A stretch of DNA of 60,798 bases, counting the filler, from Dimargaris cristalligena (Eukaryota): assembly GCA_003614675.1 (NCBI GenBank). It is 8 parts of 8 records of this genome, joined end to end, with 100 filler letters (N's around TTAATTAATTAA, not from the genome) between each part and the next. Parts side by side here need not be neighbours in the genome. Positions count along the whole stretch, not along the records: positions 22,891 to 30,408 come from ML003409.1; 7 more parts are not named here. One strand, 5' to 3'. A model generated the notes under the pieces. That model saw nothing but the letters and a program-made list of their open reading frames with translations, was not told the DNA's origin and made no database searches. Shown piece by piece: positions 1 through 60,798 of the stretch (positions are counted from its first letter, which is position 1; the number at the start of each line of letters is the position of its first letter). The position numbers and the translations under genes were made by a program.

Positions 1-1806
1 GCTGCGCCGAATAGGAAGGCATTGGTTGAGCTTCCATTTATACACACCATAGCATCCCTTTTAAACCTCTCTAACACACATACACTGTACCATATAATAA
101 TGTACTATGCTCTACTTTGAAGAATCGCGCCACTATTCACCGGGATTTCTCGACAAAGCATCTGTTTCACTCACTGTTCATGGTATACCTCCCGCGCAAA
201 TCGGATCGTGAACCATATATTATTATTCACCTCGGTACTACTACTACTGCGGCTTTGTCTCCGATCTACTGGGCGTGTTATTTACCAGGACAGGCATCTC
301 TTACGTTCCACCCTAAAGACTTCTAAAAAATCGGACTGGGTATGTTATAATACCCGTCGGTTCCGAAAATCCACATGACACCCAAGGCCTGGAGAGTGAA
401 AGTAAAGCACACTGGTCATTCCATTATTATCCCCTTTCGATACTTCCCAAAGTCCGCGACACATCACTAAATCCCATTCACGGCACATCCACCGCTGGTC
501 AGCCAGGCCCCAATTGGTCTTCTCCTCACCCCGCCTCTCTATCCAAGAACCTTAGATCCATCGAAGCGCTGCTTGGATATAGAAGAGTATCCATATTACG
601 CCAGTTCCTTGGAGAACACACATACCTTGGAAACTACGGTTCAGACAGGATAGTCGCAATTCCGTGATGGAAGGTGTCACGGCCCTAATATACTGAGACT
701 GGAACTATATACCTCTACTGTCCAAGCTTGTTTATCTATTAAATAATATTTAGATAAGTGGGCTTCCCAATCTGTTTAGTTTGTAAACCCCAGTATTTCT
801 TCCTAGACAATGACGGCAGTATTGACTAGCTAACCTGTTCTACATTCCCATCCCTTTCCCTTCCATTCACACTGAGCCACGGCTAGTTTGCCCCTACTTC
901 ATTGGCCCTGTATAAAGCTTAGCCGGGCCTCGGAATTCTCAGACTACATGTCATTACTTTACATTTGTCGGGTGAGAGGCCCTGTGCACACATGTGTGGG
1001 CCACCTCTGCATAAATCGGAATTATTCTAGTGTGCATTGAAGGTACCCATGATGACACAACCGCCACAAGGCCAATGGTATAGACAATTGATCTTAATAT
1101 CTCGTGCATAGCAATCTATACCTTTATTGATTATGCAGAACCAGGGAGGATACTTGGTAGTATCCACCCTGAGGACACCGTTATAGAAAATCCCCGACAT
1201 TGCTATAATAGCGCGTTATAACCTTCAAACTTCAATTATAAGGGGCGGTAGACATAGTAAAACTGCTAGAGGCTGAAGCCCAGGGGATGTTTTGTAGAAG
1301 CTGTTAACCATAGACGTGTGTATATAAATAATATGGATCTGATTCGATCTGCATAGCTGTGTGCGTTAGGGCTAATTGAATTATAAGGCGGGCGTCATCG
1401 GTCTACTCAGGAATAGTTAGCACTAGGCCTTCTTTGCCGTATACTTTCACATTGTGTAACCTGCAATAGCCTGCACCTACAGTCCCCCAGTATTTGGGGT
1501 CAAAGGCCCCCCCCCCTTAATCACTGGAGTAGAGCGATAATATGAGGAAGGCATTAAGACTGCACCCCCCACTTTTACCAACTGGCCTCTACACCTACGA
1601 CTTTGCTCCCCAACTCCCCCTATTCCATATGGCCACTTTCTAAACTACTAGTGCCCATTACCCTCGTTTCTACCTTTCCTAATATAACCTTTAATTCGTG
1701 TATGTTTAAATAGCCAATCCGCCCATTCTCTACTCTCCCTTCATACTCTTACCCCTCCCATTGGCAGGTACCGGAAATAAAATAGAATCCCCTACATTTT
1801 TAGCCC

Positions 1807-3006
1807 ATGGTAAATAAACCCCAACCACGCGTGCTGGCCGAGCCGCTCACCGATGCGGCCAAAAACGAATCCGAGTTTGTCCATGATGTATACAATCAAA
1901 TTGCTCCGCATTTCAGCAACACGCGGTACAAGGTAGGCTACGTTGACCTACTTGGCAGCGATGGAATGCCGGTGGCTCCTCTAGGTCTACCTACCGCCTT
2001 TTTACATAGCCGGGCCTATTCAACCTGGTTTGTTTTATGCCCCGTGGCGCCTGCCTTCTTCGCCAAAGGCCATGTTCTTAAACTAAACCCACCTGCTTGG
2101 TTTAATATGATTACTTGAATTATAATCGCCAGGCCTGGCCCGTAGTTGAGTCGTTTCTAAACGACCGAGAGGCCGGAAGTGTTGGGGCTGACGTGGGCTG
2201 TGGCAACGGCAAGTACATGGGGGTTAATCGCAAACTAATGGTTCTAGGCTCGGATCGCAGCATCGGTTTGCTCGAGATCACCCAGGGTCGTGGATTTGAA
2301 GCCACCTTGGCGGATAATTTGGCGCTGCCCTACCGGTCGGACCGAGTGGATTTTGTCATTTCGATTGCGGTTATTCACCATTTCTCCACCCCCGAGCGAC
2401 GCCTGCAGGCCATTCGCGAATTGGTTCGCATTCTCCGACCCGGAGGACAGGCTTTGGTGTTTGTATGGGCCCTGGAACAGAAGGGCAAACGCAAGTTTGA
2501 CCAGGATCACCAGGACTTCATGGTCCCCTGGGTGGTTCCCCGGAACACCGGTATAAACTTAGGTAACGATAAAGCTACAGTGGGCAGTGTAGCTAGTGTA
2601 TCAGGTGTGCAGACCGAAGCGGAAGTCCCTCCTCCGGAGGAGGCCGAGAACGATCGGGTCTTCCATCGGTAAGTAATCTAACCGAACTGCGGTTGATGCG
2701 TACGTCTCTGACTAACTCTAGCCACTTTTGGTTCAATATCCGAAACTTCACGTCACCTTTCCGAATCACACTGTCTTCATGCCGATGCACGGTGCAACAT
2801 ACCTAATTGGACTTTCTTTTTATTTGCGCCTCTGTCTCTGTCTCTACCCCTGCTACTCCCAATTTAGCTACTACCACCTTTTCCGAGAACACGAACTCGA
2901 AACTTTAATCACCGAGTCGGACCTCAATTCAGCAGTGGAGATTGCTGACAATGGCTACGACCGGGATAATTGGTATGTGGTGCTAACCAAGCGCATCCCT
3001 GAATGA
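1807..3006 (+). CDS. TRM9: tRNA wobble-uridine carboxyl methyltransferase (Trm9/ALKBH8-type); exons 1807-1932, 2133-2668, 2868-3006
   Basis: Motifs VHDVYNQIAPHFSNTRYK|AWPVVESFL, SAM motif DVGCGNGKY, ISIAVIHHFST, VWALEQ, RYYHLF and GYDRDNWYVV. GT-AG introns restore a continuous frame. Confidence 0.92.
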
Positions 3007-3539
3007 GCTGCACTATGGACCTTTTCTTTCCACCGATACCCACCATTCTCCCCAAGCTCTAGTATGGTATATTGCTTGTACCAGACGAGCTACTTATTCA
3101 TAATATGAGATAATAAATAAATAGCGATATGGGTCGATGTACTATAGCTTGGCCTGCATTATCCAGACCCACAGCTCATGCCATCACAGCTAGATCGATA
3201 TTCGCCGAGCTGACTGCAATTCCTCAGGCGTATGCCAATTAGGCCCTATTCATTGGCCTGTCCCTACTAGGTGGGAAGTGGGTGGGTTGTCAAAATGAGA
3301 ACCTAGTGATTTAGGACTTAGATTGTGGCAATTCTGTATTCGGCCCGACCAGTCCCAAGGCATTAAATGGGGAAAGTATAGGTCTTGTTACGTTTGGTCG
3401 AGGTGGACTAGTATTTAAGGGAGCCGAGTAGGGCATGAGGTTTTTAAGATATATATGATTATTTTATTAGAACATAAAGAACCCATGTTATGACGAGTTA
3501 ACCCTTATTTTATACTCTGGGCACGTTAGTATTGATGGT

Positions 3540-4380
3540 AAGTCTTGTAACTGTTCGCTCCCCGCTTGGCGGTGCACTCTCACTGAGAGAGTCAGGAGAC
3601 CCCTCTGGTTCAGGAGGACTGATTCCCTCTGATGGTTGCAGTCTCATTGGCCTGCCATTGTGGCTAAAACACCCCCCACCTGGATCAGCTCAGACAGTCA
3701 AGCCACAATTTGCTTACACCCCCTTATATAAATCACATGCGCTGTAATTGGACAGTAGCCAGTGGGCGCGTGTGTGGATTCTGCAAACCCGGTTTATCAA
3801 ATACCCGGCCAAGCCTTCGCTTGTAGGACACCACCCCGTTCCAATGGATTACATGGGTCTTTACCAATCTGGGAAGAAGGGTTGGTCAAAACACCCCTAC
3901 AAGTCTCTCCGCTTTTGCCTCTGGTAAGATAAAATGGCCAGGTGATTAATGATGCATCTACGTTTTGATTGGAGCGTCGATATTGAAGACCATTCTCTAG
4001 TGGCTAACTGGAGTGTTGACCTTGTGAACCAATTGCTGAAAGGCACTGAGGTCGGGGTTTGGACAAATTTGGCACTCGGGCGAATAGAAGCAAGGATGCT
4101 TACTAAGCAGCCCAGCTTCCAAATCCAGCTGGCCTCGATTAAGAACCAACGCATTGGTTTCAGATGGGTCGCAGTTCCCTGCCGACTTTCCCCATTGGGT
4201 TTCGGGTCACACGATCGGTTCAATTGGCGCATTCGTTTAGTCGTCGAGGCATCGAGCAAGCCGCACTGCACCCTTCTGAGGGTGAACGGGAGAAGACTTG
4301 GTACAGCTATAGCTGGTGATACAGCGACCGAGCTTTGAAGGGCAGTCGGCCAGGGATGGAAAAACCCTGACTGACTGCCC
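3540..4380 (+). ncRNA. long structured non-coding RNA, candidate telomerase RNA (ends approximate)
   Basis: Nested long-range helices 3540-3559/4281-4299, 3569-3575/4263-4269, 3597-3603/4054-4060 and 3606-3617/4020-4031. A 9-bp helix 3657-3665/3701-3709 precedes the unpaired C-rich repeat CTTACACCCCCTTA (3713-3726). Terminal hairpin at 4340-4380. G-U pairs favour the + strand. Confidence 0.45.
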
Positions 4381-4839
4381 AGGCGGTTTTCTCCGGATAT
4401 AAATAGTTACCTGGGGCCCCCGTCATTGTCAGCAGACATCGCTTTACCATTTTCAACCCCGTTAACCAGTAAGTCAATTAAATTCGTTACGCGGCCCGCC
4501 CATACTACTGCTGCCCTTCTCTGAACAACGACCACCGCCGCATCATCATCGTCCCATTTCCGGACTGTTCTGGCTTGTGACTGGGAAATCAATCTCCCGT
4601 TATCCCGTGGCGCCCTCCCACAGTGACTGAGAGGTTTCAAACCCCCCGTTGGGACTGTCTCATTTCCCATCACCGTGCTGGTACACCCTTCCCCCTCCAT
4701 TGCCCTTTAACGCCCAACGAGTGCCCGCTTAACACCCTTATCTCTTATTCCTCCACCCGCCAGCAAGGACGCCGGTATTCACCTTCCATTGCCCTTTCGC
4801 ATTACTTTCACCTCACAGTTTCACCAACCCAACCTTCAG

Positions 4840-5005
4840 GTATGTTCATTGTATGTCTCCGCTCATTGGCTCGCGGCGGCTAACGGTATCCGTCTTAGCG
4901 TTTCTCCTCCATTAGCTTATCCTCCACCACCCAAGGCAAGCGGTGTCCACTCTATGCTCTTGACTAACCCGACTCTCTATTGACCACATCTTCCTCGCAA
5001 TTTAG
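4840..5005 (+). other. 5'-UTR intron of CCP1
   Basis: Donor GTATGT at 4840, branch site TGACTAAC near 4962, and acceptor TTTAG ending at 5005, two bases before ATG 5007. Confidence 0.65.
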
Positions 5006-5006
5006 A

Positions 5007-6122
5007 ATGCCTTTTGCCCTGCGTGGTCTCCGTTTGGCCTCCCGCCGTCTCCCCGGGGTGGGACTCACTCGTTCCTCTCCACCTTCTACCCTATTCCGCC
5101 GGGGGTACGCTGGTTCAACCTCTTCGACCAGCTCGGCCGGCAGCCCTTGGCTCGGCGTCCTCGTCGGGGGAGGCGTTGGTTTCGGCCTCGCCTACTACAT
5201 GTACGCCCCACAGAACAATGTCATTCCCTACACCAAGGACAAGGTGGACGACATTAAGGTGGAGAGTCAGCAAAAATCCGCACACGCCCCTTGGAAGAAT
5301 ATTGACTACCAAGCGGTGTACAACGACATAGCCGCCCTGCTTGATAAGGACGCCGAAGACTACGACGACGGCTCTTTTGGCCCCATCATTCTGCGCCTCG
5401 CCTGGCACGCATCGGGTACCTACGACAAGAAGGATCACTCGGGTGGATCCAACGGTGCTACCATGCGCTTCTCCCCCGAATCGAACCACGGTGCGAACCG
5501 TGGTCTCGAAGTGGCCCGCCATAAACTGGAGCTGATCAAACAAAAGTACCCGGACCTGTCCTATGCCGATCTGTGGACCCTCGCGGGAGTCGTGGCCGTT
5601 CAGGAACTCGGCGGCCCCCAGATCACCTGGCGCCCCGGTCGGTCTGACGCCACCGTCAATAAATGCACCCCGGACGGCCGGTTGCCCGATGCCTCCCAAA
5701 AGCAGGACCACGTCCGGGATGTGTTTTACCGCATGGGGTTCAATGACCAGGAAATCGTGGCCCTGGTGGGCGCCCACGCCCTCGGACGCTGCCATCGGGA
5801 ACGCAGCGGCTACGACGGCCCCTGGACCTTCTCCCCCATTAGCTTCACCAACGACTACTTCAACCAGTTGCTCAACCAAAACTGGGTCATCAAGAAATGG
5901 GACGGTCCCCAGCAGTTTGTGGATAAGGACACGGGCTCGATCATGATGCTGCCCGCTGACATGAGTCTCAAGGAGGACCCCGAGTTCCGTAAATACGTCG
6001 AACTCTACGCCAAGGACGAGGAACGCTTTTTCGCCGACTTCGCCAAGGCCTTCAAGAAACTGATTGAACTTGGGGTTGATTTCCCTAATGATTCGCCCTC
6101 GCTAACCTTTAAGCCTCTCTAA
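5007..6122 (+). CDS. CCP1: mitochondrial cytochrome c peroxidase (class I heme peroxidase)
   Basis: Arg/Ser-rich presequence plus hydrophobic segment. Motifs [49 protein letters not shown] and MMLPADMSL. Confidence 0.96.
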
Positions 6123-6750
6123 TTTTTTATTTTAAAAAAAAGCCAGCCGACCCCCCCCTCCCCTTCATGTTCCCCTCCTACCGTTTTTGATACACACCGC
6201 CTCTACTAGTTTTGAAGTCGGTACACCTTTTTTACACCAACTGGATGAAACTGACCAGCCAAATTATTTGGCACACTTATGATTTTATGTGCACGCTGTA
6301 CTCCTAAAGTTAAACCCATCGACCCACACACCGTGATGCTGTGGCCTCGCCCTATTTTATAGTCATAATTTAAAATATTAATAAAAATATGCCCCACTCT
6401 GGGCTAAAAGCGCGACTGCTTAGTTTACATGTACTGGAGGTTGATGCGATAGGCAAAATACAATATTCCGGAATACAGAATCAGTGCGAATACTGCCAGA
6501 TCACCCTTAACATGCATTATCATTAATGCTCTGGATATGGATGAAATTCAACCCCGCTGTATAAGGTTTTACATAATACATGCATTGGCAAATGTATATG
6601 GGAATAGCTTTTAACTAGTAATATTGACCTCACCCAATGGATTTTTCATTATACAGCCTGAATGAACTTCTCCCATATTGATATATTTAGTTAGAACAAC
6701 GTATTTTGTTTATGTAATCTATATGGCTTTATTTTGTGTTTTTCAATTAA

Positions 6751-6821
6751 GCGCAGATGGTTTAGTGGTATAATTACCGCCTGCCACGCGGTAGACCCGG
6801 GTTCGATTCCCGGTCTGCGCA
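6751..6821 (+). tRNA. tRNA-Gly(GCC)
   Basis: Acceptor stem GCGCAGA/TCTGCGC-A, D-loop TAGTGGTA, anticodon arm ACCGC-CTGCCAC-GCGGT, T-loop GGTTCGATTCC, and a downstream T-run. Confidence 0.96.
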
Positions 6822-7354
6822 AGATACTTTTTGCCGTTTTCCGGGAGACGCTTTGCCCCAGCACCACCCCAGCATGGGAGTTGGTTTGGTAGGGTAGGTT
6901 TTTGGTATTCAATGGATCCCAAAAGCCGTTTCGAGATGTCTAGAAGTGCTTTAAACAAATTTGATGTGTTGTTGATTTGCGAATTGGAGAATATCAATCA
7001 GTGATTAATTTCTAGCTCAGGTTGTATTATTTTTGAATAAATGGAAGGGATGCAACTGGATCAATAGCACCGAGTAGCCTATTATGGTCAGAGTGGTAGA
7101 ATAGAGCAGAATCCAGTACAATCGGGAAGAATCCTAAACTGAAAAATAAAGGTCTAATGCTTCGGTGAAAATACATTTCCGACTAGCAAGTCTATGCTTC
7201 CAGACAGATTCTTCAATAATTGGCAGGACTGAATCCCGCCTGCATAAAGTTGATAAGAGTTTGGTAATATTATATGTAGTGTACATAGGGATTATATTCC
7301 TCCTACTGCCTTTCGAATGTTGTCGAAATGAAGCAAAAATAGACAAAATTTGAA

Positions 7355-7426
7355 TGCGTTGACGGGGAATCGAACCCCGACCACATGCTTGGAAGGCATG
7401 TATGATAACCATTTCACTATCAACGC
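7355..7426 (-). tRNA. tRNA-Gly(TCC)
   Basis: The reverse complement reads GCGTTGA...CATGC-CTTCCAA-GCATG...GGTTCGATTCCCCGTCAACGCA, a canonical cloverleaf. Confidence 0.95.
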
Positions 7427-7438
7427 TAATTGGTAGTG

Positions 7439-7536
7439 TGTTGTGGTAGGACCTGAGACCACTTAGCTAACAATAGCTTTCTCTCTTTCTTTTTTTATAT
7501 CCTTTTATCAACGAAGTCCTGATTTATTATTTTATT
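7439..7536 (+). mobile_element. 5' part of a family-A (Ty3/Gypsy) LTR, cut by the contig end
   Basis: TGTTGTGGTAGGACCTGAGAC is identical to the start of the 3' LTR that follows the polypurine tract at 17376. Confidence 0.8.
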
Positions 7537-7636
7537 NNNNNNNNNNNNNNNNNNNNNNNNNNNNNNNNNNNNNNNNNNNNTTAATTAATTAANNNNNNNN
7601 NNNNNNNNNNNNNNNNNNNNNNNNNNNNNNNNNNNN
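7537..7636. other. artificial contig linker
   Basis: N44-TTAATTAATTAA-N44, giving stops in all six frames. Confidence 0.98.
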
Positions 7637-7909
7637 ATCTATCTTTTCATTTAGGCTTCCCCTTTTGAGTATAAATACTCCCCCTTACTGCCACCTCTTG
7701 GAACAGCAAGTCTATTATCACCTTTCCCTTATCATCTATTTTTTTTAATGAAGTTCAGTTTTCAAGGATTTAATTTCAGTTCTTTACAGTTAGTACTGTA
7801 CCCCCATCCTAATACTAGTAGCCCACTTGGCCGAGTCTAAGCCCTGCCTACTGTTAGAAGCCTACCCTCAGGACTCTTGATGGACTAAGAGTAATTAACC
7901 CAGGCAACA
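7637..7909. mobile_element. LTR fragments: family-A 3' portion (7637-7788) joined to a family-B LTR end (7789-7909, minus orientation)
   Basis: 7637-7788 matches 30514-30667. 7789-7909 matches the family-B terminus ...GACTAAGAGT...CCCAGGCAACA. Confidence 0.75.
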
Positions 7910-8835
7910 GGAGTAAATGCTAGTTGAAATTTTTGAAGAATTTGATGTCAATTTCTTCAAACCCCAATAGCATATATTGTGATAAATAAATGCATTGGCT
8001 ATAGCTTTCTTAATGGAGATTGTCCCACTGGGAAACATCTTGAAAGCAGATGCAAACACCCAAACTCAATTGATAATAATGTGAAATGGAAATAGTAAGG
8101 CTTAAAAGCCAATTTGAAAAGTGCAGTATTTATATACACATAAACTACTGAAAACAGCAGGCTTAAGCAGAGTGCCAGAAATTAGTTTACCAGATACTTG
8201 TACCAGGTGTTTGCTTTGGGCAGTACTAACCGAGCATCCAGATACTTGAATAATAAGATATCCCACTTCTGGTATTTTAAAGTTAGACAAGGAGTCTCAA
8301 TAGGGGGGAATACCCATGCAGAATCCTAGAGGATATGATGCCAGTCATTTAAGTCAGGCAAATATCAACAGTAGGACTGGCACGAAATCGAGTGATTGTA
8401 TCTAAACAACGGACTTCTTTTTGGGAGACGTAGGCTCATTTGTTCACCTAGTTTGCTCTCTCTTATTTTATATAGCTTACATTTATGAATGAATGCCTAC
8501 TGGTCGGCACCGTAATACAGGCGAGTTCTTTCCCAGTCCTCCGAGGTAAGCGTCATATTATTAGGCGGAATAGTATTTTTATCAAACAAGAAACAGCTTT
8601 CTATCATAATATAACATATCATTGAACAATGGGTATATAATACACATTTGGATTGGAAAACAAGGGCGGGCGGGTAGGTGGGTGGAAATGACAACCCAAA
8701 ATTCAATATTAACAACTGACTTCATTACATGTAGAAATGCAGGGGTAAATTGGAGTCCATCTGGAAATACATGTGCGGGCGTGTGATAAGTCAAATCAAA
8801 ATCGGCCGAGTACTTTCGGTGGAATCGGACGCAAT

Positions 8836-11574
8836 TCAGGGGAAATGCCGAGGGTCTAGAGAGTGGCGCAGTTCCGGGGACAGATACTCTAGCAGTATCT
8901 GGGCTTGTTGAATGAGTTTGACCCGGGTCTCGCGATTCTGGGGGTCGGTAGAGGGCGTGTGGGCATTGGGGTGCCGTCCCATCCATCCATTTTCGGCTTG
9001 GGATGAGGAGGGCAGCGACTCATTGCCATTCATCTGGCTCAAGGAGTTGATTTCGGACCGGAGGATCAGCAAAAGCTCAATCACCTCTGCGTCCCGCCGA
9101 TTTTTGACCCAGCTCAAAAGGTCGGTCGTACAGAGGGATTGCCGATACCGCTTAAGCAACTCGACCTGTGCTTGCTCGGTTCGGGCATGCAGCCAAGTAG
9201 CAAAATTACCGCAGGTCAAAAATTGGCGGTAAAAGACGATATAGTCAACATTAGAGCCAAACGAATTGCGCAAGGGAATCTGGGAACCATGTGCATGCAG
9301 GGATTTGAGAAAGTCCTCCTGGTTAAAAGGCTTAAGTTGGAGACGCAGCTGTTGCGGCTGCGGTTGCGGTTGCTGCGAGTATGGTCGGTTAGTCAAGTTG
9401 TTGTGCAATAGCGGGTTGGTCTTGGGAATTAAAGTGGAAAAGTAGCGGTTAAGCGGGGCCAGAAACTTTTCAGTCAGGTCCAGAAAATGACGACGCAGAA
9501 TATTATTCAGGATGTATGACGACGTATAACCGGCCTCGGCCGCGGTAGTGATTTTGGCCAACAGAGCCCGGTCTTTGCCCACCACTGACTTCCACTTGGT
9601 CTGGAGTCCGGAACGGTGGGTTTCGTTGGATAGCCACTGGGGCGACTGAATTTGCAGCGACGCCAGAACATTCGATGCCTTGCTTGCACTACTATTCGCG
9701 GTTCCCCCAGCCTGGCGGGTTCGTTGATTAAGGCGACTAGAAGTAAAACGACTCTCCCGCCGGCGACGACTCTGGCCCAGATGGATAATATGGGGCCAAT
9801 GTTCGAGAGCTTGGTCAAAGAAGGGATTAGAAACCCCCAGTACCACATTAGGTGGGATACGGGTTTTACTGACGTAGGACTTGAATTCGGCGTCTTGGAT
9901 GGTGAAATAGGGACGCACGTCACCGCAATAAGTGATGGGTTGGATTAAATCCACCAGGGCCAGAACCGCCTGGCTGCACTCGGCGGGCGAGTCAGCCATT
10001 ACCACAAGAGGCTCACCAACCATCATGAGTTCCCAGCATTTCCAGAGGTCTTCAAGGGAGTGTTCAAAGGCGGAAAACAGACCATCGATTTGAACTGTGG
10101 CCAGAATTTGGTGGGATGGGTCGAGACGGGACATATCAAAGGCACAGGTTTCAAGAAGCTGGTGGCCCGACGGAGGGGGTAGCTCCACCTGTAGAGTACT
10201 GCCCAAGAAGGGCAGGTCTACGAGGGGCCCGGCGCCGGATTGGGGTGGGGGGTCGATGGTGGACCGGGCACTGCCATTGGAGGTCAGGGGGGAAAGCAGT
10301 GGGATAGGAGTCGGAGTTGGGGTAGGGGAGGGAGAAAGGGAGAAGGGCAGCATTTCCTCGGTGGGTGTGCGGGCCTCGGCGGTCAGTGGCGAGGTGGGCG
10401 AGGAGGGTGCAAGGGAGAGCGGAGACGTGGACGGAGACACGTATACCTCGTCGACATCCTCCCGCAGAGTAGGGGCGGGCATTTCGCCGGTGTACGGGGA
10501 GGGCCAGTCGGTACCAATACTGTGGGCGGCCGTTTCGAGAATGGAATGCCCGAGTTCAAAGTAGGGTGGACCCAAGAGCCGCACGATTTTGGTAAAAAGG
10601 CCGTGGTAGGGTAAGGGAGATATGAGTACAAGCGATTTTTGAAAGCAACCCCGCTTGAGGAAGGGGTCCTTCTTCTGGCGGAAAAAGACATAGGCATAGT
10701 AAAACGACGAGTCGGCGGCAGCCGGGCCCAAGTCGGCCGAGCGCGAGTGGGATGGGGGCGAACTACCCAGGGACCGCCCCTCCAGCCGCAATTTATTCAT
10801 AAGTTGGACGATGGTGGCCTCCCGCAACCCCGACTGGGGCGGGCCGGCATGGTGAACCGAGTTAAGCCGAGGTCGGTGGGCCTGTAGGTTGGGCACCGAC
10901 GTTAAGGAAGGGAATGGTGGTTGCTCGGTAGAGGCACTTCTGGGCTGCCCTGTGGGGGGCTGAAGTCGGCCTACGGGCTTCGGGTTCCGAAGACGAACCC
11001 GAAAAGTATAGACGATTTCGCATAGGTCACAGATGGCCGAATCGGGAAATGACGAGAAGGCGATTATCTTGGCCTCCTCCTCGGTGAAGGGGTGGGGTGG
11101 GTAGACGGTGGCAATGGTGGGACCGTAGTCCAGGTCAAAGTCCACGACGCAGAAGGCCAGTATCCAGGAACGAATCCGGGCGGCACAGGCACGGTTGGCT
11201 AAACGGTCGGAAGCCAAGCCGACGGTGGAAATGGAAAGCAGACGGGGAGCATGTGAGGAAGTACGAGACGTCGTAGAGGAAGAAGTAGTGGTGGTGGTAG
11301 CGGAAGAGGAGGCGGCTTTCTTGAGAGGTGAACTACGACGATTGCTTGAGCTGACAGAGTCGTGCTGGTGGAGCATTTCAAGGCTAATTTGCCGGGCGCG
11401 ATCGGACAGGGCGCCTTTCTGGGGCTGGTGCTGCGACGCACTCCGGTGAAGGGGCTTAAGTTTGAGCGGGGCTGGGGCGATGGAATAGCCGCGGGGGGAG
11501 TAATGGGAAAGAGGAAAGATGGGAGGGAGTGGTGGAGACCCGGCCTTGGTGGACGGGTTAATAGGCATAGTCAT
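8836..11574 (-). CDS. DENND6: DENND6/FAM116-type DENN-domain Rab GEF
   Basis: 912-aa ORF with WILAFCVVDFDLDYGP, AFSSFPDS, YVFFRQKKDPFLKRGCFQKSLVL, WELMMVGEPLVVMA, GDVRPYFTIQD and VVLGVSNPFF. Confidence 0.9.
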   Translation of the reverse strand: MTMPINPSTKAGSPPLPPIFPLSHYSPRGYSIAPAPLKLKPLHRSASQHQPQKGALSDRARQISLEMLHQHDSVSSSNRRSSPLKKAASSSATTTTTSSSTTSRTSSHAPRLLSISTVGLASDRLANRACAARIRSWILAFCVVDFDLDYGPTIATVYPPHPFTEEEAKIIAFSSFPDSAICDLCEIVYTFRVRLRNPKPVGRLQPPTGQPRSASTEQPPFPSLTSVPNLQAHRPRLNSVHHAGPPQSGLREATIVQLMNKLRLEGRSLGSSPPSHSRSADLGPAAADSSFYYAYVFFRQKKDPFLKRGCFQKSLVLISPLPYHGLFTKIVRLLGPPYFELGHSILETAAHSIGTDWPSPYTGEMPAPTLREDVDEVYVSPSTSPLSLAPSSPTSPLTAEARTPTEEMLPFSLSPSPTPTPTPIPLLSPLTSNGSARSTIDPPPQSGAGPLVDLPFLGSTLQVELPPPSGHQLLETCAFDMSRLDPSHQILATVQIDGLFSAFEHSLEDLWKCWELMMVGEPLVVMADSPAECSQAVLALVDLIQPITYCGDVRPYFTIQDAEFKSYVSKTRIPPNVVLGVSNPFFDQALEHWPHIIHLGQSRRRRESRFTSSRLNQRTRQAGGTANSSASKASNVLASLQIQSPQWLSNETHRSGLQTKWKSVVGKDRALLAKITTAAEAGYTSSYILNNILRRHFLDLTEKFLAPLNRYFSTLIPKTNPLLHNNLTNRPYSQQPQPQPQQLRLQLKPFNQEDFLKSLHAHGSQIPLRNSFGSNVDYIVFYRQFLTCGNFATWLHARTEQAQVELLKRYRQSLCTTDLLSWVKNRRDAEVIELLLILRSEINSLSQMNGNESLPSSSQAENGWMGRHPNAHTPSTDPQNRETRVKLIQQAQILLEYLSPELRHSLDPRHFP

Positions 11575-11957
11575 GCGAGATAATCTAGAGAGGGGGGTTT
11601 GGGTAGGTAGGTGACCGGCCCGTCTGCATATATATATATATATTTATAAATAGCTTAGGATGTAAAAGAATAGATAGACAGGCGTGTCTTCTCTATACCA
11701 AAGGCTGGTGACTATATGCACGCGCGCGGGAGGGAGGGAGTTTAGCGAACTGGGCAATGAGCTCAACGGAAATGCCAAAGAAAACTGAGCAAGGGGCGTT
11801 AGTGGGTGCGAGCAGGGGAGGTGAATAGAGAAGGGTGTTACAGGAGAATGGAGCGCGTTACACGCTTGTGGCAGACGAGGAGCACAAAGTTAGGAAAGGG
11901 TATAGGGCAAGCCGCACTGGCAAACGGGGCTATTTATACAGAAGTGGTGGTCGGCTA

Positions 11958-11980
11958 TATATATATATATATATATATAT
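11958..11980. repeat. (AT)n microsatellite
   Basis: Uninterrupted TA run in the divergent promoter region. Confidence 0.9.
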
Positions 11981-12349
11981 AATGTGATATAATATATGTA
12001 TAAAAGAGGCAAAGGGGAATGGAATGGGCTCGTCGGTCTCAACATAGCAAGGGCTCATAAAAGCAGAGACGGACTTGGGTTTGAGCAAACAGCGACCGTT
12101 GGTGGCCGCACAACCAATAGCCACAACTCCCCCTGGACCAAGGAGTCGGAGCCTGGGTGGGGAGCACCAACCAGAGTGGGAGGGTTCTGGCTGCTCATTA
12201 CCCCGTTTCACCTTCTGTCCTTCTCGCCGCTTATAGGCCGCCATGGCAGGCTGCCCCCATGAGAGTAGTGCGTTATTTTTAAACCCGCTATTTTTAACTC
12301 GACCTTTCCCCTTCCACCACACCCCATCTCTCTCTTTCTCCCCAGCACC

Positions 12350-12751
12350 ATGGCCGACGATCCCCTCCTCTCTCTCAAAGCGGTTAGGGCTACTTTGCAG
12401 GGCCTGGAATCCTACCTCCACCAGGTCGTCAAGGACCTCGAAACGATGGCCACCAACTACCAGGTGCTCGCCGGTAAGTCCAGGTCCTTCGCACCAGATG
12501 CCCGCTCGATACCATGGCTCCGCATGTATGGGCCCTCCCGTTGTATGAAGTCCTCATTCAGTCTGTAGTTGATTTGGTGGTACTTACTTGCTTTGGTTGT
12601 CTATCCCTATACACATACTCACATACACATATACACACACACTCCCTCTCTCTCGCACTTTCCATCCCTAGACGTTGCGGAACCACTACTCAAGCCTCTA
12701 GAGCACTCCAAAGTTATCGCCCACAAAGCCACTCCCCCGGCACCTAATTAA
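12350..12751 (+). CDS. small coiled-coil protein (67 aa), possibly a DASH/Dam1 complex subunit (Dad2-like); exons 12350-12473, 12672-12751
   Basis: GTAAGT donor and CTAG acceptor give MADDPLLSLKAVRATLQGLESYLHQVVKDLETMATNYQVLADVAEPLLKPLEHSK. The Dad2 resemblance is a heptad pattern judged by eye only. Confidence 0.55.
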
Positions 12752-13796
12752 GCAATACATTGAATTACAACCCCTCTTTCTCTCCGCTATTAAGGTCCAA
12801 CTTGACTTGGCCGGAAATTAAGTATCAAACAACAGTCTCCCACAGTCACAGCGCCCCACCCCCGCCCCGCAAATCGACCTCGGGTTGATTAGCCGGTGCC
12901 AATCCCTGTAAGGCCACAAACCCTGGTCGGATAAAACCAATAGTTCAGGCGGTAAGGAGAAATGCGGGTGGCTTGCCTTATAGTCGGTGGTCATGGATGT
13001 TCAGCATTCCTCTAGTATGGATTGTGGGTGTATCAAACCATGGGGTTATTGGATTGATTCCCCCAATTAATCAGCTTTGGGCCTAATAATCCAGGTCTTC
13101 AACGTGAGACCAGCCCGCCCTTTCATTGTAAAATACCTTCTCGATAGAGCCAATCTGTCTGAGTAAAAGCAAACCCTAGTGCAAATCCCACGACAATTCC
13201 TAACTACTCCCAAGGTCTTTCGGGGGGCTTTTTAGTACGTGGCGGCCCATTTCAACTACTTTAACTTCATTTACCTGGACTTGGAATAGAGGTTGATGTT
13301 CGTATATAAATATTAATGTAATATCTAAACTTCATTGATGATCCTCGTCCAATCGTGTGGCCAAATGTTAGACACGATTGGACAGGCCTACTAGAGATGA
13401 ATTTTAAGTGAGACCAGCTGCCCAACTGCATGCCACAGGTGAGATCGGTCAGTCGATATTGTAATCAAAAACCACCAGGTAATTCAAGGTGACACGATGG
13501 CTCTTATGACTGGGTTACTATCATTTAAATTCTAAAGATTAGGCAGTAATGGGTGAGTAGGGAGACGTCGGAGGATTTGGCTCCCGTTCTTTACTTGGCA
13601 TGGCGGGAGTAGGTGCAGAAGTCAGAGGGCCATGTAAGATAAAAAATAAATGACCTAAAAGGCCGAGTTTAATGTATAGATTGTAATTAAACCAGTATTG
13701 CCAGTTCAGTGTAATAGTACGGAATATAAAGAAATCACACTTTCCGCCAGGCTACGTATTGCCTGCTTCTCTACCCCACCCGACGACCTTCCAGTC

Positions 13797-15165
13797 TTAG
13801 TATCTCCGCGAAAGGGGTGGGAACACTTGGTGGATAGCATCCAGCAAGCTGGTCAGCATCATCTTATCCGACGATTTGATTTCAACCGTAACCCGGCACT
13901 GGGCCATGTCCGCATCGAAGGGACTCTCGCTCCCGTCCGACCCAATTTTCTGAACTTTCAACAATCCGGCAGCTTGCGCCTCGTGGACCGATCGGCCGTA
14001 GAGGGAGGCCACGGGTCCGATGCATTCCACAATCTGCAGGCCCGTGAGTTGACGCGCCAGGAAATCTAGGAACAGGCTCAGTCGAGTCATGGGATACATC
14101 CGTAGGATCGTCGTGCTGGTGGTCTGGCCCCAACCCACTGACCGGACCTGGTCTGGATCGGGAACCGGGGTCAGCAGCTCAGGCCAGGTCAAGGGAAGGA
14201 TAAACGAGCCCGTGCCCGTATAGGGAAAATCGGCCGGGTTGGCAACAATACTGGCGAAAGTATCGGCTGAGCACGGTCGAGACATGGGGCTCATAAATGT
14301 GTTGGGACGGAGTATGAGTTGCCAGGGAATTTCCAGAGACTCGCCCTAAAGATTATCCGGTTTTTAGATGAGGGGAAGGTCAATAATATACAATCAACGC
14401 GGGTTAGTAGGTCAAGTAGGGCCTAATACTGAATAAAGCCGTTCTTCTATCCATTAGATGCTGGTTCATATCGGATGATACCCTTCTAAAACGCCCCATA
14501 GTTTCGTGAATTGGTAAAACCAAGCCATCCCGAACTATACGAAAGTGCAAACTTACCCGAATGATACACTGAACCGAACCGCGCATGTCCACACAATTCG
14601 AATTTCCGTGGAGTTCTAATTCCCACTGGATATTCAACGGGGAGGTCGAGTCCAGAGTCGCCTTGGGGACGGCGACACGGCCCGTCAGCGGATGGGCGGA
14701 AACGACGGTAACGGAGGTCGGTTTCGAGAAACAAGAGTTAAACGACCCGCTCGAGGCAAAGGTGAACTCAAGTTCGTCCAACCATGTAGAAGCAGCAGCA
14801 GTAGCGTCGACTATGTTGGAAGATGTTATTTCGGATCCGGGTTCGATATCCAAATGGACCATAACCTTGGTGGTTGAACCGCCTGTCGAGGTAGGCGCGG
14901 GCAAGAATCCCGGGGAACCGAAAATGGAATCATCAAAGGCCATGTGGTAATCGGAGATGACTTGGGCCCGATAGGTAATGCAAATATGGGGGTCATCACA
15001 CAGTACCGGCTTCACTAATTCGCGGGCATTATCGAGGAAATCGGTGGCCGATGATGGTGATACAACTGGGCTTTTCCCCTCGTTGATCAGAGTTTGCAAT
15101 GGCGCGGGTGAGTTCCGGGTGGCCGAAGACGACGATGGTGGTGGTGGTGGCGAAGAGGAACCCCC
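13797..15165 (-). CDS. hypothetical protein, 5'-truncated by the contig end, at least two exons
   Basis: Two long same-strand ORFs (14404-15165 and 13797-14345) are separated by an intron-like segment with a TACTAAC branch and TTTAG acceptor. No family recognised. Confidence 0.55.
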
Positions 15166-15265
15166 NNNNNNNNNNNNNNNNNNNNNNNNNNNNNNNNNNN
15201 NNNNNNNNNTTAATTAATTAANNNNNNNNNNNNNNNNNNNNNNNNNNNNNNNNNNNNNNNNNNNN
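15166..15265. other. artificial contig linker
   Basis: N44-TTAATTAATTAA-N44. Confidence 0.98.
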
Positions 15266-17461
15266 TTTAGATTCATAGGCAATAGGTTGTAATCCATGGC
15301 CTTGATCCTGCATTAGAACATCACCTTTACGCCAACCTTGCTAAATGTGTCTTTAGCCAAACCTCTTTAGAATACTTAGGCCATATCATTTCTGCTGCCG
15401 GTGTATCTGTAGAACCCCATAAAGTTCAAGCTATGCAAACTTTCCCTGTACCTACTACTGTTAAAACTTTACAATCCTTTTTAGGACTTACCAATTATTA
15501 TCAAAAATTCATTGCTAACTATTCTTTTATTGTGGCCCCACTCACCAGTGTACTTTGTAACAAACCAAAAGAACTCTTTTGGACACCTGAGTGTCAATCA
15601 GCTTTTGAATCATTATGTCATTAATTAAGTAGTACCCCTCTTTTAGCTTATCCTGATTATACCTTACCTTTTCAAGTATATACAGATGCCTCTAAGGTTG
15701 CTTTGGGTGCTGTTCTAATGCAGGATCAAGGCCATGGATTACAACCTATTGCCTATGAATCTAAAAAATCACCTGATCTTGAATCCCATTATGCTCCTCA
15801 TGAGTTAGAATTATATGCTGTTATTCATGCTTTAAAAATTTAGTGTCACTACTTATATAACCATCCTTTTACTGTTCACACTGATCATAGAGGTCTTCAA
15901 TTTCTTTCTACCACACCTAAGATTCCTATTCGCCTACATCATTAGCTTGAATTTCTCCTGGATTTTGATCCTGATATTAAGTATCTACCAGGGGCTAAGC
16001 AAGTTGTTGCAGATGTGCTGTCCCGATGTCACAAAACCCCAGCTCTTAATCAACATGTATCTATAGCTGCTACCTTGGCTCAATTACCCACTGATTGGCC
16101 ACAGTACATGGCACAGCTCTTACGGCGGGAACCATTACCACTGGAGATCTCAGTTACCACTTGGGAACATTTGGATTGAGAACTATCCCACTTCACATTA
16201 AACCCTGTATCAGGCTCTCTATGCTGACTCATCAACGGAAAACCAGTACCCTATATCGAACCCATTGCTCGTAACCATTAGATTCGATGGTTTCATGATA
16301 ACTACAGACATGAAGGGTACCAAAGCACCCATTATCAATTAAAAACACGAGTTTGGTGGCCACAGCTTCTTAGTTCAGTTTGCCAATTTGTTTGTGCTTA
16401 TCCTTGTTGTCAAATTCATTGTCAAGCATATCCTCTTACCACTGTTGAGCCTACACCCCCGGACCCTGTAGCCCAACCTTTGGACCAATGGGCTCTTGAT
16501 TTTGTAGGACCACTTATTTCATCAGTGAAGGGTAACATATATATTATTACAGCTATTGACCAAGCTACTGGATTCCCTATTTGCAAAGCTGTTCCTGAAG
16601 CTACTGCCGAAATTGCTAAATCCTTTTTAAGTGACAATATTATATCTATTTTTGGTTTACCTCGAGAAATACTTACTGATCGAGGTACCCAGTTTATGAG
16701 TCATAGTTTTGAATCCTTTTTGCAACACCATAATATCCACTATTTAACTACTTCCGCTTACCATCCTCAGACTAATGGCCGAGTAGAACAATTTCATGCA
16801 GAACTCAAAGGAGCTATCACACGTCAAAATACAGGGGCACATCAAAATTGGGATACTTTTTTTCCCATGGTACTATTAGCCATTCAGACTTGCTATTCTC
16901 AGGTAACACAAAGTACACCATATTATTTGGTGTTTGGTCGTCACCCTCGGATACCTGGTGACCAAATCTTACCATTGTTACCAGAGTCAGATATTAACAC
17001 ACTGCAACATCATGCTCAACAGTATCTACCTAGTGTTTAAGAACATTATAAATGGGTATTCTCAATTTGCTAGCTCAAACAAACTCATACTTGATAACGA
17101 TTTTAGGATAAACAACCACAATCTCATCAATTCAAAGTCAATGATGCCATTTTGTTATGAGATCCCATAGCTAGGTCCTTACAATCCCATTGGTTTGGAC
17201 CTTTTCATATTCACCAGGTTCTACGATATAACACATATCTATTAATGTCCCCTAACATGACCATCAGTCCCATTCCTATCCATGCCTCCCAGTTAAAACC
17301 AGCTGTAGTATTGTATCTTAATTATCATGCTTAGCACTTACCACTATGGTATATATGCACCCTTGGGGAGGATGGTGTTGTGGTAGGACCTGAGACTACT
17401 TAGTCAATTATAGTATTCCCTTTTTCAATCACATTCTATTTTTATATCCTTTTATCAGTGA
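15266..17461 (+). mobile_element. degenerate Ty3/Gypsy LTR retrotransposon: RT C-terminus, RNase H, integrase, PPT (17365-17375) and start of the 3' LTR (17376)
   Basis: Motifs LEYLGHIIS, LQSFLGLTNYY, YTDASKVALGAVLMQ, ELELYAVIHAL, VHTDH, WALDFVGPL, ILTDRGTQF, SAYHPQTNGRVE and WFGPF. RT-RH-IN order, many in-frame stops, and GGGGAGGATGG followed by TGTTGTGG. Confidence 0.93.
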
Positions 17462-17996
17462 TGTCGCCCAAATTAACCACTCTTAGTCCATCAAGAGTCT
17501 CGGGGATAGGCTTCTAATGGTAGGCGGGGCGTTGGGCACAGCCAGGTAGGCTACTAGTGTTAGGTAGGGCTGATACTAATTAAATAAAGCAAGTGTCACT
17601 ATGTATGTGGGGGATGTGCACTGATGCACACTTACTAGTCAGTATGGGGGGTGAGCATATATAGGGTTTATTTGGGGTAAACTAAGGGGTCCGAATAAGC
17701 TGCCTATTAACCGGTCCCCATGGGGGGCCCGGTTATATATATGTGGGGGAACTACATAACTAAGATAATGATAGGGGGGGCCGGGTGGTCCTCATACGAG
17801 CAGAGGCTTCCATGGAAACTGGAAGACACTAAGATCACCTAGGAGTGAGTAGTGCGAACTCCAGGGGGGTCCGGCCAGTGAGATGATATATATGATGTCC
17901 GGCCCCATTAGGACTGGGGGTACAATATGGTGCTATGTGGTCTGCTATGACGGCAATTATTAGTGGATGGATTAGGTCAGATTAGGAGGGGTAACA
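17462..17996 (+). mobile_element. family-B solo LTR abutting or nested in the family-A LTR
   Basis: TGTCGCCC...AACCACTCTTAGTCC...GGGGTAACA, homologous to 25234-25818. Confidence 0.8.
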
Positions 17997-20916
17997 ATCA
18001 GTTAATAAGAAAAATAAATTAAATTAAAAATTGTATATAAAAAAAATGTTATAATCAAATGGTATAATTGATTCAGTACTCAGAGATACCACAACTTTGA
18101 ACTAAGTAAATGAAAGTAAAACAAATAGGAGTAGTGGCAATAAAATAGTCAATGAAACTGGGTAAAAAGTTAATCATTAGTATCATCTGGTGAAGTTAAA
18201 ACATATATTTATTCATTTATCCTGAAACTAACTTGTCCCTTCAACTGAGGAGATGCTGCTAAGGTATATATATTAAATTATCTGAACTAAACAACTATAA
18301 CTAAAGATAATAACTGTAATAATATTAGGTTATAAAAACCTGTGATAGGAGAAAAATGGACCTAGTGACTAAACTACAGTTGTGAATAAGCTAAATGGAA
18401 GTAAAATAATAAATAGTTAGAAGGTTGGAAGACACAGTCTTTGCAGGCCTTTTTCACATCAGGCATTGATTAAAATTAATTCATGTTAGGTAATTGTATA
18501 GTGTAATTCCAAGAAGGAATAAACCAGAGGATAGTTATTCCTAAGCCCCACTAATAAAAGAATCATCAATGGTATAAAAGTAGTGATATGAAGTGGTCAA
18601 TCTTTATGGGTTAAAATCACCATTGATATTGATGACCTATAACTTTATCAATAATAGACAGAAAAGCAAATGAAAGTATGATTTGGAAAGCTGAAGGAAA
18701 AGAGAATCAGCTTGCATAGAGAAATATAATAATACACTTGGCCCCTGACTGTTCCCAAAGAAATACTTTGTCAATTGCCTGGATACCTTGAATCCATCTA
18801 AAGTATGACCACTTCTTAGATTAGTAATGGGTACTGGTGCTTATGCGGCCTCTGCCCAACTGCCCATGGCAGCACACTAGTTAGCCTGATATGTTTTCAG
18901 GGTAGTATTACTATATAGTACATCTATATGTTGCCCATACATCTTACCTGAATGTATTAATTTTATATTATATCCTTGATGCTAGGGGTATATATTTTGC
19001 CTGTGTCAGGGTGTGGGGAAATCTCATAAAAGTGCCTTTTTGAACATTACAGGCCAAACACCTCCATGGGAAGTGGTGCAGCAAATAAAACACACTATTT
19101 GCAGGATTTGTGATCATTTGGCTCCACATTTGGTCTGGATGGTCAAATAATTCGTTATATAGGGGCCAAATTATTTATATGCCACCAAGATTAATGCTTC
19201 AGTATCAGATTGTTAGAGACTATCCTCACCCCAAAATAAAGAGGCCTTCAGATAACGGCAGTGATCAGATAAAACATAGGGGCCCTATTATATGCACATC
19301 CCATGGGGATGGGAGGTATTCCCAATTGATGGGGCAGTGACTACATGGGAGATTCACTAAACTCGAAGGGGAACATTCCATAAGCCGCCAATGGGCCATT
19401 GCACTGAAGCCCACTATCAGTCGGCAAGAGTCACCCATCCTTTTTTCAAGATCCAATCTATACTATTGTAAATGTGGTGCTGTGAGAATCAACGGTGATG
19501 GCACACATGGATGATCCAACCAATAACAAGTGAAATAGTCATCTGATTCCCGATTTGTGTTGATACTGAGCTAATGACGACGAGTTTATCGAAGTCGGCA
19601 CTCTGAAATCATGTACTCGTTCATTATTATTTAGGTTTATTATTTTGTTTTATTTGAATAAATCATTGCATTTTCGTTTGATGAAAGTTATAACTGATCC
19701 CAAGACAAAAGGAATCATCCTTTGTCAAAGGAAAAGTTTTTAGTGGTCGGATAAATCGAGAAAATAATGCGTCATTGGCTTGTTTGACGGGCGCATAGAG
19801 AGACCAGGGAGGATAGATAACTCCAGTGATATCCTGCCGTTTCAAGGAGAAGCAGTTCATCATCATCACTTTTCCAGGAAAAACACCACTATTACTACTC
19901 TCAAATTTCTATCTTTAATAAAAAACCACTTCTTTAATGTCTTCAGATGACGGGGCGAAAGCATGGGCCGGTGTCGCAATCAAAGAACCTTCGAACACTG
20001 TGCACGGTGATAAGGGGAGTGGGATCCCTACAGTCACCGAACACAACAAAAAGGTATCATATCAATCACATAATGTTGATCTTCATGGTTTTTCTTTACT
20101 TTAAGTTTCTGGTTGATTGTAGACGGATAATCGATCCGATTCAATATAAAGCCATAATTTAGACATTATTAATCAAACTGATTATCGAGCTGGGGGAGTT
20201 ATGGTAGAAAAAAGATGGAGAGAGCGTCCACACGGTTGTCATTGACTGCTTTTTGAGGGATGTTGGTGATTGTCTGGATGGGTGGCGAATGGTGTGCAGG
20301 CCTCCAGACATTGATTGCATATCCTTCTTCACATTAGCATATATTGATAAATAATATTTCATTCCTTTCCATGCTTCACGTTAAAGTTCCACTTCCCTTG
20401 AATATAATCTTAAATATAAAATATGCTATTAAAATGCCTTTCACATTTAATGCAGGAGCGCCAATTTTTTTTCTGCTGAATCAAAACAAGAGACCCTTTA
20501 ATTTCCATTAAGACACACAGGCGAAATTTAAATGGGATCATCGACTGGAAATCTGGCTTTAACTATGAAATCCCATTATTAAATAAGGTCTTGGCTGTAC
20601 ATAATTACATCAAACCCATGAATATAATTTATACAGGCAGAATAGGTGTAGTATGCCCAAGGGCAACAGGTCTGGCCTCCCCTCGCTGTTGATCATGGAA
20701 AGAGAGGCCCATCTAAATGGGAAGTATAACATGCTGAGTTAATGGTGGCTGCTGTAATTAGATGATTTGCACTCCCTGAGTATATATACAGGCTGTGGTG
20801 GCTGCCCTTTTTCCACATTATCTTTTGACTAACCAGCATTTCATTTATTTTATACTCAGTCATCGAAATCCCCCATGTCTGCCTTCTTCACATGCTATAT
20901 TTATTGGAATACTAAG

Positions 20917-21469
20917 TGTCGGCCCACATAATCCACTCTAAATATGGGAATAACTGATTGTCCTGTCTAATCTTGCCTTATTGTGCTATATTACTCTCCC
21001 CTTACTATATAACCCCCTATGACTGGGCCCCAATGCTTCTCACACAATACTCCACTGGCTGATCCAATGTTCCTTCTCTCTTACTTGAGTCTTCCAGATG
21101 CAAGCCCCCTAGTTGAGGCCCTACCCCTCGCCTCTTCTTTAGTCATCCCATTGCTCTCAAGGACCCCTCATTATGAGTGGTCCCCACATATAAATAACCG
21201 GGCCCATCTGGGACCAGATCAGTTTTGGAGCTTATTTCCTTACCCCCATAGTTTACCTCAATTAACTCCCTATATGCTCACCCTATTGTATTAGCCAGTA
21301 AGTGTGCCTACTGTATGTCTCTTGCATTAGCCTGCACTCATCCTTTATTAGTTAGTACCGACCCCTCCCTAATACTAGTAGCCTGCTTGGCCGAGTCTAA
21401 GCCCCACTTACCATTAGAAGCCTACCCCTGGGACTCTTGTTGGACTAAGAGTGGTAAACTTGGGTGACA
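20917..21469 (-). mobile_element. family-B solo LTR with 5-bp TSD CTAAG (strand relative to the 25234 copy)
   Basis: TG...CA termini, with CTAAG at 20912-20916 and 21470-21474. Confidence 0.85.
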
Positions 21470-21472
21470 CTA

Positions 21473-21680
21473 AGGATATAAAGGAAATAAAACTGGAAGT
21501 AAGGGAAGAAAGTAGCTAGAGGAGAGTAGGTACCTCTAAGTGGTTAGTTTTTTGAATAGTATAATCAGTGGAGTGAAATAAAAGTAGTTAGAATGAGTGG
21601 CCACAAAATAACTAAAAAAACAATCATAATTGGTGGAAACGGGATGGGATATAAGATCCATCAGGACATATTTCTCAATA
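21473..21680 (+). repeat. dispersed AT-rich repeat, second copy at ~32006-32215
   Basis: Shared AAATAAAACTGGAAGTAAGGGAAGAAAGTAGCTAGAG...CTCTA.GTGGTTAGTTTT. Confidence 0.7.
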
Positions 21681-22790
21681 TCCTTTTCTTCCAGTTACCC
21701 ATTCACGATCACAGTTGGCAGTTCTATCAGTGTTTCCCCTATCACAGGTTTTTATAATCTATAACCATTAAGTTTAGATTGTTGCTTATTGTTTAATAAG
21801 TTTGGCCATTTAGTATATATATATCCCAATAAATCCCCCTGTTCAAATATCAAATTGCATCTAACACATTGGAATATATTGTTAAGAACGAGATTGAGCG
21901 GGTGTAGAAGTAATCAGAAAGCTAGCTGTTTTATAAGAGGCTCTAGTAGGATATGAAGATTAATGTAGCGATTGTAGAAAATGGAAGTAAACGTATAGGA
22001 GTAATAGTCATCTGCGGACCCGTCTCTGGGTTAGCCAACTGTTCCTTTTTATACTGGTCTATTTCAAGAACCATTTATGCGCATATAGCCTTGGACAGTG
22101 CTCCTTGGATGGTTCGTACTTTTCATGCGGTCTGGACGGGCCAGCCAGCATTCTTGCGGAGTCTTCAGGGTGTGTCGGGGATAGAGGTGGATATGATATC
22201 ATCGGCGACTTGGTTAGATGTCCGGCTGAACACATTGTCTGGTTGGCGCCGGGTATCCCCGGTGCTACAGTATTAACAAGATCTATATGGGAGAAGTTCA
22301 TTCAGGCTGTATAATGAAAAATCCATTGGATGAGGCCAATATTACTGGTTAAAAGATATTCTCACATATATTCTTCCATACACGTATTATGTAAAACCTT
22401 ATACAGCTGGTTTGAATTTCTCCCATATCAAACCTTCTCAGTACAACTGATGATTCCCAACGAATTCTATTGTTTTATTATATTTTCTATTTTCTGTTTA
22501 ATTATACCTCCCTTATATCAAGTTCGATACATCGTTGAAAAACCCCACGGCGTAGTGATGGAAACCAGTAAGGTACTTCAGAATGGGGAGGATACTTGGC
22601 TTATATTTTAAAACGGTTATTTTTCCAATCGGATAAAATATTTACAAAATATATATTCAAATGCCAAAGTAAAGATGGATTATACCTACAATTCCCACCA
22701 GGAATAATACCCGTAGACCGCGCTAAAGCGCCAGAAAACTATTATGCCGGCACCCTCCAAGTCAGGTCTATTTCGATTAAAAAGCGAATA

Positions 22791-22890
22791 NNNNNNNNNN
22801 NNNNNNNNNNNNNNNNNNNNNNNNNNNNNNNNNNTTAATTAATTAANNNNNNNNNNNNNNNNNNNNNNNNNNNNNNNNNNNNNNNNNNNN
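22791..22890. other. artificial contig linker
   Basis: N44-TTAATTAATTAA-N44. Confidence 0.98.
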
Positions 22891-23074
22891 CGGGCCAATC
22901 ACAGAGATGGAATCAGTGGGACGGGGGAAATGAATTTCCAACAAAAATGTCCAGATTAATAACTGGTGACAATCACTTTGTAGATATTAGACAGTGGGTA
23001 ACTATTCATTATGGTTAGAGCATTATTTTTATTGTAATTATCGACCAAGGGAAATTTATATCCCTGTGGTGATA

Positions 23075-24990
23075 TTTATTAGGTATGTTTCGACCAATCA
23101 GAGGTCTTTTTAAATAGACTACAAACAAACTGATTACACACTCAGGCTGACGTTGTTCTTCACCAGTTTTCACAATGTCTTAAGCCCTTAGTCACCTGGG
23201 ACTTTCTAGGTGAATATGGATGGTAGTTGTGGGTACTGTAGAATAATATACCTTATCGTCCAAATTGACAATGGAGTAGTGTCATTTTACCCTTTTTAAT
23301 GCATTACCCAACAATAAAAATGCAGGGTAATGCAGTCTATTAGCTAGTCAGGGTACCCAATGGGCAATATGGTGCCCCGTGAAGTGATGGGGTATATAGT
23401 TAACTTATGTGAACTTGGGCGGTCAGTTAGAATCATGGAGGCCCTCCTACATATCGCGTCTTGCACCTATACCATTCTTTAATCATCCACAAGACCCAGG
23501 TAATACTTGGTTGGAGGAGACTCTGATAATAAAATTAGCGAATGTAGTCCTCAATTGCTATTCAATCATCTCATCATTTCGTTAGTTTTCTATCTTTATA
23601 ATAACACCTGGCTTGCTTAACCCATGTGTGCATTTCCTGTTGCAATATATCATTCAACAGGGCGACTGCCGTCTGAACCATATTCGGTAGCCTAGAATTG
23701 CAGCACGGCGGCTTTACTAGCTGTGCCGTTGATGCTTTATGATTCTAATCATCTTACACGTAAACATTTTCTAATAAACTGGAAAGGGAGGGAACTGGCT
23801 CAATTTCCCCAGCCCACCATTATGTATATACATTGCAAGAACCTTAAACCATGCAACCACTATTGAGAGGTTGGCATCACTCGTTTTTCCACAAGTCACT
23901 TTCCAAATTTTAAAATATATAAGGAACCGGTGTTCCTAGCAAGCTTTTCCAATATTATCCCCCAATTATATTATTTAGTCAACTACTGTGGACACCAGTT
24001 AGCCTTATTTTAATTATTTTCCGACATCGCTCAACATTTGGCCCTTGCAGCCAAATCGGTTATATAGTCTCCTGCAAACTAGTTTACCAACGTTCCTCTC
24101 GGCAACTCAATTTTCAATATTCAATTGGCTTTTAGCATGCATACATCAGAACCCCTCAGCACTTGGAGTGATCTGAGATGTGGAGGTAGGATTCGTAAAT
24201 AGTAATAATTTTTTAAGTACCGTAAGGATATTTGGTCAGAACCGGTCATCGTACTTCATGCTTGGCATTTTAGTCTGTATTGGGCCAACCGTCTCGCATC
24301 AGTAAACATAAAGCGCCTTGGTCTAACCTATTTCAATTATTATATTAACTACTATAATAATGGGGACAAATATTTTCTCACATCTCGACCATTAATTTCT
24401 TACCATGTCAGATGAGATTGTTATCATCTTTATAGCCAGACCTGACCTGAAATATACAGCCATGTTTATTGAATATATTCCCTTCATCGACGAAGTCGTC
24501 CTGTGTCTTGCCGATGGTTACAGAAGATCATACAGGGCTGGCACGATTCAGTACTATTTGGATTAACAGTCAAAAGTGACGCCTTTCTCGCTCTGAACAA
24601 GGTGCCTAATCCAGACCTGTTTGTCAGCCCACTTGCTTTAACCACCTGACTTTATTGCTCCATGTTAAAGTACCCTTTATCATCTTGTGGATCACACACT
24701 GACTTATAAAAATAAATCAGTCACTAAATGTCCAAACACAAAATATTGTCCACTAATTTTACTACCCAGCATTAGCTAGGTAACTTTCTGGTCAGACAAA
24801 TAATTGCATCCGTTGTTGGGGTGTCAGTCACAACCGGGTTAAAGGTATATGAGCAGTATGGACTACGTTTTGGCAGTCTGGCAAGAGGTGGAGTAGTATC
24901 TATTGACCAATTTTCAGAAATATCAATTCTGATTATCTATCAATTAATCCAGGCTGGGCGGGACATCTGAATCTAGTGGGGAGGAGGCCC
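23075..24990 (+). repeat. tandem segmental duplication copy 1 (copy 2 at ~26343-29017, interrupted by LTR 26397-26982)
   Basis: Colinear blocks, e.g. 24645-24710 vs 28673-28738 match at 54/66 nt. Shared TATATAAGGA boxes near 23916 and 27941. Confidence 0.85.
24137..24566 (+). CDS. orphan microprotein family member 1 (67 aa); exons 24137-24185, 24412-24566
   Basis: The spliced product MHTSEPLSTWSDLRCGDEIVIIFIARPDLKYTAMFIEYIPFIDEVVLCLADGYRRSYRAGTIQYYLD aligns without gaps to the paralog at 28156. TATA box upstream. Confidence 0.75.
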
Positions 24991-25233
24991 CAAACAAACT
25001 GGTGGGATAACCATAGAATCTCATGAAGGATGCTATATTGAGATAGATAAATCAATTTCACCAGCTTAGAATAGAAAGGAAGCAAGAATTAAGCTTAACA
25101 CAGTGGTATTTATTGGGTATAATCTTGACTAATAAGATCCCTCAAAATACCCAGCACAGTGGATGGTACTCGTGGGGAGATGCAGTCACCCATTTAGTAT
25201 GGTCAAGGGTTTTTTTTTATTTGGAGATATCAA

Positions 25234-25818
25234 TGTTACCCAGGTTTACCACTCTTAGTCCATTAAGAGTCCTGGGGGTAGGCTTCTAATGGTAGGTAGG
25301 GCTTTAGGCTCAGCCAAGCAGGCTACTAGCATTAGGTATAGGGTACAGTACTAACTAATAAAGGCCTAGACAATTAGTTATGTAAGGGACGTGCAGCAGG
25401 CACACTTACAGGTTAGTACAAGGGGGTGAGCATATATAGAGTTTATTTGAGTAAACTAGGGGGTAAGAATAAGCTAAGGAACCTAACTGGTCCCAATGGG
25501 GCCTGGTTATATATGTGTAAGGGACAACTCCAGAGGGAGGTCCCCAGAGGAGAATACTACTAAGACTAAAGTATGGTAGAATAGGCCAACTGGATAACCA
25601 TTAGGTCCTAGAAGACTCTAATGGTAACTGGAAGAGTCTTTGGATTAGCAATTGAGTAATTAGTGCAAAGAGGCAGAGTCTGGAAGGGGAATAGTTATAT
25701 GATATAGGGTAATCCCATAGTACCAGGAGTGACTATGGGAAGGTTAACATGGTGCTATAAGGCCTAATAAGGGCAGTCAGCCTGGTGTCCAGATTAAGGT
25801 GGATTAGAAGGGCTGACA
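25234..25818 (+). mobile_element. family-B solo LTR with 5-bp TSD ATCAA
   Basis: TGTTACCC...GCTGACA, with ATCAA at 25229-25233 and 25819-25823. Confidence 0.9.
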
Positions 25819-26396
25819 ATCAACCAAGGGAAATGTAGACCCCTATTATTATTAATAGAGGGTTATCCAAGTACCTAGCATTAACCAAACAGTCCATTGA
25901 GCTGGGCCTATGATTGGAGTAGAGCTACCCCTTGTTGAGTAGTGCCCCAGTGAAGGAGAGCCTGGAAATGTTACCAGGGCCAACTTTGCCAAAACTGCAC
26001 TAACCCCATCATTTAGGGCTAACACCCCAGACTATTATAATGTAGTACTTAAATCCACCTCCAGACCAGACCTAGGCAAAGGCCTCAACATAGTTAACAG
26101 AAGTTTTTGCTTACACTTCTTCTTTGCTTAGACCTAAAATCCTCCAATATTAAAGGAAGGACCAATTAAGTATAATAATAGTCCACAGATGACTATGATC
26201 CCATTTGCTTACCATAGCTACCTAACTATTCCACTCTTTCCAATACCTACCATTATGTGTATTAAATAAAGGTATATATTAAATCTCCTCCTATGCATTA
26301 CTATTTGTACACACTCATTCACCCACTCTATAATATAATAATATTTATTATGTGCACTTTGACCAATTTGATGTATTTATAGCTATAACTTATAAG

Positions 26397-26982
26397 TATT
26401 GGCCCTCCTAATCCACCTTAATCTGGACACTAGGCTGACTGCCCTTATTAGGCCTTATAGCACCATATTAACCTTCCCATGGTCACCCCTAGTACTATGG
26501 GATTACCCTATATCATATAACCCTTCCCCTTCTGGACTCCAGCTCTTCATACTCATCACTCAGCATGCTGATCCAAAGATTCTTCCAGTTACCATTAGAG
26601 TCTTCCAGATCCTAGTAGCCATCCAGTTAGCCTATTCTCACTATATACCTTAGTTACCCATAGTCTTCCCTTGGGACCCCCCTCTGGAGTTGTCCCCACA
26701 TATATATAACCAGGCCCCCTTGGGACCAGTTAGATTACTTAGCTTATTCTTACCCCCTAGTTTACCTCAATTAACTCTATATATACTCACCCCCTCATAT
26801 TAACTAGTAAGTGTACCCACTGCACATCCCTTGCATAACTAATCACCTAGGCCTTTATTGGTTAGTACTGTACCCTATACCTAACACTAGTAGCCCGCTT
26901 GGCTGAGTCTCAAGCCCCACCTACCATTAGAAGCCTATCCCTGGGACTCCTAACAGACTAAGAGTGGTAAACCCAGGCAACA
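26397..26982 (-). mobile_element. family-B solo LTR, inverted relative to 25234-25818
   Basis: Reverse-complement match over the full length. Flanks ATAAG/ATAAT give a 4/5 TSD. Confidence 0.85.
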
Positions 26983-28155
26983 ATAATAATAATGGTTTTA
27001 TTCCTAGAATTAGATGGACCTTTACCAGTATGCACAATGCCTTGAACCCTTAGTTATCTGGTACTTTCTAGATGGATATAGATAGTAGCTGTGGGAGCCA
27101 TATAGCAATGCATAATGCCATCCAAACTGATACTGGAATGGTAACATTTTACCTTCCCAATGACATTGTCCAAAAGTAAAAATGCCGGGATAAATAGCCT
27201 GCTGACTAGTTGGGGAATCCAGTAGACAATGTAGTACCCTATAAAGTAAGGTGGCATCAAATTAACTTCCATGAACTTGGGTAGTTAGGGTGAATAGTGG
27301 GGATCCCCATACTTATTATGTTTTACGCCTATACCGTTCTTTAATTGTTCACACAATCTAGGCCATACTTCCATGGAGGAGGCCTTTGTGATATGGTGCA
27401 CTAATATAGTTTATAATAAGCATTTGATCAAACCATTGTTACGTTGGCACTCTTTCTTTCTAACAGATTTTGAATGGTCTAACCCATCCACATGTTTCCC
27501 GTTGGAATATATCTGGAAAGGCAGTGGTTGCCCTCCGAGCAATATTCAATATCCCTAAATTATGGTGTGGCGGTTTTTATAGCTGTGTCGTTGATGCTTT
27601 ATGATTCTTATCATCCCATACGTAAGCGCTTTTCCTTAAACCATAATGGGAATACATTGACTCGATTTCCAAAGGCAACCAACATAATTGCACTACCTCT
27701 TTATTAGATACGGTAACAATAGAATTGGTGAAACAGAATTTGGCTAACAAAGGCCTTTATTGGTGAAGCGCTTTCTTTTTTAGATTCTTAGAATAGGTAC
27801 CATCCGTTAGGTAGGGAAGTCGCTGATTCATGGGCAAGTTATTATGTGTGAACATATTGTAAGAACCTTAAACCATACAACCGCCATTAGTATTATTGCA
27901 TCACCTGTTCTCCCATAAGACACTTTCCAAAATCCCGACATATATAAGGAGGTGACTGTTCTTACAAGGCCAGCCAATGTCATTTTCCAACTATATTATT
28001 CAGTCAACTACTGTGAACACCCACTAACCATCTTTTAATTCTCGTCTGTCGTCACTCAAAGTCCGCTCCTCGTGTCAGATTCGACTGTATAGCCTCCTGC
28101 AAACCAGTTCACCAACGTTACCCTCAGCAACCCGATATCCGACCTGCTTTTTAGC

Positions 28156-28591
28156 ATGCCTGCATTAATTTTCCGGGATGACTGGGAATCTCTGGCGAAA
28201 GGAGGTAAGAATCGTACATGGGAGGTGGGGGGGGATGTTATTTAAGAGCTGTATGAATATTTGGTCATAATTGACCTTCATAATTCAATTTGACATTAAA
28301 ATTTTTATCGGACCAACTGCCTTGCGACAGTGTTCATAATTCGCCTAGGTCAAACCTAATCCAACTATTATATTCAATACAGTAATACCGGGGCTAACAG
28401 CCCACTTACTTCTAGATTTTTTTCTTCTTATTTTACCAGCTTCTATCTCATTCATTTTTAAGGACAAGCCTCAAGAGACACGTAATGCTATATTCTATGA
28501 ATATACAGACTTATCAGAAAAAGTCGTCCTGTGTTTTCCGGATGGTCACGTGCATGAATACGCCTCGAGCTCAGTTGCATTTTGGGTCTAG
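28156..28591 (+). CDS. orphan microprotein family member 2 (66 aa); exons 28156-28204, 28440-28591
   Basis: GTAAGA donor, GCTAAC branch and CCAG acceptor give MPALIFRDDWESLAKGASISFIFKDKPQETRNAIFYEYTDLSEKVVLCFPDGHVHEYASSSVAFWV. Confidence 0.78.
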
Positions 28592-29501
28592 TAACATTCA
28601 AGAGATTGGCCTAACTCCCTCTGATTAACGAGTCTAGTTTCAAACCGTTTGTCAGTCGGGGTGCTTCACCTGCCTGATTTTATTGCTCCGTAATAAAATT
28701 CACTTTATCACCTTGTTGATCACGCGCTGATTTATAAACGCGAATCAATCACTGAATGCCCAAACAAAAAATAACGTCCACTAATGTTGCTACCCATCAT
28801 TATCAAGGTGATTCGCGGATCAGACAACTAACTATGCCTGTCACTGGGGTGTCAGTCGCGAGGGTTAGAGGGATGGGGACAGTTTAGGCTGTATTTTGAC
28901 AGTCTGGTAAGATGTAAATAATATACAATTGACCAATCATCAGAAATAGCTCTTTCAACTATCTATCAGTTAATCCAGGCGGAGTGTGATATCCGAATCT
29001 GACGGCGAGGAGGCACAGAATTCAAAAATGGGGTTAGGCCAAATGTTGAGAAGGGATAGCCATCTTTAATTATTCACCAATAACCATTAGCTATATTTTT
29101 TTACCCATGCACATTGGCCATACAGAGTTGCAAATGTTCACTAGCCACATTTATTGGTACACCCATTACACATATCGCATTGGCTGAATTGGATTCCTAT
29201 CACTTGAGCTGTACAACCGAAACATTGAAAATATAGATATTTGGCTGAAAAAACCAGATCGTGCTTATGTCCTATGCAAAGAAAATGATGATAAAAGGAC
29301 GGGCCAATCTCCCCTTTGTCTTCATCCAAACAACTCACCCACCTCATCTGTTTATCCATTTCTCATTTTCATTATACCTTAACTGTCGTGGTAAGTATTG
29401 CCACACCCTCGGCAGGATTTCGCAGACTTGTTTTCGACAAAACGCCTTTCATTGTTCCTATATCCACCCCACCCACCCCCACCCTTTCACTCTCCAAAGT
29501 A

Positions 29502-30122
29502 ATGGCTGAACCAATTGTTGGTGAAACCGACTGGACGATGGCAGTTCAAATGTCCTGTAGTCCCCCATTGCCAATCATGGGCACTCTATTGCCCAATCAA
29601 TATAAAAATACCTCGCCTAACCTACCCCAGGGTATCGGTGGCCAAAGTGAAAATTAGCTTCGAGTTTGGCAAAAAGCTCTAGAAATATTTTTCGATGGTT
29701 CGGAGTTTGTTAGCACTGCTCACTCTGACCCTAACGATCCCAATTGGCCGGCTACTTTAGCATTATTTCAAAATAAAGATCTGTTACAAATTGGCACCTT
29801 TAATACTGAGCAAGTCCAGGCTCCATCTGGGCCATAAGCTAGCTCCAGCTTGGTGATTCAACTTATTGGATTTCAACCAGGGCAAACTGGTACTAACAAC
29901 TAATGTCAATCCTTCACTCCACCTTTAAAACAGATCCCCCAATATTCAACCCTCTCAGCCTACCCAACCATCAACAAGATCATTGAGAAGTGCTGCATTA
30001 TTTTGGGCCAGGCATTCTCTCGGCAACACCTAAAAGTGATGTCCTTGCAGAAGTTCAAGGACCAAGTGACATGTTCCTTAAGTGAGCATAGATTAAAACT
30101 TTTTAAAGATATGTGTTTAGTC
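29502..30122 (+). pseudogene. probable decayed gene of unknown family, truncated by an LTR
   Basis: One frame runs ~207 codons from ATG 29502 with only three stops in AT-rich DNA and ends at the family-B LTR. Confidence 0.35.
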
Positions 30123-30408
30123 TATCACCCGGGTTAACCTCTCTTAGTCCATCAAGAGTCCTGAGGATAGGCTACTAGCATTAGGATGGGGGTGTAGTAC
30201 TAACTAATAAAGGACAGATACAGGTAAATACCAGGGATGTGCAGTGGGTACACTTACTAGTTAGTATGGGGGGGTGGGTGAGTATATATAGAGTTTATTG
30301 GGGTAAACTAAGGGGTAGGGATATACTAAGGAATCAAACCAGTCCCAGTGGGGCCTGGTTATATATACACAGGGACAGCTCCAGAGGGAGGTCCCAAGGG
30401 AAATACTA
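30123..30408 (+). mobile_element. family-B LTR, cut by the contig end
   Basis: TATCACCCGGGTTAACCTCTCTTAGTCC... matches the other family-B starts. Confidence 0.8.
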
Positions 30409-30508
30409 NNNNNNNNNNNNNNNNNNNNNNNNNNNNNNNNNNNNNNNNNNNNTTAATTAATTAANNNNNNNNNNNNNNNNNNNNNNNNNNNNNNNNNNNN
30501 NNNNNNNN
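30409..30508. other. artificial contig linker
   Basis: N44-TTAATTAATTAA-N44. Confidence 0.98.
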
Positions 30509-30702
30509 TATGCATCTATCTTTTCATTTAGGCTTCCTCTTTCAAGTATAAATACTCCCCCTTGCTACCACCTCTTGGAACAGTAAGTCTATTATTACCT
30601 TTCCCTTCTTATTATCTATTTTTCAAATAAAGTTTAGTTTTTAAGGATTTGATTTCAGTTCTTTACACCACAGTATCCACTTGGTTATCAACTATCACAA
30701 CA
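30509..30702 (+). mobile_element. 3' part of a family-A LTR
   Basis: Ends CTATCACAACA, a 10/11 inverted match to the LTR start TGTTGTGGTAG. Contains TATAAATA and AATAAA and matches 7637-7788. Confidence 0.7.
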
Positions 30703-30931
30703 TTACACATTTCCTATCAAAAATAGGTACATAACACTTGACCTACCCAAAATAAAAGTATCCACTGTTACAGTAGTACAACCCTATATGGCCTCTACTG
30801 AATATTGTTAGCCTGTTTTTGATAATTGAGCAGACCAACCAAATGGATAGGAGGTGTCACCCCAATCTAGTTAATAATAGGAATATGTGTCCAATTTTGA
30901 TGGATTGCCTCTATCATAAACATATAGGCAG

Positions 30932-31512
30932 TGTCACTTGGGTTAACCACTCTTAGTCTGTCAAGAGCCCTAAGGATAGGCTTCTAATAGTAGGTGGGGC
31001 TTAGACTCGGCCAAGTGGGCTACTAGCATTAGGACAGGGGTGTAGTATTAACAAATAAAGGACAGATGTAGGGAAATGTCAGGGATATGTAGCAGGTGCA
31101 CTTACTAGTTGGTACAAGGGGGGTGAATGTATATAAGGTTTATTGAGGTAAACTGGGGGATATGAATAAGCTAAGGTTTGAACCAGTCCCAGGAGGGTCT
31201 GGTTATATATACATGGGGATGGCTCCAGAGGGAGGTCCCAAGGGAAATACTACTAAGACTAAGGTATGGAAGTAAAGAATCCAATTGGACAACTTCACAT
31301 TGGGAAGACTCTTATGGGAACTGGAAGAGTCTTGGATCAGTGAGTTGAGTGTTTAGGGTGCAAAGTATTGGGGTTGAATTGGTGGGGTTATATAATAAAA
31401 GGTGACCCCATAGGACCAGGGGTGACTATGGGAGGGTTAATATGGCACTATAAGGCCTAATAAGGACAGGTGATTGTTAGGTCTGGATTAAGTTGGATTA
31501 GGAGGGCCAACA
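30932..31512 (+). mobile_element. family-B solo LTR
   Basis: TGTCAC...GGCCAACA. Flanks GGCAG/GGTAG give a 4/5 TSD. Confidence 0.85.
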
Positions 31513-32309
31513 GGTAGGTTAGGTAGATATATTCAGTAGATATATTATTAAAAGTACAATTGGATAACTATTTTATTTTGGTCCTATGGGATCAGCCAGG
31601 ATGTAGTAAGAAATTGACAACTGTGGATATATGTCCAGTTGCAAAAGAGATAGGGCCTCAATAATCAAAAATCATCTCCTGATTTAATGAGTTATATTGG
31701 TGGAGCAGGCTAGCCAATTTCAGCTATGGGCATCAATGTGGGTGAGGGACTGTGGGGAAGGTCAGTGTAGTTTCTGACATTACCTAGTTTCTCATTCTTT
31801 GTCCAAAGTATCAGATAAGTGAATTTAATGAGTAGGTTTTTATTTAAGAATGTACAGCACAAATATGATAAAGGAAGATATAAGTAGTAGGAACACTAGT
31901 AAACTAAGGGGTTAATGGTTTCCTGACTGAATACCCTTTATTTAGTCAGATAAATTCTATCATATAGAGGTTAGGATACTGGTTATGTATAATGTTGGAA
32001 TCCTAAGGACATAAAGAAAATAAAACTGGAAGTAAGGGAAGAAAGTAGCTAGAGAACAGTAGGTGCCTCTAGGTGGTTAGTTTTATTGAACTGTAATTTT
32101 GATGGGGTGAAATATAAGTGGCTAATATAAATAATCTTATAATAGTAGAATAAACTAACATAATTGGGTGAAATAGGATAGGATAAAGAACATGTAGGAA
32201 CATATTCTTCAATATGTAATGGTCAGCCTGTTGGTTTGGAACCTGCCATTGGCCTTGTATTCTGGTGAACTTCATATGTTAGTCTCACTACCACGTGTAG
32301 GTGAGTTCG

Positions 32310-32938
32310 TTATTCTTCAGTGGCTGGGGTGTCTGAATGACCAGGTCCCTGGTTGTTTGGATTCCTGGCCATGTTGTCATCTTGCGAGGATACTACCAGG
32401 TTGCAATTAGCAGGGCTAGTACCAGCCACCGGAGTGGATTCCACATTTACCTCATCCACCAGGATAGAAGTACCAGGAGAAATAGATATAATAATAGCCA
32501 AGGGTTTTATGGTAGTAGTGACTCCTTCTGGACCTTCCATGGTAAGTGTATGGGCCTCCTTGTCTATTTTGATAACAGTGCCATCGAACCACGTCCCGGG
32601 ATCTACACGAAATGCATATTGGAAATAGACTAGCCATCCGGGAATAAATTAAGGTGCGGACCAACGTGTAGTTAGATATTGATACGTGAATACATAGCAA
32701 TAGCACATGTGGTATTAGTACTCTCATTTATCTCACCATGTTTAACCAGCCTAGTCGAGTATAATATATAAATAGAGAAGGGAGTGAAACAATCCGTGGA
32801 GGATTGGGGCTGGATAAAGTGACAATGTCTTTGGAATTTAATGCCAGAATCGGTAATAGTCATAATATAATAAGAGTTCACTGCCTTACGGTCGATGGAT
32901 GCTTGCTTCCAAATGCCAGAATCTTGTTGAAGGTACAT
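32310..32938 (-). CDS. orphan microprotein family member 3 with C-terminal extension (122 aa); exons 32938-32890, 32629-32310
   Basis: 49-nt first exon, GTAAGG donor, CTAAC branch and CTAG acceptor. The product MYLQQDSGIWKQASIDLYFQYAFRVDPGTWFDGTVIKIDKEAHTLTMEGPEGVTTTIKPLAII... shares W10, F23, P27 and (D/E)G51-52 with members 1 and 2. Confidence 0.65.
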
Positions 32939-34625
32939 AGTACTTTGCGATACGGCTACAAATATGGTTGGTGAGCGGCAGGGTAAGATAGTGAGTTATT
33001 GAACTAGACCGGAAGGTTCGGCTGAAGCGAGTCGAGGGTATTCGATTGTCAAAGAAGTGGAGTGTAAGTATGAGGTTAATTATCTACTTACTATTTTCTA
33101 CGGTGTGGTGGTATGGGTTATATACAAATTAAGCTAGACTTGATCGTCAAGGCTAGACCAGCCGAAAAATTTAGCAAGTAATGTAATGTATCTAAAGTTA
33201 AAGTATCAATTGATTCCATAAGTGCCGTTTAAAATGCCAGGCATTGTTGTCGTGCTTAATAATAAATAAGATTAAAGCCGACTAACTATGAAGGACTAGG
33301 CGCCATCATCGCCTAGTTCCATTGGCGAAGCGCGGATACTCGGTCTTGTTTAAGGACCACCTTCCTTCAGCCATTCCCGCCATGCGATTCACATACTCCA
33401 TATATCCCCTTCATTATATACCCATATATTATTAGATATCCTTTATACAACTATCTAGTGGCGTCTTCCAGCATCTTCTATGCTGGTTCAAAGCCTTTAT
33501 TATTGGTCTACTCGGCTATGTAAAGCTGGGCCAATTCCTATAGTTATTATTATCTTATTAATTACCACTTACTCTATACCCCCTTTTATAATTAACTCGA
33601 TCCATTTGATACTCCCATATTTCTTATCTATAAAGTTCCCTTCGCGTCAACTGCTTGTGTGGTATCTTTTGTATACTCGCCCGAGGCGTAGACACTTAAT
33701 CATCCCTTGGATTATTGCCTACGACACCCATTCTACTATATTCCTGGCATGTTCCTGGCATTGCTATCTCGATACGTCCCGTTTAAGTGCACCTCCAATT
33801 AGCTCCTCGCAATATGGTATTCTTATACTGAAATTCCCCTGTATTGTTAGGAGAATTCCCCATATGGACTCAGATATGACGTTAGGATGGCTAACCACCA
33901 CAGCCGAAGCCGATATAGTTATATTTATGGTTATCGAATTAATCACTAAGTACACCTTTGCTTTTACGTGCCTCTTTTCTATTTAAAACCCAGCCTTGAG
34001 AGACTATTGCCCAAGCACTCTAGTTTGGGCAGCCAACGTTAGTCAAAGCGATCTTGATCCAATTTGGATAAATTTGATAGCCCCTGGCCCCTTACTTTAC
34101 TATTGATAGCCATTGTACTATGGTCATCTTTAGCCACGCGGACTACATCTGCCCCACACTAAAGTTACTGAAAGCAGTCGCCGCGGGTCTTTGTCTTTCT
34201 ACTTGCGTGACAAGTATTGGTTCTCGATTATTTCTTAAATTACTGTAAATACCATCCCTGCCATTACACTAAACTGGCTGTGAATGCGTAACACAGCCAT
34301 TATGATTGTGCCTACGCCATTCATCTAGCTATTAGCGATAACTGCCTTATTGCTCACTTTTTATTAATATAGTCCCTTTATAATCACAATTTCCTTTTTT
34401 TTGTCCTAGCATTAAACTAGTGGTATAAAAATATCCCGTCCTCTGTCCTCCATACACTATTCTTACACATATTTTTAATTACCGCTCGCACCCCTACCAC
34501 CAAAATAGCCTTGCACATTTATGAGTGGGTTAAAATGGGGTCCATAGGGCCTTAATAGGGGTAAATACATATAAAAAGCAGATATTACGAAGGAATACCC
34601 CAAAGACTGTTGGAGGTTTGAGTGA

Positions 34626-36135
34626 TTACTCCTGGTAGGGGACTAGTGGTGGTGATAAATCATCCCGACGTTTCGCAATGTGAAGTAGATATTCGAGATC
34701 ACTTCCAGGTAGCCAAAGAGACTCGGCTGCTGTGAGCCCATTGGCTTTAAGCAGTTTGCCGGCCTCAGACCGGCGGACTCGGATAGCCAATTTGGGCCTA
34801 CCATCAGAATCGCGGTGCGGGAACACAGACCCGCCGGCAGTCCAAGTTTCGAGATAGTCGAAAAAAGTTTCTGCCCCCGAATTTAAACCCCTGCATATCA
34901 TTTCCGCTTTTTCGAATCCCAGCGCACCGGCATAGCCGCAGTTGTATGGAAATAGCTCGACCAGTTTATGCCCTTGTCTGGTATAGGATTGGCCAAATTC
35001 CCAACGCAGAAATCTCAGGTATGCTCTCAACGGGTAGAAATATCATCCGTTTTCAATCCTGGCCTCTTCCACAAAAACTTCCAATTTACTGAATTGACCG
35101 GTAGTGGCAAGAACCGCAAAGACACTAATCAGTATTGGCAACTCGATGCCGTAGACGGCGCTTTTACCCCCATTTAACTTGGTATTGGTCGTTTAAAACT
35201 TCGAGTCCCTTTTCATGTTGGTACTGCTTCGCAAGAACCTCGGCTGGTATATTGCGTAGAGAGTTGGGCTTCAACTTCTGTAGCACGGCTAAAATGTCAG
35301 CCACGGACAATTTCGACATGTAGTATAATACCGGGAATAGGACACTCCTTTGAGCATCGTTCATCCGGGTATAGTCCAGAAGCGCCCACTCCGCCTTATG
35401 AGATCCTGGCTTGGTGTGTTAGTTGGGTAGTTATGGACATCCTCGTCGTAGGCTTCCTGACTGGGGTATTCATTTACAACTGGATTTTGGCCCCCACTAC
35501 ACCTCCAGGCGGTGGCCAAGAGTGTGTCCATTGGCTGCATCGGAAAGAGAATTTGCAAACTTTTCAAATCAAGCGGAGTTTTACTTGAGATGATAGCTTT
35601 AATTTCTTGAAGCTTTTCGTGTTTGGATAACAGGGAAGTAGTTATATGTCAACATAACATCATAGTTTTAAATGGTGATTAGTTGATGACCATAGTCGCT
35701 GGGGTCGTTCACAAACAACCTGTCACACGTACGGTTTTAAAGCGTAATATAAATATAAATTACCCAGCGTGGCTACTAGTTAGCTCTTAATGATGGAATG
35801 GTCAGAAGAATATGATGGATGGAACCGGTAGACTTACTTGGAAGAGGTCCTGACTATTACGGTCTTGATTAACCAAATCGTTATAATAGGGGGTTGATAT
35901 TGGAAAGTTGACGACGGTCTTGCGCATCTAAATTATGCAAAATTTTATAGAAAAGTTCGCTGGAAAGGGAAGCGAACGGGTTGGTTTTGCGGGATTGAGT
36001 ATTTATATTTTGGGATGAGGTCTCGGGCTGCGCATCGCCAATATTCCCGTCTGTAGTCGTGGTCTGGGGGTGGCCTACTACATTGGAGGCCAGGGCTAAG
36101 CCCACTAAAGTGACCGGCATAATGAACGACTTCAT
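34626..36135 (-). pseudogene. secreted F-box-like protein (effector-like), frame-disrupted
   Basis: Signal peptide MKSFIMPVTLVGLALASNVVG and F-box-like PFASLSSELFYKILHNLDAQDRRQLSNIN. One GTAAGT intron. At least three frameshifts and one stop are needed to join the downstream ORF pieces. Confidence 0.65.
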
Positions 36136-37466
36136 CGTCAACAAAGGGAAATTGGTGGAGCGGACGGGAAGTGAAACGGACAGAAACAGCACAAGGTGTC
36201 CAAAAAATGAGCCAATACAAATAGCCTAATACAGTCGTGAAGCGCAAAAGAATAGAAGGAAGGCGCAGTACTGGCCTGGGTGTTTGAGTTGGGGCGCGGG
36301 TATAGTGAAGTGACGAGGGGAAAATGTACGACTTTTACAGTGGAGACGGATGTTGGAGAGGGGGCACAGATAAGCCGAAGTATACGGGTTGGACAAAAGA
36401 CACTTGACGTGGCCGAGAGAGGCGGCGGCCGTTTTATCGACCATAGGCCTTGCCGATTAATGCGAAACATGGCCACGGAATAGCAATATTATTGACATAG
36501 CCTACCTTGTGATAGAGCCAGGGGAAGATGCCGTTCCGCCAAAAGAGAATATGAGAATCTTCCTGATCCCTACCATTGAGCCGGGTTACCTATTCCTCCG
36601 TTAAAAATGCATTGCCCCCAAGCCAAAACCACAGCCGACAAGACCGGGACTAGGCTGCTCTGCGACTATACTTTGTGTACCGCTTGCATTGCGAATTACC
36701 ACTTCGTTGTCTCTTCACCACTGTCACACAATTAGCTGTGGGGCTGTGATTGCATAAATGGCCCTCGATCACTGTGGCCTCTTTATTCGACTAAAATTGT
36801 ACCAAAATACAAGGACTAAGAGCCCAATGGGGAGAAAAGGGGAGGGAAGAAGGGGGAAGGTGTGGCGAGCCAATAACCCAGGGTGACCACGGCCCTCGAC
36901 GGTTACCCGTCGTCCCTCTTCGTTATAGTATGGAGATAAAAAGTACAAAAATTTAGTACAAGGCTTCACAGATGATATGCCAGTGTAACCGTCTCTCGAT
37001 AGCACAGCTGGCGAGGGACAACCGCACCAAAGTAGCCCAATAGGGCAAAGGCTGTTGCAATTACATAGGATGAGTAGTTGGTCTATTTTTATAGGAGACC
37101 AGTTGACTATGTACGAGTATGAATTCACTATCATCGACTTTCGAGCAGCCCACTTGCCGAGCGGTGGGTGAGGTCATCTTATTCGGGCCATGGCAGGCTA
37201 TTCGCCTTGCACAATTCTACTTCCTGACGCTTTTCCAAGTATGGCTCCCTCACCACGTTCTAGTTAGCCCCGTGTTAAAGAATTGGGTAAGGATATATTC
37301 TTTTGAATACATGAGGAGTATAGTAGGGCAGTGCTTCAGTTTCGCACTACCCAACAGAGTGCTGGATGTAATGATTAGAGGCGGCAATGGATATTTAATA
37401 CTGTAAATAAGCATATTAAGGAGTGAGGTATTAAAGTTTGGGTAATAATAGTAGAAAAATATGGGT

Positions 37467-38017
37467 CTAAAACATTTTATGGCGAATTTTGCCTAATGAA
37501 AACTTGCTTGCTGTGGACGACTTTCGAGATGAGTCCATACCCCCTCCACTCACACTATTGGGGGTCTGTGGCCGCGGGGACGACGGGCCTGCACTACCAC
37601 TGCCACTTAAAGCCGCATTCGTGCCAATATTCAGCCCGGTGTTAAAACCAGAACTGGGGGCGCTATTCAACATGGAGTTGGATAGATTCCCACTATGGCC
37701 CCCGGTCGGGTTATTGCTGTTGTTCAAGACCGGTGATTGACCTGCTGTACCATTGTCGGCCATGTTAGCGTGTTCCGTTGGGGATGCCGTATTGCCACCC
37801 CCGTTGCCGGCCGTGCTGGAGTGCCGGGTGTGGTGGAAAATGGGAGGGATGGGCAAATGGTGGTGGTGGTGTAGGTTGTGGTGCGACGGAGATGGTTCGG
37901 GAGTCACTCCCCGACTAGTGGCCCCGCTGCTTCGCCGCTCGCCACTTCCACCGAATGCTAGGGGACCGAACGAAATGCTACTGCGTTTACGGTGTCGTGA
38001 GGACGTGGAGCCGGGAA
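37467..38017 (-). CDS. low-complexity Ser/Gly/His-rich C-terminus of an unknown protein (5'-truncated)
   Basis: The frame is open from the contig edge to the stop at 37467, followed by an AT-rich 3' region. Confidence 0.6.
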
Positions 38018-38117
38018 NNNNNNNNNNNNNNNNNNNNNNNNNNNNNNNNNNNNNNNNNNNNTTAATTAATTAANNNNNNNNNNNNNNNNNNNNNNNNNNN
38101 NNNNNNNNNNNNNNNNN
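38018..38117. other. artificial contig linker
   Basis: N44-TTAATTAATTAA-N44. Confidence 0.98.
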
Positions 38118-39137
38118 ATGTATTTTTAACTAGTAATATTGGCCGAATCTAATGGATTTTTCGTTATACAGCTTGGATGAACTTCTCCCATATCTTCCAT
38201 TCCAGGGCTTTTCAAATAATACATTGTTAGGTTGCCAAAATTTACTGTTTTAGTTTTGATTTATATTGAATAAATTTCTGGGTGAAATGCCACCTCAGCC
38301 CTACAACGTCCCAATTCCTAATCTCCAAATCCCCACGGATAGCCTCAACTCAGTAGTATAACAGAGTGGTTTTTTGTAGCTTCGTGGTGGTACGCTGTAA
38401 AGCAAACAGAAGCCAACGGGATAAATACACAAAATTGATATATAAAAAAAGGAACAGTACCAAATAACGGGGGCCGGCACCAAGGCTAGCATATATGAAT
38501 GGTTGGTTATAGACCGATCCATTATTGAAAGTCAGGGCAGTATACCACCACTATTATCATGGTGATGAATGAGGGGAACCTCCACGCGCATAGATAGCAA
38601 ATACAAATACATAGGAATCTAACCACCCTGGAGTGAATTGGGGGGGGGTTAAGGTATTCTTCAAGGGGAGAACAAAGGGGTGCGCGATGGAGAGGGTCAT
38701 CAAAAGAGGGGGGGGAGAGGAGGGCTAAGCGTCAAAGTTAGGAGAAATAGAAGTACTAAGAGGGAGGTAATTAACAAGGTGGCAAAATTGATGGGCGCAA
38801 TATTTTAGAGGCCAAGGGGGGAGGGATACACGCGAAACGGACTGATGGCGAAGCAGGGCTTCCCATGCGCTAATTAAGTAGGGGCCGTAAACGCAGGGAC
38901 GCACATACGGGGGGCCCCATTGATCAGTTAGTTAGGTTTGATAAACGATCTTCCGACCCGCAGCAACCAGCAGGCATCAGCTCTATATCTGGACCGGGAA
39001 TTATACACAATAGTGCCGTTGGAGGCGCATGCGGACGGTCGAACGATGGATGGGAGATGATAGGCTTTGGTGTATTGATCAAGGAAGGGTGCGCCGGAAG
39101 AATTGATTTATAAGCTCCAGTAGGAATGGTTTATGTA

Positions 39138-39470
39138 TCACTGGGGGGCGACATCGGTCTCCTGGATATACTCGACCTGAGGCTGGTTATCCGGGTTGAA
39201 GGGCTGCTGAGGTTGGGGGTGGTGAGGGTCAAAGTGGGGCACCCGGGGTTCAGCGGTCAGTTGGACGGGGTTAGATTCCTGGAGGTAGCTCAACAGGACC
39301 TGGTCAACCCGGTTCTGGAAACGGGCCACGTCGGCTTCGGACATTTCATCCCGGACGGTGTAGGCCGAAATGTTCATGTAGGTACGGCGCAGGGCAATGG
39401 GCACACGGTGGGGAATGGCCCGGCGAGTAAGGGACACGAGGCGAGGCATAGCAGAAGACATGGTCAACAT
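39138..39470 (-). CDS. small hypothetical protein with a mitochondrial-presequence-like N-terminus
   Basis: GC3-rich ORF with an Arg-rich, acid-free N-terminus (MSSAMPRLVSLTRRAIPHRVPIALRRTY). TATAAAA on the minus strand near 39745. Confidence 0.6.
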   Translation of the reverse strand: MLTMSSAMPRLVSLTRRAIPHRVPIALRRTYMNISAYTVRDEMSEADVARFQNRVDQVLLSYLQESNPVQLTAEPRVPHFDPHHPQPQQPFNPDNQPQVEYIQETDVAPQ

Positions 39471-39911
39471 ATGAAAGGAGCGAGGGTGGGTAAAGATATA
39501 ATAGAATGTGGTGTGGTGCGGTGCGGTGGTGTATAATAGATACCAAAGTGGTAGTATATATTAAGTCCACCGATATATGGAGGGGAGGATAGTGCAGAGA
39601 CAAAAATTAAAGGAAAGATGTGGGGGTAGTAGAGTGATGAAAGAGGGGGAAATGCCAGTTAATAGTAGGAAACGTTATAAGGTTCAGAAAATGACAGTGG
39701 TTGTAAAGTAAAGAGAATCCGGAGGGAGGGGACAGGCGACTCTTTTATAGGCGTTGAGGTGACTGGTAGGTACGGAAGGTTAGGGTGGAGAGCACTGGTC
39801 GGTTGTTCTCAAATAGGGGTGTAACACCCCTCTCCCGCTTATTGTGTATGGGTGGGTTTTTCCGGGCCTATAATCCCCCTGGTAGTTTGTTACAGCGCAC
39901 GCGCCCCAAAC

Positions 39912-39933
39912 AGAGAGAGAGAGAGAGAGAGAG
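39912..39933. repeat. (GA)n microsatellite
   Basis: AG dinucleotide run followed by a G-run. Confidence 0.85.
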
Positions 39934-42900
39934 GGGGGGGAAATATGGTGGTTAAGCAGAGAAACCGGGCCATTGGCAGGGCCACCAGGGAGGAGATGGC
40001 AAGGGTGGGAGGATCAGCAGGCTAGGCGTCCTGGCGAATTAGCGTGGTCTTGCCTTGGTCTTGGGCCGCGTTCTACTTGGGCAGCGTGTGACGACGACGA
40101 CCATCAGCAGTGTAATATAGTATAATAGGTAGTATTTATATATTACTGACGAACTATCGCCCTCCTATTTCTGGCAAATTATTAAGGCTCTCATTTAACT
40201 CCTATTTTCCGCAACACTCCCCTTACCCTTCGCACACCCACTTGCTATCCTTTAAAGGAGATGCATGGGGTGGTGCTTCTGCAGTTTAAAAAATGGGGCA
40301 TGTTTCATCCCATCCCGCCTCTTTATTGCTCCTTCAAGCCCCAAAGGAGGGTGGACCAACCGCTCTTCAAAGGCGGAATAGAGCGCACGAATCGCACAGC
40401 CGTTGCGGCTTGAATTTTTTCACCCTTCCCCTGCTACCGGGCTGCCATAATTAATGGAGCGCGCGAGTCGGGTATAGAAGGCGCCGAGATGCAAAAGCAA
40501 AGAGGAGGAGTGAGGGACTCTAAGTTCTCCAACCAATCGACATCTGGCCATGGCGACCCGCCGTTCCCTTAACGATAATTAATGGCCAGCCCATAATAAC
40601 CCTAAAAATATACATCGCCACTATTAGGCAGGTTCCACAAATCGGCGGCGTCTCAAGCGCGGACTCAAACCCCACTTGCGCAGCTCTCAGTCGCGCGCTA
40701 CATGAGGGTTTTTTCCACTCGGAATGGTTAAACAAGCGAAAATGGTCATGCGACCCAGGTTTCAGATTTTCTGCACACCTAATTTTGCCCTAGTCCAATT
40801 ATCGGAAGACAACTTTCCTCAGACCAGCTCCAATGTAACAACTAAATTACCGCCACTCCACTCCATCCCGGCCCGAACACATACCATTCCTATCATTATT
40901 GTATTCACTCCTTCATCTATTCAGCCCCTATAATCCGCAGTGGTCGTTGATGGAGGAAGAGGTAGGTAGGTATACGTCACTTATCTTGCTTGTGGCCATT
41001 AGGACCAAAGGAATGGTGGTGACGATGGGATGGTATGGTACGGTTGACTCACTAGCGTGGCCGAAATTCCGCCAGACCCACTACTGGATGAACACTGCTA
41101 ACCCTAAAGCAAATTGTCCATACGCTTGGAGCCACCACTATCAATTGATCATTTGCATCGTTTCAGGTTACCTCATATTCCACGAATCATCCGGCACTGG
41201 TGCATTGGTATTATTAATTATTTTCCAACCCGGTGTTGATTGGAATATTAATAATCTGCTTTGGACTCCCGATGTCATTCCTTCCTACAACAGGCCCAGT
41301 GATTGTCTCCTAAATAGGGACCCCATTATTGCTTTTACTGGACACCGCGCCATTCCATTTCATTGTGGTAGATGTAAATAAGTGTGTGTGTGACTCGCTC
41401 TCGCCACTACTACTTGTTACCTATTACCACCATTCCCTGTCTTTATCGCCCGTCCATCTAGCCCTAGTGCTGTGCCCTCTGTGGTCGATCGCACTTGGAC
41501 TGGAAAAACGGCACCCCTTGCCTGGGCGGTGGAGATGGGTGTGCGACCTCCTACTGGGTGTGGAACCGGCTGATGCCCCCCGTCGAGAACCAATCGAATG
41601 GGATGGTTGTGACCCCGCCCTCTCCTTATCAGCTTCATCAGCATTGCAAATCCGTATATTACAATCCACACCCTCTCATATCATTTGATTCCCGAGAGAG
41701 AGGGGGCCAGGGAAAACTAGCCATATTTCGTCGCATCCCCCTTTTTATTCCGAAGCGGATGGTTTTATCGGGCCAATCACTGCTGACTGGTCCGTGGACT
41801 GCTTTGTCCAACGGGGGGATTTTGGACCTTTCTCTTGCCTCCAATTACACTAAATGTAAAATAACCACAGTCCCGTAGTAATACTTAAGGGAAGAACTCT
41901 CTCGTGCTGAACAGGTAAAATGATACCTGTTGCTTGGTCACCGTGGTCGGGATTTTACGGGTGGACAGCCCTTTCCCTCCCTCCTACTACTTACTACTAG
42001 GCCCATATTGCCGAATAGAGCTTTGCAAATAGAACCGGACATTCCCCCCCTCTTGGGCGGTTCCGCCCTATATACCAACAAAGTGTGCTATACCTTCCGG
42101 GTTTACCAGAGTGGGCCACACGTTTACAGATCTATACCTAAAATCATTGGCAATAGTGGCCACCGGTTCTTTCCGACTGGTTAACTGACCTAGGCATATC
42201 TTAGGCAGTTGACAAACCGGGTCCAGTTGATTATACCGTGTCTTCTTCACGGCATTTTAGGTTCTTAGTGTTTTTGGCTTCACGAAAAGGCGGGGCAAGC
42301 CACGCTGTTGCCGTCCTGTTCCGATAATGCAGACCTGTTGAGTGTGCATCCCCCCTCCCCTCATGTGATTTATCAAGCTATACTGCATCATTTAATGACT
42401 AGATTTTACTCATTAGCGTCATCTAGTTGCTGACCTCATCATCCCCTGCTAAGTGCAGATGGAAAATAGAATGAATACCCGACCCCCTCCCTCACCACTG
42501 ACAGTTGACGCTGGCTACTAGAATAGAGAGCCTCCCCGAAAGTACCGCTCCGGTGGACATTTGAATTTGGTGGCGGTGTCGGAAGTAAATTTTTCAAAGG
42601 AGAACAATAGTGTATCAAATAGGATCATCACACAGTCCAGTTTACGGTAGAGTGGATTATCGCCAAATAGCCACGGGTCACAGGAGCCCCAAGTTTCAGA
42701 TTAATGCCGGATAGACCAAAGATTAAATGCCCTTCACTGAGGGGGGGGAGATTCTCGTCCCTCGGCACGGTGATGCATCTCTTTCCTCCAATTTGGCCTG
42801 ATTCGGGTGACACATTTCACGGGGGGAGGAGGGTCCCCGTCAAGTCTATTTCCAGTAGGTAAAATCAATGGCGGAGACACACCACGGGCGGAGAACATGC

Positions 42901-43302
42901 CCTCTCTCCTCCCTTAATCACTATGGTTGGCTGATAACTTAGGGAATCAGCCGTAGACTGCACATCACGTGCTTCAGCTTACCCTGGCGGCTGTGGTGTG
43001 ATGAGTTGTTGATGTTGATCATTTCTACTTTGGTTGCGGATTTAGGCGCCCGCGGACCACCATGAGCCGAGGGGTCCCCCCAGCCTAGCTTGGGTCAGTA
43101 TCCCGCATCCCAATAACCAGCTCGGAAGGCGACTTGCTAATGCATTCGGCCTGGGACAACGAATCACACATCCTCCCCAGCCAAGCCAATCCTTCACCGT
43201 TGATGCCGAAGGCCTAGCGACATTCTGCCCCCTCATCCGCTCTCTCATCCTTTGGCCATTCTGCATTGGCTGTGGTTCGGCCTACTTTCCGTTAACCCTC
43301 CC

Positions 43303-44847
<1,545 letters not shown>

Positions 44848-45621
44848 TCGGATTATATTGGTTAGAGTCACACTGGAACCATCTGTCAGCGGTGGTGGAT
44901 TTTACCCTTCGCCCGACTGGACTATTCGTTTTTTCAAAATGATGCATACACCACTATAGAGATACTAGGCCCAGTTGGGGGATTAGATACCAACGGGACA
45001 TCAGCCAGCAATAGTTGTACCGAGTATATCCTTTTTATACCTTCGAAGTATGATAATGCAATAAAGAAGGTACCTTATATCGCTGACAAAAGGAAATCAT
45101 TACGTTAGTTACGGTCCATTAACGATAGACCTCACCCTCCCTAAGCATTACTCTAACGCACAGCCAAATGCAATAACATATTTTGGGCATTGTAAATAGC
45201 TAAAATAGAAAAAGTTGTAGCATTGACTATTCCCAAGTGGTCACCCACCTCAGTACTAAATCAACTGACCGAAGCTTATCTTCGCAGATCTAACGGGATA
45301 CGGAGCATATTACGACATATGGCCACAACTGAAAAAGTTGAAAATATAAAGTATTTATTAGTACTATATTTAATAAAATCCATTAGTTGTGTAATAATTC
45401 CTGGGCTTACCCAGTGTTGTGGCCGGGCCTGCTTAATCTCTAATAGTATATCCCGGCCAAACTATTTTTAGTTTAGGAAGATGAAGAACATCACCAAATA
45501 CAAGTCTTCATCTTTTCCCACCCAGTTATAAGCCATTCAATGACTAGGCCGTTTTTCCAATATTCAACATTCAATATTCAGTATTCAGTATTCATAGTTC
45601 TTACTTATAACTCGAGGATCA

Positions 45622-45721
45622 NNNNNNNNNNNNNNNNNNNNNNNNNNNNNNNNNNNNNNNNNNNNTTAATTAATTAANNNNNNNNNNNNNNNNNNNNNNN
45701 NNNNNNNNNNNNNNNNNNNNN
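45622..45721. other. artificial contig linker
   Basis: N44-TTAATTAATTAA-N44. Confidence 0.98.
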
Positions 45722-46466
45722 GGTCAAACAGGCCATGTGGCCCCATGAATCGCCCTTGCTCATGCTTCCGCACGTCGAAAATGAACTTTTAATTGCGTCA
45801 GCAGGGGGGAATCCCCCTACGGCCGCGGCACTACCCGAACTCATGGTACTGGAGGACATTCCTTTAATGGATACATTGGCCCGTACCTTAAGGACCTTGA
45901 ATTCAAATCAGTTGGCGGATGTGGCGAGCGTAGTGCGGACGTATCCTATCATTGATATGAGTCATTCGGCGACAATGAATCAAGTGGGTCCTGCCGATAT
46001 GTCTACTACGAATAAGGTGACTGTCAATGTCACTCTAAAGTGGACCAAGTACGCTTACCGACCGGCCACTAACGGCGATTCTCCGCCGAACAATGGTACC
46101 GGCACCGGCGGAAAGAATCATGATAATACCAATCATAAGCGGATCACCACCATCGAGCCCTGGAAACTACCCCCGGGCCAGGCCTATGCCGAGCGATTCC
46201 GTAAACAAGCCAACGAGGGGTGGTGGCTCGTGCTGGGTGACCCGACCCGAAACCGCCTCGCGGGGCTCCAGCGCGTGGCCTTCCAGGTATCCCAGAATAC
46301 CGCCTCTCCGACTGTTACTGCGTCAGTGAAGGCCAAATTTGAAATTACCGACCCGGCGTTACTTCCCGCCCAACTGCGCGATGGGGAACCGACTCCGCAT
46401 TGGTGTCTGTATTTGATGAGCGATGTATACGTTGGGCTAGATCAGCAACAAGACGTTGCCGTGTAA
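45722..46466 (+). CDS. SLH1: C-terminal Sec63 domain of a Ski2-like helicase (Slh1/ASCC3 type), 5'-truncated
   Basis: Motifs KQAMWPHESPLLMLPHV, AERFRKQANEGWWLVLGD, LQRV and LYLMSDVYVGLDQQ. The last motif is closer to ASCC3/Slh1 than to Brr2. Confidence 0.75.
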
Positions 46467-47103
46467 GTGGGCAAAACAAGGATGGCTTGACTCTGAAATT
46501 ATCAGCCAGCTTTTCGATTAACTTAATATCTCAGCTTGGGAATAATAAAAGTCGTCAATATACTGATTTCAGTTTGGAATAAACTAGCCTTCATGGCACC
46601 CCTCAACGGCTCTCCATTAGTAGAACATTTGAATAGTTTCGTTTTAAAGTGAGATTGCGCTAAAATTGCCAATATGGCTAATGAGTTGATTATGGGTTCT
46701 TTATTCAGATAGTAGTGTAAATTTACAAACAGTAATAAATTCCGATTACTTTGGGCTAGTGGTATACTGGTGGGCAGAGAAGAAAAAAACAAGCTTTGCT
46801 AAGAAGAAGCGATGATAATAAAGACAGAAAGGCGTTTCTAATGCTCCAATAAAAAAGAAATTAAGTCGACTATAATAAGTCCGCAAAAGATCTACAAGAA
46901 ACAAAATAGGCCGAAGGGAAATATTTTGGACAAGGTATCTATAATTCGACTAACGAATCATCGAGGTATGTTGAAAAACCACCCTGCCCATACGCTCGTA
47001 CATATCCAGGTAGCTCTGACTACAATTGGGGTCACATGTACCCACCGCCAATTGGCGCAAATACGTGAGGTGGTGGAGGAGGAGCTGGGTGGGGCAAACC
47101 GAA

Positions 47104-50100
47104 TCATTGGTCTCCGAAGTGCTTAAGGAAGGGGAGTTGGGAGCGGTCAGAGCATCGGTGGAGATGGACTGATGCGCGGAAACCTCCACCCCCGCCGTCG
47201 AAGTTGGTAAGCCCGATTCTACCGGCATCTCGGAGGCTACTGGGGGGGTTATTGCCGGTAGCGAGCCAACATTGATACTGAGCATCCATGATCAGGTTAC
47301 CCACCAGGAATTCGAGCTGGCGTTCGATATCACTCGTGTACTGGTAGAGAATGCGAATGGCCCGACTATCGGCGGGACGTCGCTGGGTGACTGAGCTACC
47401 GCCGATGGGCACACTAGTGGTTGCCGGCGAGAATACTAAGGGACGTTGCATCTGCGAACGGCCATTAGGGGAAGTAGGAGCGGTTGGCATGGTCGATGAT
47501 GGCACAGTCGCGGTAGAAGGACCATTACCGCCACTCATGCTATCAAGGGAGGTGCACAGGGTGCCCAATAGTGACGAAAAGGCGACCCCGCGGGATTGAT
47601 GGGCAACCACAGAAGCGAGACTGGAGTCGACACAACTATCGGGGGCTCCACCATAAAGCTGGTCCAAGAAATGTGCCTCCAGATGCTGGCGTTGGGTGCG
47701 CATAGCCGCTACCACCGCGCAAGTACGCTGAGCCGCATCGTAGCGGCCAGCTTGGACGAGAATGGCCGGTAGGACCGAGAGATAGGCCGTTTCTAGGACC
47801 AGCTGCGCGTGTTTACGCTCGGGAGCACTTAGGCCGGTCACGCCAGTTGAATGGAGCTGAATAATGGTCCGGGCTAGGTCAAGGGCACGTTGTAAGCAGA
47901 GGTCCCGTTCTACGGCATCACCCCGTTTATGGTGCATGACAACCAACGCCAAGTTAATGTACCAGTGTAGAAGCCAGGGCTGATTCGTTCCGCGAGTAGT
48001 GGGTAGACCGACATTAGCGGTCGAGCCCGACGTCAATTGAGGAAGGCGGTCCAGCAGAGCGGTAAGAGCCCGATGGCCCTCGCCGGTACGGATAAACTGG
48101 TCGGTATAATGGCGGGTCCGGTTGAGTACAAACAAGTGGGATAGTGTCATTAGAGGGTCTACGGGGTTAGCCAGGACCAATTGGATACGGGGCCATTCCA
48201 CAGTAAACGCACTACTGCGGGTAAAGGGTTTCCATTCGCCGTCGAGGTAAAAATCGGCGGCTGCGGGTTCGTGCAGGAGCCATTGCCAGTGGTTGTTACG
48301 GCCGATGGCGAGGTGAGCGGGACTACTGTCATCTCGCGACCCGGGGGCGGGCAGTGGGGCAGTGCGGGCCGCGGTCACGGCCCAGTTCCACACCCGCCGA
48401 GCCACCATATTACGTACATAGCGGATGCCCAAGGACTTGTGAACATGCAACGCAGCGGTGAGCCAAGCTCGGGCCACTGGGTAATTGGGCGTTACCGAGC
48501 CCAAACTAAAGGAGCGGAGCCAGGCATACACCTTCATCAGGCTAGGGAGCGACACGTCTTCGTGGAAAAGCTGCAGCTCACTCAAGCGGAGCCAAGTTAG
48601 GGAAAGTTCCTGGCCATGACGCTCGGGCAAACAGGCACTAGGGGCAACCAAGCGCACCACTTCCCCGAAGATACGCAGAGCCATGGACCGGTAAGAGCGG
48701 GGCAGGGGGGTGTTGTTGATTTCGGCCACTGAGTTCATCAAATGGGAGTGGGAAACGGCCACTGCGGTCTTCGAGACCTGTGCCCTAGTACGCGGTCGAT
48801 TGGTTCCCGCAGCAGTAGCTGATCCGGTAGTTCTCTCAGATCCTTGTTGACTCAAAGCAGTCGCCGAATCGGCTGGGTCGGTAGGTGTGCTAGTCGTAGT
48901 TTCAGATACCGCTGGACGGGTACCATAACGAGCACGCCAGTACTGCCGGTTCTTCTGAGACTTCTGGCTGCCACCGAACCAATCGTCATAAAAGAGGAGG
49001 CCGAGAAGACAGCTCAAGAACACAAAGATACGCACCCCCATAAATAAATTGTGGGCCGAAACAACATGCCCAACGTGCTGGGACCAACTGCCGACAAAGG
49101 GCAAGGCGGAGAGAGCACGGTGCTGGCCCGATTCCTCGTTGGATGGTCCCGGCCCGTCGAAGAAACTAGCGCAGAGGAAGACGCCCATGACCGCCCGGGC
49201 AGGGAATCCGCCTCCACCCGATGATGATCCACCACCGCCGGAGCGAGTTGGTGTGGTCACAGGCGAAGATGATGAACTATCCGAGTCGCTGTGATTGCCC
49301 ACGGCGCTGGTCATGTCAGTATCGGCTTCGGGGACTGGTCCGGCGGAGGACGTAGTGGATTCAGTAACGGGAGAAGAGTCGACCCGGTGGAGCTCCTCCG
49401 CAGCCTCCTCTTCGTCCTCCTCGTCATCAAGGTCACCCATACAGCTGCCACTCTGGAGCTGGCGGATATAGGCGTCAGCCTCAGTCTGGGCCTGGTTACC
49501 CAGCGATTCCAAAAGAGCGGCGGCGTCGGGTACGTTTTGCAGCACCAGCTGACGGAGTTGGTCCTGTTCTCGGCGCATGCGGTCATTGGCGCGCCGCAAG
49601 TGCCAAACGTATTCCGTAGCTTTGCGTAGGATAGTGGCCTTGTTTAACTTGGATGCGGGTGCAATGCCGTCCACCTCTTTGGGCAGACCCTTGGCGTTCC
49701 GGATGGTCTTGCTTTCCCGGGGCGCAGGTCCAGCATCCAGGGAGCTGGTAAAGGACATACCGGTTTGGTTTTCCTCGTCCTTCACCTGCTGGGCATGCAG
49801 CAGGGCAGGAATGGAATCTTTCAACTCCCGAATGCGGTCGTTGATGTTATTACGATAGCGCCGCTCAATGGCATTATGGGCGATTCGTCGCTGGTTCTTC
49901 ACGGGTGGACCGCTGATGGTTCCCTCAGGGGAGCGGGGCACTATAGGCGGACCGACTGCCCCGGGGGAATGGACCCGGCTAATGGCGATTTTGGAGTTAT
50001 TGGAGGAAGCCCCTGTATCTAATGCTGGGGAAATCGGGATGGGGGCAAGTGAGGCGGTCGGGGCTGGTGGTGTGGAGCTATTGGATGCGATGGCTGGCCG

Positions 50101-51141
50101 GGCGGGAGAGAGGGACTTGAGGTTCCAGACGGGATTCATACCATGTGGGGGGCGATGTGACGATGGGGGCGGGGAGACCGACGACCCCTTGGGTGAAGTG
50201 GCATCAGGCGGCGAGAGTGGGGGTGACGGGGGAACCTGGCGTTTCCGGGATCGTTTGGCCGCCGAGTTGGTGGGGGGGGCCGGTTTAATCGCCTGTTTTT
50301 TGGGCTTCTTAGCGGCCAGTTTCGGTTCGGCGGGATCCACTGTATCGGCACTGGGTCGCTTGGTCGAGGCAGACGGGTCGTGGGGGATGACTAGAGCCTC
50401 GGGGCTCTGGTGCATCTGGCCCAAAGGAGCGGAGGTGGTGGTAGTGGGTAAGTGCACAGCCGATTGAACCAAGTCATGGAGCAATTTCTGCTGGATCAGT
50501 TTAGCGGTCACCGCATCGGTAGCGGCCGACACTCCCCCCAGGGCCGAACCCATGGAGACGGCAGGGTGCATTAAGGAGGGGCCACCAGCGCCCGAAAGAC
50601 TCGCCAGGGCCAGGGGTGATAAAGTCGAGCCGAACAGGGAGGTATGGGGTTCGGCGGCAGCGGAAGAACCAAACATAGGAAAACTGCCGTCATGGCCGGG
50701 GGACATGAGTAAATCGTTCATTGAGGTTTGGAATCCAGGGGTGGTGGGGGTCAGCATAAAGTTGAAGTCGGCGCTGGTCGGCATAGAGGTGGGCACGGTG
50801 CCCGAATGGTCAGTATAGCCCAACCCGCTCAGCGGGGAGGAGGCGGAATTACCCAACGAGGAGGGGTCGTAGAGCAGGTGGGCGGTTTCCGGGGACGACA
50901 GGGGAGCAGAGCCCGGGAGGCCCACCAAATTGCTCTGGCAAATAGCGTCCACAATATCGCTATAGGTTTGGAATTCGGAGCGGTCTAGAAAGGAAGGGGT
51001 AAAGGCAAAGTCGAGGGGGTTCATCAGGTGGTGGGGGTGGTCCTGGCTGTCGGCGTCATGGAGGCCGTTGCCGTAGGGCCCCCGGGACCGGGAGGCGGAC
51101 GGATTGTCGTGGCCGGTGGACTGGAGACTAGCCATGTCCAT
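47104..51141 (-). CDS. SREBP-type bHLH-ZIP transcription factor with membrane segments (true stop may be 46950)
   Basis: RRIAHNAIERRYRNNINDRIRELK carries the SREBP-specific Tyr. SKLNKATILRKATEYV is followed by a zipper, two hydrophobic segments and a long C-terminal domain. Confidence 0.88.
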   Translation of the reverse strand: MDMASLQSTGHDNPSASRSRGPYGNGLHDADSQDHPHHLMNPLDFAFTPSFLDRSEFQTYSDIVDAICQSNLVGLPGSAPLSSPETAHLLYDPSSLGNSASSPLSGLGYTDHSGTVPTSMPTSADFNFMLTPTTPGFQTSMNDLLMSPGHDGSFPMFGSSAAAEPHTSLFGSTLSPLALASLSGAGGPSLMHPAVSMGSALGGVSAATDAVTAKLIQQKLLHDLVQSAVHLPTTTTSAPLGQMHQSPEALVIPHDPSASTKRPSADTVDPAEPKLAAKKPKKQAIKPAPPTNSAAKRSRKRQVPPSPPLSPPDATSPKGSSVSPPPSSHRPPHGMNPVWNLKSLSPARPAIASNSSTPPAPTASLAPIPISPALDTGASSNNSKIAISRVHSPGAVGPPIVPRSPEGTISGPPVKNQRRIAHNAIERRYRNNINDRIRELKDSIPALLHAQQVKDEENQTGMSFTSSLDAGPAPRESKTIRNAKGLPKEVDGIAPASKLNKATILRKATEYVWHLRRANDRMRREQDQLRQLVLQNVPDAAALLESLGNQAQTEADAYIRQLQSGSCMGDLDDEEDEEEAAEELHRVDSSPVTESTTSSAGPVPEADTDMTSAVGNHSDSDSSSSSPVTTPTRSGGGGSSSGGGGFPARAVMGVFLCASFFDGPGPSNEESGQHRALSALPFVGSWSQHVGHVVSAHNLFMGVRIFVFLSCLLGLLFYDDWFGGSQKSQKNRQYWRARYGTRPAVSETTTSTPTDPADSATALSQQGSERTTGSATAAGTNRPRTRAQVSKTAVAVSHSHLMNSVAEINNTPLPRSYRSMALRIFGEVVRLVAPSACLPERHGQELSLTWLRLSELQLFHEDVSLPSLMKVYAWLRSFSLGSVTPNYPVARAWLTAALHVHKSLGIRYVRNMVARRVWNWAVTAARTAPLPAPGSRDDSSPAHLAIGRNNHWQWLLHEPAAADFYLDGEWKPFTRSSAFTVEWPRIQLVLANPVDPLMTLSHLFVLNRTRHYTDQFIRTGEGHRALTALLDRLPQLTSGSTANVGLPTTRGTNQPWLLHWYINLALVVMHHKRGDAVERDLCLQRALDLARTIIQLHSTGVTGLSAPERKHAQLVLETAYLSVLPAILVQAGRYDAAQRTCAVVAAMRTQRQHLEAHFLDQLYGGAPDSCVDSSLASVVAHQSRGVAFSSLLGTLCTSLDSMSGGNGPSTATVPSSTMPTAPTSPNGRSQMQRPLVFSPATTSVPIGGSSVTQRRPADSRAIRILYQYTSDIERQLEFLVGNLIMDAQYQCWLATGNNPPSSLRDAGRIGLTNFDGGGGGFRASVHLHRCSDRSQLPFLKHFGDQ

Positions 51142-52117
51142 TTTGGTTCGACCGACGAGAGAACGGTGACGGTGAAGTGTGAAGAAATGGGGGGTGTTTA
51201 GAGGGCCAGGTACTGGAATTGTGTGAGGAGGGGTTGGCGATAGCGGAGGTGAGAGTGGGGTGGGGAGAGTCGTCGGGAATATAAGGAGACTTCAGGGAGT
51301 AAGGGGAGGTTGGAATATTAAAGGGGTGAGGGTAATTAGCACAGGTGTAACCGTCCGACAAAGGGAATAAAAAAGAAACGGAGTGGAAACAGAGACAAGG
51401 AAGGTCAGCTACGTATGCGTAAGTCAACCCAGTAGAAAAGGAGAGGATTTCGCATATAATCCAAAGGGGCATCCATCACCTATAATGGGCCCCAGTAACC
51501 CTCCCTCTCACCCCTATATTAATAGAGTAGTTAGTCTCTTTTGCCTATTCTCGCTGGATGGAATAGCAGCTGGTTACTGGGTAGAGAGAGGAGAAGAGAA
51601 GCCTCGCTTGGCAGTGCCCACTTGCCTTATCAGGCCGGCCCATCGCCCTGTGATTGGCTACTCAACATCACCCCACAACCCACGCCATTTTAATGGCCCA
51701 CCCCAGCTAGCCCTTGAGTTTTCCCCACGCCCTCAAATAGGGAACGGGGGACTTGTTTCTTAAAGTGCGGAACAGCCCATGTATGTGTAGTGCGTCCACA
51801 CAGATGGAAATCCCCGCATCTATCTATATCACATCAGCCCATCCCATCGGAGTGCCAAACTCCACGAGTTTCGTGGTAATTATCTCTCTACCAGCCACCC
51901 TCCATAAGAGCCCTCGAGTGGCCTTTAGTGTCTTAGAACGCCACACACGGGCAGGCTTCCGGCTTAACAGCCCAAAATCATTAGAAAATATCCGAGAAAC
52001 AGTTATTACAGCGAATCCAATAGTCGTTGCTGATAAGAAAATAAACTAAAATCAGTCGCCTGATACGTGTGGCTTTGATGCAAGACTTTAGATGATTTTA
52101 TTACACCTAAGGCTTAG

Positions 52118-53213
52118 TTAAGTGGCCTCGGGCAAATGGGTTAGGTGGGACTGTAGTTCGTCCAAGTCACGGCCAATCGGGGATGCGCCTGGTGGGTCGT
52201 ACGATGTGGTCAGCGGGGGGGAACCTGCCGAACAATGGCCCAAGGTGTGGAGAACGTACATTTTGGTGATCAAAAATATCGACTGGGTCCCGTGGTCGCT
52301 TTGGTACTGCGGTGAGGCCATTCGGAACGAGTCGAGCCAGTTGCCAAGGGGGGCTGTTAAATCACCCCCATTCTGGGGAGTATGGGGGGGTTGCCACGTA
52401 CTGGTAGGTAAAAGATGCTTTTCAACAAAGTATTGTATCACTCCGATGGCCAGTTCCGTATTGCAAAGGGGCCGGTCGGAGTCATCCATGGTGACCAGGT
52501 CCGACGGCTGCGACCAAATTGGCCGTAATGCATCCCGTATAAACGGCAAATTAGCATGCGGAGACGGTGGATTAGTATCGAGTGGCGGGGCTGTTAATCC
52601 ACAGTGCTCGTGGATGGCTGATAGGTAGGTATAAAAATACCATAGGAATTGCGACTGGTATATGGCAGTTGCCGATAGCGAGGCCCGCGGCAGCATTTCC
52701 CAGAACTCCGCCTCGAGACGGGCCAAAAAGGCAGTCGCTTCGGAAAATTGGCCGTCGCCGATAAGGCCTTCGACATGGCGCAGCATGCGGGCAGTCGTGG
52801 ACGGGTCCTTTATCTGGTACGCAATTGCGAGCGCCAGTGCTTGCATGGCCCGATCATTGCGACGAGACAACACATCTAAAGCTGTACTATATTCACCCAA
52901 CACAATCCAGCTAGACGATGGTTTAGGAAGAATATTAAACAATTTTGAAATCGAAGTTAGAGCTGTCGTGTCGAGGTAAATAGCTGATGGGGATACCGCC
53001 TTGAAGGTAACATTGCCCTAGATGGTATACAACGAGTTAAGAATAGTGAGGCAGAGATACAGTCAAGTTGACCCCTCAGGTAAATAGAGGCAGCATCGCT
53101 AATAAAATAAGGGTTAACTTACCATTGGGCCGCCTGTTCCAGATAACCCTTGACTGTCAGTTGGGCCGCTAGTTCCCGCCAGATCGCATCCAGGAGCTCG
53201 CTATCATGGCCTA
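52118..53213 (-). CDS. C-terminal part of an alpha-solenoid protein, Gemin5-like; exons 53213-53123, 52910-52118 (5'-truncated)
   Basis: Spliced sequence DSELLDAIWRELAAQLTVKGYLEQAAQCWIVLGEYSTALDVLSRRND resembles the Gemin5 TPR-like region. GTAAGT donor, CTAAC branch and CTAG acceptor. Confidence 0.55.
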
Positions 53214-53313
53214 NNNNNNNNNNNNNNNNNNNNNNNNNNNNNNNNNNNNNNNNNNNNTTAATTAATTAANNNNNNNNNNNNNNNNNNNNNNNNNNNNNNN
53301 NNNNNNNNNNNNN
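53214..53313. other. artificial contig linker
   Basis: N44-TTAATTAATTAA-N44. Confidence 0.98.
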
Positions 53314-54520
53314 TTGATAAGGCAAATACTACTGGTTGAAAATAAACATCCCACCGATTTTCCCATACGCATATCAGTTAAATTCTTATATAGCTAAGCT
53401 GAACTTCACCCATATGTTATAAAATATAATTATATAGGTAAAGTACTAGCTATGCCTAATCTAAACATTATAAGATGGCATTGAAGGAGGTTGGAATACC
53501 AGAAATTCTAACCTGTTCGTTCGCCAGTGTGTTCTTGGGGTCTCGGTAGTTAGTTCTTTAGAAATTTAGGGCACTTTTGGACATAGGATGCTGGCAAAAA
53601 TTTAGTGAAAAGGCTCATTTTATTGTGGACAACACTTAATAATGATGTTATGCAAATATAAACTATAAATACACGACGAGAAGCAGAGAGAAAGAAACCT
53701 CGCTGGTACTTAATCTGGGTGAAATTACACCCTAGTGTATAGAGGGTGCAGAATAGATGGCTGGCAAGATAATCTATGAAAAGTCGATTAGTGGCCCATA
53801 AAATTGGACTTATTACATAGGCACTTTGTTTCGCAGTTGGACTCGCCGCCTTCCAAATTAAAATCCACCAAACGCCACGTATACTACTTGTAAGTCCGCA
53901 CTATCCCCACTCTCAGCTGCCTCAAGTCCAAATTCCCCAAGCGCTGGTCACATTAGCCAGTGGCCTGCCGAAAGCCTTTCACTTAGTGGGTTGTATTCTG
54001 CTGTCCGATTAATCGGTTGATGGTAGTTCCCACTGACGAGTGAGTAGACACCACTCATTGGTCAAGAACAGATAATACGTGCTACTCTAAACGGCTATTC
54101 TCATGCAGAGCGGGACTAATCTTCTGCCAATGCTCGCCTTGAAACCCACCACTGCGCTTATAGGATAGAGGGGGTGTAAGGAGCGTTACACTAGTGAGTG
54201 GCACTGGCAATTTAGCGCAACTAATTCAACTTTACTTCCAGCGGTCTACCCTTTTCAGTAGATGCTAGCAATCTTCAGTCTCAGTGGCGGGCAGCTGGCA
54301 CTCTCATCTACCCAGTACTTGACAGACATGGTTAGTTTTTCGCCGCATCTATAGCACCTATCATTAAAATCAATGGATATTGGTAAACGTACTGGTTTAT
54401 TTGACTGCTTTATATAATTTTAAAGGAAACCGCCGAAAGTCCAATTATAATTGCGCAGAATCTCCTGCGTGGCATTAGTGACACAATTTTTATTAGTTGA
54501 ATAGTATCAGAAATAGGCAT

Positions 54521-55630
54521 TTATTGCATCATTTGAAGTTGCGAAATATATTCGGGATACGCCAAGCGCCAGCTCTTGGCTGATCTAGCAATATGACCAT
54601 TGATGATTTGCTTAATGGTCTGGTGGTCCAGGGTAAGGGGTATTTTGGAAAACCGAATAAACGGTGACCCTGTGGAGTTTAACTGGATCAAATCATCGCA
54701 GCGAAACCCCTGGGGATCGGTAAGAAAGTAGGGGCGGAAGTCGCCCAAATGGGCATCCCAATCAGTGGCATACAAATAGTAGGGCATGGGATTATACTTC
54801 ACCGAGTGAATAAGCTTGGACACCTTGGTGGCGAAGGGCTGGCTGTAATACGCGTGGTCGCCGGGGGAAGGGGCCATTTTGGTTTTAAGGTAGCTGAAGA
54901 AATCGTGAATCTGCGACCGGGCTTGCGCGTAGAACGCCTTGACTGGCCCATTCTCTGACGGGCGTTGGTCGGAAGGAGCCGTGTAATGAAATATCTGACT
55001 GGATAATGCTTTACATTGTTTGATGGTTTGCTTCAGTGAATATGAGGAATTAGGTTTTACATGGGCTCTTTTGAGTTTGGGGTTGGGAGTGGGATCAGGG
55101 TGTGATTCGATACGAGCGCGCTTGTTTAGCAGGTAGTCTTCCAGTAAGGATTTAGGGGGAGTGTGGGGTGAATCATCGCCGTTATCGGTGGGGTCCGAGT
55201 GGGGAATATTGATACTGTTGCTCCTATAGATGGGATAGCTAGCCTCGGTACCATGGCTAGAACTAGTGGGGCTCTCGGGAAGCCAAGAGGGGGATACACC
55301 GGCCGGGTAGTGTGGTATGGCCATGGAGCGGCTTGAATCGGGGGAATATGGCAAGGCACCAGCGTCTGAGGGGTGTACTAAGTCAGCAGCACCCCCAGGA
55401 ATGGTGCCCAGAGCCTCATAAGAGCTGGGTAGTTGGGGATTAACCTCCTCAAGCCCATCGAAGAGGGATTTTAGTACATCTTCCCAAGATACAACAGGTG
55501 GGTAAGAGGGGTTGCTGGAGGGGAGATAAATTGCGTCGTAGCTCACACCGGTGCCGATTCCCGGACCCAAACTAGCAGAGACGGGAGCCGATAAACCCGC
55601 AAGGAGTCCCAGTAATGCTAACCTGGCCAT
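54521..55630 (-). CDS. secreted hypothetical protein (369 aa), effector-like
   Basis: Intronless ORF with signal peptide MARLALLGLLAGLSAPVSA, a Pro/Ser-rich linker and basic clusters NKRAR...PKLKR. TATA-like box near 55710. Confidence 0.75.
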   Translation of the reverse strand: MARLALLGLLAGLSAPVSASLGPGIGTGVSYDAIYLPSSNPSYPPVVSWEDVLKSLFDGLEEVNPQLPSSYEALGTIPGGAADLVHPSDAGALPYSPDSSRSMAIPHYPAGVSPSWLPESPTSSSHGTEASYPIYRSNSINIPHSDPTDNGDDSPHTPPKSLLEDYLLNKRARIESHPDPTPNPKLKRAHVKPNSSYSLKQTIKQCKALSSQIFHYTAPSDQRPSENGPVKAFYAQARSQIHDFFSYLKTKMAPSPGDHAYYSQPFATKVSKLIHSVKYNPMPYYLYATDWDAHLGDFRPYFLTDPQGFRCDDLIQLNSTGSPFIRFSKIPLTLDHQTIKQIINGHIARSAKSWRLAYPEYISQLQMMQ

Positions 55631-56513
55631 GGTTCAGATAGTCTAGAAAAAAATAGGGTATTAAAGGTGAGGAGTGGCCAGCTAGACCACCGGATAGACT
55701 GTATTTTATATATAAATGGGTGTACTGGTATATCCTAGGCGGATTAAGGGTGAAATGGCTGCTGCGACTTGACAACACCACTATATTGAAATCTAGGGGA
55801 GGAGGTACAGACACCGGAGAGGGGAAATGAACCATTCCAACTTCCAGGTAGTCCCAAAATGACCTGCACTCCTTTTTGGGCATTCATTAATTTTCCCACT
55901 TCATGTGACTGTTATAAGTAATGGTTTGTACCACCTACTTTATACCATCCTCGTTGCCTCCTTCACCTGCTGTCCAGTCAAATACTTATGGTATTGGATG
56001 TCAAGTCAATCTATAGCTATTATTGGTGGGTGCTGAATGTTCAGTCTGAAAAGTGGCTTTGACTCGATGGTAGCACAGTGTTTTACACAACGCCTTCTTA
56101 GGTACTCTTCGCCTTCCCCCCAGCCGATTTTACCTTGCTGTTGAGGATCACAAATGGCCATAGCACAAGCCTCTGGCATTTCCCCTTCCACACTCTGGAG
56201 TCCACTGGCCCTCGCTTCCGCCGCTGAAAATTTCGACAATGCTTAGGTCTAATTGAGCCATAACGGGAAGGTTTAGAGTTATATATTTGCCCCGGAACTT
56301 TAATGGACGCCAATTTGTCTTGGCGCATTTACCATCTTGACACTGGTTAAAAATGTTTTGGGGAAGGTATATAGTCATTTTAAAGTGTATATATATTAGA
56401 GCTCCTCAAAAATAGTGTTTATTGGATAACGGCAGAGGTGGGGAGTGTGGCTGAGTTGAACCAAAAAAAAGGGGGGGTAGTGCATGTATAACCTATGCTC
56501 TTATGGACCCTTC

Positions 56514-58034
56514 CTAATCAAACCAGTCGAGGAAGAGTAACACTAAACTGGCCGCAATTAAGAACATTAGTATCCATTTTCGGGTATCGGCATTTCGCTG
56601 CCGGGCCTGTAATAACTGCTCGTTACCCTCTTGGACCCGTTCGGAAGTAGCCACTGCCTCCGAATGCAGCCGTTCGGTCTCCTCGGTCTGGATGGCGAGA
56701 TGACTCGTCAAGGTCGATTGGAGGGCCGAGATTTCCAAAAGGGCCTGTTCCGCGGTCCGGACTTGGGTCAGGGTGTCTTCAAACTCATCGAGGAGGGCCT
56801 GGTTCTCGGCCTGCAGTTCCATTTGCTGGCCCGTAAGAGCCGCGTCAGTGGCCTCGGAGTCGGGGTTGGTGTGCTGGTCGTCGGTATCCAGGAAGGACGA
56901 TGAATGGCCCCAGTAGTCGTCAATGACGTCGTGAGGCTGGGGCGTAGAAGGGGTGGAGGCCACGCTAGACTTCGGTTTAGTTTCGGAGCGTGCTGTATCA
57001 TTCCGCTGGGTAAACGGGGTTCGCTGGCGCAGAATCGAAGGGGGTGAGGAGGGAGTAATGGATTTTAAAGAAGCAGGTATGGAATTGGGGGTACTGGCCC
57101 CTAGGCGACCAGGAATACTTTCAGCATGGGATGGATGGGGAGAGTCGGCCTGTTTCTTGGCCCAGTACGTGCGCCGGGGCTGCAGGCTCTGCTGCCTTTC
57201 CAGGGCCCGGTTCAGGCGGGTTTCCTGCTGTTCACGCTGATACATTGACACGTCCATGAGACGTTTGTTGAGTAACCACAGCACAGCCCCGTGATGGGCA
57301 GCGAGGGTTTCCTGTTTCAGCATATTGTATTGGGAGCCCAGGGAGAGGGTGAAAAGTCCTAGGAATGATTTGGTGGAGTGCTGGGCCGGGTCTTCCGGTG
57401 GGTTTTTGGCGTAGTGTTCTAACCGCTTGATTCGTTCCAGGCACTGGCGGATAATAAACTTGGACTGCTGGTCCATATCATCCCGCTGAGCATCGGTCAG
57501 TGCCGAATGTTTCAATTGATGCAGCAGCTGGGTAATGTCCTCGGCCCGTAGCTCTCCCCCAGCTGACTGACCATCGGCTGCCGTGGTTGATCCCGCCGGT
57601 TGCTCGTCTATGCTACCTCCGGTGGTCGTTGACGAGAGACCCGGGAGTGGTGCATGGGGATGGCCAGTCTGGGTTAAACGATTCAAGGAAGTGACCAGGG
57701 CATGGTTTTGGCCAGAGCTGGTCAGGCGACTGGCTAAGCCATCTGGACCACGTAGTCTTTTACCGCCGATATTGAGGTAGGCCGCCCGAGTGGCCCGTAG
57801 GAAACAGTACAGCGAGTCAATGTGGCGTAGGAGTCGGTAAGCCTCGGCCATGAACGGGTCCTTGCCCTGCAGAATGGCCGCCTGGGCCTGCTGGACACGG
57901 TCGGCCCAGGTCCGATGGTCCAATTGGGCGGCTGTGTTCGACCGAGACTTGGCCGGGGGCGGCAACTCAGGGCCAACGGCGGCTGGGGGGCGTGCTTGAA
58001 GGAGGTCGACAAACTCATCTGTGATGTCTGACAT
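56514..58034 (-). CDS. UFE1: ER Qa-SNARE, syntaxin-18/Ufe1
   Basis: Start MSDITDEF, motifs DPFMAEAYRL and LTDAQRDDMD, SNARE motif AEQALLEISALQSTL...VQEGNEQLLQA and C-terminal anchor WILMFLIAASLVLLFLDWFD. Confidence 0.9.
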   Translation of the reverse strand: MSDITDEFVDLLQARPPAAVGPELPPPAKSRSNTAAQLDHRTWADRVQQAQAAILQGKDPFMAEAYRLLRHIDSLYCFLRATRAAYLNIGGKRLRGPDGLASRLTSSGQNHALVTSLNRLTQTGHPHAPLPGLSSTTTGGSIDEQPAGSTTAADGQSAGGELRAEDITQLLHQLKHSALTDAQRDDMDQQSKFIIRQCLERIKRLEHYAKNPPEDPAQHSTKSFLGLFTLSLGSQYNMLKQETLAAHHGAVLWLLNKRLMDVSMYQREQQETRLNRALERQQSLQPRRTYWAKKQADSPHPSHAESIPGRLGASTPNSIPASLKSITPSSPPSILRQRTPFTQRNDTARSETKPKSSVASTPSTPQPHDVIDDYWGHSSSFLDTDDQHTNPDSEATDAALTGQQMELQAENQALLDEFEDTLTQVRTAEQALLEISALQSTLTSHLAIQTEETERLHSEAVATSERVQEGNEQLLQARQRNADTRKWILMFLIAASLVLLFLDWFD

Positions 58035-58562
58035 GATAACGTTTTGTCGGAGGGAGTGGGGTTGATATTCGGGAAGTATAGGAATAGGGCCAAGTGATGA
58101 AGGTGTAAGAATGTATAGAATGGGGCGAATGATGTGAGTCAGGGACTCCATGAGAGACGGACAAGTTTCGGGCACCGCCAATCCCCTTGATGGCCCCTCC
58201 TTTGGAAATGCACTGCTTCCCACTTGGCATTATATCAGCAGGGCTTTTCTTCCTTACTAACGAACAATATATATGGGATGACGGGGGTGGGATTTTTATT
58301 CCCATTTATTTAGCCTCGTCCTCCAACGAGTGGGAGGTTTTAAATAGAAGCATGGACTGAATTTGTGGTGTGTATCACCGCAAATTGTTCAAAAGGTAAT
58401 AGAACATACGCTTCTCTGTGACTCTCCCTTGGTGTATCACTTAAAATTAACCAGGGTAACCTACCCATAGCCGCGTAGGAATAGGCTGTAACCCATGCCA
58501 ACTAACTTTGGCCATTGCTACCTCGTTTTCTAGCCCCTTTCCGTACTGTCGTAGATACCCGT

Positions 58563-58911
58563 ATGCCTGTCACTCTCCATTCACATTCCGGTCAGTTTTG
58601 CAGCCACGCCCATGGCACGCTCGAAGAAGTGGTACAAGTAGCCCAGAATAAGGGCTTTCGGGTTTTAGGCCTCTCTGAACATGTCCCTCGCTTTCGGGAA
58701 GCGGATCTCTATCCCGAGGAAGTAAGTCGAATAGTATTCGGGGGGACTAGGTACTGCTCCCCCCTCCCACACTTTCCCCAGCCAGGCTGGAGAGTCTCGC
58801 CTAACTAGAAAGACTATCAAGGGGGTTTCCGGTTAATTTTCCCGATATTTAATTATACAAGCCAAACGACATGCGCATATTGCTTATTCCCCCGCTCTGC
58901 ATCATTATCCT

Positions 58912-58946
<35 letters not shown>

Positions 58947-60085
58947 GCATATACCCAAACCCGCTGTAGAGCCATTTGACTACTAACGACCTTGGTCGGA
59001 TATTCGAGGATTATGTACAAACAGCCCGCCAACTCCAGCAACGCTACCAATCTCCTGAATTTCGGATTCTCGTTGGTGCAGAGACCGAGTACATCAATTC
59101 CGAATCCCTCGTCCAGGCCCAGGCCCTCCGCGAACGCCACCACCTGGACTATTTGGTTGGATCCGTGCATCACGTACTTGAAATCCCGATTGATTTCGAT
59201 GCAGCCGGGTACCAACGGGCCCTTGCCGCCTGTGGTGGCTCACTCGAATCGCTATTTGGGATCTATTTCGACGCTCAGTACCAAATGCTGACCGCTCTTC
59301 AACCTGAAGTAGTTGCGCACTTCGATCTGTGCCGCCTGTTCGCCCCGCGGGATAATCTGCTCACGACTAGCCTCACCCCCGCCTTATGGGACAAGGTTCA
59401 GCGGAATATCGACTACATCGTTTCGTACGGAGGTCTCTTTGAGGTGAATAGCCGGGCCTTCAAGAAGGGTCTACCTGACGCTTATCCCCAGCGGGATATT
59501 TTGGAGGTAAGCTTTTGCTGCTATTGAGGGTGTGTTGTTTTTGGCATAGCAAGAGTAGCGTGGGGGAGGTTGTTGTTGGTAGTGGTGTCTTGGGGTGATT
59601 TTCTCTGTAACCCTATTTTAAATCCTAGGATTACACCAAAATACACTCAAAAAGACATACCTCACACATCTCAGCAAGTATCTCTTACACGTATAGTTGA
59701 TATCCCACCTACCGCCTCTTTATCCTAACCACGCTGGTACTACTCATTCATATTCTGTATCCCCTTTCTGCCCGGATGTCACTTATTCTGATTTGGCTTC
59801 ATGCTGGCCCTTCAACACCATTATCGATGTTTAATTAAGGCCATTATATCCAAGGGGGGTCGATTCACGTTGGCTGACGATGGCCACGGACCCAACGATG
59901 TTGGGCTTTACTACCGTCAGCTTAGAGAATACCTAATCACCTGGGGGATAAATACAATCTACTGGCCCGTGGAGCCAGACAACAAACACTTGTCATCAGA
60001 CTTACCGAAAAAAGTGGATAGTATGGATCACGTCTGCGATCATGAGTTTTGGGCTGCTTTTGATATAGAGACTGCAAGCAACTAA
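58563..60085 (+). CDS. HIS2: histidinol-phosphatase, PHP family; exons 58563-58721, 58970-59506, 59840-60085
   Basis: Motifs LHSHSGQFCSHA, GLSEHVPR, LVGAETEYI, DYLVGSVHHV, VVAHFDL, FEVNSRAFKKGL...YP and FTLADDGHG. Canonical introns. Confidence 0.93.
58914..58942. repeat. (AT)n microsatellite in HIS2 intron 1
   Basis: Uninterrupted AT run. Confidence 0.9.
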
Positions 60086-60798
60086 ATCCGGTAGCTACGC
60101 CGGGAATATTTATCCATCCCGTCTTCTCCTTTGCGGTTCTACAGAATTCACCATGCCACCCATTACTAATAAAGATGCCACGTAAGCATTCCTGAAAGCT
60201 ATACGATTATTATTTATGGAATAGTTGTTAAATAGTTGCCTTTTAACAGTACAGTGGTCTGTTGATGGCGATTCATATTGCAACATTCCGGGCGGTCCTG
60301 CAACAACCCTTGGTATTACTCTCTGGCACTTCTAATGTGGCAATCGTATCGAAATATAGGTTTAGGATAGGCAATTTCCCTTTATGAAAATAGTACACAG
60401 CTAAAGCTAACATGCTTAAGCCCAGGCCCAACTTTACTACGGCTATATTTTTATGCCAACGGGGCTGCAAGAATCATTGGTCCCAGCCAATTACCTTCTT
60501 AAAGGCCGACCACATGCCAGACTGGTGGGTATTAGTCTATCTATATACACTACCGCCAACATGGCCAAATTCTCCCGCGATTCTAATGCCCATTGTTTGA
60601 CTTGATTCTAGGGCAAGGTGTCTTTGCCCGTCCACCCTGTTGGAAAGAGAGGGATATGGGTTATGATATACATAATATGTATGGGGGGTGCTAATTCGAT
60701 CCCCGCTGCTGAGGCCGGGTGTCACGTGGATCCAAGCGGTTTGTTTACCCAGTTGTGTTTATTGTTATTGTCACCCCCGGCTAATTAACGCGGCGGTG

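Follow-up and report, generated by a model that had tools for sequence, protein, structure and literature searches.

A duplicated pair of putative two-exon microprotein genes whose exons differ more than their introns and flanks

Why should two copies of a duplicated DNA segment differ most in those parts that would encode protein? This question is raised by a locus within a 60,798-nt stretch of DNA from Dimargaris cristalligena (the window, in its full length). A preliminary description, made from the sequence alone, had proposed that a duplicated unit of about 2 kb carries tandem spliced microprotein genes evolving under strong diversifying selection.

Duplicated unit and gene anatomy

Self-blastn and alignments confirmed the duplication, with two copies at positions 23158-24988 and 27020-29014 that share 66 to 72% identity in their non-coding parts. 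Reading of both copies likewise bore out the proposed gene structure: in each, a TATA-like box and the TTTTAGCATGC start context (identical between the copies) precede a 49-nt exon, which a phase-1 intron with GT..AG borders separates from an exon of about 150 nt. The features, in order along the window, are as follows.

23158-24988, plus strand: duplicated unit, copy 1 (1,831 nt; self-blastn and alignments)
23915-23925, plus strand: TATA-like box of copy 1, ATATATAAGGA (sequence reading), followed by a 210-nt leader without ATG
24137-24185, plus strand: exon 1 of copy 1 (49 nt), encoding 16 residues and 1 nt of a split codon
24186-24411, plus strand: intron of copy 1 (226 nt, phase 1, GTAGGA...CAG), sharing 65.8% identity with the intron of copy 2
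24412-24566, plus strand: exon 2 of copy 1, stop TAA; 67-aa product with exon 1
24567-24988, plus strand: 3' non-coding flank of copy 1, conserved, 71.7% identical to copy 2
25228-26988, no strand: spacer element between the units, outside the genes; two inverted copies of a dispersed repeat of about 590 nt
27020-29014, plus strand: duplicated unit, copy 2 (1,995 nt; alignments), with an insertion of about 160 nt relative to copy 1 at approximately 27682-27846
27940-27950, plus strand: TATA-like box of copy 2, ATATATAAGGA, followed by a 204-nt leader with one ATG at 27977
28156-28204, plus strand: exon 1 of copy 2 (49 nt)
28205-28439, plus strand: intron of copy 2 (235 nt, phase 1, GTAAGA...CAG), with CTAAC at 28394-28398
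28440-28591, plus strand: exon 2 of copy 2, stop TAG; 66-aa product with exon 1
28592-29014, plus strand: 3' non-coding flank of copy 2, conserved relative to copy 1

Splice signals are kept in both copies (GGAG/GTARGA donor, YAG acceptor, same phase). Since translation of the unspliced sequence from the ATG would terminate after 21 codons in copy 1 and 29 codons in copy 2, splicing would be needed to obtain the 67- and 66-aa products, and from such sequence features we infer that both genes are transcribed and spliced. GC content is 43% in the exons of both copies and 35 to 37% in the introns (copy 1, 43% coding versus 35% intron). A leader with no ATG, as in copy 1, appeared in 301 of 5,000 shuffles. 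The 3' flank of copy 1 likely comprises the 3' UTR plus downstream DNA, and no open frame common to both 3' flanks was found.

The duplication of a segment of about 1.9 kb produced the two putative paralogous two-exon genes, and the pair of inverted repeat elements (25228-25813 and 26402-26988, 85% alike) now separates the copies. Only two copies of the unit are present in the window, as judged by self-blastn and by tblastn of the products, which detected no third copy at E ≤ 10. We looked for terminal inverted or long direct repeats of the unit and found none; a transposable element was rejected as its identity, given the lack of terminal repeats and of any Pfam domain and the presence of just these two copies in the window. 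The surrounding stretch is AT-rich and rich in repeats, decayed DNA is common in it, and an integrase fragment and dispersed repeats adjoin the pair.

Exon divergence and tests of selection

Coding identity between the copies was 51.5% (102/198), compared to 68.0% (1,098/1,615) over all non-coding columns (Fisher p = 7e-6), in line with the earlier claim that the coding DNA is more diverged than its flanks. Identity reached 65.8% in the intron, 69.8% in the leader and 71.7% in the 3' flank, and the 662 nt far upstream also fell within 66 to 72%. None of the 827 non-coding windows of 198 columns was below 56.6%. Exon 1 is the most diverged part, at the 22/49 identical nucleotides reported previously, a level as low as which was seen in none of 1,423 non-coding windows of 49 columns. 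The conserved 3' non-coding block that had been given as 54/66 was recovered as well, although not with that exact count, since the best gapless 66-nt block has 55/66 matches. Transversions were more frequent in coding (55/198) than in non-coding columns (191/1,615; p = 1.7e-8). Moreover, pN (0.481) exceeded the difference in the intron (0.342, p = 0.008) and in all non-coding columns (0.320, p = 8e-5). On the opposing side, the NG86 pS (0.50) was above the non-coding level, too. The acceleration is found in both exons and not in the intron between them. On this evidence, the coding parts appear to have changed about twice as fast as intron and flanks. Among conserved residues with degenerate codons, the third position differs in 4 of 17, which is about the non-coding rate, so that a local mutation hot spot is not indicated.

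Selection was assessed in one pairwise comparison of the two copies, with intron and flanks as the neutral yardstick and without an outgroup, because no search found relatives. When dS was tied to the non-coding distance (0.43 to 0.47), a step that cost less than 1 lnL unit, the GY94 fit gave omega values of 2.0 to 2.4 and neutrality was rejected (2dlnL of 17 to 25, p ≤ 4e-5). In contrast, the free maximum-likelihood GY94 fit gave dS of 0.66 to 0.68 and an omega of 1.35 to 1.41, no different from 1 (p = 0.40 to 0.44), and a model with omega = 1 and dS = dN = 0.83 to 0.88 fitted equally well. NG86 yielded an omega of 0.92, and the Biopython estimators spread from 0.67 to 4.6. The proposal of strong diversifying selection thus holds when measured against the non-coding yardstick but not by the classical comparison of omega with 1. 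Overall, selection would be the probable cause of the exon acceleration.

The classical estimates would also fit genes that are real but whose coding parts have evolved near-neutrally (omega of about 1) and so reflect how old the duplication really is, while leader, intron and 3' flank were slowed by purifying selection or homogenized by old gene conversion. Consistent with this are the free fit, the equally good omega = 1 model and the pS of 0.50, as well as the even distribution of differences over the three codon positions (32/32/32, 66 sites each), a pattern that non-coding DNA also shows; in the flanks, stretches of up to 20 nt without any difference could be regulatory. However, all four non-coding segments, including the 662 nt far upstream, are uniformly 66 to 72% identical, and constraint or conversion must therefore span everything but the two exons, including the intervening intron. 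The alignment of the copies contains no long near-identical tract of the kind expected from recent conversion, and change at the third position of conserved codons is as frequent as in non-coding DNA. Furthermore, with neutral drift only about 5% of trials would keep the frame open, and less than 1% would reach the observed amino-acid similarity. We consider this explanation unlikely.

Coding signal, products and predicted fold

The spliced products align without gaps, with 19/66 residues identical: M1, W10, L13, G16, I19, I22, F23, P27, A33, F35, E37, Y38, V45, V46, L47, C48, D51, G52 and Y57. Length, identity and all of the residues previously listed as conserved (W10, L13, G16, F23, P27, A33, F35, EY, VVLC, DG and Y57) agree with the preliminary description, as does its statement that a signal peptide is absent, no signal peptide-like N-terminus or hydrophobic leader being visible in the exon 1-encoded part of either copy. 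Despite 71% replacement the charge is kept, each protein having 10 acidic residues against 6 basic ones (pI 4.7 and 4.9).

When the 96 observed differences were scattered at random, the frame stayed open in 931 of 20,000 trials, the BLOSUM62 sum equaled or exceeded the observed 84 in 151, and both occurred jointly in 10. Differences cluster by codon, with 15 codons unchanged and 13 differing at all three positions; this was matched by 24 of 20,000 permutations in the proposed frame, compared to 705 and 735 in the shifted frames. AF2 modeling of the exon-2 parts (two-row alignment) gave six strands with a mean pLDDT of 92.0 and a pTM of 0.67, all five models falling between 90.5 and 92.0; the model omits 17 N-terminal residues, 16 from exon 1 and the codon split by the intron. 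An off-frame control (copy 2 DNA, one frame off) gave a single helix with a pLDDT of 68.7 and a pTM of 0.33. Frame retention, amino-acid similarity, codon-wise clustering and the confident fold support the view, already taken in the preliminary description, that both frames are intact and behave as real coding sequence.

No sequence relatives were found in protein, metagenome, Pfam or PDB sequence searches: there was no homologue among 1.84 billion representative proteins and no NCBIfam match, neither exon-2 product matched a Pfam family at E ≤ 1, and the PDB gave a single unrelated match (E = 0.66). Such a result would be expected of non-genes, that is, of frames left open by chance in a decaying duplicated segment full of repeats, or of part of an unrecognized mobile element, and the AT-rich position beside an integrase fragment and dispersed repeats and the equal change of the codon positions point the same way. 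Yet start, donor, acceptor, phase and length are all kept in both copies, the three permutation results favor coding, and the off-frame control falls well short of the pLDDT of the proposed frame. The unit has no terminal repeats and only two copies in the window, and chance ORFs are not expected to stay open while being its most diverged part. We therefore give this possibility little credence.

Foldseek searches against the PDB matched the model best to YgdR/YgdI-type (DUF903) proteins of similar size, namely 2rd1_A (TM 0.82, 1.2 Å rmsd over 51 columns) and 3fif_A and 5cai_A (TM 0.72 to 0.77), at sequence identities of 8 to 13% and E-values of 0.6 to 2.2. Hfq (TM 0.72 to 0.73) and the Edc3 LSm domain (0.70) followed at E > 1; in this class an N-terminal helix precedes a bent barrel of five strands, and the exon 1-encoded N-terminal residues lie outside the model; Tudor domains reached 0.60 to 0.64, and SH3/Tudor matches overall had TM values of 0.47 to 0.64 at E > 2. 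Because all Foldseek E-values exceeded 0.1, the fold class denotes resemblance rather than homology: the exon-2 product is predicted to resemble a small beta-barrel of the SH3/Sm/Tudor kind, and in this sense the small beta-rich fold suggested earlier is supported by pLDDT and TM values. Membership by sequence in the Sm/LSm/Hfq family (Pfam LSM, Sm1/Sm2) or in the SH3/Tudor family was rejected, Pfam matches being absent at E ≤ 1. A DUF903 lipoprotein was also rejected: there is no Pfam or NCBIfam match, and, unlike in the bacterial, lipid-anchored YgdR/YgdI proteins, the gene has a predicted spliceosomal-type intron and its product lacks a hydrophobic signal or lipobox.

As described for small beta-barrels (SH3-like/Sm/Tudor/KOW) in the available part of bioRxiv 10.1101/140376, the predicted domain has about 50 residues in five to six short strands closed into a barrel, and its TM values to Hfq, Edc3, Tudor and YgdR-type structures lie at 0.6 to 0.8. 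It differs from these families in lacking a sequence-level match and in being a stand-alone protein rather than a domain of a larger one. Sm, Hfq and KOW proteins bind RNA and are mostly basic, whereas the proteins here are acidic.

Proposed evolution and meaning

Taken together, we favor, with a probability of roughly 0.55, real paralogous genes in which the barrel surface evolves under diversifying selection on a stable scaffold. Each gene would encode an acidic, non-secreted protein of 66 to 67 aa, exon 1 providing a 16-residue N-terminal segment and exon 2 a compact six-strand barrel of the small beta-barrel (SH3/Sm/Tudor) class. Some 15 codons would have stayed fixed after the duplication, namely those for hydrophobic residues in the strands (VVLC among them), for the DG turn and for the Trp, Leu and Gly encoded by exon 1; for the remaining codons, about 51, replacement would have run at about three times the rate of intron, leader and 3' flank. 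Selection would favor amino-acid change at the surface, so that the two proteins would bind different partners. Binding is thus the presumed function, and because both proteins are acidic, the partner would more likely be a protein or peptide than a nucleic acid.

A mosaic origin, in which exons of one copy were overwritten segmentally from a distant third paralog so that excess divergence reflects older ancestry rather than faster change, is improbable. In its favor, identity drops to a near-random level in codons 2 to 9 and in the last 14 codons, next to perfectly conserved anchors, and such exon segment switching is described for venom genes in the portion of PMC7285919 used here; however, two separate tracts delimited by exon edges are needed, and the window holds no third copy (tblastn, E ≤ 10).

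Accelerated evolution is on record for the isozyme genes of Crotalinae venom phospholipase A2 (Ogawa 1992 and Nakashima 1993, as summarized in that portion of PMC7285919); there, all three codon positions accumulate substitutions at comparable rates, and KA is close to or above KS. The genes studied here resemble that set in that introns and UTRs are more conserved than coding DNA (here 65.8, 69.8 and 71.7% versus 51.5%), in the even codon-position differences and in a changing surface on a stable scaffold; omega here is not distinct from 1 in the free fit and spans 0.67 to 4.6 across the other estimators. In contrast, the venom enzymes, as animal toxins, are secreted and share a conserved signal peptide, whereas we find a non-secreted 66- to 67-aa protein in a fungus-like genome, with exon 1 most diverged, two known copies and flanks about 70% alike, compared to 89 to 98% in the venom genes. 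Fungal spore killers include small proteins that lack domains, such as the 70-aa Skc1 of Fusarium verticillioides, as described in the available part of PMC4978907; like Skc1, the products are about 70 aa long, lack a recognized domain, have almost no relatives and are encoded in a hyper-variable part of a genome of the filamentous-fungus type, a likeness limited to size and orphan status.

If the genes are expressed, they would show cleanly that accelerated evolution can be confined to the exons of a gene for a non-secreted microprotein, with the intron between the two exons as a built-in neutral control. Exon-restricted acceleration is a textbook pattern for venom toxins and some immune genes. 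To our knowledge it has no description for small intracellular fungal proteins, although our literature search was not aimed at settling this point. A role in intracellular conflict, self/non-self recognition or as a toxin-antidote module, as suggested in the preliminary description, is speculation. It is rather doubtful that the pair marks a new family of filamentous-fungal proteins, intracellular and hypervariable small beta-barrels engaged in genetic conflict or recognition, with a surface evolving by the exon-restricted acceleration known mainly from secreted animal toxins; such a family could include killer/protector pairs, allorecognition determinants or proteins that bind products of selfish elements. 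Annotation based on ORFs, like many automatic pipelines, overlooks two-exon genes of fewer than 70 codons; these may be recognized by paralog comparison combined with structure prediction. With its scaffold and variable surface, the gene pair would be a compact system suited to the study of binding partners.

The duplicated unit and its putative genes

A unit of 1831 nt at 23158-24988 was repeated in the same orientation at 27020-29014 (1995 nt), hereafter copies 1 and 2. We found no terminal repeats of the unit and no third copy of it within the window; a weak tblastn match at 33080-33175, lying across the exon junction, proved stop-rich and unrelated and was ruled out as a further copy. In the far upstream part (23158-23819 and 27020-27681), 662 nt could be aligned without a single gap, with 151 transitions and 77 transversions. 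Stops were abundant in all six frames of both copies there, and neither this part nor the 3' flank contained a conserved open frame. That point changes should accumulate over 662 nt without indels is unexplained. The remainder of the unit aligned at 66-72% identity with few gaps, except for about 160 nt upstream of the promoter region (27682-27846) that were either gained in copy 2 or deleted from copy 1.

Each copy holds one putative two-exon gene, laid out as follows.

Layout of the two genes (copy 1; copy 2)
Promoter: TATA-like ATATATAAGGA in each unit, then a leader of about 205-210 nt
Start context: TTTTAGCATGC, identical in both units
Exon 1: 24137-24185; 28156-28204; 49 nt
Donor: GGAG|GTARGA, conserved in both units
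Intron: 24186-24411, 226 nt; 28205-28439, 235 nt; CAG at its end
Exon 2: 24412-24566, 155 nt; 28440-28591, 152 nt

Unspliced, the frames remained open for only 21 and 29 codons before a stop. No ATG occurred in the copy 1 leader, an outcome shared by 301 of 5000 shuffles, and the copy 2 leader contained one, about 27 nt past the TATA-like box. The spliced products would be 67 and 66 aa long and identical at 19/66 positions without gaps; both are acidic, with 10 acidic residues against 6 basic ones in each (pI 4.7 and 4.9), and neither has an N-terminal hydrophobic stretch. The figures of the preliminary description, which had proposed tandem spliced microprotein genes with coding DNA diverged beyond its flanks, were all reproduced exactly or nearly (the conserved 3' block matched at 55/66 nt, rather than 54/66). 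An AT-rich CAAYTATATTATT-like motif recurred 374 nt apart in leader and intron (23965-23994 and 24339-24368; 27986-28002 and 28360-28376) and could be either low complexity arisen by chance or a regulatory element common to both sites.

The window seems to have the character of a filamentous-fungus-type eukaryote. The units lie in AT-rich DNA spanning about 18 to 34 kb, with which stretches of 45-59% GC alternate, and ordinary genes border it. Other elements identified in the window were the following.

Neighbouring genes and elements
4980-6122, +: intron-free ORF, haem peroxidase domain
6751-6821, +: tRNA-Gly (GCC)
7355-7426, -: tRNA-Gly (TCC)
8836-11574, -: 912-aa ORF, weak SPA/DENN matches
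16282-17040, +: retrotransposon pol fragment, an open frame carrying the zinc-binding and core domains of an integrase (rve E = 1e-15)
45212-45330, -: dispersed 5S rRNA gene (90 bits)
47104-51141, -: intron-free 1345-aa ORF, HLH domain
56514-58223, -: intron-free ORF, syntaxin-18/SNARE

Exactly between the gene units lies an inverted pair of a repeat of about 590 nt (25228-25813 and 26402-26988), with arms 85% alike around a spacer of about 590 nt. Further copies were present at 30939-31510, 30170-30408, 21175-21470, 17461-17750 and 7788-7909, and since one follows closely downstream of the integrase fragment, the repeat may be an LTR. The arms differed mostly by transitions (69, against 20 transversions) and passed both RIP-type indices (TpA/ApT 1.48; (CpA+TpG)/(ApC+GpT) 0.96), unlike the gene units (0.9 and 1.2), which failed the second. 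Paired runs of 44 N occurred about every 7.6 kb (7537-7636, 15166-15265, 22791-22890, 30409-30508, 38018-38117, 45622-45721 and 53214-53313); their regular spacing suggests masking, neither assembly gaps nor biology.

Coding signal and predicted fold

Four independent lines, drawn from sequence and structure modeling, indicate that the ORFs are coding. When the 96 observed nucleotide differences were randomly scattered over copy 1 in 20000 trials, the frame was still open in 931, the observed BLOSUM62 sum was attained in 151 and both were achieved in 10. The differences clustered by codon, leaving 15 codons unchanged and altering 13 at all three positions, and permutation equalled this clustering 24 times in 20000 in the proposed frame versus 705 and 735 times in the shifted frames. 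The exons of both copies had a GC content of 43%, versus 35-37% for the introns. Counting against coding, differences were spread evenly over the codon positions (32/32/32), and the lack of any relative weighs in the same direction. Overall, the genes are very probably real.

Fold and homology results apply to the 49-50 residues whose codons lie entirely in exon 2. As the fourth line of evidence for coding, AlphaFold2 with the two-row alignment predicted six strands at a mean pLDDT of 92.0 (90.5-92.0 across five models) and a pTM of 0.67. Another open frame of the copy 2 DNA gave one long helix (pLDDT 68.7, pTM 0.33), although this off-frame control was a single sequence and hence imperfectly matched to the two-row run. 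Eleven of the 15 invariant exon-2 residues fell in predicted strands, with P10, D34 and G35 in loops or turns. Foldseek against the PDB returned no match at E <= 0.001, and its top structural neighbors were small beta-barrels throughout: proteins of the YgdR/DUF903 type (TM 0.82 at 1.2 A for 2rd1_A), Hfq (TM 0.72-0.73), an LSm domain of Edc3 (0.70) and Tudor domains (0.60-0.64), together with ribosomal and Spt5 chains that contain KOW and, at about 0.5, SH3 domains. Given these barrel neighbors and the missing hydrophobic N terminus, the earlier assignment to an SH3/Tudor/Sm-like fold without signal peptide holds as a fold class; family membership by sequence did not follow, as Pfam, NCBIfam and PDB sequences yielded no relative of the exon-2 products. 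A complex prediction between the exon-2 parts of both copies returned no answer (score 0.00, run without controls), with at least one single-sequence ESMFold2 run leaving the partner's own fold in doubt, and it speaks neither for nor against a complex.

Broader searches were equally unproductive. A word-indexed search with the two-row alignment produced one candidate and no scored match, and an exhaustive HMMER search of 1.84 billion representatives, in which a 50-position profile detects only fairly close relatives, produced none at E <= 0.001. Back-translated patterns matched metagenome contigs 246 times with no match confirmed by tblastn, and a conserved 20-nt upstream block matched no metagenome contig. 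The top score of an ESM Atlas feature search (0.84) was under the level that counts, and Foldseek hits in a viral library were confined to phage proteins without names, all at E >= 0.1.

Exon-restricted divergence and its probable cause

The two copies differ most in their exons.

Identity between copies 1 and 2 by segment
Far upstream: 65.6%
Leader/promoter: 69.8%
Exon 1: 44.9%
Intron: 65.8%
Exon 2: 53.7%
3' flank: 71.7%

Pooled identity was 102/198 in coding versus 1098/1615 in non-coding DNA (p = 7e-6). Among non-coding windows, none of the 827 spanning 198 columns fell under 56.6% identity, and none of the 1423 spanning 49 columns was as low as exon 1. By NG86, pN was 0.481 and pS 0.500, pN exceeding the divergence of the intron (0.342, p = 0.008) and of all non-coding DNA (0.320, p = 8e-5). 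Amino-acid-changing sites have thus evolved about twice as fast as the 1.6 kb of surrounding non-coding DNA, intron included. In pairwise GY94 likelihood with free dS, omega was 1.35-1.41 (dS 0.66-0.68), which is indistinguishable from 1 (p = 0.40-0.44). When dS was fixed at the non-coding distance (0.43-0.47), omega rose to 2.0-2.4 at a cost of less than one lnL unit, and neutrality at this rate was rejected (2dlnL 17-25, p <= 4e-5). Because the free estimate does not differ from 1 and Biopython estimators scatter from 0.67 to 4.6, the diversifying selection previously proposed is not established as dN/dS > 1 alone; it is supported indirectly, with non-coding DNA as the yardstick.

The main alternative is that the exons drift, with constraint or homogenization acting on the flanks and intron. 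This would require constraint or conversion everywhere but in two exons and leaves frame retention unexplained, and even then something must have shielded the exons from homogenization. Conserved residues with degenerate codons differed at only 4 of 17 third positions, about the non-coding rate, so the exon mutation rate does not seem to be raised. Hand K2P arithmetic on tallied counts, leaving out the 15 invariant codons, gave 1.44 for the other 51 codons versus 0.44 for non-coding DNA, about 3.3-fold, with both substitution classes raised. Raw transitions were equal (20.7% coding, 20.2% non-coding) and transversions were not (27.8% versus 11.8%, p = 1.7e-8); equal raw transitions are a saturation effect, and we rejected this asymmetry as proof of selection. 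RIP-like mutation was ruled out as the cause, since the units fail the second index, 191 of the 517 non-coding differences are transversions and the excess in the exons, in raw counts, consists of transversions throughout. The idea that the gene hosts snoRNAs in conserved introns was dropped, since Rfam found no RNA families in the region and the intron is no more conserved than the flanks.

Selection on the protein is the simplest cause of an acceleration that is confined within exon borders, with reading frame, hydrophobic core and charge balance all retained. We therefore favor, at a probability of roughly 55%, real paralogous genes with the surface of a small beta-barrel under diversifying selection, in which surface residues would be repeatedly replaced on a stable barrel. 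The nearest known parallel is the accelerated evolution of PLA2 isozyme genes in snake venoms, in which UTRs and introns are conserved, the three codon positions change equally fast and KA approaches or exceeds KS (PMC7285919); those products are secreted toxins, unlike the non-secreted product here. Fungal spore-killer candidates such as Skc1, a domain-less protein of 70 aa (PMC4978907), resemble the product here in size and orphan status only. The role in conflict, or as a toxin-antidote module, that the preliminary description proposed for the pair is a matter of speculation.
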